64,000 bases of DNA from an uncultured bacterium (lineage in GTDB: Bacteria; Bacillota_I; Bacilli_A; RFN20; CAG-826). The notes below the pieces were generated by a model. That model worked only from the letters and a program-made list of their open reading frames with translations, had not been told where the DNA came from and did no database searches. This document shows positions 1 to 64,000 of this stretch, piece by piece (position 1 is the first letter of the stretch; each line of letters begins with the position of its first letter). A program made the position numbers and the translations under genes. The stretch spans positions 328,695 to 392,694 of the forward strand of contig CASGDR010000001.1 in assembly GCA_949300345.1 (NCBI GenBank). Reading direction: 5' to 3'.

Positions 1-822
1 GATGAGGGCGGCCCCGATGATGAAGGCAAAGACCGAGTTGACGAAGACCTCGAAGAAGACCATGGGCCAGTGGCACCTCTTGGTGTAGCTAAGGCAGAAG
101 TTGGAATAGTCCTCGATGCTCTTCTTGAAGCGGGAAAAGGAATGGATGGTCTGGTTGAAGGTCTTGACGACCGGGATGCCCCTGACATACTCGACGGCCT
201 GGTTATTCACCCCTTCTATGGCATCCTGGTAATTCTTCATGTCTTCCTTCATCTTGGGCCCGGTCATGGTGAACATGCAGGCAAAGCCTAGGACCGCGGG
301 GATGAGGGAAATAAGGCCAAGCCTCCAATCGAAGACCACCAGGACCACGATGATGGCGATGGGAGTGACCAAGGCCCCAACCATGTCAGGAAGAAGGTGG
401 GCGAGGTAGGTCTCCCCGGCCCCTGAGGAATCGATGATGATCTTGCGTAGGCGCCCACTCCCGAATCTTTCAATTTCCCCGATGGAGAGTTCCATCACGT
501 GGCTGATTGCTTTCTTGCGGATGTTGCTAGCAATCCTAAAGGCCGAAAGGTGGCTGCATATCAGTCCAGCGATATAGACGAAGAAGGAGCCTAGGGAAAA
601 TCCCAGGGCAATCCAGGCATTATTTACCATGTTGTTATCGCCCGAGTAGTCCGGATATAGCCCAACCGCTTCCTCCAAGATGAAATAGAGGTAGACGAAC
701 ACCATGATGGCCATGGCCGCGCTGAGGGCGGAAAGCAATAATGAGCAATAGGTCAAAAACCTATATTTCCCCGCCTCTTTGAGTAGTCGTGAGAGATTGG
801 ACTCTTTCTTGGCTTTAGACAT
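1..822 (-). CDS. ABC transporter (type I exporter family), N-terminal transmembrane domain; the 3' part runs off the window edge
   Basis: Minus-strand frame from the ATG at 820-822 to the window edge with no stop. Translation is MSKAKKESNLSRLLKEAGKYRF... with several hydrophobic helices typical of an ABC exporter TMD. The ORF track shows only fragments because the ORF is open at the edge. Confidence 0.55.
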   Translation of the reverse strand, partial: MSKAKKESNLSRLLKEAGKYRFLTYCSLLLSALSAAMAIMVFVYLYFILEEAVGLYPDYSGDNNMVNNAWIALGFSLGSFFVYIAGLICSHLSAFRIASNIRKKAISHVMELSIGEIERFGSGRLRKIIIDSSGAGETYLAHLLPDMVGALVTPIAIIVVLVVFDWRLGLISLIPAVLGFACMFTMTGPKMKEDMKNYQDAIEGVNNQAVEYVRGIPVVKTFNQTIHSFSRFKKSIEDYSNFCLSYTKRCHWPMVFFEVFVNSVFAFIIGAALI

Positions 823-950
823 GGAAAATCCTCGTTAGTTATATATAACAACAATAATAGAAAATCCCTGCTTTTATTCAAGCAAAACGGTAAAAGCCAT
901 ATGAAAAGGGGCGGGTTTGCATTGTTCCCGCCCCAAAGTAGGAATCTTTC

Positions 951-3596
951 CTATTCTGTTCTTAGGGCCACAACCGGATCCTTCTTGGCGGCCAAGCGGG
1001 CCGGGATAAGTCCGGAGATAGTGGTCAGTAGCATCGAAACCAGGATCAGGATGATGGCCACCCACCAGGTAAGCGAGGCAATCGTATAGATGCCGGTGAT
1101 CGAGCCGACGATGAGATTGATGATAAGCGAGATGAGATAGGTGAAGGCCACCCCTACCGCGCCAGAGAAGAGCCCAATGATGATGGTTTCGGCATTGAAG
1201 AGGCGCGAGACGTCCTTCTTTCTACCGCCGAGGCTTCTGATGACGCCGATTTCCTTGACCCTTTCGATGACCGAGACATAGGTGATGATGGCAATCATGA
1301 CGGTGGAAACCACTAGGCTCAGGGCTACGAAGGCGATGAGGGCAGCGGTGACGATGGTAATCATCGAATAGATCATCGACATCACCACTTCGAGATCATC
1401 GATATAGACGATGTCGGAACGCACCGACCTTTCCAAGACCTTGACCAGTTCCCCGGTCTCGGGATCATAGATGTTGATGTCCCCGTCCGAATTCCATAGG
1501 TCGAGGTATTCTTTCAAATCTTCCTTCTGGCTGAGCTCAGAAGTATAGAAAGAGATGGAGGTGGGTAGTTCCGCCCCGCCGGAAGCGGCCAGGGAGAGGG
1601 TATAGCCGCTACCGCTGATGCCGAGGATGCTGAAGCTGGCGGAAGAACCCACGAAGCCGATCTGATTCGGATAATCGGTGCCCTGCAGCGAGAAGGAGTA
1701 TTCATAGCTGATGCCAGTGGTGATTCCTTGGGCAGAACCCGAGACGATGGTTTGCTCTTCCAGGCCGCTGATGGTGGTGGTCAGAACCGAGTCCTTGCTA
1801 TCATCGCGCATCCTTTCAGAAAGAGCTTCGGTGTAATAGATGCCCGAAGAGAGGGTGCCATAACTTAGCCCGTCCTTGAGTTTGAGGACCGCGGAAATTC
1901 TCAGGGGGATGCCGGTGGTCCAAGTAGGATCCTCATAGGCGGAATAATCGAAGTTCGGGAACTCCTCGCTCAAGGAAGCGGTCTTGTTGTAGAGGGTGTC
2001 GTTGGGATAATAGGTGAACTCCTTGGACATCAGTTCTTCTAGGGTGAAGCTATCCTTGTCCAAGTCGGGGTTATAGTCCGGGCTGCCCAAAGCCTGATAG
2101 ACCCTGTTGAAGAATTCTTCCTGGGTGAAATAGCCATATTGGGTCAGGGTCAAATCGGAAAGGGCGCCGTTGGAATCAACGACCAAGATGAGGTCATTTT
2201 CCGAAGTTGGGAAACTGCTTTGTCCGATGAGGTCATATTGGTCAAGCAGATAATCGGCATCGCCAGGAAAGACCGACATGCTGGTCACCATGGAAACCAA
2301 AGAGGAAAAGGAAGAAATACCTTCGACCTTGGAAATCATGGCCTCATAGGTCTTCAGCATCGCGGAGAGCGACATGCTCTGGTCGCCGTATTTCTCCAAT
2401 TTGACGTTGGTGAAGATATTGTTGGTGATTTCTTCGCCATAATCGCAATGGATGGCCTCGGTATACTCCTCGGGCATCTGGCCAACAAAGCTCAGATAGT
2501 CCTCGGTAATGTCGTTTTCGATCAAAAAGGAGCCGGATTTGGCAGCATTTTCGATAATGGAAGTGATGACACCGCTGACATTGACGATGCCGTTGTCGGT
2601 ATTGTCTTGGACGATTTCCCCTTGGGTGCTCGAGGACATCATGCTGACGATGGAATTGAGGTCATAGGCCGACTGGGCCACTTTGACCGGGTTGCAGGAG
2701 AGCAAATCGTCCTGCATCCCGTCTATATAGCCGGTGACCCCGCTGGAGACGGCCGAAACGGCCCCGACCCCGATGATGCCGATGGATGCGGCAAAGCAGA
2801 TCATGGCCGTCCTTTTGGCTTTGGAAAGAAGGTTCTTCCAACTAAGCCCGAAGGCACTATGCAAAGGCAGATACGACTTCTTGCGCCCTTCATAGGGAAT
2901 GATGTCGTCGGGTTTTTCTTGATAGGGATTGGAGTCGCCTACAATCTCCCCGTCGAGCAGGTTGATGATCCTATTGGCGTACTTCCCGGCCAGTTCGGGA
3001 TTATGGGTAACCATGATGACAAGACGGTCCTTGGCGACTTCCTTGAGCAAATCCATGATCTGGATCGAGGTCTTGGTGTCTAGGGCCCCGGTCGGCTCGT
3101 CGGCCAAAAGGATTTCCGGATCGTTGACCAAGGCGCGGGCGATGGCCACCCTTTGGCACTGGCCGCCGGAGAGTTGGTTGGGTTTCTTATGCAGTTCGCT
3201 TTCAAGTCCGACCTTGGCGAGGATTTCCTTGCTGCGGGCTATCCTTTCTTCTTTCTTGACGCCGGCGATGCGAAGGGCCAGCTCGACGTTTTCCAAAACG
3301 GTCTGATGGGGAATCAGGTTATAGGATTGGAAGACAAAGCCGATCCTCTCGTTGCGGTAGGTATCCCAGTCGCGGTCCTTGAAGCCCTTGGTGGAAATCC
3401 CATCGATGAAAAGATCGCCGTCGGTGGCCTTGTCTAGTCCGCCGATGATGTTGAGCAGGGTGGTCTTGCCGCATCCTGAAGGGCCAAGTATGGCCACGAA
3501 TTCGGAGTTGCGGAAGGAGACGCTCAGCCCTTTTAGGGCGTGGACGTCGTCCCCGGATGTCTTATATACCTTTTGAAGATTCTCTAATCTAAGCAT
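951..3596 (-). CDS. MacB/FtsX-type ABC transporter, ATPase fused to permease with a large extracytoplasmic domain
   Basis: 881 aa. N-terminus has Walker A GPSGCGKTT, the ABC signature LSGGQCQRVAIARAL and Walker B ILLADEPTGALD. A roughly 500-aa Ser/Thr/Asp-rich extracellular region is followed by C-terminal FtsX-like TM helices. GGGAGG RBS lies 8 nt upstream of the ATG. Confidence 0.85.
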   Translation of the reverse strand: MLRLENLQKVYKTSGDDVHALKGLSVSFRNSEFVAILGPSGCGKTTLLNIIGGLDKATDGDLFIDGISTKGFKDRDWDTYRNERIGFVFQSYNLIPHQTVLENVELALRIAGVKKEERIARSKEILAKVGLESELHKKPNQLSGGQCQRVAIARALVNDPEILLADEPTGALDTKTSIQIMDLLKEVAKDRLVIMVTHNPELAGKYANRIINLLDGEIVGDSNPYQEKPDDIIPYEGRKKSYLPLHSAFGLSWKNLLSKAKRTAMICFAASIGIIGVGAVSAVSSGVTGYIDGMQDDLLSCNPVKVAQSAYDLNSIVSMMSSSTQGEIVQDNTDNGIVNVSGVITSIIENAAKSGSFLIENDITEDYLSFVGQMPEEYTEAIHCDYGEEITNNIFTNVKLEKYGDQSMSLSAMLKTYEAMISKVEGISSFSSLVSMVTSMSVFPGDADYLLDQYDLIGQSSFPTSENDLILVVDSNGALSDLTLTQYGYFTQEEFFNRVYQALGSPDYNPDLDKDSFTLEELMSKEFTYYPNDTLYNKTASLSEEFPNFDYSAYEDPTWTTGIPLRISAVLKLKDGLSYGTLSSGIYYTEALSERMRDDSKDSVLTTTISGLEEQTIVSGSAQGITTGISYEYSFSLQGTDYPNQIGFVGSSASFSILGISGSGYTLSLAASGGAELPTSISFYTSELSQKEDLKEYLDLWNSDGDINIYDPETGELVKVLERSVRSDIVYIDDLEVVMSMIYSMITIVTAALIAFVALSLVVSTVMIAIITYVSVIERVKEIGVIRSLGGRKKDVSRLFNAETIIIGLFSGAVGVAFTYLISLIINLIVGSITGIYTIASLTWWVAIILILVSMLLTTISGLIPARLAAKKDPVVALRTE

Positions 3597-4005
3597 TGCT
3601 AGATCCTCCCTCTTTTAGCAGTCCGATCAGGGAAGCCTTGCCTTCATCGTCGATGACCGCAAAGAACTGTTCGGTGGCTTCTATGGCCTCGGCCCTAAGG
3701 CGTTCGAGCTCCCTTTGGCCACTCAAGGTCAGAAAGAGAAGATAGGACTCCCCTTTCTTCTTTTTCCTGGTGAGGAAGTTCTTCCTTCTAAGGCTGGAGA
3801 AGGCCACGGTGATGCGGGGTTTGGATATCCCAAGGATGTCGGCGGTCTCACCCAAAGTAATGCCTTCGGGGTGTTCCCCAATCAGCCTGAGGATGCTCCC
3901 GGTGCCGGTGGACAGGGCATTGATCTTGCGCAACAGGCTGGAGTATTTGCGGCTTGAAAGCAAGTCCACGAGATTGCCAGCGAAGCCTTGGTCATTAGTT
4001 AACAT
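3589..4005 (-). CDS. MarR-family transcriptional regulator
   Basis: Winged-helix region GITLGETADILGISKPRITVAFSSLRRKNFLTR. The track ORF starts at a TTG at 4095; the first ATG gives 138 aa, a typical MarR size. The stop overlaps the start of the downstream ABC gene, suggesting an operon. Confidence 0.55.
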   Translation of the reverse strand: MLTNDQGFAGNLVDLLSSRKYSSLLRKINALSTGTGSILRLIGEHPEGITLGETADILGISKPRITVAFSSLRRKNFLTRKKKKGESYLLFLTLSGQRELERLRAEAIEATEQFFAVIDDEGKASLIGLLKEGGSSNA

Positions 4006-4275
4006 GGTTAATTTATAATGAGGGCTAAGAGCCCATTCAATACATAATCGAAGGAAAGCGCTTTCAGCGGAAACACCATGCTGGAATACGGGCAAGAAGG
4101 CCTTGATTTATGGTTAGTACACTCCCTTTTCAAGTGGTTTTGAAAGCCCTCTAAGGACCCCCTCTTGGCCTAGTCTTGAAAGGTGGTCTGATTCTATTTG
4201 AAGAACTTCCCAACACCGGGGCAAGGCGGACTAATGCCTTGTAAAGTTGTAAAGGAAGCCCCAAAATTATTTATC

Positions 4276-4821
4276 ATGTACGAAGGCAGCAATCCGACGG
4301 CCCTGAGGTCGATGGACGCTATTTCGAGGGCGTTCTTGGCCGTGCTTAGGGAAAAACCGTATTCCGAGGTTTCGATCAACGAGGTCTCCGCGAGGGCCCA
4401 GCTCACGAGGCAGACTTTCTACAATCTTTATGATGAGAAGGACGATATCGTCAGGCATTTGGTCCGCTACATCTATCGCCATTCCTTCAATGATTTGCCC
4501 CCGAAAGCCGCCGATCCCAAGGAAGCCCTGTTGGTTTTCCTCAAGCGCTTCCAAGTTCACTCCGACGTCATCAAGCTTTTGGCAGAATCGGGAGCCTCGC
4601 ATCTGGTCCAGGAAGAAATATCCCGGTACGTAACCGCCCTGATGGAAGGCTTCCAAGGACTAAAGGAGGACGACCCGGCCCTCCCCTATCTAAGGGTTTT
4701 CCTCTCCAACGGCTTTACCAGCCTATTGATCGAGTGGTCCAAACATCCCAACCTTTCCCCAGAGGACGTGGTCGGCATTTGCCTAAGCGTAGGCCTCAAC
4801 GGCCCCTACATCGGAAAGTAA
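4276..4821 (+). CDS. TetR/AcrR-family transcriptional regulator
   Basis: HTH signature SINEVSARAQLTRQTFYNLYDEKDDI near the N-terminus. The start was moved to the ATG at 4276 (MYEGSN...), with AAAGGAAG upstream. Terminator hairpin follows directly. Confidence 0.6.
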   Translation: MYEGSNPTALRSMDAISRAFLAVLREKPYSEVSINEVSARAQLTRQTFYNLYDEKDDIVRHLVRYIYRHSFNDLPPKAADPKEALLVFLKRFQVHSDVIKLLAESGASHLVQEEISRYVTALMEGFQGLKEDDPALPYLRVFLSNGFTSLLIEWSKHPNLSPEDVVGICLSVGLNGPYIGK

Positions 4822-4822
4822 T

Positions 4823-4845
4823 CCGGCGGAAGCCGGTTTTCTTTT
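4823..4845 (+). terminator. rho-independent terminator after the TetR gene
   Basis: CCGGC-ggaa-GCCGG stem-loop followed by TTTTCTTTT. Confidence 0.4.
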
Positions 4846-4884
4846 GAAAATAAAAATCCCGATTGAACCGGGCTTTTTAAGAAC

Positions 4885-4958
4885 TGGAGCATCTGGCGGG
4901 AATCGAACCCGTATAGCCAGCTTGGGAAGCTGGAGTTCTACCACTGAACTACAGATGC
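4885..4958 (-). tRNA. tRNA-Gly (anticodon CCC)
   Basis: Reverse complement gives GCATCTG TAGTTCAGTGGTAGAAC ... anticodon loop TTCCCAA ... GGGTTCGATTCCCGCCAGATGC-T-CCA. The 7-bp acceptor stem pairs perfectly and CCA is encoded. Confidence 0.8.
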
Positions 4959-4963
4959 ATGGT

Positions 4964-5039
4964 TGGTGGGTGCAAAGGGGCTCGAACCCCTGACCTCCTG
5001 TACGTCAAACAGGTGCTCTCCCAGCTGAGCTATACACCC
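4964..5039 (-). tRNA. tRNA-Val (anticodon GAC)
   Basis: Reverse complement gives GGGTGTATAGCTCAGCTGGGAGAGCACCTGTTTGACGTACAGG ... GGTTCGAGCCCCTTTGCACCC-A-CCA. Cloverleaf with anticodon loop TTGACGT. Confidence 0.8.
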
Positions 5040-5096
5040 AACCTATGTGCTGCGCCGAGGGCGCTTGCCTATTATAGGTATTCCCCAAGGCGGGAT

Positions 5097-7220
5097 TCAA
5101 GATATTTTCTCTTCCTTCTTCGAGCCTCTTACTGCCCACCAATCATAGGCGCCAAGGCCTACTAGCCCCACGATCGCAATGGGGAAGAGATAATGGCTGG
5201 CCTGGGAGGCCATGGTCCCCGGGTAAGTGACATGCAGGACATAATCCCCGGCCGGGATATAGGCAGCCACCAAGCCATCGACGGAGGTGACTTCGCAATC
5301 GATGCTATGGCCATCTTCATAGACCGCATGGAACGAATATCCCGGGTAATAGATTTGGGGAATCTGAAACAAGGCGCCATCTTCGGAAGCCACGCTGATA
5401 TTGAAGGAAGCCTCCGGGGTCTTGACATAGAAGACCTCGACGCTCCCCTCACCTTCTAAGAAGACCGGGGTGATGTAGTCCTCAAGCCCAAAGTCAATCG
5501 GGTCGAGGCTGAACCTGGTAACCACCTGGTTGCCGATCTGACTGGCCAATGAATTGTGATAGCTGGGTGCTTCGCTTCCGTATCCGATATCCAAAAGGAC
5601 CTGGGGCATGTATTCGTCGGAGGTCCCCCAATAGGTATATTCCTTGAAATATTCATGGTCAGGGTTTGACAAGATGTAATTGTTGGGCTCGTAGTTGAAG
5701 ATGCGCTTATCGATCTGTCCTTGCCCGACAACCATCATCATCGATGCGACCATGAAGGTACAGGTGAGGGCAATGCGGTTTTTCCTAAAGGGAACCACCA
5801 AATAAAGAAGGAAGCAGAAGATAAAGAAATAGACCAAGCCCCAGAAACGGTACGGGAACTGGCCCATGTAGAGGATCGAGGGACTGATTTCCCAAATCCA
5901 GGCGGTGAATATGTAAAGGAAGCCCACGATGATGCCAAGGGAATAGAAATACAACTCGGGGTTTTTCAGCCAGTCCTTCTTAAGCCTATCCCTCAAAGGC
6001 AGTTCCTCGGGCTTTTCGGGCACCAGCATCGGGTAAAGGATCCTAAAGTAAAGGAAGCTGGCATAGAAGATGACCATGCCCAGACAGACTTCCAGCCTCG
6101 AATTGGCTAGATACAGGGGGACAAATAGAAACATGGCGATGAACAAGATCCTAGCCAGCAACATCCATTTGTCATTGTTCCCGTATTTGACGAAGGCCCA
6201 GTCGATCAGGTAGGCGAGTAGGCATAGGGTCGGGAACAAAGCCAAACCGAGGGCCCAATAGAAGACGGTGTCGGTGCCATACATCGGGGTGACCGTGAGT
6301 AGCCACTGGAAATTGATGAAGCCGCTGAACTGGGCCGATTGCCCAATCCTCCAGATGACCGATTCCAAAGTGGTCCACATCGCTTCGTCATCGTTGAAGA
6401 CATAGTAGTCAGACATGGTTCCCTCAAGAAGGTTATAGACATAGCCAACCACCATGAAAACCAACAAAACCGCCGCAATACCAAGATGGATTGCTTTGCT
6501 TTTATCTAGAAACAGGCGGATGGTCTTCTTGATATTGAACAAAAGATAGACCAGGCCTGAAAACCCGCAGATCAAGGCGGTAAAGGGATGGCATAGGATA
6601 AGGCCTGAACCCCCTATTACGATGGCGATATATCCCCGGGCCCTGGCCTTTTCCTCGTTGATGATGGTGTATAGACCATAGAAGAGAATAGGCAAAAAGG
6701 CCCAGGCTACGGCCTCGGAGAGGGCAAAGCGGTAATAGAAGCAGAAAAGCCGATAAGGCATGAAAATGTAGGCGATGCCAAAGGCTAGGCCAAGTAGATC
6801 GGACTTGGTCATGGCCCGCCCTAGGTAATAGGCATAGATTCCCGAAACGAAAACGGAGGTCACGGAAACGAACTTGATGCCTTCTACCGGTCCGGCCCCA
6901 GCCCATTGGAACAGAAAACCGAAGCCAGCGCCAATGTATTGGGCAAAGTGGCCATAATAGAGATAAGGGTTATAGGCCAGGTTCCCGAAGATATTATGAC
7001 CGGTAGATTCAAAGAAGCCATTGTTGAAGCCATCGATGAGGTCGGTGACCATAATCAAGTGCTCTTCGACGTCATCGCCCCCGGCAATGCCGGCATAGAA
7101 AATCCAAAAATAGAAGGCCACCATGGTGGCTAAGGCCAACACCAGATAAGGAGCGGCCGACCTCAGGGCCGGTTTGGACATTTCCCAGCGGCGGGACATC
7201 CTTTCCAGGATAGTTTCCAT
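5097..7220 (-). CDS. large polytopic membrane protein, putative GT-C-like glycosyltransferase (YfhO / PTPS-related-like)
   Basis: About 707 aa from the ATG at 7220; the track start at 7250 is a TTG. More than 10 predicted TM helices, a DD/E-containing periplasmic loop near the N-terminus, and a C-terminal soluble domain with a terminal TM anchor. Confidence 0.5.
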   Translation of the reverse strand: METILERMSRRWEMSKPALRSAAPYLVLALATMVAFYFWIFYAGIAGGDDVEEHLIMVTDLIDGFNNGFFESTGHNIFGNLAYNPYLYYGHFAQYIGAGFGFLFQWAGAGPVEGIKFVSVTSVFVSGIYAYYLGRAMTKSDLLGLAFGIAYIFMPYRLFCFYYRFALSEAVAWAFLPILFYGLYTIINEEKARARGYIAIVIGGSGLILCHPFTALICGFSGLVYLLFNIKKTIRLFLDKSKAIHLGIAAVLLVFMVVGYVYNLLEGTMSDYYVFNDDEAMWTTLESVIWRIGQSAQFSGFINFQWLLTVTPMYGTDTVFYWALGLALFPTLCLLAYLIDWAFVKYGNNDKWMLLARILFIAMFLFVPLYLANSRLEVCLGMVIFYASFLYFRILYPMLVPEKPEELPLRDRLKKDWLKNPELYFYSLGIIVGFLYIFTAWIWEISPSILYMGQFPYRFWGLVYFFIFCFLLYLVVPFRKNRIALTCTFMVASMMMVVGQGQIDKRIFNYEPNNYILSNPDHEYFKEYTYWGTSDEYMPQVLLDIGYGSEAPSYHNSLASQIGNQVVTRFSLDPIDFGLEDYITPVFLEGEGSVEVFYVKTPEASFNISVASEDGALFQIPQIYYPGYSFHAVYEDGHSIDCEVTSVDGLVAAYIPAGDYVLHVTYPGTMASQASHYLFPIAIVGLVGLGAYDWWAVRGSKKEEKIS

Positions 7221-7276
7221 CGCGATATTTTTTTCCAAGCACACGGCCAATTCAAGACAAGAGAAGCCTTAATGCC

Positions 7277-7282
7277 TATAAT
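7277..7282 (+). promoter_or_regulatory. candidate -10 box (TATAAT) 6 nt upstream of the ATG at 7289; leaderless-type start
   Basis: gccTATAATctaggcATG; a weak -35-like AAGACA sits 17 nt upstream. Confidence 0.3.
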
Positions 7283-7288
7283 CTAGGC

Positions 7289-7864
7289 ATGGGCAGCCTA
7301 TATATAGACGCTTCGGTCAGGGGAAAAGATTCAAGAACCCGCGCTTTGGCCGAGCAAATCAAAGGCCATCTCGGGGGAAACTGGGAAGAAATAAACCTCC
7401 GGGAACTGACCCTATTGCCTTTGAACGAAGAGAGATTGGCCAAGAAACAGGAACTCCTTTCAAAAAGCAAATACGATGATCCTTCCTTCGCCTTGGCTAG
7501 GCAGATCAAAGAGGCCGAAAGGGTCCTCATCATTGCCCCCTGCTATGACTATCTTTATCCGGCATTGCTCAAGCTATATATCGAAAACATCACCCATATG
7601 GGCATCACCTTCGATTACGATGAGCTGGGTAGGGCCAAGGGACTGACAAACATCCGGGAGGTCTTCTATGTGACCACCGCGGGAGGATATCTCGATGAGG
7701 ACATCGGCTATCTCAACATCAAAGCCGTCTTCAATGGCCTTTTCGGAGTCAAATCCATCCATCGCATAGCTGCCGAGGGGCTCGACCTCGTTGGTTGCGA
7801 TATCCCGGCCAAGCTGAAGCAAGCCCTACAAGAGTTCAAAAATCAAACCGAGGAGAAAAAATGA
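7289..7864 (+). CDS. flavodoxin-like-fold NAD(P)H-dependent FMN oxidoreductase (azoreductase / ACP phosphodiesterase family)
   Basis: N-terminus LYIDASVRGKDSRTRALAEQIKGHL matches the Gly/Ser-rich FMN-binding start of this family; about 190 aa. Confidence 0.55.
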   Translation: MGSLYIDASVRGKDSRTRALAEQIKGHLGGNWEEINLRELTLLPLNEERLAKKQELLSKSKYDDPSFALARQIKEAERVLIIAPCYDYLYPALLKLYIENITHMGITFDYDELGRAKGLTNIREVFYVTTAGGYLDEDIGYLNIKAVFNGLFGVKSIHRIAAEGLDLVGCDIPAKLKQALQEFKNQTEEKK

Positions 7865-8619
7865 AGATCGTAAGTTTCAATGTCAATGGCATCAGGGCCA
7901 TCCTCAAAAAGGACTTCCTAAAGGATTTCCAATACCTCAACGCCGACATTTTCTCGCTCAATGAGACCAAGTGGAGCGAGGAAAATAGCTTTCCCGTCGC
8001 CTTCGAGGGCTACAAGACGTATTTCACCAATTCCAAGGTCAAGAAAGGTTATTCGGGGGTAGCCGTCTTCACTAGGCTCGAACCCCTTTCGGTCCATTAT
8101 GGACTGGAAAACGGGGAATACGATGAAGAGGGGCGGATCATCACCCTGGAGTTTGAAAATTTCTACTATGTCGCCGCCTATGTCCCCAATGCCGGAGAGG
8201 AACTCAAACGCCTCCCCTTCCGCATGGAATACGAAGAAAGGCTCTCTTCATATCTGATCGGATTGGATAAGAAAAAACCGGTCATTTATGCCGGAGACCT
8301 CAATGTCGCCCATAATCCCATCGATCTGAAGAACCCGAAGTCCAACGAGGGCAATGCCGGCTACACCAAGGAAGAAAGGGAAGCCTTTACCAAATTGCTG
8401 GGGCACGGCTTCAGCGATGCCTTCCGTTACCTATATCCGGAAAAGGTTGTCTATTCTTGGTGGAGCTACCGCTTCCGGTCGAGGGAAAAAGGCATCGGTT
8501 GGAGAATCGACTATTTCGTCGTTTCTGACTGCCTCAAACCAAAAATCAAGGACTGCATTATCCATAACGAAGTCTATGGGTCTGACCACTGCCCCGTCTC
8601 GTTGGAGATTGATCTATGA
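7861..8619 (+). CDS. xth: exodeoxyribonuclease III
   Basis: MKIVSFNVNGIRA..., NETK, GDLNVAHNPIDL and the C-terminal SDHCPV: the EEP-family ExoIII signature. The ATG at 7861 overlaps the upstream stop. Confidence 0.85.
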   Translation: MKIVSFNVNGIRAILKKDFLKDFQYLNADIFSLNETKWSEENSFPVAFEGYKTYFTNSKVKKGYSGVAVFTRLEPLSVHYGLENGEYDEEGRIITLEFENFYYVAAYVPNAGEELKRLPFRMEYEERLSSYLIGLDKKKPVIYAGDLNVAHNPIDLKNPKSNEGNAGYTKEEREAFTKLLGHGFSDAFRYLYPEKVVYSWWSYRFRSREKGIGWRIDYFVVSDCLKPKIKDCIIHNEVYGSDHCPVSLEIDL

Positions 8620-10046
8620 TTGAAAGGATTTTCCATCTAAAAGAAAGCGGATCTACGGTGAAATCCGAGATAATCGGCGGCCTAATCACCTTCTTGTCCA
8701 TCATCTATATCCTCCCGGTGAACTCCGCGATCCTCTCTTCCATGGGCATGGACTCTGGAGGCATCTTCTTTGCCACGGCCCTAGTAAGCGGGGTCTGCTG
8801 CCTGCTCATGGGCTTTTTGGCCAACTACCCCATTGCCCTATCGGCGGGCATGGGCATGAATGCCTACCTGGCCTATAACGTCTGCGGGATCATGGGCTTC
8901 GGCTGGATCGAGACGATGATGCTGCTTACCCTCAACGGCGTCCTCTTCATAACCATCACCGCCACCCCCATCAGAAGCAAAATCGTCAATGGCATCCCCA
9001 AGGCCCTAAGCGCTGCCATCTGCATCGGACTGGGCGGCTTCATTGCCTTCGTCGGCCTTCAGAATGCCGGCATCGTGGTCGATGCCTCGACCTTGGTTAC
9101 CCTCGGCGACTTCTCCGATCCCGGAACCCTGCTTACCGTCTGCGGGATCCTTATGACCTTGGCCCTGATGTCCTTCAAGAGGTTTCCCAACATCGCCAAG
9201 ATGGCGGTCCCCATCGGACTGGTCCTCACCGGTATTATCGGAGTCATTTGCTCCGAAATCCTCACCGGCATCGGACGGGGAAATTTTGCATTGGATTCCG
9301 GCTTACCCATCGGTCCTTGGAGGGATGCCTCGGTCTATTGGGGCATCTCGGGCTTTGACAAGGTCGTCTTCTGGGGCAGCTTGGATCCGGCCAATGCCAA
9401 TCTTGATTACGGGGGACTGATCGCCGACATGTTCGCCAATCCCAACACCTACGTGGCCGTCTTTACCTTGATTTTCGTCAATATCTTCGACACCACGGCA
9501 ACCCTGGTCGCAGCCGGGAATACCTGTGGCCTGGTTGCCGAAGACGGGACCATCAAAAACGGCCGCCGGGTCATGATGGTCGACGCCACCGGAGCCCTCT
9601 TGGCCGGACCCATCGGTACCTCTACCGTCACCTCCTTTGCCGAGTCAGCCATCGGGGTATCCCTCGGGGCTAGGACCGGATTGATGGCCGTGGTGGTCGG
9701 CATCTGTTTCCTGCTCTCGGGGTTTGCCTTTCCGATTTTCTCCATCTTCTCCTACGCTTCGGTCTATTCAGTGGCCCTTGTGGCCGTCGGGATCATGATC
9801 ATGGCCAATAACCTGCCGACCCTAGCCAAATCCGACTTTGCCGCCCTCTTCTCGGGAGGCTTGACCTTACTGATGATGGTTTTGACCTATTCCCTCTCCA
9901 ACGGCATGGCCATCGGAATCATCGCCTATGTCTTAATGAAGATATTCGAAGGAAAGGGCAAGGAACTATCCTGGGTCGTATATCTGATGGCGGGCCTATT
10001 CTTCGTCTTCTTCCTCGTCGGGGCATTGACCAACCACCTCTCCTAG
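8616..10046 (+). CDS. pbuG: NCS2-family purine permease (guanine/hypoxanthine permease, PbuG/AzgA-like)
   Basis: 476 aa, 12-13 TM helices. N-terminus MIERIFHLKESGSTVKSEIIGGLITFLSI is typical of AzgA-type permeases. Translationally coupled to xth. Confidence 0.75.
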   Translation: MIERIFHLKESGSTVKSEIIGGLITFLSIIYILPVNSAILSSMGMDSGGIFFATALVSGVCCLLMGFLANYPIALSAGMGMNAYLAYNVCGIMGFGWIETMMLLTLNGVLFITITATPIRSKIVNGIPKALSAAICIGLGGFIAFVGLQNAGIVVDASTLVTLGDFSDPGTLLTVCGILMTLALMSFKRFPNIAKMAVPIGLVLTGIIGVICSEILTGIGRGNFALDSGLPIGPWRDASVYWGISGFDKVVFWGSLDPANANLDYGGLIADMFANPNTYVAVFTLIFVNIFDTTATLVAAGNTCGLVAEDGTIKNGRRVMMVDATGALLAGPIGTSTVTSFAESAIGVSLGARTGLMAVVVGICFLLSGFAFPIFSIFSYASVYSVALVAVGIMIMANNLPTLAKSDFAALFSGGLTLLMMVLTYSLSNGMAIGIIAYVLMKIFEGKGKELSWVVYLMAGLFFVFFLVGALTNHLS

Positions 10047-10111
10047 AATCTTAGGCTCGTTTTAAAGTTCTTTATGGGAATGCGCCTATAATGCCCTAAG
10101 GGAGAAGAACA

Positions 10112-10777
10112 ATGAGATTGCTGCTTGCAGAAGACGAAAAGTCCCTATCCAAGGCCTTGAAGACCATTTTGGAACACCACAACTACACAGTAGATGCCGT
10201 TTACGACGGCCAGGAGGCCCTTGATTATCTTGCCAACGGCGAATACGACGGGATCATCCTCGACATCATGATGCCCAAGGTCGATGGCTTTACCGTCCTC
10301 AAGGAACTCCGCAAGTACGATCACAAGACCCCAGTCTTGGTATTGACTGCCAAGACACAGGTGGAAGATAGGGTCAAGGGACTTGACCTCGGAGCCGACG
10401 ATTATCTTGGCAAACCCTTCTCTTCTTCCGAGCTTTTGGCCCGCGTCAGGGCCATGCTGAGGCGCTATGAACCCCAGGTTGACGACATCTTGACCTTCAA
10501 GGACCTTACCCTTAACCGCCTCACCTATGAAATCAGCTCCAGCATCGGTTCGAGGCGCCTAGTCGGCAAGGAATACCAACTGCTCGAACTATTGATGCTC
10601 AAAAACGGCCAGCCCATCTCCGCCGAACAATTCATGGAGAAGATTTGGGGCTTTGATACCGAAACCGAAATCAATGTCGTCTGGACCTTCCTTTCATATC
10701 TACGCAAGAAGATCGCCGCAGTGGGCTCCAACGTTACCATCAAGGCCGCCCGTACCGTCGGCTATTACCTGGAATAG
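10112..10777 (+). CDS. OmpR-family response regulator
   Basis: Receiver domain (LLAEDE ... DGIILDIMMPKVDGF ... LVLTAK) plus a winged-helix DNA-binding C-terminus. Confidence 0.85.
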   Translation: MRLLLAEDEKSLSKALKTILEHHNYTVDAVYDGQEALDYLANGEYDGIILDIMMPKVDGFTVLKELRKYDHKTPVLVLTAKTQVEDRVKGLDLGADDYLGKPFSSSELLARVRAMLRRYEPQVDDILTFKDLTLNRLTYEISSSIGSRRLVGKEYQLLELLMLKNGQPISAEQFMEKIWGFDTETEINVVWTFLSYLRKKIAAVGSNVTIKAARTVGYYLE

Positions 10778-11977
10778 ATGTTCGGGCGCATACGGCGGAA
10801 CTTTCTCCTCGTAAGCCTGTTTTCGGTCTTTGTCGTTTTGTTCGTGCTGCTAGGTTCGATCAACATCAGCAACTATTTCAACATGGCCTCGGGCTGCGAT
10901 GAAGTCGTCGGCATGATCTTGGATAACGATGGGACCTTCCCCGATGGCAAAAGGCATGATCCTGACAGCCGTCCCGAGCTCCCCTTCCAGACCCGTTACT
11001 TCGATGTCACCTTCACCCCGGAAGGAGCAGTCTATGAAGTGGCCCTCGAGCACATCGCCATCACCCAGGAAACCGCCGTGCAAATATCCCTGGAAGTATA
11101 TGGCAACGGCTATGAACGGGGCTTCGTCGAAAATTACCGCTATGGCCATAAGACCCTCGACGACGGCAACGAACTCTATGTCTTCATGGATTGCTTTGAA
11201 GCCTTGGATGATTTCTATGTCTTCATGCGTTACTCCATCCTCTTTGGCTCGATAGGCTTTGCCCTGGTGGCCATCCTCCTATTCTTTCTTTCCGGACGGG
11301 TGCTATCCCCGGTCAAGGAATCCTTTGAAAAGCAGAAGCGCTTCATCACCGATGCGGGCCATGAGCTGAAGACCCCGCTTTCGATCATCTCCGCCGATAC
11401 GGAAATCATCGAAATGCAATCGGGATCCACCGAATGGACATCTTCCATAAAAGAACAGGCGGCCCGCCTTGCCAACATGACCGAAAAGCTGGTCCTCATG
11501 GCCAAAATGGACGAAGGCAAGCCGCTGGTCATGTCCAGCGTGGACATCTCCGCTTCCTTGGAAGAGGCTACCAAGGCCTTTGCTCCCCTAGCGGAAACCA
11601 AGAAGATGGAAATTGATTATCAAGGAAAGCCCGGACTCAACATTTCCGCCAACCCGGATAGCCTGGAGCAGATATGGGGGCTACTATTGGACAACGCCAT
11701 AAAGTATTCCGATGGGAAAACCATCAAGGTTCGGCTTTTCGAAGAAGGCAAATTCGTAAAGGCGGAATTTTCCAACCACTGCAGCGACATCAGCGAGGAA
11801 AGCCTCCAGCATGTCTTCGAGCGGTTCTATAGGAACGATGCTTCCCGCAACAGCTCTACCGGGGGACATGGCATCGGACTATCCTTGGCCGAGGCCATCA
11901 TGAATGCCCATAAGGGAAAGATCAAAGCCAGCTATGATGAGGGTATGGTTACTTTCTCGCTGTCTTTCCCAAAATAG
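10778..11977 (+). CDS. sensor histidine kinase
   Basis: N-terminal TM helices, H-box HELKTPLSIISADTEII, and HATPase N/G boxes (LLDNAIKYS, GGHGIGLSLA). The start abuts the response-regulator stop. Confidence 0.85.
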   Translation: MFGRIRRNFLLVSLFSVFVVLFVLLGSINISNYFNMASGCDEVVGMILDNDGTFPDGKRHDPDSRPELPFQTRYFDVTFTPEGAVYEVALEHIAITQETAVQISLEVYGNGYERGFVENYRYGHKTLDDGNELYVFMDCFEALDDFYVFMRYSILFGSIGFALVAILLFFLSGRVLSPVKESFEKQKRFITDAGHELKTPLSIISADTEIIEMQSGSTEWTSSIKEQAARLANMTEKLVLMAKMDEGKPLVMSSVDISASLEEATKAFAPLAETKKMEIDYQGKPGLNISANPDSLEQIWGLLLDNAIKYSDGKTIKVRLFEEGKFVKAEFSNHCSDISEESLQHVFERFYRNDASRNSSTGGHGIGLSLAEAIMNAHKGKIKASYDEGMVTFSLSFPK

Positions 11978-12111
11978 GCAGTGGTTAATCCAGTTTTAAG
12001 ACATTCTTGCTAAAGTAATGCCACTCTTGATTCCATGACCTCCATCTGGAATCGGAGCCAATCGATACATGCTTAGCGTGGCATCGGGGGCGCGGACCCC
12101 TAAGACCGCAC

Positions 12112-12147
12112 GGACCTTTTGGCCCCTTTGAAGGTCCGTTTTCATTT
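12112..12147 (+). terminator. rho-independent terminator after the two-component operon
   Basis: GGACCTT-(12 nt)-AAGGTCC stem followed by GTTTTCATTT. Confidence 0.4.
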
Positions 12148-13512
12148 GATGCGGCCAAAGCGTCTCAAAAATGAATATTTCTTTTCGCTATATGGAGGAT
12201 ATTTGACTTTGATTTCCGCCTTGGACTTGGCAAGCACGGGCTTGCTATGGGAGAAGGTCTCGAATGACTTCTTGCCATGGTAGCTGCCCATGCCGGAGCG
12301 GCCCACCCCGCCGAACGGCAGGTTTTCGTTTGTCAGATGCATGATGGTGTCGTTAAAGCAGCCGCCCCCAAAGGGCATGCGTCCTAGGACCTGCTTCCCC
12401 TTCTTCTTGTCACGGCTGAAATAATAAAAGGCCAAGGGCTTTTCGCGTTTGGAAATGATATTTAGAAGACTCTCTAGGTCATCAAAGGCGATGATCGGCA
12501 TGATGGGGCCGAAGATTTCTTCCTGCATGATGGGATCATCGAAACCGACCTCGTCCATGACCGTGGGTTCCAAAAGACGGCCCTCGGATTTGCCGCCTTT
12601 GACGACTTTGTCTGGATCGATGAAGGAAATAACCTTCTGGAAATGCTTTTCGTTTATGAGATAAGGGAAATCCCCATTGATATGGCCGTCCTGGTAATAA
12701 AAGGAATCGATGTAGGCGAAAACCTTTTCCAGGAAAGCATCATGGATAGAGGAATGGACGCAGATATAGTCAGGCGCCACGCATGTTTGCCCGGCATTCA
12801 GGAACTTGCCCCAGACGATGCGCCTTGCCGCTAGGTCGAGGTCGGCATCCTTATCGACGATGCAGGGGGATTTGCCGCCGAGCTCCAAGGAACAAGGGGT
12901 AAGATGGACAGCCGCCTTTTCTAAGACCAGGCGTCCCACCGTTTCCCCTCCGGTAAAGAAAATATAGTCGAAGCGCTGTTCCAAAAGGGCCTGGTTTTCA
13001 TTCCTTCTCCCTAGGACCACGGAGACAAGGCCCGGCTCCCCGAACTCCTCGAACATATCATGGATGGCTTGTGAAACGTTCTTGGCGTAACTAGCCGGCT
13101 TGATGAGGACCGTATTTCCGGCGGCAATGGCTCCGAATACGGGTTCGAGGGCCAGCTGGAGAGGGTAATTCCAAGGGGCCATTATGAGGACGCAGCCATA
13201 GGGTTCCTGATAAATGTAACCCTTGCTTGGGAAATTGACAGCCGATGTCCTTACCTTTCTGACCTTGGCCAACTTCCTAAGGTGCTTCTTCATGTAGCGG
13301 CACTCCTCGAGCACCATGAAGAATTCGGTAGATAGCACATCGAAGGGGCATTTGTTGAAATCGTTTTTGAAGGCCTCTTCGAACCGTAGACGGTATTTGA
13401 GAAGCAACTGCTCGATTTTTTCCAGATTGGCTTTCCTAGCTTCAAGGGACAATGTCTTCCCGGAAGCAAAATATTCCCTTTGCCTAGCCACTATACCTTC
13501 GATATCGTTCAT
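12142..13512 (-). CDS. NAD(P)-dependent aldehyde dehydrogenase (class-3-like)
   Basis: 456 aa. Catalytic ELGGKSP and GQTCVAP (Cys) motifs, and EEIFGPI. AGGAG RBS. Confidence 0.85.
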   Translation of the reverse strand: MNDIEGIVARQREYFASGKTLSLEARKANLEKIEQLLLKYRLRFEEAFKNDFNKCPFDVLSTEFFMVLEECRYMKKHLRKLAKVRKVRTSAVNFPSKGYIYQEPYGCVLIMAPWNYPLQLALEPVFGAIAAGNTVLIKPASYAKNVSQAIHDMFEEFGEPGLVSVVLGRRNENQALLEQRFDYIFFTGGETVGRLVLEKAAVHLTPCSLELGGKSPCIVDKDADLDLAARRIVWGKFLNAGQTCVAPDYICVHSSIHDAFLEKVFAYIDSFYYQDGHINGDFPYLINEKHFQKVISFIDPDKVVKGGKSEGRLLEPTVMDEVGFDDPIMQEEIFGPIMPIIAFDDLESLLNIISKREKPLAFYYFSRDKKKGKQVLGRMPFGGGCFNDTIMHLTNENLPFGGVGRSGMGSYHGKKSFETFSHSKPVLAKSKAEIKVKYPPYSEKKYSFLRRFGRIK

Positions 13513-13645
13513 ATGATTCTCCTAAACGAAGTATATCCGAAATCCAAACTCTCCCCTACCGTTTGCGGAGTTTTCAGACAATCCGATGGGGTTTTGCAAA
13601 GAAGAGGATGAAAAAAGCGCCTAATCAAGGCGCGAAGATTCAGTC

Positions 13646-13723
13646 TGGGGCGAATGAGGGGACTCGAACCCCCGCATGATCGGTTCACAGCCGATTGTGT
13701 TAAACCTCTTCACCACATTCGCC
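13646..13723 (-). tRNA. tRNA-His (anticodon GTG)
   Basis: Reverse complement gives G(-1)GCGAATG ... anticodon loop CTGTGAA ... GGGTTCGAGTCCCCTCATTCGC-C-CCA. The extra 5' G pairing with discriminator C is diagnostic of tRNA-His. Confidence 0.75.
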
Positions 13724-13809
13724 AACCGGCACGAAAGTATAGGACGGAAAAGGCCTGCCAACAAGTGCCAACCTCATGCTAGGCCCTGCTACTTGATAAT
13801 TCGCACTTT

Positions 13810-14517
13810 ATGGATAAAGTAATGCCGATGATCATCCGCGACCGTTTAGTAAGCTTCCTCTACCGTCTGGGCTGCTCCATCACCGGGCTGATCCTGATGA
13901 TCATGGTTTTCGTTACCTCCCCAAGCGGTTCGGCTCCCCTTACCAGCCTCTATGTTCAAACCTGCCTGGTATTGGAAATCGGATTTTTGCTCAAGACCTT
14001 TTTCAACGGGCTGGATTTCTATAAGAAAGGCCGCGTAGGCATACCCGGCGGCATCTGGATGCCATTGGCCCTAGCCCTACTAAGCTATGCGATGTTGGGA
14101 GCGGTTGTCTTTTGCCTGGGCGATAGTCCTTTCAACCTTGCCTATACATATATGCGCCTGATCGCGGTCATAGTCCTTTTGGTCTTGGGCTTGGCCGATT
14201 ATTTCCTCTTTGACGAAAAGGGTACGGTCACCTGGGACTATCCCCTTTATTGGGCCCTATACCCGACCATTTACGGAGGCGTGATGATGGTCACCCCCTT
14301 CATCACCGGATACGAGACCGTGTCCAGCAACTTCTTCTCCCCTAGGTACTTTGCCCTTTCTGAAAACGCATTCCTAGCCGGAAACGACGGTTGGAACGGG
14401 GTGGCGATTGCCTATGTGAGTCTGATAGCAGCCTATATCGTCATGGCCTATATCCTGGTTTACGTGAACTATCTATTGGGCCTAAGGTTCCGCAAGCAGG
14501 CCAAAGACGCCTATTAA
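13810..14517 (+). CDS. hypothetical integral membrane protein
   Basis: 235 aa with about 6 TM helices; no recognisable catalytic motif. Confidence 0.45.
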   Translation: MDKVMPMIIRDRLVSFLYRLGCSITGLILMIMVFVTSPSGSAPLTSLYVQTCLVLEIGFLLKTFFNGLDFYKKGRVGIPGGIWMPLALALLSYAMLGAVVFCLGDSPFNLAYTYMRLIAVIVLLVLGLADYFLFDEKGTVTWDYPLYWALYPTIYGGVMMVTPFITGYETVSSNFFSPRYFALSENAFLAGNDGWNGVAIAYVSLIAAYIVMAYILVYVNYLLGLRFRKQAKDAY

Positions 14518-14873
14518 TTGATCCGCCTGAAGCCTTTGAAGGCGATGACGTCCGGGTCATAGAAAGCAAAGCGCTTGAGACGGTGGAGGCCGTCTTTTTT
14601 GACGATTTCGACCAAATAGAACCGGGGATGGTCGCTTCCGCTATAGGCCCTTAGCAGGCAGAGCTGTCCTTCTATGTATCGTCCGAAGTCCGGGCGCTTG
14701 ATGATTTCCCCTGCCATCTCCATCATCCGGAGGTAATCCTTAGGCCTTTCATGGGCCAAGGAGTCAAGGTCGCTGCCGGATAGGTAAACGAAGGGGTCTT
14801 TGCCGAGGTCGATCTTCATCGCTTTCTCGGTCTTCAGGGATATTCTCCCTATCTTAAGAAAACTATTGTCCAT
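14514..14873 (-). CDS. hypothetical protein
   Basis: Track ORF 14514..14900 starts on TTG; the first ATG is 14873. Lies downstream of, and on the same strand as, the hydrolase gene. No motif recognised. Confidence 0.3.
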   Translation of the reverse strand: MDNSFLKIGRISLKTEKAMKIDLGKDPFVYLSGSDLDSLAHERPKDYLRMMEMAGEIIKRPDFGRYIEGQLCLLRAYSGSDHPRFYLVEIVKKDGLHRLKRFAFYDPDVIAFKGFRRIN

Positions 14874-14935
14874 GTGGAAAGGTATCCCCGCTTTGGGCAA
14901 ATAGTCCGAAATTGATCCGAAGATTTACATAGCCC

Positions 14936-15811
14936 CTAGAGACCGTTCTTATCCAAGAATGCCGATATGGTCTTGTTTACCAAATCCGGTTCAGTGGCGT
15001 AGGAATTATGCTTGCAGACTGAAAAGGTCACGAATTCAGAACCTTGTATTTCTTTATGCATGAACTCGTTCATCGAGGCGCTGGATTCGTCAAATTCCCC
15101 TCTTAGAATAAGGGTCGGTACCTCAATATCCTGCAGTTTGGAAGTGACGTCATAGTCCTTGAGTTCGCCACTGCCTAAGGCCTCTCCCTTTCCCCATAGC
15201 CTTTCATAGATGGACACATTGGTTTTGGGAAATCTCTTTCTTGCATATTTGAAGTTGATAACGCCTTTGACATGCTCTTTTTCGTGCTGCTTCATCAACT
15301 TTGAGATGTCCTTTTCATTGCCGCTTTCAAAGATTTCACGGATTCTGGCCTGTTCATTCTTTGTTTTGCCTTCTAGCAAAAATTCCAAACACCCATCATT
15401 CCACATCTTGGTGCTCGGCAGCGTGGAGAAAAGAATCAGTGACCTTAGACCTTCAGGGTCTTTAGCAAAGATATAAAGAAAGGCAAGCATGCCGCCCCAG
15501 GAATGTCCCAAAAGGGAAAATTCCTTAAGTCCGAAATAGGAGATCAGATTATCCAATTCCTGAATATATGTTTGCGCATGTATGCGGGATTGGACTTCTT
15601 TATCCACTTTGGAATACCCACAGCCTAGTTGGTCATAGAAGATGATGGGACGCTTGGCTTTAGACAAGGCGGAAAGAGGTTCCTTAAGCTTATGGCAATT
15701 GCCACCAGGACCACCGTGAAGACAGATAAGTGGAACGCTGTTTCCGTCAATCTCGCCATAGACATAGGCTTTGGTAAACGCGCCTTCAAAAGGAATGGAT
15801 ACTCGTTTCAT
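14936..15811 (-). CDS. alpha/beta hydrolase, proline iminopeptidase (S33) family
   Basis: LHGGPGG oxyanion motif, GHSWGG nucleophile elbow, 291 aa. Confidence 0.8.
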   Translation of the reverse strand: MKRVSIPFEGAFTKAYVYGEIDGNSVPLICLHGGPGGNCHKLKEPLSALSKAKRPIIFYDQLGCGYSKVDKEVQSRIHAQTYIQELDNLISYFGLKEFSLLGHSWGGMLAFLYIFAKDPEGLRSLILFSTLPSTKMWNDGCLEFLLEGKTKNEQARIREIFESGNEKDISKLMKQHEKEHVKGVINFKYARKRFPKTNVSIYERLWGKGEALGSGELKDYDVTSKLQDIEVPTLILRGEFDESSASMNEFMHKEIQGSEFVTFSVCKHNSYATEPDLVNKTISAFLDKNGL

Positions 15812-15919
15812 AGGCTAACTATACACCAAGAGCAATGACGGAATTACAGAAAGCAAAATGGGCAAAATCTCTATGATAACGAACAAAAACCCTGCAAAAG
15901 CCGTATAATCAAGTAAGAA

Positions 15920-16222
15920 ATGGAACCGATGCAACAGTATGTGGCCCTATATCGGGCACTTAGGTCATTGTCCGAAAAGGATTATGTCCAGGACCTTGAC
16001 CGTTTTCTGGATAGCATGCATCCCCAAATGATCTTTATGGGCCAAGGCGATGATATCTATATGAGTTTTATTGGCCTACAGAAAGAGACTCCTTTTCCCT
16101 ACCCATTAGCGTTGTCTTTTCTAAAAAGAGAAGCTCCGGAAAAAGTCATCTCCATGTTCTTGGATCGGTTTCCTACCACAGAGGATTATGAAGCGTTCAT
16201 TCAATGCAACCCTCAGGATTGA
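15920..16222 (+). CDS. hypothetical small protein
   Basis: 100-aa ORF with normal GC; TATAAT 10 nt upstream of the ATG. No homology recognised. Confidence 0.3.
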   Translation: MEPMQQYVALYRALRSLSEKDYVQDLDRFLDSMHPQMIFMGQGDDIYMSFIGLQKETPFPYPLALSFLKREAPEKVISMFLDRFPTTEDYEAFIQCNPQD

Positions 16223-16693
16223 TATTTGAGTTTTGCAGTTACGCGAATTCACTTAACAGTCTGATTGAATAGATCCGATTCCAATCCCAGACGGATATAA
16301 AAAAGTCTGGCCCACCCCGATAGAGCAAGATGGACTTTTTTCTTCGTGAATGCCTGACACAACAAAAGTGAATCGTATCACGCAAATGTTTTTTCTTTGC
16401 AAGTTGTGAATTGCTACCCGATCTTTGAAATGAAATGTTTCTAGGTCATACCCCTAGCGAACGAACAACACCAACGATGGAATAGCTCTGCCTGGAGAAA
16501 AACCAAATCAAACTTTTTAAGAGAAATGGCATTGCTCACTAATTTAGTAGACTGTTTGCCATTCGTACCATTCGTCAAACTGGACCCATTCAGTGAATTC
16601 AAAGTAGTCAATTACATTTTTCTAAAGCCTCTTTTTTTCGTTGCATCATGTTTCTAGGTTGTGTTTTTCGCTCCATTGTTTGAAAATTAAGCT

Positions 16694-18022
16694 ATGTTCC
16701 AAAGGAAAATTACCGATAGTCTCTTAGCTTGGAGCAAAAGGCACAAACGTTTTCCTATTCTTTTAAAAGGATCGAGAGGTGTTGGAAAGACAGAAACAGT
16801 ATTGGAATTTTGTAAGTCACAGTATCCAAACGTTCTCTATTTCGACATGAATTCCAACGAATCTCTTAGGGATATATTCAATGGTGATATGGACATCGAC
16901 CGTATTGTCGACGCCCTTTCTTATTACGCTAAAGGACAACCTATAATCCCTGGGAAAACCGTCCTTATATTCGATGAAATCAAGGATTGTCCCAATGTTA
17001 GGACCTCATTCAAGTATTTTTCTTTGGATCGCCGTTATGATGTTATAGCTATTTCTTCTTTCTCTGGACTGGGAGCCTATGACAAAAACAACCAAGGTTT
17101 TGTCTCAGACTATCAGAAGGAAATGACAATGCATCCAATGGATTTCGAAGAATTCCTTTGGGCATCTTCAATCAACCCCAGACAAACAGAAAACCTACGT
17201 CTCTGCATGCAAAATGAAGAGCCTGTACCTGAATATCTCCATCAAGAAATGCTACGCCTCTATCGCATGTATATGTTAGTTGGGGGCATGCCGGAGGCCG
17301 TCGAAACCTTTATTCAAACCCGAGATCTTGATAGCGTCCTTGCCTATCAGAATAAGGTTCTAGACCAGCTTAGATCCGGGTTCGGATATAGGCTTTTGAA
17401 AGACGGAAAACCCAAACTTAATCCTTCATTCCAGCTGGCTACTACTTCCGTATTTGATTCAATCGATGCCAATTTATCCAAAACCTACGGTAAGTTTGGC
17501 TTCAAACAATTTGAATTTGACAATAGGACCGTCCATGAGGCCGTTACCTGGCTTTTGGACAGCATGGCCATCAATGTGTCTTACAATCTGCAATCCCTTG
17601 AAATACCTTTGGAAGACCAGAAACTACCCAAACTTTTCAAACTATATTTCCAAGATATCGGTCTATTCTCCTCAACTCTTAATGAGTTGCACAGGCAAGC
17701 TGTCTCAAGGGGAGATACTTACCACTCCGGAGTGTCTATTTTCGACCACGTGGTAAGCGATGCCTTTTCCAAATCCGGGAAGAATCTTTATTACTTCAGA
17801 AGACCTACCGGTTTGGAGATAGATTTCGTTGCTGAATACCAAGGCAAAACAACTCTGATACAGTCAAAACCAAGAAACGGCAATTACAAATCCCTAAGGA
17901 CCATCCTTGAAGACGGTAAGTATCAGGTAGATTCGGCCATAAGAATTGGGGAAAAGAACCTTGCAAGGAACGGAAAGATCCTAGATATACCTTATTACTT
18001 GGTCCCATTCCTTGCCTGCTGA
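16694..18022 (+). CDS. AAA+ ATPase (AAA_14 + DUF4143-type, COG1373-like)
   Basis: Walker A GSRGVGKTE, Walker B VLIFDEI, 442 aa. The gene and its 470-bp upstream region have clearly lower GC than the flanks. Confidence 0.65.
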   Translation: MFQRKITDSLLAWSKRHKRFPILLKGSRGVGKTETVLEFCKSQYPNVLYFDMNSNESLRDIFNGDMDIDRIVDALSYYAKGQPIIPGKTVLIFDEIKDCPNVRTSFKYFSLDRRYDVIAISSFSGLGAYDKNNQGFVSDYQKEMTMHPMDFEEFLWASSINPRQTENLRLCMQNEEPVPEYLHQEMLRLYRMYMLVGGMPEAVETFIQTRDLDSVLAYQNKVLDQLRSGFGYRLLKDGKPKLNPSFQLATTSVFDSIDANLSKTYGKFGFKQFEFDNRTVHEAVTWLLDSMAINVSYNLQSLEIPLEDQKLPKLFKLYFQDIGLFSSTLNELHRQAVSRGDTYHSGVSIFDHVVSDAFSKSGKNLYYFRRPTGLEIDFVAEYQGKTTLIQSKPRNGNYKSLRTILEDGKYQVDSAIRIGEKNLARNGKILDIPYYLVPFLAC

Positions 18023-18086
18023 ACCCAAATTCACCGGTTTTTGGCGAATTCATTCGGTAATAAGAGAAGATTTCAAAATAAGGGGT

Positions 18087-18407
18087 TCAATCCAACAGTT
18101 CTTTTTCCTCAGGGTGCTTTTCAAACCAAACCGAGGAATAGGAGCAGACCGGACGGATTTTGTAGTTCTCTTGCTTGGCAACCTTGACCGCTTCATCCAT
18201 AAGCACAGCAGCTAAGCCCTTGCCTCTTTGGGACTCGTCCACAAAGGTATGTTCCAAGAACATGACTCCTTGATCCAAGGACCAAGAGATGAATCCGACT
18301 TCTGTCCCGTTTTCAATCAGACGGATCGAGTTTCCTTTTCTTACCTTTTCCATATCGGAAATGTAGCTTATGAAAAAAGAAAACTCCAATGTATTGCTCC
18401 AAGCCAT
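18087..18407 (-). CDS. GNAT-family N-acetyltransferase (small, YjdJ-like)
   Basis: 106 aa; motif A region QRGKGLAAVLMDEAV. Confidence 0.55.
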   Translation of the reverse strand: MAWSNTLEFSFFISYISDMEKVRKGNSIRLIENGTEVGFISWSLDQGVMFLEHTFVDESQRGKGLAAVLMDEAVKVAKQENYKIRPVCSYSSVWFEKHPEEKELLD

Positions 18408-18620
18408 TAATTGATTTCATTTATTCGACAACCAACAGTGTTTATAAAACCGGATCAATTACACCAATATAACATGCTTAAGGAGTAGATAGCCCGGTGA
18501 TGATCTTAAGCATAAAAATACCATCCAAACAAAGCGGCAGAGAAAATCTGCCAATACAAAGAAGGCAACCAAAATGAGGAATTTTGCCTAAAAGTAATGC
18601 CTGAATAATCTAACAAGAAA

Positions 18621-18668
18621 TAAAACCCCGAGACGATCGGGGCTTTTTGCATTTTGTGGTGACCCAGT
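18621..18668. repeat. degenerate copy of the tRNA-Glu 3' end plus its terminator (direct repeat of 20288..20335)
   Basis: aaaaccccgagacgatcggggctttttgcattttgtggtgacccag against aaaaccccgacacaatcggggcttttttcgatttggtgacccag: about 80% identity over about 45 nt. Similarity ends exactly inside the tRNA acceptor/T-arm sequence. Confidence 0.45.
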
Positions 18669-19766
18669 CGTGAGCAGTTAGAATACGAAACAATGGCAAT
18701 TCCAATGAGCAAAAAAGGGGTTAAACAACGCTTTTGGTATTGTTTTTGAGATTCTCGCATACTGGAAAGTCAATTTTTCGTACTCAAAGCCGCATTCCGG
18801 GAAAGGACATTGGCACAAGAAGACAAAGTTCATGCCGAATCATTAAATTAATTCCTTCTTTCCCTCTTGGACATAGCTGGATGAACCGCAGTGATGGGAA
18901 ATCAGGGACGAATATGGGCTGGTGCCCGGCTTGTTATAGTCTTTTTGGTTAACCTTTTTCTTAAAGAAAAAGGAATAACCTAGACTCTTTTGTAATGGTA
19001 TCCGTATTTTCTTATGGCCCATAAGGGCCGTAGATAAGATGGAACCTATAATTTCTGCGCCGGCTGGCGCAGCGATCTAAGGCATAGCAACCTCTGGCGA
19101 TTGCCCGCAACCCTTGGCAAAAGTATAAACAATTCAACCCGGCTGCAGTGTCTCCGGGCCGTGGCTTGAGGGAAACCCCACCGGGTCTATCTATGATAGT
19201 CTCCGCAACCAGGGCCGCAGGATGCGTAATAGGACTTGGGGGGACGCCCCTTGCCCCGGTACTTGGGTTCCGTTTTTTATTCGTCATCAAGCCATCTCAG
19301 CGCCCTGTCGATGGCTTTTTTGTTTACCAAGTGATTTGCTGAATAATCTATTTGGCTCAAATCTACATTCTCATGCGGATTTCCGTGCAGCCCGCTCGCC
19401 CTTGGCAAATCGCAATCCTTGTCCTTCTTTGGGGTTTGGGTTTTTAGACAATTTTACGTAATTTTTTCCCAGTCTCTTTTTTGCTTTGCAGACCATCTGT
19501 AATAATCCTTTGGTCTATGGGTAATGACATAACCAGTGGCATCCTTTCTTTTATTGCGCATCATAATCGCTGGATCTCTTGCTTTTTTATGGAATCTAAT
19601 CTTTTTCTTCATATCTTGACCTTACTTTAAATAAATGCGACTATTTGTTTACCGACCGGTGTCGAACCGCCCGAAAGGGGGGATCCGGCGGTGTTTTTTG
19701 TTACTCCCGATAGAAGTGTGGACAGGTGGAAAGCGGCCGTTCCGCACAAGAATAGACAGACCCTTT

Positions 19767-20099
19767 TTATTCCCTTAGATAAAACATCGTCCCTAACGGG
19801 CCGGTCCTGGCTAGTAGCCTATCGGTTCCATAGCGAAGGCACTCCCATGCCTCCCCTCCCTCGAAATCGATGGCCACGAAACCCGAGTCTTCTCTATAGC
19901 TGAAAGACTTGCGCGGCTCCCCGCTGATGCCGAGGGAACCGTCCGTATTCGAAAAGGAAAGGGTTTCCGAAGAGGAAACCCATGTCGTGCCCGCTACGGA
20001 TTCGACCGACCTATTGAAAACGTTGGCCTTTGCCATCAGAAGAAAGGCAGCCGCAACTGCCGAGGAAATTACGATGGCCACCTTGGCGGCAAGGTTCAT
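19767..20099 (-). CDS. hypothetical small secreted protein (doubtful)
   Basis: 110-aa ORF with a signal-peptide-like N-terminus MNLAAKVAIVISSAVAAAFLLMAKA. It sits inside the repeat-bounded, hairpin-rich region. Could be spurious. Confidence 0.25.
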   Translation of the reverse strand: MNLAAKVAIVISSAVAAAFLLMAKANVFNRSVESVAGTTWVSSSETLSFSNTDGSLGISGEPRKSFSYREDSGFVAIDFEGGEAWECLRYGTDRLLARTGPLGTMFYLRE

Positions 20100-20287
20100 G
20101 GGTCGTTTCCTTCCTTTCCGTTGTAGTTATCCCTTTTGTTTTGCTCTTTCAACAGTTCCCTCAAGGAGACGTTAGATACCTATAGTCATTTAATTAAAGG
20201 ACATGGGAAATCGGTCTCGGAGACGATTTCGAAGGCTGTTTTCCCCACAAAAGACACCTAACCTGTCCTCAAAACTGTCCTCAAAAA

Positions 20288-20320
20288 ACGAAAACCCCGA
20301 CACAATCGGGGCTTTTTTCG
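20288..20320 (-). terminator. rho-independent terminator downstream of tRNA-Glu (bidirectional hairpin)
   Basis: GCCCCGA-ttgtg-TCGGGGT stem with T-runs on both strands. Confidence 0.5.
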
Positions 20321-20322
20321 AT

Positions 20323-20398
20323 TTGGTGACCCAGCCGGGAATCGAACCCGGGATTCAACCTTGAGAGGGTTGCGTCTTAGCCGCTTGACCACAGGGCC
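20323..20398 (-). tRNA. tRNA-Glu (anticodon CTC)
   Basis: Reverse complement gives GGCCCTGTGGTCAAGCGGCTAAGACGCAACCCTCTCAAGGTTG ... CCGGGTTCGATTCCCGGCTGGGTC-A-CCA. Anticodon loop CTCTCAA; one acceptor mismatch. Confidence 0.7.
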
Positions 20399-20419
20399 GC
20401 GCAGGCTATTAAAGCACCT

Positions 20420-22066
20420 TTAGAAAGGCTCTTCAAGCCGAATCGTGGTCCGATCCTTGCCTAAGATGGAAATAACCTCAAAGAGGTTGGGCGAATTGCG
20501 GCTCCCGGTGATGGCGACCCTGAGAAGGCTAGCGGCATCAGCCATATTGCCTTTGAAGGAATCGGGGTTGGCCTTATATTCCTTGTTGGCGATGGCAAAG
20601 CCTTCTTTGGCAGCTATTTCCTTCACGGAATTCCACCAGGTGGCTTCGTCCTCATAGGACATACCATCTGATACCTTCTTCAGGAAGGACTTGATGAAAT
20701 CGCGGTCGAACTTCTCATCATAAGGCAGTCCGCCTTCCTTGATCTTTAGGAATTCATCATCATAGAAGAAGCGGGTCGAAGCCTCGATATCCGAATATTT
20801 GGCATAGTCTTTGCGGGGATTCTGCCTTTCTTTTTCAATATCCAAGACCTTGGAGAAATAGATGGGATCTCGGTTGATTTTCTCCAGCAAAGTGGGCGAA
20901 TAGGAACTGGCCCAGGCTTTGACCTTCTCAACTAGGGGCATGCCCTTTTCCTTGGCCAAGACCTCTTTGGAGAAGTAATTGAGCTTATCCAAATCAAACA
21001 ACGCTCCATCCAAGGACATCTTGGAGAAGGAGAACGGGAACTTGTCGAGGTCATAGCCATTTTCGAATGACCATTCCTCGAAGTTGGAGTTGGCAATCGA
21101 CATCAGATATACCAAAACCGCATGTTCTGGATAACCCTGCTCCATGAAGTAACCGACCGAGGCTTCGGGATCCTTTCGTTTGGAAAGCTTCCTCTTGTTG
21201 CCGTGGTCGAGCTTCATGATGACCGGGAGATGGGCGTATCTAGGCGGCTGCCAGCCAAAATCCTTGAATAGCTGCAGATGGATGGGGGTCGAAGGAATCC
21301 ACTCCTCGCCCCTGGACACCACTGTCGTTCCCATCAGATGGTCGTCCATGACGTGGGCAAAATGATAGGTTGGCAAACCGTCCCTTTTAAGGATGACGAT
21401 GTCCATGCCGTTATCCTGGAGTTCGATATGTCCCCTGATGAGGTCATCGAAAGAGGTCTTTTGGTTGGGATCGCCCAAGGATTTGTAGCGGATGACATAA
21501 GGTTCTCCAGACTTGACCCGGGCCTCAACTTCCTCAAGCGGGAGGTTGCGGTCCCTGGCATAGACGCCATAGTAGCCGGGAAGCACCTTGTTCTCTTCCT
21601 GGACTTTCTTGATGGCGGCCAAATCCTCGGGGGTGGCGAAATCGACATAGGCTCTTCCCCTTTCAAGCAAATGCTTGACCCCGATCTTATAAATGTTTTC
21701 CCTCAATGACTGACGGTAGGGCCCATACTCACCTTTATCGCCCTCGGGGTAATAGCCCTCGTCAGGGACGATGCCGAAGGAAAGCAGTTGGGAGACGAGT
21801 TCCCTATCGCTTCCTTCGATGGTTCTTTTGGTATCGGTGTCTTCAAGGCGGAAGATATAGACTCCATCCGTGCTTTTGGCCAGCACATGGGCAATCATCG
21901 CGGTAAAGAGGCTTCCGGTATGCAAAAAGCCGGTCGGAGAGGGGGCAAAGCGGCTAACGACCGCACCCCCTTTGAGCTGCCTTTTCGGGTACTTGGCGAG
22001 CAGTTGCTCAAGGCTGGTAGTGACCTCTGGCAGCAGGAGGTCGGCAATGGTTTTGTAGTCTGGCAT
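20420..22066 (-). CDS. gltX: glutamate--tRNA ligase
   Basis: HIGH motif RFAPSPTGFLHTG, KMSKS motif KLSKRK; 548 aa including a C-terminal anticodon-binding extension. Confidence 0.85.
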   Translation of the reverse strand: MPDYKTIADLLLPEVTTSLEQLLAKYPKRQLKGGAVVSRFAPSPTGFLHTGSLFTAMIAHVLAKSTDGVYIFRLEDTDTKRTIEGSDRELVSQLLSFGIVPDEGYYPEGDKGEYGPYRQSLRENIYKIGVKHLLERGRAYVDFATPEDLAAIKKVQEENKVLPGYYGVYARDRNLPLEEVEARVKSGEPYVIRYKSLGDPNQKTSFDDLIRGHIELQDNGMDIVILKRDGLPTYHFAHVMDDHLMGTTVVSRGEEWIPSTPIHLQLFKDFGWQPPRYAHLPVIMKLDHGNKRKLSKRKDPEASVGYFMEQGYPEHAVLVYLMSIANSNFEEWSFENGYDLDKFPFSFSKMSLDGALFDLDKLNYFSKEVLAKEKGMPLVEKVKAWASSYSPTLLEKINRDPIYFSKVLDIEKERQNPRKDYAKYSDIEASTRFFYDDEFLKIKEGGLPYDEKFDRDFIKSFLKKVSDGMSYEDEATWWNSVKEIAAKEGFAIANKEYKANPDSFKGNMADAASLLRVAITGSRNSPNLFEVISILGKDRTTIRLEEPF

Positions 22067-22162
22067 GGTTTTCCGAGCACTATTCTAACGAAGAGCACTA
22101 CCCAAAACCATCTTGATTGCAAACTTGAGGGTGTTTATAATGGCGAAGCCCTTCGGGGCAAT

Positions 22163-22236
22163 GCAAGTGTAGTTCAATGGTAGAACATTACCTTGCCAAG
22201 GTAAATACGCGGGTCCGATTCCCGTCACTTGCTCCA
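22163..22236 (+). tRNA. tRNA-Gly (anticodon GCC)
   Basis: GCAAGTGTAGTTCAATGGTAGAACATTACCTTGCCAAGGTAAAT ... GGGTCCGATTCCCGTCACTTGC-T-CCA. Perfect acceptor stem, CCA encoded. Confidence 0.8.
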
Positions 22237-22248
22237 CTTGGCACTCTC

Positions 22249-22272
22249 CCCCGACCGCGTCGGGGTTTTTCT
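22249..22272 (+). terminator. rho-independent terminator after tRNA-Gly(GCC)
   Basis: CCCCGAC-cgc-GTCGGGG followed by TTTTTCTT. Confidence 0.5.
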
Positions 22273-22421
22273 TACCTCCCCTTTCTAATCTCGCTCTTTA
22301 ATGCTAGATTTCCCACGTCTTATATATAAAAGGACAAGGCTGACTTCCCCTACTTCAAGCATACGAAGCATCTAGCCAAAGGCATGAATATAGAAGCCAT
22401 TGCCCATCTGGAGGCCCTGAA

Positions 22422-23009
22422 ATGAAAACCGAAATAATGCTAGCGACCAATAACGAAGGAAAACTCCAGGAGTTCCGCGACATCCTTTCCCCCTTAGGCT
22501 ATCTGGTCTATTCGCCCAAGGACCTGAATCTGGATTTCGATCCCATCGAAAACGGGAAGGACTTCAGGGAGAACGCTCTCATCAAGGCCAAGGCGGCATC
22601 TAAAATCGCCGACTTCCCCGTCATCGCGGATGACTCGGGCCTATGCATCCATGACCTAAATGGTTTCCCGGGCCTTACTACGGCAAGGTATCTCAAGGAA
22701 ATGGGATCTTTGGATGGGGTTTTGCGGGATATTGGCTCCAGATTGCCTCCCGATTCGAAAAGAGAAGCCACTTTCGAATGTACCATCTGCCTCATCGAAC
22801 ATAAGGGCAATAAACCCCTATTCTTCGAGGGCCATTGCCCAGGCATCCTGCTAAAGGAAAAGCGCGGTGGCCATGGCTTTGGCTATGACCCCATCTTCCA
22901 TAGCCTGGAACATGACCTAGACTTCGGGACCGCATCCGAAGAGGAAAAGAACAAAGTAAGCCATAGGGGCAAGGCCTTGGCAAAACTAGCCCTTTACCTA
23001 GCCATCTAG
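22422..23009 (+). CDS. rdgB: non-canonical purine NTP pyrophosphatase (RdgB/HAM1 family)
   Basis: ATNNEGKLQEF, ADDSGL, FGYDPIF and SHRGKAL motifs. GGAGG RBS. Confidence 0.85.
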   Translation: MKTEIMLATNNEGKLQEFRDILSPLGYLVYSPKDLNLDFDPIENGKDFRENALIKAKAASKIADFPVIADDSGLCIHDLNGFPGLTTARYLKEMGSLDGVLRDIGSRLPPDSKREATFECTICLIEHKGNKPLFFEGHCPGILLKEKRGGHGFGYDPIFHSLEHDLDFGTASEEEKNKVSHRGKALAKLALYLAI

Positions 23010-23716
23010 AATAGTCCGAGCACTCCTAGGTAGGCGAAGCAAAGAAGTAACTCGGCAATCAGATAAGTGAGCATGATGTAAAAATCCGGTCGTTTGCTTT
23101 TCAGCTTCTTAAACATGAATAGTCCGATGAGGCAGTCGCTTATCAAAAATAGGGTCGCTCCGAATAGGACAATCAGCCCTTCGAGGGAATAACCGAATTC
23201 CATCAAGGCTAGCGATAGGCCGAAATAGCCGCCGAGGATACCGAAATAAAGACCTCCGGCAAAGGAATAGAAAGCCGACTTCTTGGAAGCATAGAAAAGC
23301 CCCATCCCGAAGATGGCCGAGAAAAAGATGAAGGAACCGCCTAGATAGTGGACCACCATCTCTATAGTTACTCCCGCGGCGAAAAGCGAAGCGAAGCAAT
23401 AAAGGATGTGCGAAAGCATGAAAGAGATTCCGCCGAGGAGCAAGTAACCCCTTTTATCCTTGTAGATGATGAAGATATCCCCTAGTAAGGCAAAGGAAAG
23501 CCCTACGATATAGAGGATCGACTCCGTCCTCACAAAGACGATGAAAAAACAGGCTGCGATCAGAGCCAATAGGCAAAAGGGCTTGGCGATGCGCCTGGCT
23601 TTTTCTATAGGAATGAAGGCAAAGGCGAGTTCAAGGATGCTTACGAGTCCATATAGACCCAATAGCCCGTAGAAATATGGACTAAAGGAAGATATGTCAA
23701 TCAGCGTCCCGACCAT
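23006..23716 (-). CDS. YhhN-family membrane protein (lysoplasmalogenase-like)
   Basis: 236 aa, 8 TM helices, LLGDIFIIY and GGxSFMLSH motifs typical of YhhN. Confidence 0.55.
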   Translation of the reverse strand: MVGTLIDISSFSPYFYGLLGLYGLVSILELAFAFIPIEKARRIAKPFCLLALIAACFFIVFVRTESILYIVGLSFALLGDIFIIYKDKRGYLLLGGISFMLSHILYCFASLFAAGVTIEMVVHYLGGSFIFFSAIFGMGLFYASKKSAFYSFAGGLYFGILGGYFGLSLALMEFGYSLEGLIVLFGATLFLISDCLIGLFMFKKLKSKRPDFYIMLTYLIAELLLCFAYLGVLGLF

Positions 23717-24488
23717 GTTTCCTTTCTTCTTTGGCCCTCTTCTTCGCGGCCTTTTTCTCTAGGAAGGCCTTGTGTTCCGCCAGAGCCTTTTCCTTATAGG
23801 CAGCGATGGCTTCCTTCACGCCGATGCGCCTAGGATTGTTGAAAGGAAAAAGGAAGGAAACTTTCTTCTTTAGTTCCTTGCCCTTTTCGGCGAAAGCGAC
23901 CTTCATCTTTTCCCAGTGCGCGATGAAGTCCTTGGAGGTAATGGCCTTCTTGATCTTGCTGGCCAGATTGACGGACATACAGAAGTCGATGAGATGGATG
24001 CCGATGAAGATGCCGATGAATAAGGCGGAGACGGCCCCTCCTGAAGCAAACCAGACGGCGTATTGCATGAACAAGGGATGAAGGAGGGTCACATATATGG
24101 CGCTGGCAAGGAGCCAGAAGAAGGAAAACAAAGGACAGATAAGTCCCTGGAAGTTCCCCCACTGCTTGGAATAGTCCCATAGTTTAATGCGCATCCCCTT
24201 GACGAAGATGAGTCCGGCTATGTATTCGATGAAGGTAAGCAAGACTCCCAATAGCAATATCAAAAGGGTTTGGTCGAGCCACTGATACCCCGTATCGAAA
24301 TGCAAAAATTCGCAAAAGAGATAAAACAAAGCAAAGCCAAAGCCATATAAGGGAATGAAGGGACCGTAAAGAAAGCCCGGCTTGATCCATTTTTTGATGG
24401 AAACGAAACGCCGGAAGAAGACTTCCCCGACAAAGCCGATGATGCCCCCTAGCAAATACAGGGAGGCGATTTGCAAAAATTGGTCCAT
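23697..24488 (-). CDS. membrane protein, putative ABC-transporter type IV (CmpB/DUF1113-like) with a Lys-rich C-terminal tail
   Basis: IGFVGEVFFRRF ... KLWDYS motif, 4 TM helices. The C-terminal roughly 70 aa are a KEKALAEHKAFLEKKAAKKRAKEERK charged tail. Confidence 0.4.
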   Translation of the reverse strand: MDQFLQIASLYLLGGIIGFVGEVFFRRFVSIKKWIKPGFLYGPFIPLYGFGFALFYLFCEFLHFDTGYQWLDQTLLILLLGVLLTFIEYIAGLIFVKGMRIKLWDYSKQWGNFQGLICPLFSFFWLLASAIYVTLLHPLFMQYAVWFASGGAVSALFIGIFIGIHLIDFCMSVNLASKIKKAITSKDFIAHWEKMKVAFAEKGKELKKKVSFLFPFNNPRRIGVKEAIAAYKEKALAEHKAFLEKKAAKKRAKEERKHGRDAD

Positions 24489-24523
24489 ACTTGATATAAG
24501 GATAGCAAATAAGGAGCAAATCT

Positions 24524-25906
24524 ATGCCTAGCAAACGCTTGGGAGCCCGCAATTGGATTGCCATCATCCTCATCGGATTGGTGGGGCAGCTTAGTTGGGC
24601 CATTGAGAACAACTACATCAACCTTTGGGTCTACTCCCAAAGCCAAGATACCCTCTATGTCACCTTGATGACCATCACCAGCGCCCTCGCGGCCACCCTG
24701 ACCACCCTTTTCATGGGTTGTCTCTCCGACCGGTTTGGCAAGCGCAAGGTCTTCATCGCCGGAGGCTATATTGCCTGGGGCGTTTCCGTCTTCCTGTTTG
24801 GCCTTATCAACTACCATAACATGCTCAATCTAGTCGGCCCGGCCATGGCCATCACCATGGTGGGCACCTTCATGGTCCTGGCGGATATCCTGATGACCTT
24901 CTTCGGTTCCACCGCAAACGACGCCTGCTTTTCCTCATATCTCACCGATGTTGGGGATTCTAGCAACCGTTCCAAAATCGAATCCGTCAATGCCGTGCTG
25001 CCACTATTTGGAAACATTATCATCGTTTTGATCGCCGGGCTGATGGGCTGCGTCTCCTACCTTGATGACGTCGCCTTCCCCGAATCGGCCGATGAACTTT
25101 CCGGTCCCTGGTTCTACTTCTTCTTAGTCTTCGGCATCATCATCTTCGTGATGGGCGTCGCTAGCCTCTTCTTATTACCCAAAGACAAAATCGCCCCCAA
25201 CAAGGATGCCTCTTTTTGGACCAGCCTCACCTATGGCTTCCGTCCCAGCGTGGTAAAGGAAAAGAAGGTCCTCTACATCGCCTTAGTGGCCTTCATGGCC
25301 TATAACTGCGCGATCAATTCCTTCATGCCCTACTGGATGATCTATTTCCAGAATCCCTCCACTGCCGGAGGCGTGGGGCTAGAAGGCATGGATTTCTACA
25401 TCGCGGTCGGTTGCATCTTACTCATCGCTTCCATCATTGCCGTCGTCGGGGGCTTCTTCATGGACAAAATCGGAAGGATGAAAGTCCTTCTTCCGGCCCT
25501 GGGGCTTACGGTCTTGGGCTTCTTGCTCATATTCTTCGCCAAGAACATGGCCTTCCTTATCGTCTCGGGCATCATCATGATGAGCGGGTATCTTCTTTCC
25601 ACCGCGGTGCTCGGGGCCGAAATCAGGGATCTTACCCCCAAGGATAGGGTCGGGCTCTTCCAAGGGGTAAGGATGATATTCGTGGTCCTGATTCCCATGA
25701 TCATCGGCCCGGCCATCAGCCAATTGACCTTCTCGGTTTCGGCTGCCTATGTCGACTCCTATGGACAAACTGGTTCCCCGGCCCCCAACGGCTACATGTT
25801 CCTCGTGGCCTTGGGCTTTGCCCTACTGAGCCTTGCTCCCATCATCTGGCTCCTGTTGACCAAGAAAAAAGAGGCCGAAGCCCCTAAGCAAGCCAATCCC
25901 TGCTAA
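24524..25906 (+). CDS. MFS transporter
   Basis: 460 aa, 12 TM helices, GxLSDRFGKRK loop 2-3 motif. AAGGAG RBS. Confidence 0.75.
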   Translation: MPSKRLGARNWIAIILIGLVGQLSWAIENNYINLWVYSQSQDTLYVTLMTITSALAATLTTLFMGCLSDRFGKRKVFIAGGYIAWGVSVFLFGLINYHNMLNLVGPAMAITMVGTFMVLADILMTFFGSTANDACFSSYLTDVGDSSNRSKIESVNAVLPLFGNIIIVLIAGLMGCVSYLDDVAFPESADELSGPWFYFFLVFGIIIFVMGVASLFLLPKDKIAPNKDASFWTSLTYGFRPSVVKEKKVLYIALVAFMAYNCAINSFMPYWMIYFQNPSTAGGVGLEGMDFYIAVGCILLIASIIAVVGGFFMDKIGRMKVLLPALGLTVLGFLLIFFAKNMAFLIVSGIIMMSGYLLSTAVLGAEIRDLTPKDRVGLFQGVRMIFVVLIPMIIGPAISQLTFSVSAAYVDSYGQTGSPAPNGYMFLVALGFALLSLAPIIWLLLTKKKEAEAPKQANPC

Positions 25907-28185
25907 GCCCTATAGGTCACGGGGATAGGTTGCATATCCGAGAAATCGTAATTCCAGTTTTCGCCGAAGGAGAGACATTCTTCTTCGGTTTTGTCGATGG
26001 AAATCCCAAGGATGCCGCATTCGGTAAAAGCGGCCGAGCCGATATAGGAAATGCAGGCGGGAAGCTCGAGGATCTTGCTAGTGACATCGGAAAGGAGCAT
26101 GCCGCAGTTGGAGAAGGCCTCCTTATTGATGGAAACGGATCCCAATGAGTCCAAATCCGGCATCGTAAGCGCGTCGCAGTGACGGAAGGCGTAGCTTTCG
26201 ATTGCTAAGTTGCCGGTGCCGAGGAAAGACACGCTGGAGAGGGAAGTACAGAATTCGAAGGAAGCCTCGGCGATGGTCCTGCTAGCGATCTCTTCATAGG
26301 TGATGGAGGTTAGGCCAACCATGTTCCTAAAGGCATTGAAATGGACATTGGAAATCCAGCTGGAGATGGTAAAGGTGAAGGAATACTCGGCGCCTTTGAG
26401 GCTATTGAAGGCCGAACCTACGCTTGTGACATCCAGGTCGTTGCCCGCCCTATTGGTGGCAAGGCTATGGACATTCTCTTTGAAGTAGTCCGTCCAATCA
26501 GCGCTGACGGGAGCCGCCTCGCTCGGGGCATTGGAAGGGAAGGTAAGGCTTATATCTGAAAGTTCATAGTAATATCCGCTTGAGAGGCTGCCCTTAATAT
26601 CGAAGGAGGATACGATTTGGGTATCATCATAGAAGAAGCCAGCGGCCGTATTCCCGTAATCGGTAAAGGATGGATGGTCCTTTCCAAAGCAGGGATAAAG
26701 GATCAGGGGACGGGTGATGCTGGAAACATCGACCTTTTGATAAATAAGGCTTTCGCTGGAAAGTTCCGTATAGTCCAAGAAGGTGTGGCCGCTCAGGCTG
26801 GGGTCTTTGACATAAAGGGGTTCCCCGTATTCGACTTCATAGACCGTTTCGGTGATGCTTTCTGAGGAATAATCGTCGACGATGGTGACTTCCACCAAGG
26901 ACTTGGACTCAGACAAACTGACGGCAACATCAACGTCCCCTCCGATCTTCCTAAGGTAGGCATCGTCATAAAGGAAATCGATGACATAGCCCTCGCTTAG
27001 CTGATAGCCCACATCCTGGATGGCCAAACTGGAAACGACCGTATCCTCGGACATAAGCTCCGAGGTGACATTTACCACCACGCCATAGGTACCATCTGAT
27101 GTTTCTTGATAGGTAAAGCCAAGGCTCACGGCCGAGCCGAATTCGATGCCGTTTTCCAAAGTCGCACTCCTAAGGTTGCCTTCCCCGTCGGTGATGGAGA
27201 CGGTCAGGTCATATTTCTCGGGAACCGTATCGGAGAAGATGGCTTCCAAGTCGAACTCAAAGGAATTGGCCAAATCCCCCAAGTGGAACCAGCCCAGTTC
27301 GTTTGAATCTTTGACATTGAGGCAAAGCCATAGTGGGTATAGGAAAGTACCGTCTTCTCCCTTAGAGGAAAAATCGACATAAAATCCCCCGGCTATATCG
27401 CCGCTTGCCAAAGTGGGATTGCCTTCTCCTTCGCGGTAAGCGGTGGCCAAGTAGACGCCTTCCACATAGCCGGCCCGGGTATCTTCTATAACACCATAGC
27501 CAAGGAAGTCGCTGGTGTAGCCCGGATCAAGGTAGCCGGTCGGCTTATCGTCGGTCCCCCCGCCTAGATTGGCCCCGGGGTAATCGATGTGCTGGGTGGT
27601 TCCGCTTTGCCCATAGGCTTCTAGGTCCTTCACGGTAATCGGGGTATTGCCGATGATAGTGCGGGTAGTCTCCCCGCTTTCACTAACGGTAGTCCTTCTA
27701 AGGTAATTGGCTCCGTCTTTGAAGGTAACCTTGAATTCATAGAAGGCATCATCGAATACAGGGGTGGCCGAGCAATCGGCCAAGACATTGTTGGGATCGA
27801 CCTTGGTCCCTGAGATATCGATGCTGGAAGAACTCGAAGCGGATTCGTCGGAAATGAGTGTTCCATCGGGATAATTACCGTAATCCCAACCCTCGAATGA
27901 GCGGTAGGCCCCCACCTCGGGAATGATGCCCGAGAGGTCTATTTCATCATAGGTAACCGTGGTTCCGGAACTATCGCTGACGGGTCGGTAATAGGTGGGT
28001 GATCCCGGCACGACATAGTCGATGCCCACCAGTTTGGCCCCATTTGGATTGTTGTCGTAATAGGAGACGACGGCAAAACGGCTAGGGTCGGTGGCCGTCG
28101 AACAGGAAACAAGACCTACACCACCTAGCACAGCTAGACACAAAGCAAAGATTCGGCGGGCATTTGCCATGCCAATATTATCCAT
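25903..28185 (-). CDS. surface lipoprotein with C-terminal BspA-type leucine-rich repeats
   Basis: Lipoprotein signal peptide MANARRIFALCLAVLGGVGLVSC. Long Ser/Thr/Gly/Tyr-rich beta-rich region. The C-terminus has repeats of the type FxxCxxLTSITxxxxxxxIxxxAFxxC (BspA-like LRR). Confidence 0.65.
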   Translation of the reverse strand: MDNIGMANARRIFALCLAVLGGVGLVSCSTATDPSRFAVVSYYDNNPNGAKLVGIDYVVPGSPTYYRPVSDSSGTTVTYDEIDLSGIIPEVGAYRSFEGWDYGNYPDGTLISDESASSSSSIDISGTKVDPNNVLADCSATPVFDDAFYEFKVTFKDGANYLRRTTVSESGETTRTIIGNTPITVKDLEAYGQSGTTQHIDYPGANLGGGTDDKPTGYLDPGYTSDFLGYGVIEDTRAGYVEGVYLATAYREGEGNPTLASGDIAGGFYVDFSSKGEDGTFLYPLWLCLNVKDSNELGWFHLGDLANSFEFDLEAIFSDTVPEKYDLTVSITDGEGNLRSATLENGIEFGSAVSLGFTYQETSDGTYGVVVNVTSELMSEDTVVSSLAIQDVGYQLSEGYVIDFLYDDAYLRKIGGDVDVAVSLSESKSLVEVTIVDDYSSESITETVYEVEYGEPLYVKDPSLSGHTFLDYTELSSESLIYQKVDVSSITRPLILYPCFGKDHPSFTDYGNTAAGFFYDDTQIVSSFDIKGSLSSGYYYELSDISLTFPSNAPSEAAPVSADWTDYFKENVHSLATNRAGNDLDVTSVGSAFNSLKGAEYSFTFTISSWISNVHFNAFRNMVGLTSITYEEIASRTIAEASFEFCTSLSSVSFLGTGNLAIESYAFRHCDALTMPDLDSLGSVSINKEAFSNCGMLLSDVTSKILELPACISYIGSAAFTECGILGISIDKTEEECLSFGENWNYDFSDMQPIPVTYRA

Positions 28186-28287
28186 GCATCCATTTGGGCC
28201 TTCAAACCTTTTCTATCTAAGAAAAGGCACATTGAATGACTACCCTAGATGGGTTATAGTTATCACCGCTTAAGTAAGGAAATCTAC

Positions 28288-28743
28288 ATGAAAACCCGCA
28301 ATGTCAGCAAAATCCTAGGCCTATTGGCCTTCGTCCTCGGAGTCATCTCCGTTCTACTATGGTTCGGTCCGGCCTTTGATTCGGACGGACAACCCGGCAG
28401 CCTCTTCCAATTCGCCTTTGCGATCGAAGACCGCGGCTATGAGGCTAACCCCTATCTCATCATCGCCTTCGCTATCCTGGTGCTTGGCTCCCTCTCTTGC
28501 CTGGGCATCGGCTCATTCAAAGGCAAGGGTGCCATCACTTTGGGAGTCATCTCCGTCCTGCTTCTTCTAGCCGGCGGCGTGCTCACCTTGCTGGTGAAGA
28601 CCTTCTTCATGCTCAATAACCCCAATCCCACTCCGTGGACCGACGGGGGCCTAGGCACCGGCACCATCTGCTCGGCCGTGTTCGCCTTCATCGGGGTCAT
28701 CTTCGCCTTCTTGGGTTCAAGGTCGGCCTCCCATAAGGAATAA
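28288..28743 (+). CDS. hypothetical membrane protein
   Basis: The ATG at 28288 with AAGGAAA upstream gives 151 aa with 4 TM helices. The track ORF starts further upstream at 28249. Confidence 0.45.
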   Translation: MKTRNVSKILGLLAFVLGVISVLLWFGPAFDSDGQPGSLFQFAFAIEDRGYEANPYLIIAFAILVLGSLSCLGIGSFKGKGAITLGVISVLLLLAGGVLTLLVKTFFMLNNPNPTPWTDGGLGTGTICSAVFAFIGVIFAFLGSRSASHKE

Positions 28744-28765
28744 GACAAAAACAAACAAAAGGACA

Positions 28766-28788
28766 GGGACTACGGTCCCTTTTCTTTT
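28766..28788. terminator. hairpin terminator between convergent genes
   Basis: GGGAC-tacg-GTCCC followed by TTTTCTTTT; T-rich on the minus side as well. Abuts the vsr stop codon. Confidence 0.4.
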
Positions 28789-29212
28789 ATCCTGAATATC
28801 CTCTTGAGATATAGGCCTCAAGGACCTTCTTGGCGCAGCCCTCGGCGTCCTTTTCGATTTCCTTGCCCCAGAACCTCAAGACGATATAGCCCTGCCTTTT
28901 TAGTTCTTCGTTTACTTCCTTGTCGCGCTCGATGTTGCGGGCGATCTTCTTGAGCCAGTATTCCTTGTTCCACTTCAGCTTCTTGGAGGCTTCCTCGAAG
29001 TCCTTGCCATGCCAGAATTCCGAATCGCAGAAGACGGCAACCTTGTATTTCTTGCTGCTTAGATCGGGATGGCCATAGACGTATTTGGAATTCAAACGAT
29101 AGGAAAGCCCGAGGGCGCGTACGGCCTTGCGGAGCTTGATTTCGATCTTGGTGTCCTTGCCCTTGATCCTGCTCATGGTGAAGCTGACCGACTGGGGATC
29201 TAGATGGTTCAT
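28787..29212 (-). CDS. vsr: very-short-patch-repair endonuclease
   Basis: SRIKGKDTKIEIKLRKAVRALGLSYRLNSK ... GHPDL ... VAVFCDSEFWHG ... RDKEVNEELKRQGY: the Vsr family pattern. The track ORF starts on TTG at 29287; the ATG chosen is at 29212, with an alternative at 29176. Confidence 0.7.
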   Translation of the reverse strand: MNHLDPQSVSFTMSRIKGKDTKIEIKLRKAVRALGLSYRLNSKYVYGHPDLSSKKYKVAVFCDSEFWHGKDFEEASKKLKWNKEYWLKKIARNIERDKEVNEELKRQGYIVLRFWGKEIEKDAEGCAKKVLEAYISRGYSG

Positions 29213-29240
29213 GCTGACGGGAAGCACTATAATTTGGACC

Positions 29241-29777
29241 ATGAGAATCCGCAAGGGAACACTCGAAGATCTAGAGGCCCTAACCAAGCTCCTGTGCCGG
29301 GTGGAAGCCGATGCCTATTATAATGACGACGACTTCTATTCCCTCTCCTCCCCTTCTAGGGAAGAACTATCTCAGGAACTTGAAGAAGGCCGCAATGTCC
29401 TGCTATATGAAAACAGGCGGATTTTAGCCTATTTCTCCTACACTTATGACATGATGGAAGCCTTCTTTCCTAGTAAAGGAAGACAAATGGATATCGAAGA
29501 TCTGCTGGAGACCATCAATTACGTAAGCGATGGCTATGTCATCGTCAAAAGGCTGGCAGTCGATCCTTCCTATAAGAATAGGGGCTATGGCCTATTGCTG
29601 CTCAATTCCATGAGCGAGCGCTTCCGCGACAAGGTATTGCTCGGGTATGCCTATAATAAATCCAAGGACCTGATCGATATATATGAGGCCAAGGGCTTCA
29701 AAAACCATGGGCCGTATTCCTTCAAGCTGCTTGATAAGCCCGAGGGCGAATACTATCTATTCAGCAAACGCTACTAG
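29241..29777 (+). CDS. GNAT-family N-acetyltransferase
   Basis: The track ORF begins at a TTG at 29127; the first ATG at 29241 (MRIRKGTLEDLE...) gives 178 aa. Motif A is VKRLAVDPSYKNRGYGLLLL. Divergent from vsr. Confidence 0.6.
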   Translation: MRIRKGTLEDLEALTKLLCRVEADAYYNDDDFYSLSSPSREELSQELEEGRNVLLYENRRILAYFSYTYDMMEAFFPSKGRQMDIEDLLETINYVSDGYVIVKRLAVDPSYKNRGYGLLLLNSMSERFRDKVLLGYAYNKSKDLIDIYEAKGFKNHGPYSFKLLDKPEGEYYLFSKRY

Positions 29778-31495
29778 GCGAACTGGGCGCTATAGAGTTC
29801 TTTGTAGAAGCCGCCTTTGTCCATGAGTTCTTCATGGTTGCCCATCTCGATGATTTCCCCGTCCTTCATGACGACGATGAGGTCGCTGGAGACAATGGTG
29901 GAAAGCCGGTGGGCCACGACGATGGAGGTACGCCCTTCCATGAAGTCGTCAAAGCCCTTCTTGAGCAAGGATTCGGTATATAGGTCGACGTTGGAAGTCG
30001 CCTCGTCGAGGATGACGATGTCCGGGGAGGCCACCATGGCCCGGGCCAGACAGATGAGCTGCTTCTCCCCTCCCGAGAGAGCCGAGGTATCGCTAATCGG
30101 GGTATCGTAGCCCTGAGGCAGGCGCCTGATAAAAGCATCGGCCTTGGCCAATTTGGCCGAGGCGATTATCTCCTCGTCGCTGGCCCCTTTCTTCCCGAAA
30201 GCGATGTTCTCTTTGACCGTGCCATGGAAGATCCAGGGATCCTGCAGGACGGCCGAGACCCTGCGGCGGAGGTTCTTCTTGGTAAGATCCAAAGTGGAGG
30301 TCTCATTTATTTCCACCTGCCCGGACTGGGGATCATAGAACCTAAGCAAGAGGTTGATGAGGGTGGTCTTCCCGCAGCCGGTCGGACCCACGAGGGCGAT
30401 CTTGTGCTTGGGATAGATTTCCAGATCGAAGTCCTTGATGACCTTGCGGCTAGATTCATAGCCGAAATCCAGATGGTTGAAATAGACGTTTTCGATGTCA
30501 CCTTCTAGGTCCTTCTTGCCCTCATCGGGATCGGGAGTCAGGCTCACGGTATCCGCGATGCGGCCCAACGAGGCGATGGCGTAGCCCATCTCGCTATAGA
30601 CGTCGGCCACCTCGTTGAAGGGAGCCATGTAGGAATTGGCGTAGGTCAAAAAGGAAGACAATCCGCCGATGGTGAAGGTCACCCCGATGTCGAGCCCGGA
30701 GATGAGCAAGGCCGCCCCCGAAAGGATGACCGCGGCATAGATGAAATTATTGACCAAACGGGTGGAGGGATTGACCAAGGAGGCCATCATCATGGCCTTG
30801 AAGTTGGAGTCCCTTAGCTCCTCGGCGCTTTGGATGAATTCCTCTTTCCTTTCCTCGTGGGCCCCGAGGGTGCGGATGGAGACGGAATTGTTCATCTCTT
30901 CCTTCATGAAGCCGCCGATGCGGGAAGTGCGCTCAGCCTGCCTCTTGAAATATTTGGAATTGTTCTTGGAAATGGCTCTGCTGACGATGACCGATAAGGG
31001 GGTAAGGACCACGACTAAGATGGCCAGTAGGTAATTGACATAAAGCATGAAGGCCAGGGTAAACATGATGGCGATGATCCCGTCATAGATGGCAGCGGCC
31101 CCGGAGAGCAGGCCGTTTTTGACGTTTTCGGTATCCCCGACCAAGCGGTAGACCATCTGCCCTTTCTCTTGGGTATCCAGATAGGATAGGGGCGCCTTGG
31201 ACAACGAACGGAAGATCGACTGACGCATCTCATGGACGATGGCCTCACCGAGATATGAGACATAGAAATCAAAGAGATAGCGGAACAAGGACCCGATAAC
31301 CACAAGGGCGGCCATCACATAGACATAGATGAGGACCCCATCCGTATTTCCCTCTACCATCAGGTCGATGGCCCGTCCGGCCAAGAAGGGTACCGAAAGC
31401 CTCGAACCAGCCGAGACGAAAGCGAATGCCAGGGATAGGAAGACCTGGGCCTTATGTCCCTTTAGGAAGGGCATTAACTTCTTGATGCTTTTCAT
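29774..31495 (-). CDS. ABC transporter ATP-binding/permease protein (heterodimeric multidrug-exporter type, subunit 2)
   Basis: 573 aa, N-terminal 6-TM domain, Walker A GPTGCGKTT, signature LSGGEKQLICLARAM, Walker B ILDEATS. 4-nt ATGA overlap with the upstream paralogue. Confidence 0.85.
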   Translation of the reverse strand: MKSIKKLMPFLKGHKAQVFLSLAFAFVSAGSRLSVPFLAGRAIDLMVEGNTDGVLIYVYVMAALVVIGSLFRYLFDFYVSYLGEAIVHEMRQSIFRSLSKAPLSYLDTQEKGQMVYRLVGDTENVKNGLLSGAAAIYDGIIAIMFTLAFMLYVNYLLAILVVVLTPLSVIVSRAISKNNSKYFKRQAERTSRIGGFMKEEMNNSVSIRTLGAHEERKEEFIQSAEELRDSNFKAMMMASLVNPSTRLVNNFIYAAVILSGAALLISGLDIGVTFTIGGLSSFLTYANSYMAPFNEVADVYSEMGYAIASLGRIADTVSLTPDPDEGKKDLEGDIENVYFNHLDFGYESSRKVIKDFDLEIYPKHKIALVGPTGCGKTTLINLLLRFYDPQSGQVEINETSTLDLTKKNLRRRVSAVLQDPWIFHGTVKENIAFGKKGASDEEIIASAKLAKADAFIRRLPQGYDTPISDTSALSGGEKQLICLARAMVASPDIVILDEATSNVDLYTESLLKKGFDDFMEGRTSIVVAHRLSTIVSSDLIVVMKDGEIIEMGNHEELMDKGGFYKELYSAQFA

Positions 31496-33204
31496 ATTGC
31501 GGCCCTCTGCGTATCGTAAATCTCCTTATAAAGGAGACAGCTCTTCAAGAGTTCGTCGTGCTTGCCCTCGGCCACGATATGGCCGTCATCGAAGACGTAG
31601 ATGCGGTCGCAGCCGATCAGGCTCGAAGTTCTTTGGCTGACCATGATTAGGGCCGTGCCTTCCATCTTTGATAAATTCTCCCTGACCTTTTTCTCAGAGA
31701 GATAGTCGAGGGCGCTAAGGCAATCATCGAGTACCAAGACATCCTTATGTCCGATGAAGGCCCGCGAGAGCTGAAGCCTCTGCTTCTGCCCGCCCGAGAG
31801 GTTGGCCCCGCCTTCGCTGATGGGATGATTGAGCCCATCCTGGTATTTGGACACGAATTCATAGGCCAAGGATTTCTTCATGGCCTGAACTAGTTCGTCG
31901 TCATCCACATCTTTTTTACCAATGATCAGGTTATCCCTGATGGTGCCTTTATATAGGGCCGGTTTTTGCAAAACGATGCCGCTTTTGCGGCGAAGTTCCT
32001 CTTCGGACAGCGAATTTAAGTTCCTTCCCTCAAAGAAGATTTCCCCTTTGGTGGGATGAAGCAGCCTTTCGATCAAGAAGGCCATCGTCGACTTGCCCGA
32101 ACCGGTGCCGCCGATGAAGCCGACCTTCTCCCCGGGCATGATCTTCAGCGAAATGCCATCGAGGCAGAGGTGGTCGAGGTCCCCGTCATAGGCAAAGCCG
32201 ACATCCTTGAATTCGATGAGGGGTGCCCCTTCGATGATGCCTTCGGATTGTTTGGGATAGCTATCCCCTTCTAGGGCAAAGAAGGAATCGACCCTCTTTT
32301 TGGAGGCAAAGGCCTTGTTGAGCGAATTGACCAGCCTCGAGAACATGGTAAGGGAGGCTAGAGTCGCGGTGATATAGCCCATCAAGGAGACGATTTCCCC
32401 GGTGGTCAATACCCCTTCGTGGACATAGAGGTTTCCGAAATAGATGATGAGCACCAAGCCCAGGAACAAAAAGAAGATGCTAAGAGGGTTCAGGAATGCG
32501 TTCAAAGCCCCAAGGGAAACATTCCTCTTGCGGTAGTTCTCGCTTTTGCTATCGAAGGCATTGACCTCTTCCTTTTCCCTATCGTAGGCCCGGATGGGAC
32601 GGAAGCCGGAGAAGGTATCCGAAGCCCTCGAAGCCATCTCGTCGAGACCCCCTTGGATGGAGGCATATTTCCGCGGCGAGAGATAGACCACGGTCAGTTG
32701 GACAATGACGATGAGGACCAAGGCCACCGAGAAGATGATCCCGGCCACCCAATGGATCACAAAGGAAAGCACCATCGAACCGATGATGATGAAGGGGGAG
32801 CGGATGAGTAACCTCATCCCCATGGCCACCCCGGTCTGGATATTGTAGGAATCCGAGGAGAAAAGGTTGAGGATCTTGTCCTTTCCGAATTTCTCAAGCT
32901 GGGCTTCCCCTAGGGTCTGTTCCTTGTCGTACATGGCCCGCTTGAGGTCATAGCCGTAGTCGCTGGAGACCCTCGAGGCCAGATATTGGGTGATCATGGT
33001 GCAGCCAAAGCCGACGATGGCAAAGCCAAATAGGGCCAAGGAAAGCCAGATGACCAGTTTCCAATCGCTACTAGCGATACCCTCGTCGATGATGTAACGG
33101 ACCACGAAGGGGGTAAGAAGCTCAAAGGTACATTCAACGGCCTTGAACAAGGGGGCGATGATGACCTTGGTGCGGTATTTCTTCAAGGGGGTGAAAGCGT
33201 TCAT
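31492..33204 (-). CDS. ABC transporter ATP-binding/permease protein (heterodimeric exporter, subunit 1)
   Basis: TMD plus NBD (GGTGSGKST, LSGGQKQRLQLSRAF, VLDDCLSALD). The track start at 33213 is TTG; the first ATG is 33204. Confidence 0.8.
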   Translation of the reverse strand: MNAFTPLKKYRTKVIIAPLFKAVECTFELLTPFVVRYIIDEGIASSDWKLVIWLSLALFGFAIVGFGCTMITQYLASRVSSDYGYDLKRAMYDKEQTLGEAQLEKFGKDKILNLFSSDSYNIQTGVAMGMRLLIRSPFIIIGSMVLSFVIHWVAGIIFSVALVLIVIVQLTVVYLSPRKYASIQGGLDEMASRASDTFSGFRPIRAYDREKEEVNAFDSKSENYRKRNVSLGALNAFLNPLSIFFLFLGLVLIIYFGNLYVHEGVLTTGEIVSLMGYITATLASLTMFSRLVNSLNKAFASKKRVDSFFALEGDSYPKQSEGIIEGAPLIEFKDVGFAYDGDLDHLCLDGISLKIMPGEKVGFIGGTGSGKSTMAFLIERLLHPTKGEIFFEGRNLNSLSEEELRRKSGIVLQKPALYKGTIRDNLIIGKKDVDDDELVQAMKKSLAYEFVSKYQDGLNHPISEGGANLSGGQKQRLQLSRAFIGHKDVLVLDDCLSALDYLSEKKVRENLSKMEGTALIMVSQRTSSLIGCDRIYVFDDGHIVAEGKHDELLKSCLLYKEIYDTQRAAI

Positions 33205-33205
33205 A

Positions 33206-34633
33206 TCAGGCAAGGGGTTTCTTGGGCCCTTCCTTCTTTATTTCCTCTTTTTCTTCTTCGGTTTCCTCTTCGCTAGGGGCATCGGTTTCATAAAAGAAGA
33301 CGGTCATCGGGTCATAGCGTTCTTCGTTTTTCTCACCGCTTAGGATGATGCAGTCCTTGAAGGTGCCCTTGACGGTATCGAAATGCCCGGCCCTCACGTA
33401 TTTGGCCATCTCCACTCCGGAGAAGGTCCAGCGGATCGGTCCTTCGACAAAGTCGCAGAACAAGGACTGGGTATCGATGATGAGCGGGGCCTGCTTGCTC
33501 CCGCACATGGTAAAGGAAATAGTGGATTCGTCCTCGTTATAGACGGCATCGAGGAAGTGCTTGGGCAGCCCGTCGGGATTGGCCTTCACGAAAGGGGCTT
33601 CGTCGCCATATTGGAAGGAGGCATAGAAGGTGGATTCATCAAAGATGGGGTCGGCGGTTTTGTAGCCTTGGTGGCGGGCCACCTCTTCGAGGCGCTTCTC
33701 AAGTTCGTCCTTTTCGCCGAAGAAGAGGAAGGAATCCGGATCGCTCTCTTTTTGGAAACGGAAGGCCAGATCGGCGATCAAATAGAAATGCAGGGCCCCT
33801 TCATAGTCCCCTTCGCTTTCGTAGGAATTGCCGATCCTGAAGCAGATAGCCCCGATATCGCGGGCATCCGAGCCCCTGCTGGCGTAGAACCAGGGATACT
33901 GTTCGGCGAACAAGGTATAAAGGATCTGCATGCCTAGATAGGTGTCTTGTTTTACCCCCATCCCATGGTAGTAGCAGTCAGAAATGAAGATCCTCGCCAT
34001 GGTGCCGCCTAGGGCCGCGGCCTTGCAGAAGTCCATGAAGGCTTCTTCGCGCATTTTCTTTTCGTGCTTGCTGTCTTCGTCGGCCAAAAGCATCCCGATG
34101 AAGCCACGGTGGGTCAAAGCCCCGGGATCGCCCCAGAGGCATTTTCTGGATAGGTGCTTGTGGGCTTCGTGGAGGTCGGGCTTTAGGAAGTCGGCGCCGC
34201 CGGCATAGAGCAATCCGAGCCTAAAGGCGGCTTCCGGCTCTTCCTGCTCTTCCAGCATCTCCAGGTACCTGATGGCCAGGTCTTCGTTGCCCTTCTTTTT
34301 GGAAATCTTGCCGCCGAAGTAGCGTTCCAGATAGGTGTACATTGCATCGGGATGGGTCTTCATGAAGTCGAGCCCATAGATGGAAAGGTTGGCTTCCCTT
34401 AGTTCTTCATGGCTGAGTAGATATCCGGTCGCATCCCCCAATACCGCGGGCATCCCGCATCTAGGGCATAGGGCGGTCACTTCCGTATCCGAGGTGTTCC
34501 AGTCGGAAACCTCGCGGGCCGAAAAATGGCTGCGGCAGAAAACGCAGCAGGCTTCTTGGGAGGAGACGATGTCCACTTCGTTGTTTTTCAGTTTGGAATT
34601 GATGTCCGATATGGTCTTTTTGTCCAATGGCAT
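33206..34633 (-). CDS. hypothetical protein with an N-terminal Cys4 zinc-ribbon-like motif and Sel1/TPR-like repeats
   Basis: 475 aa. CCVFC ... CPRCG near the N-terminus, repeated LGxxYxxG / AxxWY-type helical repeats, and an acidic C-terminal tail. The stop overlaps the ABC subunit start. Confidence 0.45.
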   Translation of the reverse strand: MPLDKKTISDINSKLKNNEVDIVSSQEACCVFCRSHFSAREVSDWNTSDTEVTALCPRCGMPAVLGDATGYLLSHEELREANLSIYGLDFMKTHPDAMYTYLERYFGGKISKKKGNEDLAIRYLEMLEEQEEPEAAFRLGLLYAGGADFLKPDLHEAHKHLSRKCLWGDPGALTHRGFIGMLLADEDSKHEKKMREEAFMDFCKAAALGGTMARIFISDCYYHGMGVKQDTYLGMQILYTLFAEQYPWFYASRGSDARDIGAICFRIGNSYESEGDYEGALHFYLIADLAFRFQKESDPDSFLFFGEKDELEKRLEEVARHQGYKTADPIFDESTFYASFQYGDEAPFVKANPDGLPKHFLDAVYNEDESTISFTMCGSKQAPLIIDTQSLFCDFVEGPIRWTFSGVEMAKYVRAGHFDTVKGTFKDCIILSGEKNEERYDPMTVFFYETDAPSEEETEEEKEEIKKEGPKKPLA

Positions 34634-34656
34634 GGCGAGATTTTACCAAGAGGTAC

Positions 34657-35274
34657 CTAGAATATAAAGAGCATGGGGCATAGCCCCAACAGGATTTGTC
34701 CGATAAGCAAAAGCCTCCTAGAGGCCAGAGGGTGATAGGCGCTTAATAAATAGGAAAGGACCACGAGGATATAGGGAATGGCGAAGGCGAAGCCATAGTA
34801 GCAATAGACCCCCTCGCTTCCGTGGTCATAAAGGCAGGTGGCGGAAGATAGGATCAAGAACAGGATGTTGATCCAGATCCCGAAGGTCCTTACATAGTTC
34901 CAAGCCTTTGAAGCCACTTCTCCCCATTTGTTTTCCCTAAAGAAGGCAATGACCACCCCATAGGAAGCCACCGCCATGGAAAGGACAAAGAAGAGGGAAT
35001 GGGGTTCGAAGAACTTCAAAGAGGCAAAGGCCAATAGGAAGACGGCGGAGAGATTGAAGAATTGGAAAAAGAAGAATTCGCCCGCTTTCTTCCAAGGCTC
35101 TTTGTCCTTGTATCGCCCTAGGGCCAATAGAAGCATCCCCGCGCCAAGTGAGAAACCGGCTCCGAAGAGCATTCCCCTTTCCAAAGTCGGCTCCATGAGG
35201 GCCAAAGCGGAGAAGACTATAGCGAGCAGTCCGCATAAAGCGGACACGAGGCAACTGAGCAGGCGATAATTCAT
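34657..35274 (-). CDS. hypothetical membrane protein
   Basis: The ATG at 35274 is preceded by AGGGGAAG; about 205 aa with 6 TM helices. Confidence 0.45.
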   Translation of the reverse strand: MNYRLLSCLVSALCGLLAIVFSALALMEPTLERGMLFGAGFSLGAGMLLLALGRYKDKEPWKKAGEFFFFQFFNLSAVFLLAFASLKFFEPHSLFFVLSMAVASYGVVIAFFRENKWGEVASKAWNYVRTFGIWINILFLILSSATCLYDHGSEGVYCYYGFAFAIPYILVVLSYLLSAYHPLASRRLLLIGQILLGLCPMLFIF

Positions 35275-35315
35275 TACCAACTTCCCCTGACTAACTATAT
35301 TATTTTGTTAGCCTC

Positions 35316-36212
35316 ATGAAAAAGATAATCTCCGAATATAGCCTAGTTGACCTCCTGGTTCTTCCCATACTGGGGATTTTGCTCATCATCGTCGGTAGCT
35401 TTATTGACTTCAACGCCTCCCAAGCGCTCTATCAAGGGGAGAACTTTTTCACTACCTTCGTCTCATTGATCGGAAAGCTTCCGATGTACCTGGCCATCGC
35501 CCTATCCGGCATCTATTTCCTATTGGCCCTATGGAAGGACGGCCGTAAGCCCGTCAGGATCGTCTCCTATTGCTGTCTCATCCTCCCGCTAGGGGCGGGC
35601 GCGGTATATGGCTATGATGACCTATCCGATCTAACAGATACCGCCCTTGGCATCATCCTTGGCATAGTCATAGTAGCGGCCATCTCGGCCTTGTTCTTTT
35701 GGCTACTTTGGAAAAAAGACAACCGATTATTCATGCAAAAGGCCATTGTTTTGCTCATTTGTGCGGTTTTTACCTTCCTGATCGTCTATTTCCTGAAGCA
35801 AGGGTCCGGACGCCCCCGCTACTACTTTGTCTTAGAAGAGCTCAATGAAAGCGGAAATAACCTCTTCCTCAATTGGTGGGAATACGGAAGCAACATCAGG
35901 GCCAACTATCCCGATGTGGCCAGCCGCGCCTTCGAATCCTTCCCATCGGGCCACGCCGCCGGAGCGGCCTGCCTGAGCTTGCTTCCCGTTTTCATGGATA
36001 GTTTCAATAGGCCGAAGGGAAAAGCCAAACGGTTCTTCTATGACCTATATCCCATATATGTCTTCCTCTTCGTGGCCATGGTCGTCCTTGGCCGCCTGCT
36101 TGATGGCTCGCACTATCTAAGCGACCTCGGCTTCGGCATTTTGTTTGGCAGCCTTCCCGTCGAAATCATCCTGCTGACGTTGAAACTGCAGAGTCCCAAG
36201 GATGCGGAATAA
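35316..36212 (+). CDS. PAP2-family membrane phosphatase
   Basis: PAP2 motifs KxxxGRPRY ... PSGHAAGA ... GSHYLSDLGFG, with TM helices. Confidence 0.65.
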   Translation: MKKIISEYSLVDLLVLPILGILLIIVGSFIDFNASQALYQGENFFTTFVSLIGKLPMYLAIALSGIYFLLALWKDGRKPVRIVSYCCLILPLGAGAVYGYDDLSDLTDTALGIILGIVIVAAISALFFWLLWKKDNRLFMQKAIVLLICAVFTFLIVYFLKQGSGRPRYYFVLEELNESGNNLFLNWWEYGSNIRANYPDVASRAFESFPSGHAAGAACLSLLPVFMDSFNRPKGKAKRFFYDLYPIYVFLFVAMVVLGRLLDGSHYLSDLGFGILFGSLPVEIILLTLKLQSPKDAE

Positions 36213-37062
36213 GACCTATCTGGCCTATAGGGGCCAGCCACCCCGCAATAGCAAAAGAGAACGCATACCCGAGCTGGATTTCATCAGGGGCTTTGCCATC
36301 TTCATGATGATCCTCGACCATCTCCGCTATGACATGGCAAACCTGCCCAGCACCCTCAGGAGCATAGGCGGCAACTGGATGGAAATATACCCAAAGATTT
36401 CCGATCTCTCGGGCTGGTGCGACGACCTTTACTACACTGAGTGGTATACGATAGCCCACTATAGCTTCGTGATCCTCTTCTTTTTGGTTTCCGGCATCTG
36501 CGTGAATTTCTCGAGGAACCATTGGCAGAGGTCCCTCTTCCTCGCGGCGGTGGCCTATGCCATAACCGCCTTCCTATTTGCCTTCTCAAGGTATCTAGGG
36601 ATGAATACCCTCAACATTTACATGGGCGTCCTCAACGTATTTGCCCTAGCCCATGTCGTCTATAGCCTCAAGTACACCTTTTTGAAGGGATATATCTCGG
36701 ACTTCTGGTTCGCCGGGGTCTTTTTGGTCATCGCCATTGCCTTCTATAACCCCAATCCGGTCAACATCAGCTCCTATGACCCCTTGTATGTCTTGGATCA
36801 CTACTTCGACCTGGTATTCGGCCAGGCCAAGGCCGGACTGGACTATTTCTATCCCATTCCCTTCATCGCCGTTTTGTTCTTCGGGGCTGATCTAGGAAAG
36901 CTCATTTACAAAAAGAAAAAGAGCTACCTACCATTTCTCAAATACGCCGAACCCTTCCCCTTTTTGGGGCGCCGCTCATTGGAAGTTTACATAATCCATC
37001 AACCTGTCCTCATCCTTGTTCTTACAATCATGGTATTATCCATGGGCTATAACCCGTTATGA
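36202..37062 (+). CDS. membrane protein, acyltransferase-3 / DUF1624-like
   Basis: N-terminus ELDFIRGFAIFMMILDH is typical of OafA/DUF1624 acyltransferase-like membrane proteins; 286 aa, multi-TM. Confidence 0.45.
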   Translation: MRNKTYLAYRGQPPRNSKRERIPELDFIRGFAIFMMILDHLRYDMANLPSTLRSIGGNWMEIYPKISDLSGWCDDLYYTEWYTIAHYSFVILFFLVSGICVNFSRNHWQRSLFLAAVAYAITAFLFAFSRYLGMNTLNIYMGVLNVFALAHVVYSLKYTFLKGYISDFWFAGVFLVIAIAFYNPNPVNISSYDPLYVLDHYFDLVFGQAKAGLDYFYPIPFIAVLFFGADLGKLIYKKKKSYLPFLKYAEPFPFLGRRSLEVYIIHQPVLILVLTIMVLSMGYNPL

Positions 37063-38654
37063 AAAGCATCTACGCCCATCTACTAGACACCCTGAGGGAA
37101 CATCCCAACCGCACGGCCGTCCGTTTTGAAAGCAAGACCCTTTCCTACAAGGGCCTCAACCAGAGGATCCAGGAATGTGCCGCCAAACTCGTGAAGCTGG
37201 GAGTCAATAAGGGCGATGTGGTCGCCGTCAACGTCCCCAACTGCCTAGAGGCCGTGGAACTGTTGTTCGCCATCAACTACCTGGGCGCGGTGGCCTATTT
37301 CATCCACCCGCTTACGCCTAGTGGACAGATGGTCGAATTCCTAGAAGAAACAAACTGCCACCTCCTTTTCTGTCTGAGCCTAAAAAGCGAGGAATACACC
37401 CTTGCCCTAGGTCAAAAGGCCAAGGTCATTTCCATCAACCCCTACCGAAGGGTCAATTTCATCAAGGCCTTCGCCCTTGACCACATGTCCAAATGCAAGC
37501 AGACGGAGAAGATCGATTACCATCATCTATCCAAAGCCGAATCGATTCCCGAATATGCCGCCTATGAGGAAAAAGGCGCGGCCATCTATCTGAATACCGG
37601 CGGTACCTCCGGCAACTCCAAGGTCACCGTTTTGTCCAACGAGGCCGTCAGCTATCTTTCCTTGCTTGGCTATAGCATCATGAATGTCGAAGACGGCAAG
37701 GGCATCAAGATCCTGACCGCCATCCCGATGTTCCATGGCTTCGGATTGGCCATGGGGGTGCTTACTCCCCTTCTTTGCGGTGCGCAAAGCGTATTGATGC
37801 TGAAGTTCTCCTCCAAGGAGGCCATCAGATTGCTAAAAGCCAATAACGCCAACGTCATCATCGGGGTCCCGGCCCTATATAACGCCATCCTTAACAACCC
37901 TGCCTTTAAAGGTGAGGCCGCCAGCAACATCATCGTCTCCTTCATCGGCGGGGACTGCGTGCCCGATTCACTCATCAACAAGTGGGACCGCACCATCCGC
38001 ACCCAAGGCGGAGGCAGCCATCTCCATCAGGGATACGGCCTCACCGAGACGGTCACCGTCTGCCACGTCAATACCGATAGAGCCTATAAGATCGGCTCGG
38101 TCGGTAAGCCATTAGAAGGAATCAAACAGCTGATCCTTGATCCCATTACGCACGAAGTGCTCCCCGTTGGAGAGGAAGGCGAAATCGCCATCGCCGGGCC
38201 GACCTTGATGAATGGGTATCTAGGAGGGGGCGACGAAGACCTCTTCGTTATGGTCGACGATGAAAAATACCTCCTTAGCAAGGATCTAGGCTATATCGAC
38301 GAGGACGGCTTCCTTTATTTCCGCAGCCGCCTCAAGCGGGTGGCCAAGGTCAACGGGGTGGGCGTCTGCCCGGGCGATCTGGAAAAGCTGGCCATGTCCA
38401 ATCCCGACATCCATGAAGCCTTCTCCTGGGCGGTCGATGACAAGAGGTTCGGGCAGATCCTGATGCTGGCCGTAGTCCGTTCCAAGACCTCGGACAGGAG
38501 CTATGAGGAAATCGAATTTGCCATCCAGCGCGCCATAAAACAGAAGCTTCCGGTCTACTATAAGCCCCGCCGCATCATCTTCGTCGATGCCCTGCCCCGC
38601 ACAGCGGTCGGCAAAGTCGACGTCACTAAATTCCCGAGCAAAGATACAAGATAG
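37059..38654 (+). CDS. AMP-dependent synthetase/ligase (acyl-CoA synthetase family)
   Basis: AMP-binding core YLNTGGTSGNSKV, GYGLTET hinge, and a C-terminal conserved Lys region PRTAVGKVD. Confidence 0.8.
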   Translation: MKSIYAHLLDTLREHPNRTAVRFESKTLSYKGLNQRIQECAAKLVKLGVNKGDVVAVNVPNCLEAVELLFAINYLGAVAYFIHPLTPSGQMVEFLEETNCHLLFCLSLKSEEYTLALGQKAKVISINPYRRVNFIKAFALDHMSKCKQTEKIDYHHLSKAESIPEYAAYEEKGAAIYLNTGGTSGNSKVTVLSNEAVSYLSLLGYSIMNVEDGKGIKILTAIPMFHGFGLAMGVLTPLLCGAQSVLMLKFSSKEAIRLLKANNANVIIGVPALYNAILNNPAFKGEAASNIIVSFIGGDCVPDSLINKWDRTIRTQGGGSHLHQGYGLTETVTVCHVNTDRAYKIGSVGKPLEGIKQLILDPITHEVLPVGEEGEIAIAGPTLMNGYLGGGDEDLFVMVDDEKYLLSKDLGYIDEDGFLYFRSRLKRVAKVNGVGVCPGDLEKLAMSNPDIHEAFSWAVDDKRFGQILMLAVVRSKTSDRSYEEIEFAIQRAIKQKLPVYYKPRRIIFVDALPRTAVGKVDVTKFPSKDTR

Positions 38655-38680
38655 CCCCAAAGTGGTAAACTTTTGGGGAA

Positions 38681-39157
38681 ATGAAAAAACCCAAGCGTTA
38701 CGAGGTACTGGACCGCCCTTCTTACCATAGCGGGGAAACGGGCGACACATACGGTGGAACACTGTTCATTTCCTTTGTGCTTTGCCTACTTGCCATAGCC
38801 TTCTACTTCTTGGCTTATGTCAGTCCGATTGCCCTACATGAGGCCATCCTCATCAAGGAACAGGGCGGAGTCTCCACCTTTGAGGAATTCAGCCAGCTGG
38901 TCGGAACCGGGATTTTGTCCTTGGTGGGCTGCTATCTTGGCTACTATGTAAGCGCGGCGGCGGGCTATATCCTACTAGGGCTATTGGGGCTAGGGCTCCT
39001 ATTCACCCTAATAGCCACCATACTCTGCTTGGTTTCCTTCAGATCCTATCGGAAAGGAGACATCGTTTTTGCGGGGATATTCCTTTTCCTTGCCCTCTTG
39101 TTCTTGATACTATGCGGGTTCAAGGGATGGCTATACCTCGATAGTTTCGTATTATGA
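38681..39157 (+). CDS. hypothetical membrane protein
   Basis: 158 aa, 4 TM helices. Confidence 0.4.
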   Translation: MKKPKRYEVLDRPSYHSGETGDTYGGTLFISFVLCLLAIAFYFLAYVSPIALHEAILIKEQGGVSTFEEFSQLVGTGILSLVGCYLGYYVSAAAGYILLGLLGLGLLFTLIATILCLVSFRSYRKGDIVFAGIFLFLALLFLILCGFKGWLYLDSFVL

Positions 39158-40590
39158 AAGTCGGCATTTCCAAACAATTCATCGATCTGCTTTCGCAGTC
39201 CAAGGGGCACGCCCTAAGCGACCAAAGGGCCAAAGCCCGGCTCTTGGGCGACGCCTTCAACATCCTCTTCATGATCCCGGGATACGAAAACGGCAGGCGC
39301 CACAATTTCCAAAACGGCTATGAGGTCTATATGGGCCCGGGCTCCAGCCGCATCATCGTCTATGTATCCTCCAAGGAAAGGATCATCGTGAAGGCTGATA
39401 AGCACGATACCCTATACGATGGGGCCAGCTACCTCGTGGCCGAGAAGCCGGAGGCCTATGTCTATGCCGAACTTTCCGAGCTCGCGGCCCAAGGCTTTGC
39501 CCCCAAGCATGAAGATAAGCTCCTCGATGCCTTGCTTTCATTCGGCTTCCCCTATCCCTTCGTCATGCTGCTGGATAGGTTGGATGAAGGAATCAGAAGC
39601 CAAATCGTATTGAAGGAAAAAATCGACGGGGCCCTTGAAGTCCAAGCCAAACTCGAAAAAGCCAGGAAGGAAGCCACCAGGCTATATTCCCAATCGGTGG
39701 CCATGGCCTCGTTCCAGGAAAAGGAAAACGCGGCCCAGAAGGCCCGTGCCAAGCTCTTGGCCCAGCAGAAAGAAGAAGAGAAGAAGATCGAAGTCACCAT
39801 CATCGAGCCCGTCGAAGAGGTTATTGTCCAGACTCCGGCCAAGAAGGAAGAACCCTCCAAGGCCCTGCCCATCCAAAAAACCAAGGAAGAAAAGATCGTG
39901 GTCGACCCGGCCGCTTTGGAAAGGGCGATCCTTCGTTCCTTGGAAGAGAATTACAAAAAGCAAATCGAGAAATATAGCAAGATCAAAAAGGTGCCGCTGC
40001 GCCACGCGATACTTGCACCCAACGAATTCATCATCAAGTACACCGACCTCGGCGACTTGTTCAAGAAACTCGAAAGAAGGGTCCGCCGCTCGGGCTTAAA
40101 GCAATCGCGCGAAGGCTGGCTCATCCTTTTGGCCACCACGGTGCCCGAAGACCTCTATGATATTCTGGATAGCCATTATCCGGGCAAGGTCAAATACACC
40201 GATGATCCCAAGAAGGGAAAACTCGAGACGGCCATCATCATCAAGAAGGCCAAACCCGAGGACATCGAAGAAGCCGATCCGGGAGTCAAGAAGGTCAAGA
40301 CCAAGACCAAGCAATTCGAAGCCACCATCAGGGAATCTCTCGAGCAAGACGACGAGCTTCCCGACTTCCTGAAGTTCTTCCTAGACGAGGACGAGGAGGA
40401 AATCGAAAGTTCCTTCTTCGAAGAGGAAGAGGAAACTGCCCCCATCGAAATAGGGCCCAGCCATCCCAAGCATTGGCACTGCTACGTCTGCGGGAAGAAG
40501 AAGCTCTACCACGATGAGCCGGCCAAGACCATTACCCTCACCAACGGCAAAACGGCCTACCTATGCAAGAAACACAAGAATGCCCTCTAA
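39154..40590 (+). CDS. hypothetical Lys/Glu-rich protein with a C-terminal zinc ribbon; possible RelE/ParE-like N-terminal fold
   Basis: 478 aa. The N-terminal roughly 95 aa are GYEVYMGPGSSRIIVYVSSKERIIVKADKHDTLY. The middle is low-complexity K/E/A-rich coiled-coil-like. The C-terminus is HWHCYVCGKKK ... YLCKKHKNAL (CxxC...CxxH). Confidence 0.45.
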   Translation: MKVGISKQFIDLLSQSKGHALSDQRAKARLLGDAFNILFMIPGYENGRRHNFQNGYEVYMGPGSSRIIVYVSSKERIIVKADKHDTLYDGASYLVAEKPEAYVYAELSELAAQGFAPKHEDKLLDALLSFGFPYPFVMLLDRLDEGIRSQIVLKEKIDGALEVQAKLEKARKEATRLYSQSVAMASFQEKENAAQKARAKLLAQQKEEEKKIEVTIIEPVEEVIVQTPAKKEEPSKALPIQKTKEEKIVVDPAALERAILRSLEENYKKQIEKYSKIKKVPLRHAILAPNEFIIKYTDLGDLFKKLERRVRRSGLKQSREGWLILLATTVPEDLYDILDSHYPGKVKYTDDPKKGKLETAIIIKKAKPEDIEEADPGVKKVKTKTKQFEATIRESLEQDDELPDFLKFFLDEDEEEIESSFFEEEEETAPIEIGPSHPKHWHCYVCGKKKLYHDEPAKTITLTNGKTAYLCKKHKNAL

Positions 40591-41327
40591 TCAAGGAGGG
40601 CTTTTTTGACTGACATGGGATCGATGTTTTCATAGGTTAGGGTATCGACCAGGCCTTTGTATCTTTCCAATTGCTCAAGGTTTTCAATGGTGTAGCAATT
40701 TAGGATTCCGCCCTTTTTGCGGTATTTCTGCACGGATTTTTCTTCAATCAGGGGCAATTCGACATCAAGGGTTTCGAAAAATCCCTTCAGCATCAGGATG
40801 GATTTTACCTTGGTGGTCACCAGCAATCCCCTGACATAGCCCTTCCCAAAGGCCCATAAGGCCCTGGGGTCGAAGGAGATGACCATGACGTTTTCCCTAT
40901 GTGTAATGTTGCTATCAAGATAATGCCTAAGGGCCTTGCCGATCTTCCTAGCCCAGGCTCCCCTGCCTTTGATTTCCTCGGGGACCTTGATTTCCACGAC
41001 CATGGGCACCTCCCCATGGTTTAGGGCAATGACCTCCTCCAAACTGGGAATGGGCGAGCCATCGGGCAAGCGATGCTTACGGATTTCCTCAAAGGTCAGT
41101 TCCTCGATGAACCCCTCTTCCTTGGTCATCCTCCTAAGATCGGAATCATGGATGACTACAAAACGGCCGTCTTTACTTAGATGGACATCGAATTCAAAGG
41201 CCAGGCCTTTGCCTATGGCATTATTAAAGGCCCTGAGGCTATTTTCGGGCGCTAGCGCATCATGCAGTCCCCGGTGGGCCACCCCTTCCATGATGGCCCT
41301 AGGCATATCCTTCCTTTTGGCTTTCAT
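40587..41327 (-). CDS. glycerophosphodiester phosphodiesterase
   Basis: GDPD motifs VAHRG, EFDVHLSKDG and VVIHD. The track start at 41333 is TTG; the ATG chosen is 41327, with 41306 as an alternative. Confidence 0.7.
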   Translation of the reverse strand: MKAKRKDMPRAIMEGVAHRGLHDALAPENSLRAFNNAIGKGLAFEFDVHLSKDGRFVVIHDSDLRRMTKEEGFIEELTFEEIRKHRLPDGSPIPSLEEVIALNHGEVPMVVEIKVPEEIKGRGAWARKIGKALRHYLDSNITHRENVMVISFDPRALWAFGKGYVRGLLVTTKVKSILMLKGFFETLDVELPLIEEKSVQKYRKKGGILNCYTIENLEQLERYKGLVDTLTYENIDPMSVKKALLD

Positions 41328-41387
41328 CTTCAAGATTGTTGTCCTAGAAAAGTTATTTGAAAAGGCCCGGTTTCCCGAGCCTATATA

Positions 41388-42830
41388 TCAGTTGAGGGGT
41401 CCTAGGACCGGGAGCAAGGCTCCCTTGATGGTATTTTCCTTGGACTCGCGCCCGTACTTATCAACGCTGGCGGCATCGCGCAGCTCATGGGTCAAACAGC
41501 AGGGTCCTCCGATACAGCCGTTGAAGCAGGCCATGCCTTCGATGAAGTTGCCCTGGAGTGTATGGTTCTTCATCTGCATCAGGGCCGTGCGGCATCCGTC
41601 AAGTCCGGAGACGTTGACCGGTTTGTAATCAAAGTCCTCGATGCCCCTTTCCTTGAGGGCCTGGGCCACCGCGTCGCGAAGTCCGCCCGAGCGGGCAAAG
41701 ATACGACCGAAGTAGGAGGCATTGTCCAAAGGCTTTTCTTCCAAAGTGGGCAGATCGATCTGATAGGCATCGATCAGGGCCTGGAGTTCTTCGAATGTGA
41801 TGATGCAGTCGACATAGGGAGCGTTCTTGTTGGGCTCGAACTGCTCCATCTTCTTGGCGATGCAGGGACCGCAGAAGATGGTCTTGCAATCCGGATCGTT
41901 CTGCTTGAGCCACTGGGCAATCCTGGCCATCGGCGAGAGATTGTGGCTGATCTTTTCCTTGAGTTCGGGGAAGGAGGTTTCGATGTAGTGGACGAAGGCC
42001 GGGCAGCAGGAAGAGGTGAGTTCCCCTTTCTCGGCGAGCTCCTTGGCTTCGTCATAGGCGGTCATGTCGGCGCCGAGGGCGGCTTCCACGACTTCGTGGG
42101 CCCCGAGCAACTTGATGCCGGTGACGACCTGGCCGAGCTTGGCATAGTGGAATTGGCTGGAAATGGACGGGGCCACGATCATGTAGGCCTTGCATTTGCC
42201 GGCTTTGCAATCCTTGAGGATGTCGATGCAGTTTAGGATATAGGACTTATCGACGATGGCGCCGAAGGGACAGGCATAGGAGCAGGCCCCGCAGCGGGTG
42301 CACTTGCCCTCGTCGATTTCGGCGATGCCGTCGGGCCTAGCGTGGATGGCCTTGATCTTGCAGGAGGCCTCGCAGGGGCGGACCCTCTTGATGATGGCCT
42401 GATAGGGGCAGTTTTTGGCGCACATCCCGCACTGGACGCATTGGCTCTTGTCGATATGGGCATGAAGTTCCGGCCCGAAGCTGATGCACTTCTTGGGGCA
42501 GTTCTGGGCGCAGCGGTGGGCCAAGCATCCGCGGCAGGCATCGGTGACTTCCATCCCGCCGATCGGGCACTGATCGCAGGCCGCGTCGATGATTTCGAGC
42601 ATGTTGGGGTTGTTTTTGTCCCCGCCCATCGCAATTTTGACGCGCTCGGCGGCGATGGCCCTTTCCTTATAGATGCAACAGCGCATCGTGGGCTTGGGAC
42701 CCGGGGCAATGCGCTTGGGGATATCCACGATATCCTCCATCAGGGTGCCCCTATCGTAGGAAATCGCCACTTCCTTGAGAACCCGGTATTTGAGTTCCTG
42801 CACTTTGGTATCGAATTTCGGCTGTACCAT
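41388..42830 (-). CDS. [FeFe]-hydrogenase-family protein (H-cluster domain with N-terminal ferredoxin-like 4Fe-4S clusters, no PAS domain)
   Basis: H-cluster motifs L1 TSSCCPAFV, L2 FCGPCIAKKME, L3 EGMACFNGCIGGPCC. Three N-terminal Cys4 clusters (CDQCPIGG ... CRGC ... C, CVQCGMCAKNCP, CTRCGACSYACP). AGGAGA RBS. Confidence 0.8.
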   Translation of the reverse strand: MVQPKFDTKVQELKYRVLKEVAISYDRGTLMEDIVDIPKRIAPGPKPTMRCCIYKERAIAAERVKIAMGGDKNNPNMLEIIDAACDQCPIGGMEVTDACRGCLAHRCAQNCPKKCISFGPELHAHIDKSQCVQCGMCAKNCPYQAIIKRVRPCEASCKIKAIHARPDGIAEIDEGKCTRCGACSYACPFGAIVDKSYILNCIDILKDCKAGKCKAYMIVAPSISSQFHYAKLGQVVTGIKLLGAHEVVEAALGADMTAYDEAKELAEKGELTSSCCPAFVHYIETSFPELKEKISHNLSPMARIAQWLKQNDPDCKTIFCGPCIAKKMEQFEPNKNAPYVDCIITFEELQALIDAYQIDLPTLEEKPLDNASYFGRIFARSGGLRDAVAQALKERGIEDFDYKPVNVSGLDGCRTALMQMKNHTLQGNFIEGMACFNGCIGGPCCLTHELRDAASVDKYGRESKENTIKGALLPVLGPLN

Positions 42831-42841
42831 GTTTAGTCTCC

Positions 42842-44017
42842 TTAGAAATAGGCAACCTTGACCCTCTTGCCCATGAGTTTGAGCTTCGAGCTGAGCTTCT
42901 CGACGATCTGCATCTTCATATTGAAGCCGATATCATAGCGCGGGTCCTGATGGGCCGCGTTGATCGCACATCCGACATAGAAATCGATGTCGGTGGCTTC
43001 TTCGAAGAGCATCTTGGCGATGCGGCTGGCCCCATCCTGGCGGTAGGCCCACTCGAAGTATTTGTTGTTTTGTCCCAGATAGTCGTCGGCTAGGGACAAG
43101 ACCCGGTTGAGGGTGATGACCCCCTCTGTGGTCAGATCCACCCCTTCGATGGTCGAAGTGGGTGGGATTTCCCGGTCTTCATAGACCAGGCTTGGCAAGA
43201 CCGGCTTGCCCAGGAAATTGGAGGCAATCTTCGCGGTCGTGCCCCCGCAGACTATATGCTTCCCTTTTTTTGAAAAAAAGAGGGAAAGCATTTTGGTGTC
43301 GTCTTCTTTGTGGGTCGGAGGCCCGATGGCGATGCTCACCTGGCTTCTCTTCCTCAGTTTGATGGCGGCCGAGGTGGTGTCGTCGCCGGGATGGCCGTTA
43401 TAGAGGTCATTGCAGCGGCTGACCACCATGGTCGCGAGGATTTTGGCGGTGAAGGAGGGAGCGTATAGCCCTTCCAGGTAATTGACGATTTCCTTGCGTC
43501 CCCAGCCGAAGTTCAGGGTCTCCCCGACCCCGGCATAAATGCAGCCATCCGACATCGCTAGGATCGAATCCCCGGGATATAGACGGGTCTCGGCGGTCAT
43601 GATTTCCTTACCATCGGTTAGGGTTTTGCGGTAAACGAGGGGGAATTCACGGCCTTCGCGAAGTAGGACCGGCAAGGGATTGTCATAGTTATAGACATAG
43701 GCCCTATCCCCGTCCTTGACCAAGATTACGGTAAAGGTGCAATAGGCGATATTGCCCCTATCCTTGGCCACCGGAAGGGAGGCCACGAGGGCATCGACGC
43801 ACTCCTCGATGGAAAGCCCGGAGGAGACCATCGAGCTAAGGATGGTCGAGGTCAAGGTGGACAAGACCGCGGCCTTGACCCCCGAGCCTAGCCCATCGGC
43901 CAATACCAAGACCTGGGTATCCCCTTCGTCGAGGTATTGGACATGGTCCCCGCAGAGCTCCTCGCCCTTTTTGTTCAAAGAGAGGTAGCCCGCTTCAAGG
44001 ACGCAGTCTTCATTCAT
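42842..44017 (-). CDS. PP2C/SpoIIE-family serine phosphatase with an uncharacterised roughly 170-aa C-terminal domain
   Basis: PP2C motifs CGDHVQ ... VLADGLGSGVKA ... MSDG ... GHPGDDTT. The C-terminal region (GKHIVCGGTTAKI ...) is not assignable. The track start at 44023 is GTG; the ATG at 44017 has an AAAGG RBS. Overlaps the upstream hydS stop. Confidence 0.7.
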   Translation of the reverse strand: MNEDCVLEAGYLSLNKKGEELCGDHVQYLDEGDTQVLVLADGLGSGVKAAVLSTLTSTILSSMVSSGLSIEECVDALVASLPVAKDRGNIAYCTFTVILVKDGDRAYVYNYDNPLPVLLREGREFPLVYRKTLTDGKEIMTAETRLYPGDSILAMSDGCIYAGVGETLNFGWGRKEIVNYLEGLYAPSFTAKILATMVVSRCNDLYNGHPGDDTTSAAIKLRKRSQVSIAIGPPTHKEDDTKMLSLFFSKKGKHIVCGGTTAKIASNFLGKPVLPSLVYEDREIPPTSTIEGVDLTTEGVITLNRVLSLADDYLGQNNKYFEWAYRQDGASRIAKMLFEEATDIDFYVGCAINAAHQDPRYDIGFNMKMQIVEKLSSKLKLMGKRVKVAYF

Positions 44018-45692
44018 CGCCACGGCCTTTCTCCAAAGCCGCCTTCAGCTTGTTGAGGGCGACCTTGGTATCGGCGGCCGATTCGCCTAATAATAGGGCG
44101 ATTTCCTGGACCGCCTTCATGTGCTTGGCAACGACTTCGTCGGCGATGGCGACGGTTTCCTTGGTCTTCTCGTCGGTGGCGATGCGGCGCTTCCTGGCTT
44201 CGGTCACGTCGCGGTAGATGCCGATGAGAATGTGGTATTCCTTGTCGTGGGTGATTGTGAGTTCCGTAAAGCGTCCATAGTCGCTTAGGTATTCTCGCTT
44301 GTTGATGATCGGCGTCCCGTTTAGGGCCAATACGAAGGGTTCGGGATTGAGGATTGAAGCCAAATTGGAATGGATGAGGACGGAGGTGTCCTTGATGTTG
44401 AGCAATTCCCCCATCTTGGGGTTGACCAGCTGCAGGGTCAGATCCTCGCTGGCGACGATGATGCCGTTATTGGAGGAGCTGACGATGGAATTGGAGAAGG
44501 AGCGGGCCTTGCCCATCAGATAAGGCAGGCACATTTCCAGATTGGCCTTGCCGGTGATGACGGCCTTGGCCTTCTCGCGGCAGGTCTTATAGCCGCAGCA
44601 GGCGCAGTTGAGCTCGTCGGCCTTTGAGGATTTGCCGATCTCGTGAAGGACGTGCCTTATCTCTTCTTCCGAGGGTTCGGCTTCGATGACCCCGAGGGGG
44701 CGGAATTCCTTCTTGATGGATAAAGCGGTCTCCTCTTTGGCCTCGAAGTCTTCCTTCCCGGCCGAGCGGACGGTATCCAAATAGGCTTTCAAAGAGGGCC
44801 GTTTGGCATCAATGGCCGGGCCGTTGATGCAGCTGCCGGTGCAGCCGCTCATCTCGATGAAGGCCTTGTGGATCTTGCCCTCCTTGATTCCGTCGAGGGC
44901 GTGGCGGACTTCGTCCATCCCCGAAATCGGAAGATAGACATAATCACTATTCGGGCGGTCCATGGTCTTTAGGATTCCCCCGTCGGTGGGGAAAACCCTG
45001 GCCTTGGATTTGGTAAGGGGCTTAGCCTCTTCGGCTTCGACGGCAATGCCGTCTTCCTCGAGCATCTTCTTCAGCTCAAGGAAGGTCAGCACGCAGTCGT
45101 CATAGCCCTTATAGACATCGATCTCGTCTTTCTTGGAGATGCAGGGCCCGATGAAGATTACTGTATGGCCGGGCTTCCTTTCCTTGATGTCCCTAGCGTG
45201 GGCCAGCATCGGGGAAAGGTAGGGTGCGAGGCAGCCGATCAGCTCCGGATAGTATTTCTCCACGGTGAGGTTGACCGAGTGGCAGCAGGTGGAAATGATC
45301 ACGTCCTTCTCGGCTTTGGCTACTTCCTCGTCATAAAGCCTTTTGACGATGGTAGCCCCGATGGCAGTCTCTTCGGCGTCCTCGAAACCGAGCTGGATGA
45401 GAGCCCGCTTCAAAGAAGCAAAAGAGGCCTCCGGGAAGGCCGAAAGGTAGGATGGGGCCACCGAAGCGACGCAGTGGCCTGATTGGATCAGGCTCCTGGC
45501 CGCTCCGATGTCGTTTCTGATCTTCTTGGCGCCTTGGGGGCAAGCCAAATAGCAACGGCCGCAATAGACGCAGCCGTCCTGGATGATGCGCGCGACCGAA
45601 TCGCGAAAGGCGATCGACTTGGTCGGACACACCCGGATGCACTTGTAGCAGCTTCGGCAGTCAAGCGCCTCGCTGACCAAAGGGTAAGCCAC
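44010..45692 (-). CDS. hydS: HydS-type putative sensory [FeFe]-hydrogenase (ferredoxin-like N-terminus, H-domain, extra Cys4 motif and C-terminal PAS domain)
   Basis: N-terminal 2x[4Fe-4S] (CRSCYKCIRVCP, CVYCGRCYLACP). Variant H-cluster motifs L1 STCCHSV, L2 FIGPCISKKDE, L3 EMSGCTGSCINGPA. Additional CACCGYKTC motif. PAS-like C-terminal roughly 110 aa. GTG start with a GAGGA RBS. Confidence 0.75.
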   Translation of the reverse strand: MAYPLVSEALDCRSCYKCIRVCPTKSIAFRDSVARIIQDGCVYCGRCYLACPQGAKKIRNDIGAARSLIQSGHCVASVAPSYLSAFPEASFASLKRALIQLGFEDAEETAIGATIVKRLYDEEVAKAEKDVIISTCCHSVNLTVEKYYPELIGCLAPYLSPMLAHARDIKERKPGHTVIFIGPCISKKDEIDVYKGYDDCVLTFLELKKMLEEDGIAVEAEEAKPLTKSKARVFPTDGGILKTMDRPNSDYVYLPISGMDEVRHALDGIKEGKIHKAFIEMSGCTGSCINGPAIDAKRPSLKAYLDTVRSAGKEDFEAKEETALSIKKEFRPLGVIEAEPSEEEIRHVLHEIGKSSKADELNCACCGYKTCREKAKAVITGKANLEMCLPYLMGKARSFSNSIVSSSNNGIIVASEDLTLQLVNPKMGELLNIKDTSVLIHSNLASILNPEPFVLALNGTPIINKREYLSDYGRFTELTITHDKEYHILIGIYRDVTEARKRRIATDEKTKETVAIADEVVAKHMKAVQEIALLLGESAADTKVALNKLKAALEKGRGDE

Positions 45693-45722
45693 TTTTCCTC
45701 ATCTCCTTGAAAATGGGAACCG

Positions 45723-45971
45723 CTATAGGAGCGGGAGGACTTCTTTTTCGAAGACCTCCCGGCAATTGGCGGTGGTAACCCCGGTCACGATCTTGTCCTC
45801 GACCTTGATGGAGACGCCGGCAAAGCCGCACTTGCCGAGGCAGAATGCCGCGGACAGCTTCACGGTGTCTCCCAAGCCGCGGTCGGCTACCTCCTTCTGA
45901 AAGGCTCCGATGACATCATAGGAGTCCTTCAGGTGGCAGCTCGAACCGACACAGATGGCGACGGTTACCAT
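45723..45971 (-). CDS. thioredoxin-like [2Fe-2S] ferredoxin (NuoE/HndA-like small Fe-S protein)
   Basis: 82 aa with the Cys pattern CVGSSC ... (31 aa) ... CLGKC. Its start overlaps the adhE stop. Confidence 0.55.
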   Translation of the reverse strand: MVTVAICVGSSCHLKDSYDVIGAFQKEVADRGLGDTVKLSAAFCLGKCGFAGVSIKVEDKIVTGVTTANCREVFEKEVLPLL

Positions 45972-45972
45972 G

Positions 45973-48594
45973 TTAGTTTCCCTTATAGGCGTTGCGCATG
46001 ATTTGGATCATATCGGGGATCAGGGGCACCTTGGGGTTGGCCGGGGTGCACTGGTCCTCGTAGGCCGCATATGCGAGTTCTTCGAGGTGGGATTCCCACT
46101 GCTTCTCATCGGGGACGAGGGAGCAGAAGTTCATGTCGATGCCGATTTCCTTGCCTAAGGCAAGCACGGCATCGGCGAGGGCCTTGACGCCTTCTTCCGG
46201 AGTGGAATGGGGCAAGCCCAGGGTCTTGGCGATGGCCTGGTATTTGCGGTCGCATTCGTACTCTTCGTACTTGGGCCAGATAGAGAGCTTGCTGGGCACG
46301 GTGCCGTTATAGCGGATGACGTGCGGGAGCAAGATGGCGCAGGTGCGGCCGTGGACGGTGTGGAATTCGGCACCGATCTTGTGGGCCATGGAGTGGGCGA
46401 TGCCAAGGAAGGCGTTGGCAAAGGCCATGCCGGCGATGGAGGCAGCATTGTGCATCTTTTCGCGGGCCTTGGGATCGCTCTTGCCGTTTTTGACGCAGCG
46501 GGGCAGATATTCGAAGACCAGACGGATGGCTTCCAGGGCTAGGCCGTCGGTGTAATCGCTGGCCATGACCGAGGTGTAGGCCTCGATGGCGTGGGTGAGC
46601 ACGTCCATGCCGGTTTCGGCGGTCGACTTGGCAGGCAGGAAGGTAGTGAACTCCGGATCGACGATGGCGATGGTCGGAGTAAGGCTATAGTCGGTCAGCG
46701 GGTACTTCTTGAAGTTGGCCTTGTCGGAAATGACGGCGAAGGGGGTAACTTCGGACCCGGTGCCGGAAGTGGTCGGGATGCAGATGAGCTTGGTCTTCTG
46801 ACCGAGTTCGGGATATTTGAAGGCGCGCTTGCGGATATCCATGAACTTCTGCTTGAGGTCGTCGAAGTTGACTTCGGGGTGTTCATAGAACAGCCACATG
46901 ACCTTGGCCGCGTCCATCGGGGAGCCGCCGCCGAGGGCAATGATTGTATCGGGCTGGAACTGCTGCATCAGGGCCACGCCGCGCTTGACGGTCGTGATGT
47001 CCGGATCGGGTTCGACTTCGCTGAAGAGCTGGTAGGTCACCTTGTTGCGGCGCTGGTTGAGCTCGTCGATGATCTTGTTGAGGAAGCCGAGCTCGACCAT
47101 GGAGCGGTCGGTGACGATGAAGACCTTGCCGACCTCTTTGGCCGAGCGCAGGTACTGGATGGAATTGCGTTCGAAATAGATCTTGCGCGGTACTTTGAAC
47201 CACTGCATGGTGTTTCTCCTTTTGCCGACTTGCTTGATGTTCAGTAGATTGATGGCCGAAACGTTTCCGGCGACCGAGTTATGCCCGTATGAGCCGCAGC
47301 CCAAGGTGAGCGAAGGCAGGAAGGAGTTATAGACGTTGCCGATGCCGCCGAAGGTGGTCGGCTGGTTCCAAAGCACGCGGATGGCCTTGACGGTATCGCC
47401 GAACTTATCGGCCATTTCCTGGTCATGGCAGTGGATGCCGGCGGAGTGTCCGAGGCCGCCGAATTCGAGCATGGCTTCCGAGAGCCTGGTGCCCTCTTCG
47501 ATGCCCTTGACCTTATAGATGGCAAGGACCGGCGAGAGCTTTTCGCGGGACATCGGTTCCTTGGGTCCGACTTCCTTGCATTCCACGACGAGAATGGAGG
47601 TATTGGCCGGGACTTCGAAGCCGGAGTTGCGGGCGATTTCCACGCTGGACATGCCGGCGACGGCGGCGTTGAGCCTCGCGTTTTCGACGCCTTCTTCGCC
47701 CTTGGAAACCCCGAACATGTACTTCTCGAGCTTGCGGGCTTCCTCCGCGGTAGCGATGTGGGCATGGAATTTCTTGAGGTAGCTAACCACGTCCTTGTAA
47801 ATCGGCTCGTCGACGAAGATGGCCGATTCGGAAGCGCAGATCATGCCGTTGTCGAAGTTCTTGGAAATGAGGACGTCGTTGACGGCCCTTTCCACTTCGG
47901 CGGAACGGTCGATGTAGCACGGGACGTTGCCGGCCCCGACGCCGAGGGCGGGTTTGCCGCAGCTATAGGCGGCATTGACCATGGCGTTGCCGCCGGTCGC
48001 CAGGATGGTGGCGATGCCCGGGTGCTTCATCAAGGCGCTGGTGGCATCCATGCTGGGGTGCTCGACCCATTGGATGCAGTTTTCCGGAGCCCCGGCAGCC
48101 ACGGCGGCGTCACGCATGACGATGGCGGCAGCCTTGGAGCATTCCTGGGCCTTGGGATGGAAGGCAAAGACGATCGGGTTGCGGGTCTTGATGCAGATGA
48201 GCGACTTGAAGATGACCGTCGAGGTCGGGTTGGTGACCGGGGTGATGCCGCAGACCACGCCGACGGGTTCGGCGATGCGGGTGATGCCGGTGACCGGATT
48301 GGAATCGATGATGCCGACGGTCTTCAGATGCCTCATGTTGTTTACCACGTATTCGCAGGCAAACAGGTTCTTGGTGGCCTTGTCTTCGAAGCAGCCCCTC
48401 TTGGTCTCTTCGATGGCCTTGCGGGCCAAAATGCCGTGGTGATCGAGGCCGGCTACCGACATCTTGGCGACTATGTAGTCAATTTTTTCCTGGTCGAAGC
48501 TGGCAAATTCGTCAAGGGCCTTCAAACCCTTTTTGACCAGGGCGTCCACTTCGGCCTGAGCAGCCTCGGCCGGGGTGAGTTTTTTCTCTTCCAT
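45973..48594 (-). CDS. adhE: bifunctional acetaldehyde-CoA / alcohol dehydrogenase
   Basis: 873 aa. N-terminal ALDH domain followed by a C-terminal iron-containing ADH domain (GGGSPMDAAK ... iron-ligand histidines). AGGAGG RBS lying inside the 3' end of rex. Confidence 0.9.
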   Translation of the reverse strand: MEEKKLTPAEAAQAEVDALVKKGLKALDEFASFDQEKIDYIVAKMSVAGLDHHGILARKAIEETKRGCFEDKATKNLFACEYVVNNMRHLKTVGIIDSNPVTGITRIAEPVGVVCGITPVTNPTSTVIFKSLICIKTRNPIVFAFHPKAQECSKAAAIVMRDAAVAAGAPENCIQWVEHPSMDATSALMKHPGIATILATGGNAMVNAAYSCGKPALGVGAGNVPCYIDRSAEVERAVNDVLISKNFDNGMICASESAIFVDEPIYKDVVSYLKKFHAHIATAEEARKLEKYMFGVSKGEEGVENARLNAAVAGMSSVEIARNSGFEVPANTSILVVECKEVGPKEPMSREKLSPVLAIYKVKGIEEGTRLSEAMLEFGGLGHSAGIHCHDQEMADKFGDTVKAIRVLWNQPTTFGGIGNVYNSFLPSLTLGCGSYGHNSVAGNVSAINLLNIKQVGKRRNTMQWFKVPRKIYFERNSIQYLRSAKEVGKVFIVTDRSMVELGFLNKIIDELNQRRNKVTYQLFSEVEPDPDITTVKRGVALMQQFQPDTIIALGGGSPMDAAKVMWLFYEHPEVNFDDLKQKFMDIRKRAFKYPELGQKTKLICIPTTSGTGSEVTPFAVISDKANFKKYPLTDYSLTPTIAIVDPEFTTFLPAKSTAETGMDVLTHAIEAYTSVMASDYTDGLALEAIRLVFEYLPRCVKNGKSDPKAREKMHNAASIAGMAFANAFLGIAHSMAHKIGAEFHTVHGRTCAILLPHVIRYNGTVPSKLSIWPKYEEYECDRKYQAIAKTLGLPHSTPEEGVKALADAVLALGKEIGIDMNFCSLVPDEKQWESHLEELAYAAYEDQCTPANPKVPLIPDMIQIMRNAYKGN

Positions 48595-48595
48595 C

Positions 48596-49234
48596 TTAAT
48601 CCTCCTTCAGGATATCCCTGATGCGGTGAGAGAGGACCGCAAGGGAACTAGCGAGATTGACGTCTTCGACGAAGACGCCCGCCGGAGCCGCTATGTGGGT
48701 CGGAGCAAAGTTCCAGATTCCGACCGCACCCCCGGCGATGGCCTTGTCCGCTACGCTTTGGGCGTGGGATGCAGGCACGCAGATGATGGCGATATGGGCA
48801 TTGAGGCGGGGCATCATTTCCTCTAGGCGCGACACATCCATGATGGCCTTGCCATTGATTTCGATTCCGATCTTATCGCTGGAGGAATCGAAAGCGGCGA
48901 TGATGTCCAACCCCATGTCGGCAAAACCCGGATAGTCTAAAAGGGCCTGGCCCATGCGGCCGACCCCGATGAGGACTGCGGTCGTCGAATCGCGGTAGCC
49001 CAGAAACGTCTCGATGTCGTCAATGAGTCCCTGCACTTCGCGTCCCCTGCCGGGTACACCGGAGTTGTTGGTGACTGCAGCCAAATCCTTTTTGACCTGC
49101 TCCTCATTATAACCTAGTCTAGAGGCTATCAGTCTACTGGAAGCAAAAGCGCGGCCCTCGTTGCGGAGTTCCTTGAGGATCTTCAGGTAAATCGGGTAAC
49201 GCGTCAGTTGGTTCTGGGAGAATGACTTTGTCAT
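48596..49234 (-). CDS. rex: redox-sensing transcriptional repressor Rex
   Basis: Winged-helix N-terminus (RYPIYLKILKEL) and a Rossmann NADH-binding domain (VLIGVGRMGQALLDY ... GIWNFAP). The track start at 49264 is TTG; the first ATG is 49234. The stop lies 1 nt before the adhE ATG. Confidence 0.8.
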   Translation of the reverse strand: MTKSFSQNQLTRYPIYLKILKELRNEGRAFASSRLIASRLGYNEEQVKKDLAAVTNNSGVPGRGREVQGLIDDIETFLGYRDSTTAVLIGVGRMGQALLDYPGFADMGLDIIAAFDSSSDKIGIEINGKAIMDVSRLEEMMPRLNAHIAIICVPASHAQSVADKAIAGGAVGIWNFAPTHIAAPAGVFVEDVNLASSLAVLSHRIRDILKED

Positions 49235-49267
49235 AGCAACTCGGTAATTTTTTACCGAAAACAAATA

Positions 49268-49282
49268 TATACCACAGGTATA
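49268..49282. promoter_or_regulatory. perfect palindrome TATACC-aca-GGTATA immediately upstream of rex; candidate operator
   Basis: 6-bp inverted arms with a 3-nt spacer, located 35-50 nt upstream of the rex ATG. It is not the canonical Rex box TTGTGAAnnnnnnTTCACAA. Confidence 0.25.
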
Positions 49283-49316
49283 GGCTATGCAACAAAAATC
49301 GGTAAATAAATCCCGA

Positions 49317-50348
49317 TTATTTTACCGGTGTAATGAAGAAGCGCCCGTAGACCTGCACCAATTCGGTCACCTGGATGAAGGAAGACGGGTCTTCGGTCTG
49401 GATGACCGAGATGGCATCCTTTAGCTCATAGGAAGAGACGACCATGGTAATAATGTACTTGTCGGCGTGGGAATAGGCACCCTGGGCCCGGACTATGGTC
49501 GCGGCATGGGGAAATACCTCTATTAGATAAGAGGCAAGGTCTTCCCTGGCCGTCACTATTTCGATCTTGGTCTTCTTGTTGCGGATGTTGATGGTATCCA
49601 CCACTATTTGGCTGACCATTATATAAAGGACGGTGAAGAACAAAGAAGCAAAGGCCACGATGACCTCATTGTAGGCCCAGCCGGCCTTGGTCGCGGTAAG
49701 AAGGAAGAAGGCCAAGGCCACGGTGCCGTTTAGCATCATCGCGTATTTCCCGGTCAGGGTGGATTTCTTCAAAGCGATGTAATAGGCGATGACGTCGATT
49801 CCGCCGGGGGAGAGGTCGAACTTGAAGGCGATCGCGGTCGATAGTCCGGTCAGGACGCCGGCGAATAGGGCCCGGGCCAGCATGCCTCCGTTCTGGTTGA
49901 TGAAGTCCACGAAGGATGAGAGCCACTCGATGGGAAGCGAGCCCAAAAGGGAAGTCAAAATGGATACCGAGGCGACATTGATGAGGGTAAAGATGGTGAA
50001 CCTCTTGGAAATGCCGACCCAGGAAAGGATCAGGATGGGGATATTGAGGACAAAGTAGAGAATCGAATAGGCGACGGCGTGGTTGATTTCCACCATCGGG
50101 AAAAGCAACTCCAAGGCCAGGGTCAATGTTTGGCTGACGCCGGACATGCCACCGGAAACGATGGGATCGAGGGTCGCGCCATCGACGGGGGCCGAGGGAG
50201 CAAGGAAGCAGACATAGCCAAAGGCAAAGCAGAATGCCGAAAGGGTCGACATCAGTATTGCCACCGTATTTTCGTAGATTCCCTTGGCTACTGGGTGTCC
50301 GGCTAGGAACACCTGCACCTTGTCATTTACATGCCTTTTCTTGCCCAT
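49317..50348 (-). CDS. YitT-family membrane protein (DUF161 + DUF2179)
   Basis: 343 aa, about 5 TM helices, then the C-terminal soluble DUF2179-like region EIVTAREDL ... VTELVQVYG. Confidence 0.65.
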   Translation of the reverse strand: MGKKRHVNDKVQVFLAGHPVAKGIYENTVAILMSTLSAFCFAFGYVCFLAPSAPVDGATLDPIVSGGMSGVSQTLTLALELLFPMVEINHAVAYSILYFVLNIPILILSWVGISKRFTIFTLINVASVSILTSLLGSLPIEWLSSFVDFINQNGGMLARALFAGVLTGLSTAIAFKFDLSPGGIDVIAYYIALKKSTLTGKYAMMLNGTVALAFFLLTATKAGWAYNEVIVAFASLFFTVLYIMVSQIVVDTINIRNKKTKIEIVTAREDLASYLIEVFPHAATIVRAQGAYSHADKYIITMVVSSYELKDAISVIQTEDPSSFIQVTELVQVYGRFFITPVK

Positions 50349-50883
50349 GCGGACTGATTATAAGGATTCGCTTCCGTGAGCGTTAGAGAATTCGTGAACG
50401 AATATAGAGATATTGCCAATGTGGCAAAGATAGGGTTAAGGAAGGCGCGATGATGGAGAGTGAAAACCCCTACATAGACCAAAGTCGTTGCCCTTCGTTC
50501 TCTCCGCGGCAAGATGGACCAAGGACGGATTGGAAGGAAGGCACCGCCAACGTTGATTAGAAGACTAAAACCAAGAAGAAAGCCAATTCAAAATCAAGCC
50601 GAATAACAGCAATTCCAAGTTGGTTTTGCGGGGTTAAAGCTCAATCCGTGAGGTTTTTGCCACATATGTTGAAAGCCCGCCAATGGCCAAAGCTGAGCAA
50701 AATCGTCCAACTTTTTGTTGGAAAGCAAGGATGCCGTTTATAGAATATTGCCGGTCTTAAGGCACTCGGGCAGATGTCCTTCCCTTAAGGGAAAAGGGGC
50801 CAAATGGCTTCTTGTCACCCTTATAGGGTAGTGATATTATTAGCCCGCTGTTCACAACAGACACGCATTTCGGAGCAAACCAA

Positions 50884-51774
50884 ATGATAATCATCAAATC
50901 GATAGGCGCATTCTTCGCAAGGATATGGAGATGGATCAAGGAAACGGCCTGGGTCCAGCCCCTTTTGATCGTTGGGGCGGTCTTCGCCGTCATCTTCTCG
51001 ATCCCCTCTTTGACCTCATGGATTAACTCCATGGCTTCTTCCGGGGACGGTTCCTTCTATTCTGATGCCCGCAGGGCCAAGACCCTCGAAGGCGAAACCC
51101 GCTGGGCCGCCGAAGATAGCGACGACCCCTACTTCTCCGTCGCGGATTCGATGACCGACCTCCTGGCCGCCGCCATCAACGAAACCGATAACGAAGCAGC
51201 GGTTGCCGCCGTCAAGGAAGAGTTCGGCACCAAGTTCTTCCTCCTCTATGTGGGTGAAAACTGCGAAGCCTGCCTCAATGACGAAGGCGGATTCGAAACC
51301 CTTTACGACAATTGGAAGACCAACTTCATCCCCACCGATGGCCGCGACCTGAACATCTACACCATCGACTCCGATGAAATCAGCAACAACGACGAAGACT
51401 ACGAAAAGACCCCCTACGATACCGCCTTCAAGCGCTATCTCGATAACTGGGCCGATGACTTCTTCGAGCCGCTAGGCAGCTACCTCTATGAAACCACCCC
51501 CTACAGGGTCAACGCCTCGATCGAGGATTCCGAATACACCTGGTTCAGCAATGCCGAAGTCCAGGGCGATTCCATCTTCTCGACCCCGGTCACCATCCTA
51601 TTCGACTTCTCCGATGAGGCCATCGCCGAAGAACGCGTGGCCGAAGCCGTGTTCACCAGCCTGACCGGCGACGGGAACTACGAGAAGGCCGACTTCCTAC
51701 TGAAGATGTGGAACCATCTCGACAGCGATATCCAGAATATCTTCTCGAACGATTACCGCACCTCTTCCAACTAA
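50884..51774 (+). CDS. hypothetical membrane-anchored acidic protein
   Basis: 296 aa. N-terminal TM/signal anchor, then a strongly acidic Asp/Glu/Tyr-rich extracytoplasmic domain containing CEAC. GGAG RBS. No family recognised. Confidence 0.4.
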   Translation: MIIIKSIGAFFARIWRWIKETAWVQPLLIVGAVFAVIFSIPSLTSWINSMASSGDGSFYSDARRAKTLEGETRWAAEDSDDPYFSVADSMTDLLAAAINETDNEAAVAAVKEEFGTKFFLLYVGENCEACLNDEGGFETLYDNWKTNFIPTDGRDLNIYTIDSDEISNNDEDYEKTPYDTAFKRYLDNWADDFFEPLGSYLYETTPYRVNASIEDSEYTWFSNAEVQGDSIFSTPVTILFDFSDEAIAEERVAEAVFTSLTGDGNYEKADFLLKMWNHLDSDIQNIFSNDYRTSSN

Positions 51775-51801
51775 TTGCCCGCCTCGGGTTATAATCAAAG
51801 C

Positions 51802-52338
51802 ATGAAGAAGGGACCAGCATTCCGGATCGAAGGAAACAAAGCCGTGCATTTGGTCTACGGCAAGGATTCTTCGGTTGAAGGAATCGAAACGGTGCCTTCT
51901 TTTTCTATCTGTGATGGCAACTCTCTAGCGATTGCCACCACTACCGATCCGGTGATCATGCTGGTTACCCCCGATAAGCTCTCAATCGGCAGATACACCG
52001 ATGAAGAACTGCTGAACAAGAAAGCCTATGAGGATTTCAAAAGCTTAGTAAAAGATCCCGAGCAGTGCGAGGTCCACATCTATGCCGGGACCGTATTTGC
52101 TTCCCGCCCCATCAAGGAGGGAGAACTCGATGCCTTGAGGTCGATTGGGTTGCTCGAGGCCAGCAAGATTTCCCAAGGGAAGACCTACCTTGACCTACCG
52201 GTATTGAGCCTACTTCAGATGCGCCTGCTTGGCATCGATATGAAAAACATCTATCTGGACCGGATAGACCCCAGAAATGAAAACTCCCTCTTCGTCGAGG
52301 GAGGGACCAACATAGTCCAGATTCTCAGGAAGGCCTAA
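51802..52338 (+). CDS. hypothetical protein
   Basis: The track ORF starts on TTG at 51775; the first ATG at 51802 is preceded by TTATAAT 6 nt upstream (leaderless-type). 178 aa with no motif. Its stop overlaps the convergent coaD stop. Confidence 0.35.
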   Translation: MKKGPAFRIEGNKAVHLVYGKDSSVEGIETVPSFSICDGNSLAIATTTDPVIMLVTPDKLSIGRYTDEELLNKKAYEDFKSLVKDPEQCEVHIYAGTVFASRPIKEGELDALRSIGLLEASKISQGKTYLDLPVLSLLQMRLLGIDMKNIYLDRIDPRNENSLFVEGGTNIVQILRKA

Positions 52339-52811
52339 AGGCCTTTTTTCTTTAGGTAAGGTAGGACCGCCTTAGGGACCAGCGCCGAGACATCGACTCC
52401 GGAATGGGCCATGGATACCACCGAGGAGGAAGAGATGAAGCTTTCCTCTTTCCTAGCCATGAAGAAGACCATGTCAATGGAAGGGTCGATGAATTCGTTG
52501 GCGGCCGCGAGGGAGAATTCGTATTCGAAGTCGGTCACGGCCCTAAGCCCGCGGACGATGTGGTTGGCCCCGTGCTTCACGCAGTATTCAACGGTCAGCC
52601 CATCGGTATAATCCACTTCCACCCCAGCCATTCCGGCGGTGGATTCCTTCATCATCTCCAGCCTTTCCTGAACGGAGAAGTTGGAAGTCTTCTCGGGATT
52701 GACCGCGAGCAGCAAGATGACCTCATCGAAGGCCTTGAGGGCCCGCTTGAGGATTTCCAGGTGCCCGTTGGTAAGGGGGTCGAAGGACCCGGGGTAGACG
52801 GCTTTCTTCAT
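52335..52811 (-). CDS. coaD: phosphopantetheine adenylyltransferase
   Basis: YPGSFDPLTNGHLEI (H/TxGH motif) and ISSSxV; 158 aa. Confidence 0.85.
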   Translation of the reverse strand: MKKAVYPGSFDPLTNGHLEILKRALKAFDEVILLLAVNPEKTSNFSVQERLEMMKESTAGMAGVEVDYTDGLTVEYCVKHGANHIVRGLRAVTDFEYEFSLAAANEFIDPSIDMVFFMARKEESFISSSSVVSMAHSGVDVSALVPKAVLPYLKKKGL

Positions 52812-53341
52812 ATGACTAGCACAAGTATATAGGTTCTTCCGTAGCGGTAGGTCTTCGAAAATGAGAAATCTCCTTCCACCTTAGGCGGTTCCTCTTCGTA
52901 TTCGAGCATCAGCTTGCTTCCCGGATGGACCAGCCCGTTTTGAAGTATGAGGGATACCGCTTTGGCATAGAATCCTTTTTCCTTATAGGGAGGGTCGATA
53001 TAGACCAAGTCGAAAACCTTCCCCTTTTTCGATAGTTCGATGATGGCCTTTTCATAATCGAGGTTAAGGAGTTCCACATCGAAGCCCCCCGCGTTCCTTT
53101 TGATGACGGCAAAGGCCCCTTTGTCCTTTTCGTTAATGGCCACGTAAGAGGCACCCCTGCTATAGGCTTCCAGGGCGATGGCTCCGGAGCCGGCGAACAA
53201 GTCGAGGACCTTCGCCTCCATGATGGAGGGCCCATAGATATCGAAAACGGCTTCCCGTACCCGGTTTTTGGTGGGCACGGTCACCCCATCGGGCACTTCG
53301 AGCTTCTTGCCCCGGTATTTGCCGCCGAAGATATTGATCAT
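52808..53341 (-). CDS. rsmD: 16S rRNA (guanine966-N2)-methyltransferase
   Basis: VLDLFAGSGAIALEAYSRGA SAM-binding motif and DPPY motif. Conserved ylbH-coaD synteny. Confidence 0.8.
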   Translation of the reverse strand: MINIFGGKYRGKKLEVPDGVTVPTKNRVREAVFDIYGPSIMEAKVLDLFAGSGAIALEAYSRGASYVAINEKDKGAFAVIKRNAGGFDVELLNLDYEKAIIELSKKGKVFDLVYIDPPYKEKGFYAKAVSLILQNGLVHPGSKLMLEYEEEPPKVEGDFSFSKTYRYGRTYILVLVI

Positions 53342-53664
53342 CGGCTATAAAGCCCTCCGAAGACCAAGTCGGATATCTCCCGGCTTAAGTCATTCCACTG
53401 ATTCAAGGCCTTGAGGTATTCGGCCGCGCTAGGCTGGGTATAAAGTTTCTCTTTTATAGAAGATAGTTCCTTTAGCAAGGCCGCGGTTGTCTTTTGCTCA
53501 AGCCCGGGTTCATTGAGCCTATCCTGGATTTGCTTGAACTGCTTGGACAAATCAAGGCAATCCGGATCACGTTCCATTTTCTTCTCCAGTTCCAAAAGCC
53601 TCAGATAGCGGGCGTCTTGCTTCATGGCCTTGGCTAGGCTAATGCATTCCTCGATGAGCGGCAT
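53338..53664 (-). CDS. YlbF/YmcA-like (DUF964) regulatory protein
   Basis: 108-aa helical protein positioned as in the Bacillus ylbF-ylbH-coaD region; weak sequence-pattern match. Confidence 0.4.
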   Translation of the reverse strand: MPLIEECISLAKAMKQDARYLRLLELEKKMERDPDCLDLSKQFKQIQDRLNEPGLEQKTTAALLKELSSIKEKLYTQPSAAEYLKALNQWNDLSREISDLVFGGLYSR

Positions 53665-53712
53665 GGCATCATATTCTAAGATAAAGGCAGGACAAGGTGT
53701 TAGAATCCTAGC

Positions 53713-54258
53713 ATGCTCAAGATCGTCAAGGACAACGTACCCTCGCTTAGGGCCAAATCCAAGGAAGTGGACCTGCCATTGGATGAAAAGACCCTAGCCA
53801 CCATCAAGGAAATGATGGAATACCTCAAGCTCACGCAAGACGATGAATTCCGCAGTTCCCACCCCTCGATTAGGGAAGGCATCGGCCTAGCCGCCCCCCA
53901 GATCGGCAAGAACCTGAGGATGTTGGTCATCTATTATCCCAAAGGGGAAGGACAGTTCGTCGAACACGCCTTGGTGAATCCCAAGATCGTTTCCAGATCG
54001 CTCAAGAAATGCTACCTCGAATCCGGGGAAGGCTGCCTATCGGTGGAAGAATCACACGAAGGCTATGCATACCGGGCCTACCGCATCCAGGTCAAAGCCT
54101 ATGACGCCCTAAAAGGCGAAGACGTCATCATCAAGGCCCAGGGATTCGACGCGATCGTCCTCCAGCATGAGATCGACCATCTCGACGGCATCCTCTTCTA
54201 TGACCGCATCGACAAGAAGAATCCTTTCAAAAAGGAAGTGGGCGCCGTTTCCATCTAG
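53713..54258 (+). CDS. def: peptide deformylase
   Basis: GLAAPQIG, EGCLS and QHEIDHLDG motifs. Confidence 0.85.
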   Translation: MLKIVKDNVPSLRAKSKEVDLPLDEKTLATIKEMMEYLKLTQDDEFRSSHPSIREGIGLAAPQIGKNLRMLVIYYPKGEGQFVEHALVNPKIVSRSLKKCYLESGEGCLSVEESHEGYAYRAYRIQVKAYDALKGEDVIIKAQGFDAIVLQHEIDHLDGILFYDRIDKKNPFKKEVGAVSI

Positions 54259-54356
54259 GTAAGCGCTTTTACATGCCCTCGTGGTCTTTTTTTGCTACTA
54301 TATCTGTGCAAATCTATTTCCATAGATAAAGCTCAGGAAAGGAAAAAGGCTTCCTT

Positions 54357-56024
54357 ATGAATTCACCAGTAAACATCTTCGCCTTGGGCGGACTCGGGGA
54401 AGTAGGCAAGAACACCTACGCCTTCGAGACCGACAAATCGCTGATTTTGGTCGATGCCGGCGTCCGTTTCCCCGAAGCCAACCTCCCTGGCGTCGATTAC
54501 GTAATACCTGATTACACCTATCTGAAGAACAACCGGGCCAAGTTCAAGGCCCTATTCATCACCCACGGCCACGAAGACCATATCGGGGGCATCCCCTTTT
54601 TGGCCCGTTCGGTCTCCATCCCCGTCATCTATGCCCCGAAACTAGCCTGTGCCCTCATCAAGCACAAGCTCGAGGACGCGAGGATCAAAGAACCCATCAA
54701 AATCGTGGAAATCGATTCGGATTCCGTTATCAAGATCGCCGATGATTTCACCGTCTCCTTCTTCAGGGTCACCCACTCGATCCCCGATGCCTATGGGGTA
54801 TGCATCGACACCAAGCAGGGACGCATCATCGAAACCGGCGACTTCAAGATCGACCTCACTCCGGTCGGTCCCCAGTTTGAAATCGGCAAACTCTCCGCCC
54901 TTGGCCAACAGGGCGTCGATCTGCTGATGTCGGATTCCACCAACGCGGAACTCGAAGGCTACACCCCTTCGGAAACCGCGGTCCGGCGCGGGGTTGAGGA
55001 AATCTTCGAAAAGGCCCATAGCCGCGTCATCGTTTCCACCTTCTCCAGCAACATCAACCGCATCCAGCAGGTGGTCGAAGTGGCCATCGAACACGGAAGG
55101 AAGGTCTGTATCCTCGGGCGCAGCATGGTCAATGTCGTCTCCATCGCCAGGCAATACGGCTACATCAAGATCCCCGATGCCTCCTTGATCGATGACGAGG
55201 ACGTCAAGAACCACAAGCCCTCGGAAATCTGCATCCTCTGCACCGGTAGCCAAGGCGAGTCCATGGCCGCCCTATCGCGCATCGCTAGGGGCGAACACAA
55301 GGTCAAAATCATGCCGGGGGACACCATCATCTTCTCTTCCAACCCCATTCCCGGAAACGGGGCCTTGGTCGATCGCCTCGTCAACGATCTGGTAAAGCAG
55401 GGTGCCGACGTCAAACAAAACTCCTTGGCCTTCTCGCTTCACTCCTCGGGCCACCCCTCGAGGCAGGAGCTAAGGCTGATGCTAAGGCTGGTCAACCCCA
55501 AGTACTTCATGCCCTGCCATGGCGAATACCGGATGCTGCGCCTACATGGCGAGCTGGCGGAAGCCCTTGGCATCCCCCACGAAAACATCTTCGTAAACGA
55601 CAATGGGGACGTTTTGACTCTGGATAACCATGTGATTACTCGTTCGGGCCATATCCCCGCAGAACACGTATATATTGACGGAAATGACCTCGACGGGCTC
55701 TCATCCGCGGTCATCCGCGATAGGGAAATTCTCAAAAACGACGGCATGGTGGCCGTGCTGATGACCATCGATACCAAGAAGTCCTCGGTCATCGTCCCGC
55801 CCATCGTCTACGCCCGCGGTTTCTCGGCCTCCATCGATACCCATGTGGTCCGCCACGCCCAGATGACCGCTGAGGAAGCCTTGAAGAACGTGATGCCCAA
55901 CCACCCCTCCTTCAACGAAATCAAGAACGTCATCAAGACGGCGGTGGGCAAATACATCTACCGCAAAACTGCCCGTTCCCCGATGATCATCCCGGTCATC
56001 ATGAACATCGAAGGACAATGCTGA
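54357..56024 (+). CDS. rnj: ribonuclease J
   Basis: Beta-lactamase motif HGHEDHIGG, beta-CASP and a C-terminal domain; 555 aa. The N-terminus NIFALGGLGEVGKNTY is typical of RNase J. Confidence 0.9.
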   Translation: MNSPVNIFALGGLGEVGKNTYAFETDKSLILVDAGVRFPEANLPGVDYVIPDYTYLKNNRAKFKALFITHGHEDHIGGIPFLARSVSIPVIYAPKLACALIKHKLEDARIKEPIKIVEIDSDSVIKIADDFTVSFFRVTHSIPDAYGVCIDTKQGRIIETGDFKIDLTPVGPQFEIGKLSALGQQGVDLLMSDSTNAELEGYTPSETAVRRGVEEIFEKAHSRVIVSTFSSNINRIQQVVEVAIEHGRKVCILGRSMVNVVSIARQYGYIKIPDASLIDDEDVKNHKPSEICILCTGSQGESMAALSRIARGEHKVKIMPGDTIIFSSNPIPGNGALVDRLVNDLVKQGADVKQNSLAFSLHSSGHPSRQELRLMLRLVNPKYFMPCHGEYRMLRLHGELAEALGIPHENIFVNDNGDVLTLDNHVITRSGHIPAEHVYIDGNDLDGLSSAVIRDREILKNDGMVAVLMTIDTKKSSVIVPPIVYARGFSASIDTHVVRHAQMTAEEALKNVMPNHPSFNEIKNVIKTAVGKYIYRKTARSPMIIPVIMNIEGQC

Positions 56025-56563
56025 TTTTGGCTTCCGCATCCCCTAGGAGAAAGGAATTGCTATCCAAACTGGTTCCTTCTTTCAAGGTCGAAGCCGCCAA
56101 CATCGACGAGAAGGTCCTCGACGGGCTGCCCGCCCACGAGCTTCCTTTAGAAGAAAGCAGGCTAAAAGCCTATGACGTCTATTCGAGGCACCCGGAAGAC
56201 GAAATCCTCTCGGCCGATACGGTCGTGATACTCGAGGGCGAAATCCTGGGCAAGCCCAAGGACGAGGAAGAGGCCTTTAGGATGCTGATGAAGCAGTCCG
56301 GCAAAACCCAGACGGTCCTAACCGGCTATACCTATATAGGCAAGGGCAAGGAAATTTCCCGCTCCATCGCCAGCAAGGTCACCTTTAGGAAGCTAAGCGA
56401 GGAAGAGGCCTGGGATTATATAAGAAAAGCCCGGCCGCTAGATAAGGCCGGGGCTTATGGGATCCAAGACGAAGGAACCCCGGTCGAGAGCCTAGAAGGC
56501 AGTTTCGACAACGTGATGGGACTTCCTACGGAAGACCTCAGGAAACACGTATTCAGGAATTGA
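56018..56563 (+). CDS. maf: Maf-family nucleoside-triphosphate pyrophosphatase
   Basis: LILASASPRRKELL N-terminus, Maf fold, about 181 aa. Overlaps the rnj stop. Confidence 0.8.
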   Translation: MLILASASPRRKELLSKLVPSFKVEAANIDEKVLDGLPAHELPLEESRLKAYDVYSRHPEDEILSADTVVILEGEILGKPKDEEEAFRMLMKQSGKTQTVLTGYTYIGKGKEISRSIASKVTFRKLSEEEAWDYIRKARPLDKAGAYGIQDEGTPVESLEGSFDNVMGLPTEDLRKHVFRN

Positions 56564-56969
56564 AGATGCGGCCCTCCCATTCCAGGGCCGCTTTTTCGAT
56601 GACCACGGTGAGTTTGTTGCCAGAGAGAATATAGGGAGGGAAACCGGCCTGGTCGAGGCCTTCCTTTTGAATTTTGGATACATCATCGAGGACGATGATG
56701 AGCCTAGAGCCCTTGGCTTCATGGCTAAGGACGTTGTCGCTGCCCCCTAGGGCCCTAAGGATGTCGGATTCGCTCACCCCGACCTTGATGGGTTCCCTTT
56801 TCTTCTGTTTGGGGACCTTGACCTTTTTGGCTTTCTTGACGGTTGCGTCTTTCCTTCTTCTTAGATATACGAATAGCCCTAGGGCCAAGACGGCCAGGAT
56901 TATGGCCCCCGCCACCGAAAGAGGAATGATCAGATCGCCGGTGTTTACGCCTTCAAGTATCTTTGCCAT
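56553..56969 (-). CDS. membrane-anchored protein with a PTS-EIIB(Glc)-like domain that lacks the phosphorylatable Cys
   Basis: N-terminal TM helix, Lys-rich linker, then LRALGGSDNVLSHEAKGSRLIIVLDD. This resembles the EIIB motif (GG..N ... CATRLR), but with AKGSRL in place of CxTRLR. Confidence 0.4.
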   Translation of the reverse strand: MAKILEGVNTGDLIIPLSVAGAIILAVLALGLFVYLRRRKDATVKKAKKVKVPKQKKREPIKVGVSESDILRALGGSDNVLSHEAKGSRLIIVLDDVSKIQKEGLDQAGFPPYILSGNKLTVVIEKAALEWEGRIFNS

Positions 56970-57023
56970 GGTGGAAATACTCCGTTTCGTTTAGGTTATA
57001 ATACAAGAGTTGAGGACGAAAAT

Positions 57024-57596
57024 ATGTCAAATGCCATCGAAATCGAAGCCAAAGCCCTGATCGACAAGGACAGCTACCATAAGGTCATGGGCCTTTTCAA
57101 GGGCGCGGTCCCCTATTCCCAGACCAACTATTACATCGATAACGAAGAATCGGAACTGAAGAAGGAAGGCATTGCCCTACGCATCAGGCGCAGGGACGGG
57201 AAGCTGCAGATGACCCTGAAGACTCCCCTTAGCCAAGGCCTTCTGGAGAAGAACGAGGATCTGGCTGAATGGGAGTTCGTGGATTTCGAGACCAAGGGCG
57301 ATTTCCCCGAAAATGACCTCAAGCGCTTCCTTACCATGCTAGACATCGATGCCGAAAGCCTGCGCATCATCACCAGCCTGACCACCAAGCGCGTGGACAT
57401 TAAATACAAAGGCGGGCTCCTATCCATCGACGAGAATTACTATTCGGGGCGCTATGACTACGAAATCGAGCTCGAATACAACAACATGAAGGATGCCGAA
57501 AGGCTCCTCAAGGAACTTCTTGACGATAACAAGATCCCCTACACCCTCACCAACAAAACGAAAACGGCCCGGGCCCTGGAAGCCGTCGGCCGTTAG
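57024..57596 (+). CDS. CYTH-domain protein (CyaB-type triphosphate tunnel metalloenzyme)
   Basis: The N-terminal EIEAK motif and alternating Glu/Lys/Arg beta-strands (IALRIRRRDGKLQMTLK ... EIELEY) are characteristic of CYTH. Confidence 0.7.
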   Translation: MSNAIEIEAKALIDKDSYHKVMGLFKGAVPYSQTNYYIDNEESELKKEGIALRIRRRDGKLQMTLKTPLSQGLLEKNEDLAEWEFVDFETKGDFPENDLKRFLTMLDIDAESLRIITSLTTKRVDIKYKGGLLSIDENYYSGRYDYEIELEYNNMKDAERLLKELLDDNKIPYTLTNKTKTARALEAVGR

Positions 57597-58063
57597 TCAT
57601 TCGGTTTTTCTTCTTTGTTGATTTTGATTTTTCCTTCCTGGTCGAGGCTTTTCAGGCATCTTCCATAGGAGGGGCAGTTTTCCGGCGAGCACACCGACTC
57701 GGCCAATAAACGGGCCCGGGGAATGAAGGTTGATATCTCTTCTTCGTTGTACCCCGTCTGGATGCGGTGGTCATCCATGATGATGGGGCGCTTTAGCACC
57801 GAGGGATTGGCCTTGATGAAGCCGATCAGTTCGGAAATGGTCATCGAATCGAAATCGATGTCATTGTCGAGGACGATCTTGCTGCGGTTGGAGATGATGT
57901 CGTCGGTCCCGTTTTCGCTTTTGGCGATGATTTCGAGGATGTCCTTCTCGGAAAGCTTTTTGGAAAAGATGTCCTTGGATTCATAAGGAATATTCTGGTC
58001 ATCGAACCACTTTTTGACCTTCCGGCAGGAAGCACACGAATTGGAGACGTAGATTTTGATCAT
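57593..58063 (-). CDS. spx: Spx/ArsC-family global redox regulator with a Cys-rich C-terminal extension
   Basis: YVSNSCASCRKVKKW (CxxC), GTDDIISNRSK, LKRPIIMDDHRIQTGYNEEEISTFIPR: close to Bacillus Spx. An extra roughly 25-aa tail contains CSPENCPSYGRC. Confidence 0.75.
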   Translation of the reverse strand: MIKIYVSNSCASCRKVKKWFDDQNIPYESKDIFSKKLSEKDILEIIAKSENGTDDIISNRSKIVLDNDIDFDSMTISELIGFIKANPSVLKRPIIMDDHRIQTGYNEEEISTFIPRARLLAESVCSPENCPSYGRCLKSLDQEGKIKINKEEKPND

Positions 58064-58296
58064 GGTTTGCTTGGGGCTTTATCTTCTTCCATCGAAAGGG
58101 ATATTTCAACAAAGTCCAAAGGCTTTTAAAGCGGCGGATTCTCGTTTTCGGCATAGTCATCCCTTTTTTGCGGGGATATCGCAAAATAGGCTTGTTTATG
58201 AAGCTTCCCCTTTAGGGAAATACTTATCCAACGTTTTACAATAGACACACCAATTCGAATCGTCTATTTGGCAAATCCGTGGTTTACTTAGGGGCT

Positions 58297-60444
58297 ATGA
58301 GAAAAAACGCAATCGTTCTCGGCGCCCTGATCGCCGTCCCCACCCTAGTACTGGGTTCCATCTTGCTTGGGAACTTTTTACCGACAATAGGTCTGACCGC
58401 ACCGACCAAGAGCTGCGCCGGTATCGTGTTTGGCACGGAAGCCTCCGGCAGCCTCTCTGAAACTAATTTCTCAACCGATACCTTTGATGGAGTAAACAGC
58501 TATTGCACATCCGTATCGGTAGCAAACCTTGAAGGTGAGAGTGCATATTGGAATACCGGATATGCAATGAGGCTAGGTTCATCTAAGAAAACCGGTTCGA
58601 TTACCATTACTTTTTCCCAGAACTACTTAATCAAGGAAGTCAGGGTCTTAGCCTCTCTTTATGGTTCTGATACCGGCAGCAAAATCAAGGTTACCAGCAG
58701 CGCCAATACGACCGGGTCCTCCCAAACCATTACCAATTCGGAAACGCCGAACTACAACTACAATCCCAGCGAACCAAACGGGCAATCCTCAACCGGAAAT
58801 TACCTCTATGAGGACATGGATAACGGAAGCGGCACTTATTCCAATTGGCTCAAACTGGAAACAACCGGAAAAAGCAAGAAAAGGGTCTATATCTATAAAT
58901 TGGTTATAACCCTTAACGCTTCTGACTCCTCCACTTCTTCCAGCTGGTCGTCCCAGTCTTCAAGTTCGTCCAGTTCATCCAGTTCCTCATCCACTACCCC
59001 AAGCGGAACCGGATATTCGAAACAGGAAATCAAATATAGCCTCTCTACCAATCCCGAATGGGGAATATTCGGCTCCTCCGGAATGTCATTCGCCCCGGTC
59101 AATAACCCCGATATGCTAGTCCTTCCGGTCATTTTCTCCAGTACCGGCAAGTCTTACAGCGAGGCTGGCCTGCAAATGATAGAAGATGCCTATACGTCTG
59201 CCACATTGCAGGAGGATGCGTTCTATTCGGTCAAGGAATTTTATCGGACTTCCAGCTATGGGGCTTTGGACATCGATGTCCACATTGCCGAACCGTTTAC
59301 CACTAACTATACCCCTTCGACCTTTGAATCCCAGTGGAAATCTTCTCCGCTAAATGAATCAACATCCGAAGATGACCCGATCATCAACATCATCGATGAA
59401 TATCTGGACACCATAGATACAAACACTTTGGAATCCTACGACTCTAACAATGACGGTTATATCGACTCGGTCCACGTCATTTATCTGACAAAGGACAATC
59501 CTGACACCGACATCTGGTGGCACTACACCTATGCCGATTACTATGGCGCCGCTAAATATAGAAGCGTCAAACCCGGTCTATATTTCTTCTCGAACTTTGA
59601 GTCGGGGATGAACAATGGTATCTATGGTACTTACCCTGACACCCATACCGTAATCCATGAAACCGGCCACATCCTCGGATTGGATGATTACTATAGCTAC
59701 GATAGCGGCGACAGTGCTTGCCCGGCCGGATGCGTCGACATGATGGATTTCAACATCGGTGACCACGGAGCCTATTCCAAAATGTTATTGGGTTGGACCG
59801 ATCCCTATGTCGTCGATGGCACGAGCAACAGCTTCGAAATTACCCTAAAGCCTTTCGAATCTTCCGGCGATTGCATCGTAATTGCCAATCCCACCGAAGA
59901 CCCCTTCAACTCTACCGCTTGGGACGAATATATCGTTCTTAGCTACTACACCCCGACCGGAATCAACTCCATCGACGCGGATGGATATGCCGAATGGGGA
60001 AATGCCGGTTATGGCTACAACAAAGGAGGCACCTATGCTACCTCCGGGCTACAAGCCTTCCATGTAGACTCAAGGGCGGCCTATTACCAGAACAATAGAT
60101 ACTACTATTACGAAACGGAGAGCGATTTTGCCAACTACGGCTCATCATTTGAAATGATCTTTGCCTCAAACACTCCTTCGTATAGCTATGAAATAACATC
60201 TACTGGCGATTATAAGAGCAGCAACAACCGCCTCCTGAAGGCCATCAATGCCGATGGAGTCTCGCGCTTCGACAATGGCGGCACCAGAACCTTCGGCAAT
60301 CCCAACGTCCTATTCGGAATAGGCGATTCCTATTCTTCTTCCGACGGACCCACCAAGTTCAATGACGGCACCAAGATCAACTACGACTTCACCGTCACCG
60401 CCATGGACGCTAACGGAATCACCATTCGGTTCACTGCCAATTAA
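58297..60444 (+). CDS. secreted M6-like (immune-inhibitor-A-type) zinc metallopeptidase, paralogue 1, with an N-terminal accessory domain
   Basis: Signal peptide, a roughly 200-aa N-terminal domain, the Ser-rich linker SSTSSSWSSQSSSSSSSSSSSS, then a protease domain with VIHETGHILGLDDYYSYD (HExxHxxGxxD) and CPAGC. The track start at 58279 is GTG; the ATG is 58297. Confidence 0.6.
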   Translation: MRKNAIVLGALIAVPTLVLGSILLGNFLPTIGLTAPTKSCAGIVFGTEASGSLSETNFSTDTFDGVNSYCTSVSVANLEGESAYWNTGYAMRLGSSKKTGSITITFSQNYLIKEVRVLASLYGSDTGSKIKVTSSANTTGSSQTITNSETPNYNYNPSEPNGQSSTGNYLYEDMDNGSGTYSNWLKLETTGKSKKRVYIYKLVITLNASDSSTSSSWSSQSSSSSSSSSSSSTTPSGTGYSKQEIKYSLSTNPEWGIFGSSGMSFAPVNNPDMLVLPVIFSSTGKSYSEAGLQMIEDAYTSATLQEDAFYSVKEFYRTSSYGALDIDVHIAEPFTTNYTPSTFESQWKSSPLNESTSEDDPIINIIDEYLDTIDTNTLESYDSNNDGYIDSVHVIYLTKDNPDTDIWWHYTYADYYGAAKYRSVKPGLYFFSNFESGMNNGIYGTYPDTHTVIHETGHILGLDDYYSYDSGDSACPAGCVDMMDFNIGDHGAYSKMLLGWTDPYVVDGTSNSFEITLKPFESSGDCIVIANPTEDPFNSTAWDEYIVLSYYTPTGINSIDADGYAEWGNAGYGYNKGGTYATSGLQAFHVDSRAAYYQNNRYYYYETESDFANYGSSFEMIFASNTPSYSYEITSTGDYKSSNNRLLKAINADGVSRFDNGGTRTFGNPNVLFGIGDSYSSSDGPTKFNDGTKINYDFTVTAMDANGITIRFTAN
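58921..58996 (+). repeat. Ser-codon (TCN/AGY) microsatellite-like tract encoding the linker of paralogue 1
   Basis: tcctccacttcttccagctggtcgtcccagtcttcaagttcgtccagttcatccagttcctcatcc. Confidence 0.6.
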
Positions 60445-60512
60445 ACCGAAATTTTACCTTCGGACAACAATCTTTGCTAGCAATCTTTTCCCTTTTGGAT
60501 AAACTATGGCGC

Positions 60513-62129
60513 ATGAAAAAATCAGTTTTGTTTGTCTTAGGGGGCATCGGGCTGGTTGCTCTAACCTCCTGCACTATCTTCGCTTTCCCCGGTTCTTCTA
60601 CCGGTGAATCGACCATTTCCTCAGACTCCTCGAGCCATGGCTCAGACAGCTCGTCCGATTCTTCATCTAGCTCCTCGTCTTCCAGTTCTTCATCTAGTTC
60701 TTCGTCTAGCTCATCATCTACTTCTTCTTCGAGTACCACTCCGAGTGAAAAGGGTTACTACAAGGCGGAAGGTACCGACTTCACCCTGGCGACCCATCGT
60801 GAAATGGGGGTCTTCGGTTCGGGTTCGACCTGCCCTTCGGTGGGCTCTCCGGCCGTCATGGTCATTCCCCTATACTTCACCAACACGGGGGATTTCTCAG
60901 AGGAAGAGCTCGCCAACATCGAACTGGCCTATAAGGGCGAAAACCTCGAAGACAATGCCTTCTATTCCTTGGAAAAGTACTATCGCCTCTCCTCCGGCGG
61001 GGCTTTGGACATGAACTGCCAGATCCTAGATCCGGTCCGCATCAATATGACCGATTCTGCCTGGGCCCGCCAAAGCTCGCCCATCGACGACCTGATACAG
61101 GACTGCATCTCCAATCTTGATAACCCCGAGGACTTTGACTATGACGGGGACAAGAGAATCGATGCCATCCACATCATCTACAAGACCACCCAAACCCTGG
61201 ATTGGGGAGGCTTCTGGTGGCATTACACGACCTACACCAACGTCAGGGGTAGCAACGGCTACCAAGGCGGTACCTACTTCTTCTCCAACTACGAAGACGG
61301 GATGATGAACCGAGCCTATGGGAACTACCCCGATAGCCACACCATCATCCATGAAACCGGTCATGCCCTAGGCCTAAATGACTACTACTCCTATGACAAC
61401 AATGACAATGATTGCCCGGCCGGATGCGTCGACATGATGGATTATAACTATGGCGACCACTGTGCCTATTCCAAGATGCTCCTAGGCTGGAACACCACGC
61501 CCTATGTCATCGATGGCACCAGCGACGATTTCCAGATTACCCTCAAGCCTTACTCCACCTCCGGCGAGTTCATCTTGTTAAAAGGCGAGGGTGATGACTG
61601 GAATGGTACCCCGTGGGACGAATACATCACCCTTAGCTACTACACCGTCGAAGGCGGGGTCAATGACCGTGATGCCGAGGGCTATTCCCAACGTGGGCAC
61701 GCCTATCGGGTCGACGGCCTTCAGGCTTTCCACGTAGACTCAAGGGTCTACAGCGTATATTCGGTCACTTCTAGCTATTTGGTATCCACCGGTAGCTATG
61801 CCACCGAGATCGAAGAATCCATGATGGGCTATTACTGGGGCACCGCCGCCAGCAACACCCCCTCCCAATCCATCGAATTCGAATCCCAGACCGAAGTCTC
61901 GGATGCCAGCTACTATTCCGACAACCGCCTCTTGAGTGCCATCTCCGCTGACGGAAGGACCAACTTCGCCTATAACCCCGGGCGCGACTCCATCCTCTTC
62001 GGAATCGGCGATACATATTCTTCCTCTACCGGCCCTTCTAGTTTCAACGAAGGATATGACCTCGGCTATGACTTCGAGGTCACTTCCATGAACGAAGAGG
62101 GCATCACCATCCATTTCACGGCGATTTGA
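60513..62129 (+). CDS. M6-like zinc metallopeptidase lipoprotein, paralogue 2
   Basis: Lipoprotein signal MKKSVLFVLGGIGLVALTSC, a 45-residue poly-Ser linker, IIHETGHALGLNDYYSYD, CPAGC. The track start at 60474 is TTG. Confidence 0.65.
   Translation: MKKSVLFVLGGIGLVALTSCTIFAFPGSSTGESTISSDSSSHGSDSSSDSSSSSSSSSSSSSSSSSSSSTSSSSTTPSEKGYYKAEGTDFTLATHREMGVFGSGSTCPSVGSPAVMVIPLYFTNTGDFSEEELANIELAYKGENLEDNAFYSLEKYYRLSSGGALDMNCQILDPVRINMTDSAWARQSSPIDDLIQDCISNLDNPEDFDYDGDKRIDAIHIIYKTTQTLDWGGFWWHYTTYTNVRGSNGYQGGTYFFSNYEDGMMNRAYGNYPDSHTIIHETGHALGLNDYYSYDNNDNDCPAGCVDMMDYNYGDHCAYSKMLLGWNTTPYVIDGTSDDFQITLKPYSTSGEFILLKGEGDDWNGTPWDEYITLSYYTVEGGVNDRDAEGYSQRGHAYRVDGLQAFHVDSRVYSVYSVTSSYLVSTGSYATEIEESMMGYYWGTAASNTPSQSIEFESQTEVSDASYYSDNRLLSAISADGRTNFAYNPGRDSILFGIGDTYSSSTGPSSFNEGYDLGYDFEVTSMNEEGITIHFTAI
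60620..60745 (+). repeat. long Ser-codon repeat tract (poly-Ser linker of paralogue 2)
   Basis: About 125 nt of tcn/agc repeats (tcttcatctagctcctcgtcttccagttcttcatctagttcttcgtctagctcatcatct ...). Confidence 0.6.
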
Positions 62130-62185
62130 TGGGGAAATTACCCATGGGACTAGCCAATTTACCTTGATAAAGGTAAGTTATCGCT

Positions 62186-63733
62186 ATGTTCAAACACCGT
62201 TTCTTATTCCTCCTAGGCCTGGTCATGGTATCGGGCCCTTCTTCATGCGGGAATCTATATTCATCCTCTAGCTCAGCCTCATCCAGGGGACCGACCCCGG
62301 GATATTACAAGGAAGAACTCAAATACTCCTTGGCCGATAACCCCAAATGGGGCATCTTCGGGGCCATCAACGACATGGGACATGTGCCGGTGGGTACTCC
62401 CGACGTGCTCATCCTTCCGGTGGTCTTTAGTGACATCGACAAGGAATTCGACCAAACCAAGATGGATTCCATCCATGAGGCCTATACCGGCGAAAAACTC
62501 GAAGACAATGCCTTCTATTCGCTCAAGGAATTCTATTCGGTTTCCAGCTATGGCAAGCTCGACATCGACGTCCACTTCGCCGATCCTTTCCGCACCAGCA
62601 TGACCACCTCGGAATTCGAGACCCTGTTCAAGCTCTCCCCGCCGGCGGGAGTGACCCTGGAAACTGATCCCATCATCACCATCATCGACGAATACCTCGA
62701 CACCATAAGCGAGGCCGAGCTTGCCGAACTCGACAATGACAATAACGGCTACATCGATTCGGTCCACCTCATCTATCTGACCAAGGACAATGCCGACACC
62801 AACATCTGGTGGCACTTCACCTACGGGGACTTCTATAAGGCAAGCAAACAAAGAAGCAAAAGGCCCGGCATCTATTTCTTTTCCAACTACGAAACCGGGA
62901 TGCATAACGGACGCTATGAGGGCTATCCCGATTCCCATACCATCATCCATGAATACGGACATACCCTAGGCCTAGCCGACTACTATTCCTATGACGACAC
63001 CATGGCCATGTATGCCGGAGCGGTCGACATGATGGACCTCAACATCGGCGACCACACTGCCTATTCGAAGATGATGGGCTGGATCGATCCCTATGTAGTC
63101 GACGGCACCAAGGAAAACTTTGAGATCACCATCAAGCCCTTCGAGGAATCTGGGGACTGCATCGTGATGGGAAATCCAAGCAAAGACCCCTTCAACGACA
63201 CGGTTTTCGACGAATACATAATCCTCAGCTACTATACTCCGACCGGCATCAACGGAAGGGATGCGGGCGGCTATGCCGAATGGACGGGACACGGCTTCAA
63301 CAAGCTCGGCGGTACCTATCAGAATAGCGGCCTGCAGGCCTTCCACGTCGATTCGAGGACCGTCTATTACAATTTCACTGGCTACGAATTCTTCGAAACC
63401 TACCAGGACATCCTCGACCACGGCGACTACTATGCGGGGATGGCCGCTTCCAATACCCCTTCAAGGAGCTTCAGGCTCGAAGACGGGCAACCCGTCATCG
63501 GGGAAGGCGAATTGCTCTACACCGCCATCTGCGCGGATGGGGTGCAGCGTTTTGGACCCGGCATGGGCTCCGTCGACAAATTCAACGATCCCGACATCCT
63601 CTTCGAAGTGGGCGACAAATATTCGGAATCTACCGGACCCAAGAACCTCAATGACGGCAACCCCGTGTCCTATGATTTCGAGGTCGTTTCCATGGATGAG
63701 GAGGGAATCACCCTCTCCTTCAGTGCCGTCTAA
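62186..63733 (+). CDS. M6-like zinc metallopeptidase lipoprotein, paralogue 3 (Cys pair lost)
   Basis: MFKHRFLFLLGLVMVSGPSSC signal, a short Ser linker, IIHEYGHTLGLADYYSYD. The CPAGC of paralogues 1 and 2 is replaced by AMYAG. Confidence 0.6.
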   Translation: MFKHRFLFLLGLVMVSGPSSCGNLYSSSSSASSRGPTPGYYKEELKYSLADNPKWGIFGAINDMGHVPVGTPDVLILPVVFSDIDKEFDQTKMDSIHEAYTGEKLEDNAFYSLKEFYSVSSYGKLDIDVHFADPFRTSMTTSEFETLFKLSPPAGVTLETDPIITIIDEYLDTISEAELAELDNDNNGYIDSVHLIYLTKDNADTNIWWHFTYGDFYKASKQRSKRPGIYFFSNYETGMHNGRYEGYPDSHTIIHEYGHTLGLADYYSYDDTMAMYAGAVDMMDLNIGDHTAYSKMMGWIDPYVVDGTKENFEITIKPFEESGDCIVMGNPSKDPFNDTVFDEYIILSYYTPTGINGRDAGGYAEWTGHGFNKLGGTYQNSGLQAFHVDSRTVYYNFTGYEFFETYQDILDHGDYYAGMAASNTPSRSFRLEDGQPVIGEGELLYTAICADGVQRFGPGMGSVDKFNDPDILFEVGDKYSESTGPKNLNDGNPVSYDFEVVSMDEEGITLSFSAV

Positions 63734-63751
63734 GAGAAATATTGCTGGAAT

Positions 63752-63767
63752 ATGGTCTATATAGACC
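63752..63767. promoter_or_regulatory. perfect 16-bp palindrome TGGTCTATATAGACCA 16 nt upstream of paralogue 4; candidate operator
   Basis: Exact inverted repeat centred on TATATA, between the paralogue 3 stop and the paralogue 4 start. Confidence 0.3.
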
Positions 63768-63782
63768 ATTATCATAATCACC

Positions 63783-64000
63783 ATGAAGAAGAAATTTCTT
63801 TTGCCTACGATACTGCTATCGACTCTCGTACTAACCTCCTGCGCCGGCTATCCCTCCGATAGTTCCGCCACGGAATCTTCTTCCTCCTCTTCCTCCTCAT
63901 CCTCATCCTCAAACGAAGAGAAGACCGGTTATAGGAAGCTCGAACTCACCGATACCCTAGCCGATAATACGGAATACGGGGTATTCGAGAAATCTAGCCA
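63783..64000 (+). CDS. M6-like lipoprotein, paralogue 4 (N-terminal part; continues beyond the window)
   Basis: MKKKFLLPTILLSTLVLTSC lipoprotein signal, SSSSSSSSSSSSSNEE linker, then GYRKLELTDTLADNTEYGVFEKS. This parallels the GYYKEELKYSLADNPKWGIFG block that opens the other paralogues. Confidence 0.5.
   Translation, partial: MKKKFLLPTILLSTLVLTSCAGYPSDSSATESSSSSSSSSSSSNEEKTGYRKLELTDTLADNTEYGVFEKSS
63876..63912 (+). repeat. Ser-codon repeat (linker of paralogue 4)
   Basis: tcttcttcctcctcttcctcctcatcctcatcctca. Confidence 0.55.

Follow-up and report, generated by a model that had tools for sequence, protein, structure and literature searches.

How a gene-poor stretch of 1.65 kb came to lie beyond the 3′ end of a tRNA-Glu gene is the question raised by this locus of an uncultured Bacilli species, which was analysed in a window of 64 kb (the whole stretch of DNA under study). 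The initial annotation, made from the sequence of the window, had read the stretch as the probable decayed scar of a tRNA-targeted integration, bracketed by a direct repeat of about 45 nt at about 80% identity. The genes at its border are the following.

20420-22066, minus strand: gltX (PF00749), whose 3′ end lies 21 nt upstream of tRNA-Glu
20324-20398, minus strand: tRNA-Glu with anticodon CTC, intact (ARAGORN; Rfam tRNA, 59.7 bits)

The tRNA gene is therefore placed directly downstream of gltX, as had been described. A repeat scan of the window returned two adjacent direct repeats, one of 42 nt at 81% identity (18615-18656 vs 20284-20325) and one of 17 nt at 88% identity (18657-18673 vs 20324-20340), offset from each other by a 2-nt indel. 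By blastn within the window, the two became a single match of 18622-18673 with 20291-20340 (52 nt, 82.7%, E 3e-8), which bears out the repeat first noticed. The repeated sequence consists of the last 17 nt of tRNA-Glu(CTC) and a terminator hairpin, and both hairpins were scored as intrinsic terminators on the tRNA strand. The end of the tRNA is thus included in the repeat, as originally proposed, with an extent of 17 nt rather than about 12 nt, and the similarity is not confined to the hairpin. Within the 17 nt, 11 are exact in the window and the core matches at 15 of 17 positions; in attR of the intact island, described below, all 17 are exact. In the window, the hairpin motif AAAACCCCGANACNATCGGGGCTTTTT was found at these two sites only, and 100 shuffles contained it nowhere. 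When up to three mismatches were allowed, the 17-mer TCCCGGCTGGGTCACCA also had these two sites only, against an expected number of 0.22, and a single shuffle of the 100 reached two. The repeat is real and non-random.

Such a repeat might instead be a decayed tandem duplicate of tRNA-Glu or a member of a recurrent terminator family, either of which would have arisen independently of integration. The terminators of other tRNA genes in the window are indeed loosely similar (72.7% between 20285-20350 and 4847-4911). However, the hairpin motif is restricted to two sites, the similarity takes in the 17-nt tRNA end, and both readings are refuted by the three alleles presented below, in which the tRNA is followed by an island or is joined directly to the distal copy of the repeat; we consider them extremely improbable. 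Rfam searches of this region and of the right arm of the intact island, at gathering and permissive thresholds, detected tRNA only.

The suggested test for presence or absence of the segment at the tRNA was performed with conspecific assemblies, whose GltX proteins form one cluster about 99% identical to GltX of the window (the next relatives are at 77%). Polymorphism was found within the species, and three alleles at tRNA-Glu were observed: an intact island, an empty site and the remnant present in the window. Species-representative genomes were rejected as an empty-site control, as they are too distant (the closest GltX is 77% identical) and carry different genes downstream of tRNA-Glu. Exact look-up of the window GltX returned no record, and that of the window GNAT protein returned remnant-type contigs only.

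The remnant allele was present in five other assemblies (contigs L009/L015, L010/L016, L011, L012/L022, and L013). All five copies are collinear with the window and 99.5-100% identical to it, so the remnant was inherited as such; samples that bear it include ERZ16268197 and ERZ16268293. In the empty-site allele, carried by contigs L023 (ERZ16268191) and L024, the tRNA end ...CCCGGCTGGGTCACCA (in a longer stretch, ...GGTTCGATTCCCGGCTGGGTCACCA) is joined directly to CAAAATGCAAAAAGCCCCGATTGT; that is, the tRNA 3′ end abuts sequence of the type seen at window positions 18657->18630, with no island in between. This unoccupied target, in which the tRNA meets the distal flank, corresponds to attB. 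The GltX protein encoded at the empty site is identical to that of a remnant contig (L022). Further on, the terminator loop of L023 and L024 carries a different insertion, putatively an IS, with imperfect terminal inverted repeats, at which both contigs break; its other end was located at positions 1-100 of a GNAT-encoding contig (L018), which derives from the same sample as L023 and is not joined to it.

The left part of the intact island was found on contig L006 (ENA ERZ16268169). There, gltX and tRNA-Glu (173-247) are followed by a convergent integrase gene (310-1446) at a distance of 63 nt from the tRNA, and its product is a tyrosine-type integrase of 378 aa (PF14659 and PF00589; phrog_1, E 3e-56). 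After the integrase come genes for two HTH regulators and a replication-initiator-like protein (phrog_270), several genes without assigned function, including one of 595 aa, and then a 110-aa ORF, genes of 112 and 127 aa, and an HTH gene. Beyond these are a type I restriction-modification system with extra hsdS copies, a 266-aa recombinase gene, and a CoiA-like gene. This left part measures at least 20 kb on L006, and parts of the same type with an intact integrase were present in two further samples (L026 and L014). The right end was found on contig L017, from the same sample as L006, where genes for McrBC, an OLD/AriA-like ATPase, a second, split integrase (3220-4028), a Rep_trans protein, an HTH protein, a 643-aa protein, and a 151-aa protein precede a non-coding stretch of about 600 nt, which leads to a perfect 17-nt core, a terminator of the native type, and then the genes for GNAT and the DUF4143 ATPase. 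The latter two genes also flank the repeat in the window. The same arrangement of the right end, in which attR lies upstream of GNAT, was seen on contigs L019 and L020 in the two other samples.

The right part of the island measures at least 9.7 kb, and the total of more than 30 kb is a sum over separate contigs, since the intact island was never on one contig and its two parts were linked through their shared sample (ERZ16268169, and again ERZ16268052) in metagenomic assemblies. The unseen gap between the contigs could hold a further att site, in which case two elements would stand in tandem; a third copy of the core, as expected of tandem elements or an older island boundary, was searched for in L006, L017, and the window, and none was found. 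Given the split integrase in the right part, the ancestor may have been composite. The suggestion that the whole segment from 16.2 to 20.3 kb was inserted is unsupported, as GNAT and DUF4143 lie outside attR in the intact-island and the remnant alleles, the two in which this side was observed.

Insertion at the tRNA 3′ end is typical of islands and prophages that target tRNA genes with tyrosine integrases, and the gene is made whole again by sequence from the attachment site of the element. The attachment sites of the three alleles were aligned, and the corresponding features of the window are as follows.

20324-20340, minus strand: att core on the attL side, the last 17 nt of tRNA-Glu, TCCCGGCTGGGTCACCA; exact in attB (L023), attL (L006 and the window), and the intact attR (L017)
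18657-18673, minus strand: attR core, degenerate in the window, TCACGACTGGGTCACCA, 15 of 17 positions with two substitutions; perfect in the intact island
18622-18656, minus strand: native flank of tRNA-Glu, consisting of the spacer CAAAATGC and the original terminator hairpin (terminator scan), now 1.65 kb from the tRNA; directly 3′ of the tRNA in L023 and L024
20291-20317, minus strand: island-borne replacement terminator hairpin, directly 3′ of tRNA-Glu (terminator scan); 99% identical to L006 beside the integrase
20260-20283, no strand: two tandem 12-nt repeats, AACCTGTCCTCA and AAACTGTCCTCA, between the integrase stop codon and the terminator (repeat scan and pattern search); also present in L006

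On the 3′ side of the core, attB and attR have in common CAAAATGC and the hairpin GCCCCGATTGTCTCGGGG, whereas attL continues with AATCGAAAA and the hairpin GCCCCGATTGTGTCGGGG, followed by the integrase gene. This sharing of flanks identifies the copy at 18622-18673 as the native flank of the tRNA and the copy at 20291-20340 as the one brought by the island. The hairpin at 20291-20317 is unlike the native flank of the empty site L023 and is part of the recombination-site arm on the integrase side; the terminator now serving tRNA-Glu is, judging from this comparison, of foreign origin. The tandem 12-nt repeats are candidate arm-type binding sites for the integrase. The island would have recombined site-specifically with the 3′ end of tRNA-Glu(CTC) through the common core TCCCGGCTGGGTCACCA. 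Its own attachment site would have contributed a second tRNA 3′ end and a near-identical terminator, the tRNA gene would have stayed intact after insertion and retained a terminator (20291-20340), and the native 3′ flank with its own terminator would have been pushed to the far end of the island (18622-18673). Catalysis by the integrase at this core and the position of the crossover are predicted from sequence, and the circular junction attP is predicted to read ...TTCTAACTGC-TCCCGGCTGGGTCACCA-AATCGAAAAAAGCCCC.... A scan of JGI metagenomes with a 19-mer of the attR/attB junction gave one chance match, on a contig without tRNA that looked eukaryotic by eye.

We infer that a tyrosine recombinase mediated integration at the tRNA 3′ end, given this anatomy, the family of the integrase, and the position of its nearest relative. 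In a collection of 5.8 billion proteins, this relative is 46% identical, and its gene is convergent to a tRNA-Phe(GAA) gene, 77 nt from the tRNA 3′ end. The clade of the integrase thus appears to target tRNA 3′ ends. A scan of IMG/VR with the integrase found no relative.

Alignment by blastn split the DNA between the repeats into three segments, each collinear with a different piece of the intact island (identity 95-99%).

20570->20152, equal to L006 1-419 (99%): end of gltX, tRNA, island-type terminator, two tandem 12-nt repeats, and the last 36 integrase codons
20164->19414, equal to L006 9936-10688 (96.7%): tail of the 595-aa gene, the 110-aa ORF, and the first approximately 60 codons of the 112-aa gene
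19433->16320, equal to L017 8957-12070 (94.8%): the last approximately 48 codons of the 151-aa gene, the 600-nt non-coding arm, attR, and the chromosomal flank

The remnant therefore consists of attL with an integrase tail, a 750-bp interior piece, and a 750-bp right end with attR. Its individual features, from the tRNA side, are listed below.

20152-20261, plus strand: integrase relic, the last 36 codons of the 378-aa tyrosine integrase (BLASTP, 33 of 36 residues identical to L006 residues 343-378)
20152-20164, no strand: deletion junction 1, a 13-nt microhomology (12 of 13 identical), TTGAGGGAACTGT at L006 407-419 and TTGAGGAAACTGT at L006 9936-9948
20096-20164, minus strand: tail of the 595-aa island gene without assigned function, approximately its last 23 codons (blastn against L006; L006 gene calls)
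19767-20099, minus strand: intact 110-aa ORF with an N-terminal hydrophobic, signal-like segment; its homologue in the intact island (P0001) is 95% identical
19428-19612, minus strand: relic of the 112-aa island gene, the first approximately 62 codons with a frameshift after codon 50 (translation compared with L006 10488-10826)
19421-19427, no strand: deletion junction 2, the 7-nt microhomology GAAGGAC, joining L006 at about 10681 to L017 at about 8964 (three-way comparison, overlapping blastn segments)
19277-19420, minus strand: the C-terminal approximately 48 codons of the last gene of the island (151 aa, no assigned function; L017 alignment and translation)
18674-19276, no strand: non-coding right arm of approximately 600 nt with several hairpins, 96.0% identical to L017 9114-9717

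The bracketed DNA had been described as free of any integrase, but the 36-codon relic contradicts this; it includes a TYSH motif, which we take to be the site of the catalytic tyrosine. The statement that no ORF between the repeats exceeds 110 aa was correct, whereas the view that these ORFs are probably spurious did not hold for the 110-aa signal-like ORF, which is an island gene. Pfam and PHROG scans of ten ORFs between the repeats (18674-20290) detected no significant family, and distant blastn searches of 18600-20340 against phage and plasmid collections gave no match.

Both deletion junctions were resolved to the nucleotide. Overlapping blastn segments and the three-way sequence comparison indicated a loss of approximately 9.5 kb at junction 1 and of at least 18 kb at junction 2. 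At the latter, the stub of the 112-aa gene is fused in the window to the C-terminus of the 151-aa gene. In the lineage of the window, more than 28 kb would thus have been removed by two internal deletions, each spanning the DNA between two short direct repeats, of 13 nt (one mismatch) at junction 1 and of 7 nt at junction 2. Nearly the whole integrase gene would have been lost with this DNA, together with the genes for regulation and replication and the defence cargo, probably by slippage or microhomology-mediated joining. The opposite order of events would make the short form ancestral, a small non-autonomous att-flanked element that gained its integrase and cargo by insertions. The short form was seen more often, in six assemblies against three samples with the long form. 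However, the 36-codon integrase end, the tail of the 595-aa gene, and the frameshifted fusion of the 112-aa and 151-aa genes make sense only as truncations, and each junction coincides with a short direct repeat of which the long form has two copies, as is characteristic of deletion; an ancestral short form is accordingly very improbable. Because of these truncated reading frames and direct repeats at both junctions, the short form is taken to derive from the long form by two deletions, an order of events that we infer. We conclude that the 1.65-kb remnant is, with high probability, what is left of a tyrosine-integrase island of more than 30 kb that was inserted in the 3′ end of tRNA-Glu(CTC) and then underwent two internal deletions. 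The decayed integration scar proposed at the outset is supported by the three alleles and by the collinear island pieces.

The 110-aa ORF has a single homologue cluster (P0001, 95% identity) in the 5.8-billion-protein collection, and the contigs that encode this cluster were the route to resolving the locus. The stop of the 595-aa gene and the start of the ORF overlap in the intact island. Pfam and PHROG scans assigned no family to the ORF, and the window copy differs from that of L006 by one synonymous and five non-synonymous changes. The ORF is a real island-derived gene. The right arm is equally non-coding in the intact island, as no long ORF was found there in L017, and its identity between the remnant and the intact island (96%) is level with that of the flanking chromosomal genes. 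Folding of the arm gave z-scores of -1.3, -2.7, and -1.6, marginally better than shuffled sequence, which are too weak to warrant a claim of structured RNA. The arm may hold sites accessory to recombination or an unrecognised transcript, neither of which is demanded by the data. It appears quite doubtful that the remnant is kept for a function, be it that of the 110-aa secreted-type gene or of the approximately 600-nt arm as a possible RNA, or that attL and attR form a reusable docking site that recruits defence islands to gltX-tRNA-Glu.

The nature of the parent island was examined through its proteins. PHROG scans of 27 island proteins detected only the integrase, HTH regulators, and replication initiators, together with weak Ig-domain-type matches (E 1e-5 to 5e-4) to one 356-aa protein. 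The Rep_trans protein showed a weak match to MobT relaxase (E 1.7e-5; 23.8 bits against a cut-off of 600), and neither coupling-protein nor type IV secretion genes were seen in the approximately 30 kb of island sequence, the gap between contigs aside. The remnant resembles a defective prophage in that it decayed by deletion down to att sites and a few gene fragments, but the parent island differs from a phage in having no recognised structural or packaging genes in the approximately 30 kb seen. A prophage origin is unsupported, as there were no capsid, tail, or packaging proteins and no match in the phage collection or IMG/VR.

In contrast, the locus has the hallmarks of a tRNA-integrative element: direct repeats containing the tRNA 3′ end, a core without mismatch at either end of the intact island, a tyrosine integrase beside the att site, convergent with and adjacent to the tRNA 3′ end, and a tRNA that is intact after insertion. 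The presence/absence polymorphism within the species and the cargo of defence genes are further likenesses. Differences from known tRNA islands are the target, here the gltX-adjacent tRNA-Glu(CTC) of an uncultured lineage of Bacilli; the imperfect similarity, which extends about 40 nt past the tRNA and spans the whole terminator hairpin; and the integrase, with no more than 46% identity to any other in the 5.8-billion-protein collection. The behaviour of the locus is standard for tRNA-targeting integrative islands.

Decayed derivatives of ICEs and IMEs that keep attL and attR and have lost the genes for integration and transfer are known in Firmicutes as CIMEs (Guedon et al. 2017, PMC5704250), and tRNA-Lys elements of Streptococcus agalactiae, IME_Sag2603_tRNAlys and ICEs, are cited in the same work. 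The remnant is a CIME-like decayed element: attL and attR border it at the 3′ end of its target gene, it has neither a functional integrase, of which only the 36-codon tail is left, nor a transfer gene, and it derives by internal deletion from a larger integrase-bearing element whose intact relatives use the same site. It differs from a CIME in that the only relaxase-like signal of its parent is the weak MobT/Rep_trans match, so that a conjugative or mobilisable nature is putative, and in that its attR core has decayed to 15 of 17 positions. Mobilisation in cis is likewise putative. As no recombinase is left, the remnant is probably unable to excise or move alone, even with both att sites present. 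It might still be mobilisable in cis if the integrase of an incoming island recombined attL with attR or docked at attL, in which case the locus would be a live landing pad. Both att sites are kept, with a perfect attL, intact islands that encode the cognate integrase are in circulation within the species and within this series of samples, and CIMEs are defined by such mobility, with transfer of CIME-ICE tandems having been reported (PMC5704250). Nevertheless, the attR core of the window has 15 of 17 positions where that of the intact island is perfect, a tandem of remnant and island was seen in no assembly examined, and the remnant is invariant in six assemblies. We consider a live landing pad unlikely and favour an inactive remnant at present.

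The decayed island accounts for the gene-poor 1.65-kb stretch in the window, and it follows for annotation that the integrase stub and the two other gene fragments are pieces of pseudogenes. The locus is an ordinary scar of a well-understood type that involves no new mechanism and is unusually well documented by three co-occurring alleles. Within one uncultured Bacilli species, all three states of the tRNA integration site are thus on view: the site is empty in some strains, is occupied in others by an island of more than 30 kb with defence genes, and has decayed in the remainder of those observed.

On L017, the conspecific contig that carries the right end of the intact island with attR, a second tyrosine integrase (3220-4028, minus strand) was found split into 63-aa and 206-aa ORFs, and it adjoins a gene for a Rep_trans protein (4234-5370, minus strand) with a weak MobT-relaxase match. 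Because of this pairing, the island is possibly composite, and it may consist of two accreted elements. A type I restriction-modification system was also observed in the left part of the island (L006, 11528-19169), where several hsdS genes or fragments flank a 266-aa tyrosine recombinase, a layout typical of phase-variable specificity shufflons.

In a collection of 5.8 billion proteins, the clade of the island integrase that converges on tRNA-Glu is small, comprising 14 clusters with identities of at least 38%. The closest relatives of this integrase (46% identity; L027-L031, from another organism) are convergent to a tRNA-Phe(GAA)/tRNA-Asp(GTC) pair, for example at L027 3001-4360. Window 20260-20283 contains a tandem pair of 12-nt repeats (AACCTGTCCTCA and AAACTGTCCTCA), with the integrase stop codon on one side and the island-borne terminator on the other. 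These repeats could be arm-type integrase binding sites. No additional copy of these repeats was found near attR.

The 110-aa ORF with a signal-like N-terminus, still intact in the remnant, was compared among three copies:

window 19767-20099, minus strand: copy in the remnant
L006 10001-10333: copy in an intact island
L014 9668-10000: copy in an intact island

Non-synonymous changes accounted for five of the six differences between the window and L006, 10 of 11 between the window and L014, and all five between L006 and L014. The counts are too low to be tested statistically; they hint that selection on the ORF is relaxed or diversifying, the intact islands included.

Just beyond attR, the window encodes a DUF4143/AAA_14 ATPase (16694-18022, plus strand), whose match to PDC-S01, a candidate defence family in PADLOC, has an E value of 3e-107. 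The GC content around this gene (16.4-18.8 kb) is lower, at 0.35-0.44 versus approximately 0.50. The ATPase, GNAT, 100-aa ORF, and hydrolase genes are all absent from the relative L001 (GltX identity 77%). Possibly the 16.4-18.8 kb region was acquired earlier at the hotspot that the island also used; a search for a further att copy bearing on it found none.

Other insertions were observed in the island-free strains. The loop of the native tRNA-Glu terminator is split by another insertion in the empty-site contigs L023 (11764-11866) and L024 (3' end) and in the GNAT contig L018 (1-100); these contigs show approximately 100 nt of each end of the insertion. Its terminal inverted repeats (GAAcTGAACCCaAT / GAAgTGAACCCcAT) are imperfect, a TGT may have been duplicated, and the contig breaks at this point are those expected for a multi-copy IS. 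Comparison of approximately 100 nt of each insertion end detected no similar sequence within the window. In L023, approximately 2 kb of additional DNA (7804-9828) adjoins tRNA-Gly(GCC), with approximately 21 nt of window sequence, corresponding to the tRNA 3' end (window 22218-22238), on both sides. This segment lacks an integrase, encodes proteins of 506 aa and 71 aa, neither with a precomputed Pfam match, and may be a second small tRNA-associated insertion.

The order tRNA-Gly(GCC), divergent gltX, and tRNA-Glu(CTC) was found in the window (20324-22236) and in the more distant relatives L001 (9831-11751) and L002 (9852-11723). Its retention at GltX identities of just 77% and 53% indicates that the position of tRNA-Glu behind its cognate synthetase is old and stable in this Bacilli lineage.

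Follow-up and report, generated by a model that had tools for sequence, protein, structure and literature searches.

A probable counterpart of the Ruminococcus albus rex–adhE–hydrogenase cluster, in a six-gene form lacking the kinase

The window, i.e. the whole 64-kb stretch of DNA analysed here, carries a compact set of six genes in the order rex, adhE, [2Fe-2S] ferredoxin gene, hydS, PP2C phosphatase gene and second hydrogenase gene. We consider it likely that this locus is the counterpart of the cluster type found in Ruminococcus albus, that is, an hfsABCD module headed by rex and adhE, a judgement that applies to the explanation as a whole, including the mechanism proposed below. The window would then hold a known H2-responsive ethanol/hydrogen system, in a kinase-less six-gene example with a single ferredoxin gene. 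The earlier note had regarded the arrangement as a new fusion, which does not hold: the same gene order is present on pRUMAL01 of R. albus 7 and is common in a scan of other genomes.

The ORF listing and the reading of the sequence place all six genes on the minus strand: rex (48596-49234, 212 aa, with Put_DNA-bind_N and CoA_binding domains), adhE (45973-48594, 873 aa, a bifunctional acetaldehyde-CoA/alcohol dehydrogenase), an hfsA-like ferredoxin gene (45723-45971, 82 aa, small thioredoxin-like [2Fe-2S], PF01257), hydS/hfsB (44010-45692, 560 aa, a group C putative H2-sensing [FeFe]-hydrogenase), an hfsC-like PP2C/SpoIIE-family Ser/Thr phosphatase gene (42842-44017, 391 aa) and a hydA2/hfsD-type monomeric group B [FeFe]-hydrogenase gene (41388-42830, 480 aa). 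Starting from rex, the intergenic gaps amount to 1, 1, 30, −8 and 11 nt, so that the head-to-tail layout with overlaps or gaps of 30 nt or less, as first described, agrees with the coordinates. At the rex/adhE junction the order is TAA, G, ATG and an AAGGAGG sits within rex, in agreement with the ribosome-binding site that had been placed there, and the 8-nt overlap of the hydS TGA with the PP2C ATG (ATGAATGA) and the 11 nt between the PP2C gene and the second hydrogenase gene were likewise read correctly. The adhE stop, which had been said to overlap the ferredoxin start, is in fact separated from it by 1 nt (TAA, C, ATG). The start codon of hydS is GTG, preceded by an AAGGAG ribosome-binding site. 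That of rex is the ATG at 49234 (MTKSFSQNQL), which agrees with the homologues and has a poor ribosome-binding site; the TTG at 49264 given by the ORF lister is an unlikely start.

The eight-gene cluster on the R. albus 7 plasmid pRUMAL01 (RUMAL_RS17350 to RS17385), described by Zheng et al. 2014 and Greening et al. 2019, reads rex-adhE-kinase-fdx-fdx-hydS-PP2C-hydA2, in the order and orientation of the window. Each window protein has its best match in that cluster, in the same order, with identities of 34% for Rex, 44.5% for AdhE, 42-44% for the ferredoxin (against both R. albus fdx products), 44.5% for HydS, 51% for PP2C and 62% for HydA2. The overlap of the hydS stop with the PP2C start and the motifs of HydS and HydA2 are alike in the two organisms, and a palindrome of the same family as that of the window lies about 85 nt upstream of the R. 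albus rex. The differences concern the number of small 2Fe-2S genes (one in the window, two in R. albus), the upstream neighbour (a YitT-family gene in the window, a LysR-family gene in R. albus), the operator half-site (TCGGTAA versus TCGATAA) and the Rex wing, which in the window subtype, for the most part from genomes with the label Bacilli, is one residue longer and ends in GR rather than in the GY of R. albus. In addition, comparison with the R. albus cluster shows that its 249-aa APH-type phosphotransferase, a putative Ser/Thr kinase, is absent from the window. The earlier note was thus right that a kinase partner is missing, but the expected partner is an APH-type phosphotransferase and not the HATPase type that it had in mind.

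The synteny comparison that had been suggested shows the same gene order recurring in dozens of genomes, and the arrangement is therefore far beyond chance. Among 51 related loci with enough flanking sequence, adhE is present in 30 and rex in 28, and the exact six-gene form occurs in 8, in genomes mostly labelled Bacilli, as are the closest named relatives of the host. The nearest relative (HydS 64% identical) shares both the six genes and the flanking genes. About 20 of the 51 loci have hfsABCD without rex or adhE, an arrangement also seen in Monoglobus. The four-gene module is shared with the hfs clusters of Thermoanaerobacterales, in line with the link drawn earlier: in Thermoanaerobacterium saccharolyticum and T. 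thermosaccharolyticum the hfsABCD operon (Shaw 2009, Eminoglu 2017) encodes a small ferredoxin-like HfsA, the PAS hydrogenase HfsB, the PP2C HfsC and the ferredoxin-linked HfsD, also without a kinase, the kinship to the window being based on the statement in those papers that the proteins are homologous to HydS and HydA2 of R. albus. In Thermoanaerobacterium, however, adhE and rex lie at loci (Tsac_0416, Tsac_2615) separate from hfs (Tsac_1550), whereas they are joined in the window, and its Rex box is of the canonical TTGTTAA type, unlike the palindrome of the window; such boxes are predicted upstream of adhE and of hfsABCD in T. saccharolyticum (PMC5886521). A neighbourhood like that of the window is implied for Clostridium thermocellum by the order of the locus tags quoted in papers, our source for this likeness (Rex paralogue Clo1313_1799, adhE Clo1313_1798, hfsB Clo1313_1795), and Rex_1799, at 34-36% identity to canonical Rex, is a divergent paralogue like the window Rex.

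That the first gene encodes a Rex protein, as had been supposed, is borne out by a match to NF003994 (222 bits versus a cut-off of 130), the presence of Put_DNA-bind_N and an intact GxGxxG motif, and comparison with the Rex structure 3wg9 gives an E-value of 8e-31. The fold and domain order are those of canonical Rex (T. aquaticus, B. subtilis, Thermoanaerobacter ethanolicus RSP), and GxGxxG is conserved, as is the FD motif. The wing, in contrast, is non-canonical (KKDLAAVTNNSGVPGRGR), reading xAVTNNSGVPGRGR where canonical Rex has xYFGEFGKRGVGY, and a wing alignment evidences that the alteration is common to the cluster Rex proteins. A perfect 7-4-7 palindrome (49241..49258, minus strand, TCGGTAAAAAATTACCGA) lies between a candidate −10 and the rex ATG and is the sole exact match in the window. 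An imperfect copy (49299..49316, minus strand, TCGGGATTTATTTACCGA, with 2 mismatches to TCGGTAANNNNTTACCGA) sits immediately behind the stop codon with which the upstream YitT-family gene ends, a short way 5' of the candidate −35. Palindromes of the TCGGTAA-N4-TTACCGA type thereby flank the one promoter that is plausible, that of rex (49264..49292, minus strand; TTGCAT at 49292-49287, a 17-nt spacer and TATATT at 49269-49264), which is a weak candidate that agrees with the consensus at 8 of 12 positions and was found by eye, under the scan threshold. The palindrome occurs 32 times as an exact match in 1.34 Mb, where about 1 occurrence would be expected, and 27 of these occurrences precede the first cluster gene by no more than 300 nt; most rex-led clusters have it upstream. 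We propose that this non-canonical, conserved palindrome is the operator of the cluster Rex, and from its sequence the window protein appears to be a Rex paralogue of a specialised kind, its DNA-binding wing being altered, which the palindrome fits.

An unlikely alternative would have the palindrome bound by another regulator encoded elsewhere, the cluster Rex then using distant canonical Rex boxes or not autoregulating. The palindrome does precede a few clusters without a nearby rex, and Rex wing type and half-site sequence go together only as a trend, with incomplete agreement. However, the clusters have no conserved DNA-binding protein other than Rex, their upstream neighbours differ, and a palindrome match at 12 or more of 14 positions precedes 33 of 35 rex genes by no more than about 220 nt. 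Also against it, the palindrome retains the operator geometry of canonical Rex (18 bp, 7-4-7, AT-rich centre) and agrees with TTGTTAA-N4-TTAACAA at 10 of 14 positions, its half-site being TCGGTAA in place of TTGTGAA or TTGTTAA; the DNA-binding wing of the cluster Rex proteins is changed, and a motif search of the 64-kb window returned no canonical Rex box.

From spacing and analogy, a single Rex-headed transcription unit is plausible, and to this extent the polycistron envisaged in the earlier note stands, though not as a new arrangement. In addition to the gaps of 30 nt or less, terminator-like matches in the scan are at chance level (14 versus 11.7 expected), and a hairpin followed by a U-tract closes the locus (41360..41382, minus strand): it begins 6 nt past the hydA2 stop codon, with an 8-bp stem, a GAAA loop and then UUUU, and has a dG of −15.9 kcal/mol (z −4.5), none of 200 shuffles folding as well. 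The terminator scan left this hairpin out, its U-tract being too short for it. It appears quite improbable that rex-adhE forms one unit and the hfsABCD-like genes another, each with its own promoter, as in Thermoanaerobacterium, their physical linkage reflecting only a shared regulon. hfsABCD does stand alone in many genomes (Monoglobus and about 20 of the 51 loci), the largest gap, 30 nt, is on the adhE/ferredoxin-to-hydS side of the junction, and a few rex-less loci (L017, L022, L055, L079) have the palindrome immediately in front of the ferredoxin gene or of hydS. Nevertheless, in the window a single nucleotide separates adhE from the ferredoxin gene, the 30-nt gap contains just a ribosome-binding site, no promoter on the coding strand reached the scan threshold in 40500-50500, and the palindrome search found no operator copy inside the cluster. 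Co-regulation and co-transcription are moreover reported for R. albus: growth together with an H2-consuming partner lowers expression of the eight-gene cluster 111-fold, and the genes for the sensor, the hydrogenase and the alcohol dehydrogenase share a transcript (PMC6776011), HydA2 and HydS forming one transcription unit (PMC10838669).

Concerning the two hydrogenases, NCBIfam assigns them differently. HydS matches Fe_hyd_lg_C and PF04060, with two [4Fe-4S] clusters, the H-domain, a C-terminal 4-Cys site, a PAS domain and a long J-alpha-like helix, in this order. The PAS domain is sub-threshold in Pfam (E 0.0037) and is confirmed by the predicted structure, in which its core has a pLDDT of about 90 and the top Foldseek matches of the region are LOV/PAS domains (E 4e-7). 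Its motifs are STCCHS, FIGPC, EMSGC and NCACCGYKTC, so that the deviating L1 (TCCH) and L3 (MSGC) and the extra CACCGYKTC are present as had been quoted, and the assignment to a sensor type is upheld by its group C features, H2 sensing being putative. Thermotoga maritima HydS, a group C (M2f) putative sensory hydrogenase, has the same domain logic and both substitutions of the window HydS, M353 to Gly and M497 to Ser, but carries Ala at the C299 position where the window protein has Cys; the genomic partners also differ, as sensors of the TmHydS type adjoin bifurcating hydrogenases and kinases elsewhere. All H-cluster cysteines are retained, and because the Cys equivalent to C299, a residue found in 17% of group C sequences, the window HydS being of this kind, is kept too, appreciable catalytic activity is possible.

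A distinct picture results for the second hydrogenase, which passes TIGR04105 (monomeric group B1; 510.6 bits versus a cut-off of 450) and has the motifs SSCCPAF, FCGPC and EGMAC. It is of the HydA2/HfsD monomeric group B type and is therefore probably a catalytic, ferredoxin-linked, H2-evolving enzyme. The sensor-like role once given to it is rejected on this profile, on its 62% identity to R. albus HydA2 and on the C299 and M497 equivalents that it keeps. Gly at L2 is indeed present in both proteins (FIGPC, FCGPC), but it does not mark them as non-catalytic: it is the norm in the HydS and HydA2 families, I/VGPC occurring in all HydA2 orthologues examined, that of R. albus included, and CpIII, an active enzyme, also has it (PMC10055695). 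Least probable of all is the original 'Hfs' reading, in which the HfsA-like ferredoxin, HydS, PP2C and HydA2 are parts of a single multisubunit catalytic hydrogenase with HydS as second active site or electron-transfer subunit: the retained cysteines and C299 equivalent, the measurable activity of TmHydS, the translational coupling suggestive of a complex and the lowered hydrogenase activity upon deletion of the whole hfs operon in T. saccharolyticum speak for it, but deletion of hfsB alone had a regulatory phenotype, with higher hydrogenase activity and altered adhE expression, hfsD expressed alone restores the phenotype in T. thermosaccharolyticum, and HydS has group C substitutions at M353 and M497 and a PAS with an output helix, hydS being fused in register with the phosphatase gene.

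In the mechanism that we propose for this R. albus-type cluster, the cluster Rex paralogue would at low NADH/NAD+ bind the two TCGGTAA-N4-TTACCGA-type operators and repress the whole operon, rex included. Upon H2 build-up, NADH would no longer be reoxidised via the other hydrogenases of the organism and would release Rex, giving one mRNA for AdhE, HydA2 and the sensor module; AdhE would then use NADH and acetyl-CoA to form ethanol, while HydA2 would form H2 from reduced ferredoxin. HydS would bind H2 at a low-turnover H-cluster, as expected from its M353 and M497 substitutions, possibly with the small 2Fe-2S protein as redox partner, and would signal to the PP2C phosphatase through the C-terminal [4Fe-4S] site, the PAS domain and the long helix; the phosphatase gene would be translationally coupled to hydS. 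Dephosphorylation of a putative target may then fine-tune ethanol versus H2 output, transcriptionally or post-translationally, with the opposing kinase either encoded elsewhere in the genome or dispensable in this lineage. Work on TamHydS, a group D enzyme, casts doubt on redox signalling via the C-terminal cluster (PMC13104023). In T. saccharolyticum, deletion of hfsA or hfsB increases adhE transcripts two- to threefold, deletion of hfsA lowers the expression of the downstream hfs genes, and rex expression rose with ethanol, the opposite of simple Rex repression (PMC5707799); the sign of the HydS effect thus differs between R. albus, in which high H2 goes along with induction, and T. saccharolyticum, in which loss of hfsB raises adhE. 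An analogy has been drawn with regulatory [NiFe]-hydrogenases (PMC6776011, PMC5707799): in the HoxBC-HoxJ-HoxA system of Ralstonia eutropha a low-activity hydrogenase senses H2 and a phosphorylation relay controls hydrogenase genes, although the proteins are unrelated, being [NiFe], histidine kinase and response regulator rather than [FeFe], PAS and PP2C.

As for the remaining products, AdhE matches NF010378 (1366 bits versus a cut-off of 951), and the ferredoxin matches 2Fe-2S_thioredx (PF01257; 25.8 bits versus 24.8) with the cysteine pattern C-X4-C-X31-C-X3-C. The phosphatase has a SpoIIE domain, and its PP2C domain, which resembles those of SpoIIE and RsbX in type, is intact, with PDB profile matches to SpoIIE (1.3e-10), 5mqh (2.3e-11; an entry named only 'Serine phosphatase') and RsbX (2e-6), and after the PP2C domain its C-terminus forms a conserved, unannotated Rossmann-like domain.

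The six genes of the cluster lie head-to-tail on the minus strand, as confirmed both by the ORF listing and by direct reading of the strand, and all six assignments are backed by Pfam and NCBIfam. The first gene is rex (48596-49234, −), whose start is placed at the ATG at 49234 on the evidence that the resulting N-terminus, MTKSFSQNQL, agrees with homologues; the TTG at 49264 offered by the ORF lister is an unlikely start. The junction with adhE (45973-48594, −) reads TAA-G-ATG, a gap of 1 nt, and an AAGGAGG lies within rex, just as the earlier note had described. Next comes the gene for an 82-aa thioredoxin-like [2Fe-2S] protein (45723-45971, −), and here the overlap which that note had seen between the adhE stop and the ferredoxin start is a small error, the junction TAA-C-ATG leaving a gap of 1 nt. 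A spacer of 30 nt containing AAGGAG separates it from the GTG start of hydS (44010-45692, −), which encodes a hydrogenase-like protein of 560 aa, and the hydS stop overlaps by 8 nt (ATGAATGA) the start of the gene for a PP2C/SpoIIE phosphatase of 391 aa (42842-44017, −); 11 nt further on begins the gene for the second hydrogenase, of 480 aa (41388-42830, −). This last overlap and spacing had been correctly reported, as had the hydrogenase motifs, all of which were found. The architecture is that of a compact operon.

We have analysed the signals within and after this gene array. A consensus scan of the coding strand found no promoter at positions 40500-50500, and terminator-like matches in the same region are at chance level (14 versus 11.7 expected). 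Rfam returned five tRNAs only, and near the operon neither a riboswitch nor a leader. Beyond the stop codon of the last gene, at 41360-41382, an 8-bp stem with a GAAA loop is followed by UUUU, and its folding energy (ΔG −15.9 kcal/mol, z −4.5) makes it a plausible weak terminator. Taken together, the gene spacing, the lack of consensus-level internal signals and the hairpin with its U-tract are indirect indications that the cluster may be co-transcribed and regulated by H2. The 3′ boundary of the operon differs between close relatives: in L084, the locus of the nearest relative, an additional DUF362/4Fe-4S gene (11333-12451) is fused to the hydA2 end and is overlapped by a GDPD-family gene, whereas here a 54-nt spacer with the terminator-like hairpin (41334-41387) precedes the GDPD-family gene.

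A protein search of a plasmid collection with HydS as query led to plasmid pRUMAL01 of R. albus 7, on which the annotation lists, on one strand, Rex, AdhE, a phosphotransferase, two (2Fe-2S) ferredoxins, an [FeFe] hydrogenase-like protein, a SpoIIE phosphatase and a 4Fe-4S dicluster protein. Each of the six window proteins has its counterpart there, in identical order, with identities of 34% for Rex, 44.5% for AdhE, 42-44% for the ferredoxin, 44.5% for HydS, 51% over the full length for PP2C and 62% for HydA2, and sequence comparison establishes the orthology of the two clusters. They differ in that the window has one small 2Fe-2S gene upstream of hydS and R. albus has two, while in both the last gene encodes a second hydrogenase of the monomeric HydA2/HfsD type. 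The R. albus cluster is that of Greening et al. 2019, which is 111-fold down when an H2 consumer is present (PMC6776011). Likewise, the last four genes of the window cluster correspond to the hfsABCD operon of Thermoanaerobacterium, where Rex boxes have been predicted ahead of adhE and of hfsABCD (PMC5886521) and where HfsD is a ferredoxin-linked hydrogenase resembling R. albus HydA2 (PMC11837493). Deletion of hfsA or hfsB in T. saccharolyticum raises adhE transcripts two- to threefold (PMC5707799). The sign reported for the HydS signal differs: deletion of hfsB raises adhE here, and R. albus shows induction at high H2. In the model organism C. thermocellum, Clo1313_1799 is a divergent Rex paralogue, 1798 is adhE and 1795 is hfsB, and from the locus tags alone we infer that the rex-adhE-hfsB neighbourhood is shared. 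The earlier note had put forward the fusion of these genes into one unit as new; this novelty fails, because the literature already documents the fused arrangement in R. albus 7 and many genomes share it, and the functional reading that accompanied it was largely right. Since there is earlier work on this same cluster from R. albus, C. thermocellum and Thermoanaerobacterium, the locus does not raise the question of the H2 switch anew.

The recurrence of the cluster was evaluated with a HydS profile, run against a single genome for each species. This gave 80 loci, annotated in tblastn searches that used the proteins of R. albus and of the window as queries; counts refer to those 51 that have at least 5.3 kb of flank upstream and at least 2.8 kb downstream. 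The best HydS match to the window among the species representatives is 55% identical. Upstream of hydS, adhE is found in 30 of the 51 loci, rex in 28 and the kinase in 26, and the rex-adhE head of the window cluster is the same in 28-30 of them. The full eight-gene order occurs in 11 loci and the exact six-gene order Rex-AdhE-Fdx-HydS-PP2C-HydA2 in eight (L005, L006, L007, L009, L011, L012, L013 and L049), a ninth locus with this order, L008, being excluded for too short a flank downstream. Among the eight, five bear the label Bacilli, Bacillales or Anaeroplasmatales, and the others are labelled Gemmiger formicilis (L007), Slackia isoflavoniconvertens (L009) and uncultured Firmicutes (L013). 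In the closest relative of the window (HydS 64% identical) all six genes are again present, flanked as here by a YitT-family gene on the upstream side and a GDPD-family gene on the downstream side, and one additional DUF362/4Fe-4S gene follows hydA2. As the same order is met in related loci, the arrangement is conserved and widespread: the linkage claimed from the sequence is real, its newness is not.

The kinase is a component in which these clusters vary. The earlier note had looked for a HATPase kinase as the expected partner; the cluster kinase of R. albus is instead an APH/RIO-like phosphotransferase, a putative Ser/Thr kinase, sited between adhE and the ferredoxin genes, and a tblastn search of all 64 kb with it returned noise only (best E 0.13). 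Being present in 26 of 51 loci and missing from all eight six-gene loci, the kinase is a variable, non-universal feature of the family, and by gene content the window represents a sub-form without kinase and with a single ferredoxin gene. What is specific here is this six-gene kinase-less form, together with its occurrence in a lineage for which Bacilli is the label of most of the closest named relatives. The locus adds that the cluster reaches genomes mostly so labelled, that a minimal form lacking the kinase exists, and a comparative set of about 80 loci. Among loci L004-L083, the kinase tends to accompany two tandem small 2Fe-2S genes (Kin-Fdx-Fdx) and the kinase-less forms, the six-gene form of the window included, have one, a correlation that is incomplete, several loci having Fdx-Fdx without kinase or Kin-Fdx.

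The two hydrogenases of the cluster are of different types. HydS matches Fe_hyd_lg_C (3.4e-43) and PF04060 (3e-8), and besides its H-domain and PAS domain has a C-terminal CxxCxxxxC...C site. For the PAS domain the Pfam match is sub-threshold (E 0.0037), and the assignment is settled by the AlphaFold model, in which residues 395-560 form a PAS core of five strands (pLDDT about 90) that leads into a helix about 60 residues long, and by Foldseek, where the model is closest to short LOV or PAS proteins that carry a J-alpha helix (E 4e-7). A PAS domain plus output helix is in this way evidenced in the HydS model. The helix (residues about 497-560; 44013-44200, −) carries a nearly invariant VQEIAxLLGExAAxTKxAL and is probably the surface that contacts the phosphatase. 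It looks like the J-alpha output helix that is seen in LOV and PAS sensors. When aligned to solved hydrogenases, HydS has Gly in place of M353 (FIGPC) and Ser in place of M497 (EMSGC) and retains the C299/C300 pair, Cys at C299 being a minority state in group C; about 51% of sensory sequences have Gly at the M353 position, and 17% have Cys at that of C299 (PMC10055695). Among HydS orthologues, STCCHS or SSCCHS, I/VGPC, EMS(A/S/G)C and a C-terminal CxxCGxxxC are near-universal, so the motifs which the earlier note had listed as deviations in L1 and L3, together with the extra Cys motif, are hallmarks of the family rather than oddities of this protein. The non-canonical second-sphere residues at M353 and M497 give HydS the sequence pattern of a group C (M2f) sensor; low turnover and H2 sensing are putative functions, as they are for the reference group C proteins.

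A distinct picture results for the second hydrogenase. Comparison with hydrogenase profiles, as the earlier note had proposed, separates the two proteins on TIGR04105 ('monomeric [FeFe] hydrogenase, group B1'), which the second hydrogenase passes with 510.6 bits (cut-off 450) and on which HydS scores 193 bits. It keeps SSCCP and EGMAC, the equivalents of C299 and M497, and has about 30 residues from L3 to its end, with no 4-Cys domain. Group D enzymes such as TamHydS have an extra C-terminal [4Fe-4S] domain after the H-domain (PMC13104023), and loss of the proton-relay Cys at C299 also marks the group; the second hydrogenase lacks such a domain, as it ends about 30 residues past L3; a group D (M2e, TamHydS-like) or other sensor identity was rejected on the TIGR04105 score, the retained Cys and Met and this missing domain. 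The one feature that had been read as a sensor mark, Gly at L2, is shared by every HydA2 orthologue examined. That of R. albus (FIGPC), which is described as ferredoxin-dependent and H2-producing (PMC10838669), is among them, and Gly is likewise found at L2 in CpIII, an active enzyme (PMC10055695). Gly at L2 is therefore no sensor marker, and the second hydrogenase is, by its sequence, most likely the catalytic partner. In terms of sequence type, the cluster evidently carries both a sensor-type and a catalytic-type hydrogenase.

The phosphatase (PF07228, 2.2e-16) has a complete PP2C domain in its N-terminal 225 residues, with the CGD, ADGxGSG, SDG and PGDDT motifs conserved, and its PDB profile matches are SpoIIE, RsbX and an unnamed serine phosphatase; at the sequence level PP2C is intact. 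Its C-terminal domain matched no Pfam family, and the PDB profile search gave for it only a non-significant phosphoheptose isomerase chain (3trj, E 0.08). The 2Fe-2S protein matches PF01257 (25.8 bits versus 24.8).

We have then considered how the cluster may be controlled. The identification of the first gene as rex holds, the protein having a PF06971 winged helix and a PF02629 Rossmann domain, scoring above the NF003994 cut-off and, when aligned to 3wg9 and 5zz5, presenting IGVGRMGQ (GxGxxG) and the FD motif; that its DNA binding responds to NADH/NAD+ is putative. In the Rex proteins of these clusters, that of the window included, the wing reads RKDLxxVSxxGxPKxG[Y/R] versus the canonical RKDLSYFGEFGKRGVGY, with GxGxxG and FD kept. 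A search of the 64-kb window for the canonical Rex box (TTGTGAA or TTGTTAA, N4, TTCACAA or TTAACAA; TTGTKAANNNNTTMACAA) with up to 2 mismatches gave 0 matches, and a variant palindrome of the same geometry is found instead. Within the 82-nt spacer between the YitT-family gene and rex, the only plausible promoter is TTGCAT-17 nt-TATATT (49292-49264, −), read by eye, which agrees with the consensus at 8 of 12 positions and falls under the scan threshold. It is flanked by two palindromes, one perfect, TCGGTAAAAAATTACCGA (49241-49258, −), between the −10 element and the rex ATG, and one an imperfect copy just upstream of the −35 element (49299-49316, −).

The palindrome is not confined to the window. 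In the related loci the region ahead of rex carries the pattern TC[GA][GA]TA[AT]-N4-5-[AT]TA[CT][CT]GA, which has 32 exact matches in the 1.34 Mb of loci versus about 1 in shuffled sequence, and 27 of them precede the first cluster gene at a distance of no more than 300 nt. Of 35 rex genes, 33 are preceded, within about 220 nt, by a match at 12 or more of the 14 positions. It occurs about 85 nt upstream of rex in the R. albus cluster and also in most rex-led loci among L005-L081; the conservation of an operator-like sequence is clear from these counts. Its geometry is 7-4-7, as in the Rex box, with two symmetric differences per half-site from TTGTTAA-N4-TTAACAA, and the candidate site forms are TCGGTAAAAAATTACCGA and TATCGATAA-N-TTATCGATA. 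Co-variation of wing subtype with half-site sequence is a trend only, and in searchable papers we found no description of the palindrome, the hits being noise. Given the Rex-box geometry, the placement ahead of rex and the remodelled wing, we propose that the palindrome is a candidate operator, bound by a cluster-specific Rex paralogue through which the operon would regulate itself; this candidate non-canonical operator is a further product of the present analysis. A wider reading, to which we give somewhat less than an even chance, is that the Rex proteins of rex-led clusters form a dedicated, non-global paralogue family with a remodelled wing and an operator of its own, in an insulated module with a kinase-less relay. 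If so, the cluster would be an autoregulated H2/NADH/ethanol module kept apart from the Rex regulon at large. The six-gene form, as found here and in related genomes (mostly labelled Bacilli), would demonstrate that no cluster-encoded kinase is needed for the HydS-PP2C relay to work, and the search for the phosphatase substrate would narrow to Rex, AdhE, the 2Fe-2S protein and HydA2, which are common to both forms.

The most likely sequence of events would be that at low NADH/NAD+ the Rex paralogue represses the operon, and that a build-up of H2 hinders NADH reoxidation and releases Rex, upon which one mRNA would supply AdhE as NADH sink, HydA2 as ferredoxin sink and the sensor module. Through the PAS domain and the helix, HydS would then report H2 to PP2C, the two being translationally coupled, and PP2C would act on a substrate. 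The matter concerns the sensing of H2 by fermenters and the way in which they change over between ethanol and acetate plus H2, and such an H2 switch bears on rumen methane, gut H2 cycling and engineered ethanol producers.

Elsewhere in the window, G+C is 0.41-0.45 at 16001-20000 versus about 0.52 in the remainder, and this may be an acquired segment. Genes for tRNA-His (13646), tRNA-Glu (20324) and tRNA-Gly (22163) lie near it. An ORF of 478 aa at 39154-40590 (+) encodes a protein with a long Lys/Glu-rich centre and a Cys/His-rich C-terminal segment (HWHCYVCGKKK...CKKHK).

Follow-up and report, generated by a model that had tools for sequence, protein, structure and literature searches.

The Hfs operon controls how ethanol, acetate and H2 are apportioned in Clostridia of the rumen and gut, and likewise in thermophiles engineered to produce ethanol (PMC6776011, PMC5707799, PMC11837493). 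The closest described systems are hfsABCD of Thermoanaerobacterium saccharolyticum and T. thermosaccharolyticum (PMC5707799, PMC11837493) and the H2-regulated adhE-hydS-hydA2 cluster of Ruminococcus albus (PMC6776011). In Thermoanaerobacterium, deletions of hfsC and of hfsD give the same phenotype and both genes are required for the phenotype of an hfsB deletion (PMC5707799), while overexpressed hfsD is sufficient alone (PMC11837493). The transduction of the H2 signal by putative sensory (group C) [FeFe] hydrogenases is acknowledged in reviews as an open question (PMC11376134). Papers on the Thermoanaerobacterium and R. albus systems refer to the phosphatase of the operon just as a serine or serine/threonine phosphatase and say nothing of a C-terminal domain (PMC5707799, PMC11837493, PMC6776011), and the literature that we searched contained no description of the C-terminal domain analysed here.

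The window (the whole 64-kb stretch of DNA that was analysed) contains an operon in the order rex-adhE-hfsA-hfsB(HydS)-hfsC-hfsD, with every gene on the minus strand. It follows the same operon logic as both described systems, sharing with them a small 2Fe-2S protein, a PAS-containing sensory [FeFe] hydrogenase, a SpoIIE-type phosphatase, a monomeric ferredoxin-type hydrogenase, and adhE and regulators nearby. The features, in the direction of transcription, are as follows.

48596..49264, minus strand: rex, a redox-sensing repressor directly upstream of adhE (Pfam Put_DNA-bind_N and CoA_binding).
45973..48594, minus strand: adhE, a bifunctional aldehyde/alcohol dehydrogenase, named by homology only.
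45723..45971, minus strand: hfsA, an 82-aa thioredoxin-like [2Fe-2S] protein (Pfam PF01257, E 1e-05).
44010..45692, minus strand: hfsB/hydS, a putative sensory [FeFe] hydrogenase of 560 aa, recognised by its Pfam domains.
42842..44023, minus strand: hfsC, an ORF of 393 aa comprising a PP2C phosphatase and a C-terminal domain (CTD).
43352..44023, minus strand: the SpoIIE/PP2C phosphatase domain of HfsC, residues 1-224.
42845..43342, minus strand: the CTD of HfsC, residues 228-393 (~166 aa), predicted to be Rossmann-like alpha/beta, with the start at 228 taken from the structure model.
41388..42830, minus strand: hfsD, a monomeric group-B-type [FeFe] hydrogenase (TIGR04105, 510.6 bits against a cut-off of 450).

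The order hfsA-hfsB-hfsC-hfsD is that of Hfs, or group C sensory hydrogenase, operons, and the phosphatase gene adjoins a gene for a protein with an H-cluster domain (Fe_hyd_lg_C, 3.4e-43), a C-terminal FeS motif (3e-08) and a weak PAS match (0.023). The PAS match is stronger in the HfsB homologues of loci L169, L178 and L179 than in HfsB of the window. The stop of hfsB and the start of hfsC overlap by 14 nt, and 11 nt lie between the stop of hfsC and the start of hfsD, which is preceded by AGGAG.

The N-terminal half of HfsC has the PP2C fold. Residues 35-223 match the Pfam SpoIIE family (PF07228, E 2.2e-16, 60.8 bits against a cut-off of 25), and the aspartates D26, D43, D159, D214 and D215, located in the motifs CGD, ADG, SDG and GDD and invariant in 54 homologues, are by analogy putative metal-binding residues. 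The original prediction had the catalytic motifs ending near GHPGDDTT at about residue 215, followed by a tail of ~170 aa at 42842..43350. GHPGDDTT was indeed found at residues 210-217, with the SpoIIE profile ending at 223; the proposed span equals the stop codon plus residues ~226-393, and the strings quoted for the tail (SIAIGPPTHKEDD, GKHIVCGGTTAKIASNFLG, EGVDLTTEGVITLNR and YVGCAINAAH) are all present in HfsC.

For family searches the tail was taken as residues 225-393 (169 aa; 42845..43351, minus strand). It matched no Pfam and no NCBIfam family even at E<=1, and no PDB sequence was found either with the single sequence (phmmer) or with a 64-sequence profile, which matched PDB sequences through the PP2C part only. 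The claim that the tail holds no placeable motif is borne out by these empty searches, and the common regulatory domains that could have explained it (GAF, STAS, PAS or SpoIIE regulatory) are excluded by profile (E<=1) as well as by structural comparison. The tail is nonetheless a genuine, separate and highly conserved domain, and no chance extension. More than 8000 database proteins match full-length HfsC (~390 aa) over the whole length; among the 120 matches listed, PF07228 was the only precomputed Pfam domain, and the few named proteins were annotated just as SpoIIE-family or serine/threonine phosphatases. Used as the sole query, the tail retrieved 965 cluster representatives (E<=1e-3) among 1.84 billion proteins. 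The CTD also changes more slowly than the catalytic domain: mean pairwise identity among 54 full-length homologues is 62% for the CTD versus 56% for the catalytic half, and across 113 operons the mean evolutionary distance is 0.28 for the CTD, 0.35 for PP2C or HfsB and 0.27 for HfsD.

Structure models were obtained with AF2 for full-length HfsC (pLDDT 88, pTM 0.87) and for the CTD alone (pLDDT 91, pTM 0.87). The predicted CTD has strands at 228-233, 255-259, 275-277, 290-292, 297-299, 345-350 and 387-392 and helices at 239-251, 261-271, 302-316, 322-325, 331-342, 356-359 and 367-383. Because the last PP2C strand (216-225) runs almost straight into the first CTD strand (228-233), with ~3 residues between them, the two halves look rigidly joined. 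As modelled, the CTD belongs to the generic class of three-layer Rossmann-like sandwiches, with alternating beta and alpha elements, and no specific family can be assigned to it. The Foldseek comparison proposed with the original prediction was run with the CTD model against PDB libraries and gave nothing at E<=1e-3, leaving a Rossmann-like fold class and no family match in the PDB. The resemblances that it returned (TM<=0.42 on the query, 10-15% identity, about two thirds of the domain aligned) were to MGD-binding domains of Mo/W-bisPGD enzymes (FdhF 7qv7_S, FwdB 6s6y_B, FdnG 1kqf_A), the NuoG C-terminal domain, sirtuins, thiamin pyrophosphokinase and CARF domains (Can2 8q3y, Csm6 8jbc), none of them with a sequence-profile link. 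These likenesses show a shared fold class, not family membership; for the Mo/W-bisPGD enzymes in particular, the combination of MGD-binding fold and a place inside a multidomain oxidoreductase was not found for the CTD. No solved PP2C chain aligns with the full-length HfsC model over more than 232 residues.

One local likeness concerns the sequence CGGTTA, which follows the second strand of the CTD and is reminiscent of the phosphate loop in MGS-like domains (MgsA, the PurH N-domain, the allosteric domain of carbamoyl-phosphate synthetase). The CTD is ~50 residues longer than these domains. Foldseek compared them at E 0.025-0.04 and TM 0.4-0.5, and hhalign against approximate template sequences of MgsA and PurH gave a probability of 0.3-4%, two of the three templates showing the motif aligned in register. 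Pfam MGS (PF02142) did not match the CTD at E<=1. Membership of the MGS-like family was rejected on the hhalign probabilities from these approximate templates together with the missing PF02142 match, leaving a resemblance only.

Conservation within the CTD was assessed in 99 representatives covering at least 90% of the domain, drawn from a library clustered at 50% identity. Positions conserved in at least 90% of them are G234, P235, P236, G254, G260, G261, P287, G294, L297, T299, E300, G301, T304, L339, G351, N355 and K386, and many of these fall into four motifs.

43316..43324, minus strand: GPP (G234 P235 P236), right behind CTD strand beta1, 95-100% conserved in the 99 representatives.
43235..43246, minus strand: GG[TS][TS] (G260 G261 T262 T263), where beta2 ends and helix alpha2 has its N-cap.
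43112..43129, minus strand: TEGxxT (T299 E300 G301 ... T304), where a strand ends and helix alpha3 has its N-cap, 95-100% conserved.
42959..42973, minus strand: GxxxN (G351 ... N355), after strand 345-350, both residues 100% conserved.

In the AF2 model each of the four motifs stands directly behind a beta-strand. Within GG[TS][TS], both glycines are 100% conserved, position 262 is Thr in 78 and Ser in 18 of the 99, and position 263 is Thr in 81 and Ser in 15, so that each of the two is at least 96% Thr/Ser. The loop is a candidate for phosphate binding or for the phospho-acceptor site; its conservation is equal in loci with and without a kinase gene in the operon, a comparison that does not discriminate between the readings discussed below. 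The loop behind GxxxN (residues 355-364) carries H358 and Q359, has a pLDDT of 56-64 in both AF2 models, and could become ordered upon binding something. Among 54 fused HfsC homologues the invariant polar residues of the CTD are D241, H256, D296, E300, D330, S333, D345, H358, Q359 and K370. A Cys-based phosphatase loop (H-x-x-C-X5-K/R) was also considered for the CTD and rejected: C259 is just 83% conserved and the residue six positions on varies among the displayed sequences of the 54 homologues, which argues that the domain has no C-X5-R phosphatase loop.

Genomic context was read in 160 related loci (80 in reference genomes, 80 in metagenomes), with each count covering the loci that have enough flanking DNA. 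PP2C and CTD share a single ORF in 156 of the 160. In the other four (L092, L095, L127 and L131) the ORF that matches the CTD does not match PP2C; L095 and L127 end at a contig edge, and in L092 the PP2C domain is a separate ORF just upstream. The fused phosphatase is immediately preceded by hfsB in 130/131 loci and has hfsA upstream in 114/116, and hfsD is adjacent downstream in 116/136 and within 2.5 kb in 125/136. Homologues of adhE lie upstream in 63/111 loci. Many Hfs operons are headed by one particular LysR-family regulator, and rex, too, is found repeatedly, in some loci directly upstream of adhE and in others between the LysR gene and a kinase gene. The first of these two positions is that of the window and also of its nearest relatives (L001, L002, L004, L012, L015, L016, L027, L031 and L049), all of which have Rex-type operons with neither kinase nor LysR; no homologue of the APH/RIO-like kinase or of LysR was detected within the 64-kb window at E<=1e-4. 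The original prediction had overlooked the kinase, LysR and Rex as usual components of such operons. Distant fused members with 33-41% tail identity (Coprococcus catus, a Synergistaceae genome and the P0299 lineage) also follow hfsB. Some distant fused members have no hfsD, and HfsD is absent in L169 and L178.

Rarely, the CTD is encoded as a gene of its own, in ~14 protein clusters compared with thousands of fused clusters. Stand-alone status was confirmed by genomic context for P0348, P0357, P0329, P0352, P0392 and P0393. P0316 was rejected because an in-frame PP2C tail (...PGDDTT) lies upstream of it, showing it to be a fused gene that is truncated, and many apparently stand-alone matches of ~160-178 aa were set aside, being labelled partial by their source or lying on very short contigs. 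A metagenome scan seeded with stand-alone CTDs listed at least 600 matches, all fused genes; it served as a second context sample, and no new stand-alone locus was found among the matches listed. The five stand-alone clusters with readable surroundings all fall into one of two arrangements.

Type 1 (L083-85, L176-177): LysR, CTD (160-168 aa), HfsD-type hydrogenase.
Type 2 (L086, L172-175): LysR, kinase, HfsA-like 2Fe-2S protein, CTD (167-171 aa), NfnA, NfnB.

Type 1 loci have no HfsB, HfsA or kinase, type 2 loci have no HfsD, and HfsB/HydS never accompanies a stand-alone CTD. The separate domains keep GPP, H256, CGGTTA, TEGxxT (invariant among them) and GxxxN, and lose W325, the DGAS segment and AHQ, which includes H358 and Q359. 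It had been asked whether the domain is conserved only in phosphatases next to hydS. This holds for the fused form, with its near-constant place behind hfsB, but not for the rare genes that have neither PP2C nor HydS beside them, and the CTD can therefore function without either. Because these genes stand next to an HfsD-type hydrogenase or NfnAB, the domain is an autonomous module and more than an appendage that regulates PP2C. That HfsB always occurs with PP2C and never with a lone CTD points to the PP2C half as the receiver of the HydS signal and to the CTD as the output or integration half. What all contexts have in common are the glycine-rich loops of the CTD and, next to it, a redox enzyme that depends on ferredoxin and has a dedicated regulator. 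No protein partner common to all CTD contexts was found, LysR being absent from the window and HfsD, HfsB, HfsA and the kinase each missing somewhere, and this lack favours a self-contained function, such as ligand binding.

We therefore tentatively propose, with a probability of roughly 40%, that the CTD is an output module which binds a ligand or a phosphoryl group and gates or targets the phosphatase. In Rossmann-like folds, the loops behind beta-strands usually line the ligand crevice, and phosphate-binding loops typically cap the N-termini of helices. A phosphoryl ligand is proposed because the four conserved loops follow strands and the Gly-Gly-Thr/Ser-Thr/Ser loop caps a helix N-terminus; from the order of the secondary-structure elements, the four loops would form one crevice. 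The original idea of a partner-binding or regulatory domain that gives the system its specificity is partly supported; with regard to partner binding, the conserved residues look more like those of a small-ligand or phosphate crevice than of a protein interface. On this proposal the CTD would bind a small phosphoryl-bearing ligand, for example a nucleotide or a phospho-metabolite, and its occupancy would gate or target the neighbouring PP2C. The H2 signal would enter through the HfsB PAS domain and PP2C, and would be combined with a metabolic signal before reaching HfsD or transcriptional regulators. Against a ligand stands the finding that the CTD has no sequence-level link to any known ligand-binding family (Pfam; hhalign against approximate MgsA/PurH templates), and a phospho-acceptor would account for the conserved Thr/Ser pair just as well. 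The proposal and the alternatives that follow are not mutually exclusive.

The first alternative, which we consider rather unlikely, makes the CTD the phospho-acceptor of a new partner-switch-like module. A kinase would phosphorylate it, probably at T262 or T263, PP2C under the control of H2 and the HfsB PAS domain would erase the mark, and the phospho-state would decide whether HfsD, NfnAB or a LysR/Rex regulator is engaged. A suitable writer may be the ~250-aa APH/RIO1/Bud32-like kinase encoded between adhE and hfsA in 76/116 fused loci and beside the stand-alone CTD in the NfnAB type. Two adjacent positions that are almost always Ser or Thr, with the two residues interchangeable, are consistent with an acceptor site, as is the fact that no STAS-type substrate gene was seen in these operons. 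However, the kinase is absent from the operon in the window, in its nearest relatives and in the LysR-CTD-HfsD loci, and this reading is weakened because GG[TS][TS] is equally conserved in such kinase-less operons. Moreover, small molecules are frequent substrates of APH-family kinases, four invariant Gly/Pro-rich loops are more than one acceptor residue would explain, and the ~3-residue linker puts the reach in cis to the PP2C centre in question. It is unlikely that the CTD is acceptor and effector together in an unrecognised partner-switch-like pathway, with the kinase as writer, the HydS-controlled PP2C as eraser and the CTD switching on or off towards HfsD/NfnAB or LysR/Rex; if true, this would close the gap between the sensing of H2 by group C [FeFe] hydrogenases and fermentation control.

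Also unlikely is a pure protein-docking domain, ligand-free and unmodified, that tethers the phosphatase to HfsD, to the FeS/PAS tail of HfsB, to HfsA or to LysR, with the stand-alone CTDs as adaptor subunits of HfsD or NfnAB. Such a role would fit the tight synteny and apparent translational coupling of hfsB, hfsC and hfsD, the frequent position of hfsD next downstream, the stand-alone CTD immediately upstream of an HfsD-type hydrogenase, the phenotype common to hfsC and hfsD deletions (PMC5707799), and a poorly modelled conserved loop at 355-364 that may order on binding. Co-evolution with the adjacent hydrogenase-like proteins, suggested in the original prediction as a check, was examined by mirror-tree analysis of 113 operons, where all pairs correlate at 0.86-0.93. 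Partial distance correlations, which are weak and carry no significance test, were 0.41 for CTD-HfsB, 0.34 for CTD-PP2C and 0.08 for CTD-HfsD. The expected signal thus appears weakly for HfsB and is near zero for HfsD, and it is not decisive; the first two values lend docking weak support, whereas the third leaves nearly no specific signal for HfsD. Docking is also at odds with the lack of a partner shared by all contexts and with the nature of the conserved loop residues (G, P, T, E and N), which is atypical of a protein interface. Finally, the extra invariant polar residues of the 54 fused homologues might point to an enzyme (such as a second hydrolase or transferase with a small-molecule substrate) or to a passive structural cap that stabilises PP2C with no signalling role, but this is very unlikely, as several of those residues (H358, Q359, the DGAS segment) are lost in stand-alone CTDs while the glycine-rich loops stay, no catalytic family matches, the C259 loop is not a C-X5-R phosphatase loop, and a passive cap would not persist as a separate gene.

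The fold of the CTD is ordinary; the domain is notable for its strong constraint and because it also exists independently, next to HfsD or NfnAB. As a candidate for the output step in bacterial H2 sensing it is open to testing, and GG[TS][TS] and TEG offer clear targets for point mutants in tests of the pathway. The CTD and the recurrent genes for an APH/RIO-like kinase, LysR and Rex make up a concrete parts list for an H2-signalling pathway. The family, invisible to present domain databases, merits a profile model of its own.

With respect to known systems, HfsC of the window is almost certainly an orthologue of Thermoanaerobacterium HfsC and of the R. albus phosphatase, a comparison made through their published descriptions. 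Its operon differs from those of most relatives in having Rex and lacking the kinase and LysR genes that they carry. The regulatory domains known from the SpoIIE/RsbU/RsbP/RsbX family of bacterial PP2C phosphatases, which work in partner-switching systems, are N-terminal (the RsbU N-domain, PAS or the SpoIIE regulatory domain), and the multidomain Rv1364c of Mycobacterium tuberculosis has an RsbW-type kinase and a STAS domain as its C-terminal partners. In contrast to these, the accessory domain of HfsC is C-terminal, Rossmann-like and unrelated in sequence, and neither a STAS nor an RsbW-type gene was seen in the operon. The operon and its phosphatase are thus known, and the CTD is best regarded as a new family of accessory domains, carried by a SpoIIE-type PP2C in an H2-sensing system that is mechanistically unsolved.

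In the window, a gene for a Rex-type redox-sensing repressor directly precedes adhE:

48596..49264, minus strand: rex, with Put_DNA-bind_N and CoA_binding domains.

Because rex lies directly 5' of adhE, the operon reads rex-adhE-hfsABCD, a layout also found in the closest relatives of the window. Most other relatives, unlike these rex-type operons, carry a LysR regulator together with a kinase. This APH/RIO1/Bud32-like kinase of ~250 aa is a regular operon member: 76 of 116 related loci have it in the interval from adhE to hfsA (examples, in locus-internal positions: L024:3371-4135, L172:6031-6765 and L169:454-1224); it is absent from the window operon and from the entire 64-kb window. Many relatives also contain two tandem hfsA-like genes for small 2Fe-2S proteins 5' of hfsB, the putative sensory hydrogenase gene (L007:4134-4652; L024:4119-4656). 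The window has a single hfsA (45723..45971).

Within the SpoIIE/PP2C phosphatase HfsC, the catalytic domain contains a family-specific segment:

43502..43534, minus strand: AGVGETLNFGW, HfsC residues 164-174.

Here A164, G165, G167, N171, G173 and W174 are invariant. The block of the model that includes the segment has reduced confidence (pLDDT 72), and the segment itself may serve as a flap or have a regulatory role.

Elsewhere in the window, further features were recorded:

39154..40590, plus strand: ORF of 478 aa, on the strand opposite to the operon and just past its downstream end.
50884..52338, plus strand: two consecutive ORFs of 296 and 187 aa.

A Pfam search with the 478-aa protein returned zero matches; its centre is of low complexity and rich in Lys and Glu, and its C-terminus has a zinc-ribbon-like CxxC...C..H pattern. 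The 296- and 187-aa proteins matched zero Pfam families at E<=1e-3. GC content falls to 0.41 at 16001..18000, compared with about 0.52 in the rest of the window, and this dip could mark inserted foreign DNA or a single gene rich in AT.

In some loci where phosphatase and C-terminal domain share one ORF, nfnA-nfnB sits just upstream (L029:2-2141; L072:1590-3867), and the same pair follows the stand-alone form of the domain in L086 and L172-175. A distant relative from a Synergistaceae genome (L178:9279-12702) has an hfsA-hfsB-hfsC trio without hfsD, the monomeric [FeFe] hydrogenase gene. Beyond the trio, the opposite strand encodes an Hpt protein and then a protein of response-regulator-GGDEF-EAL architecture, a hint that this lineage may connect the trio with c-di-GMP signalling.
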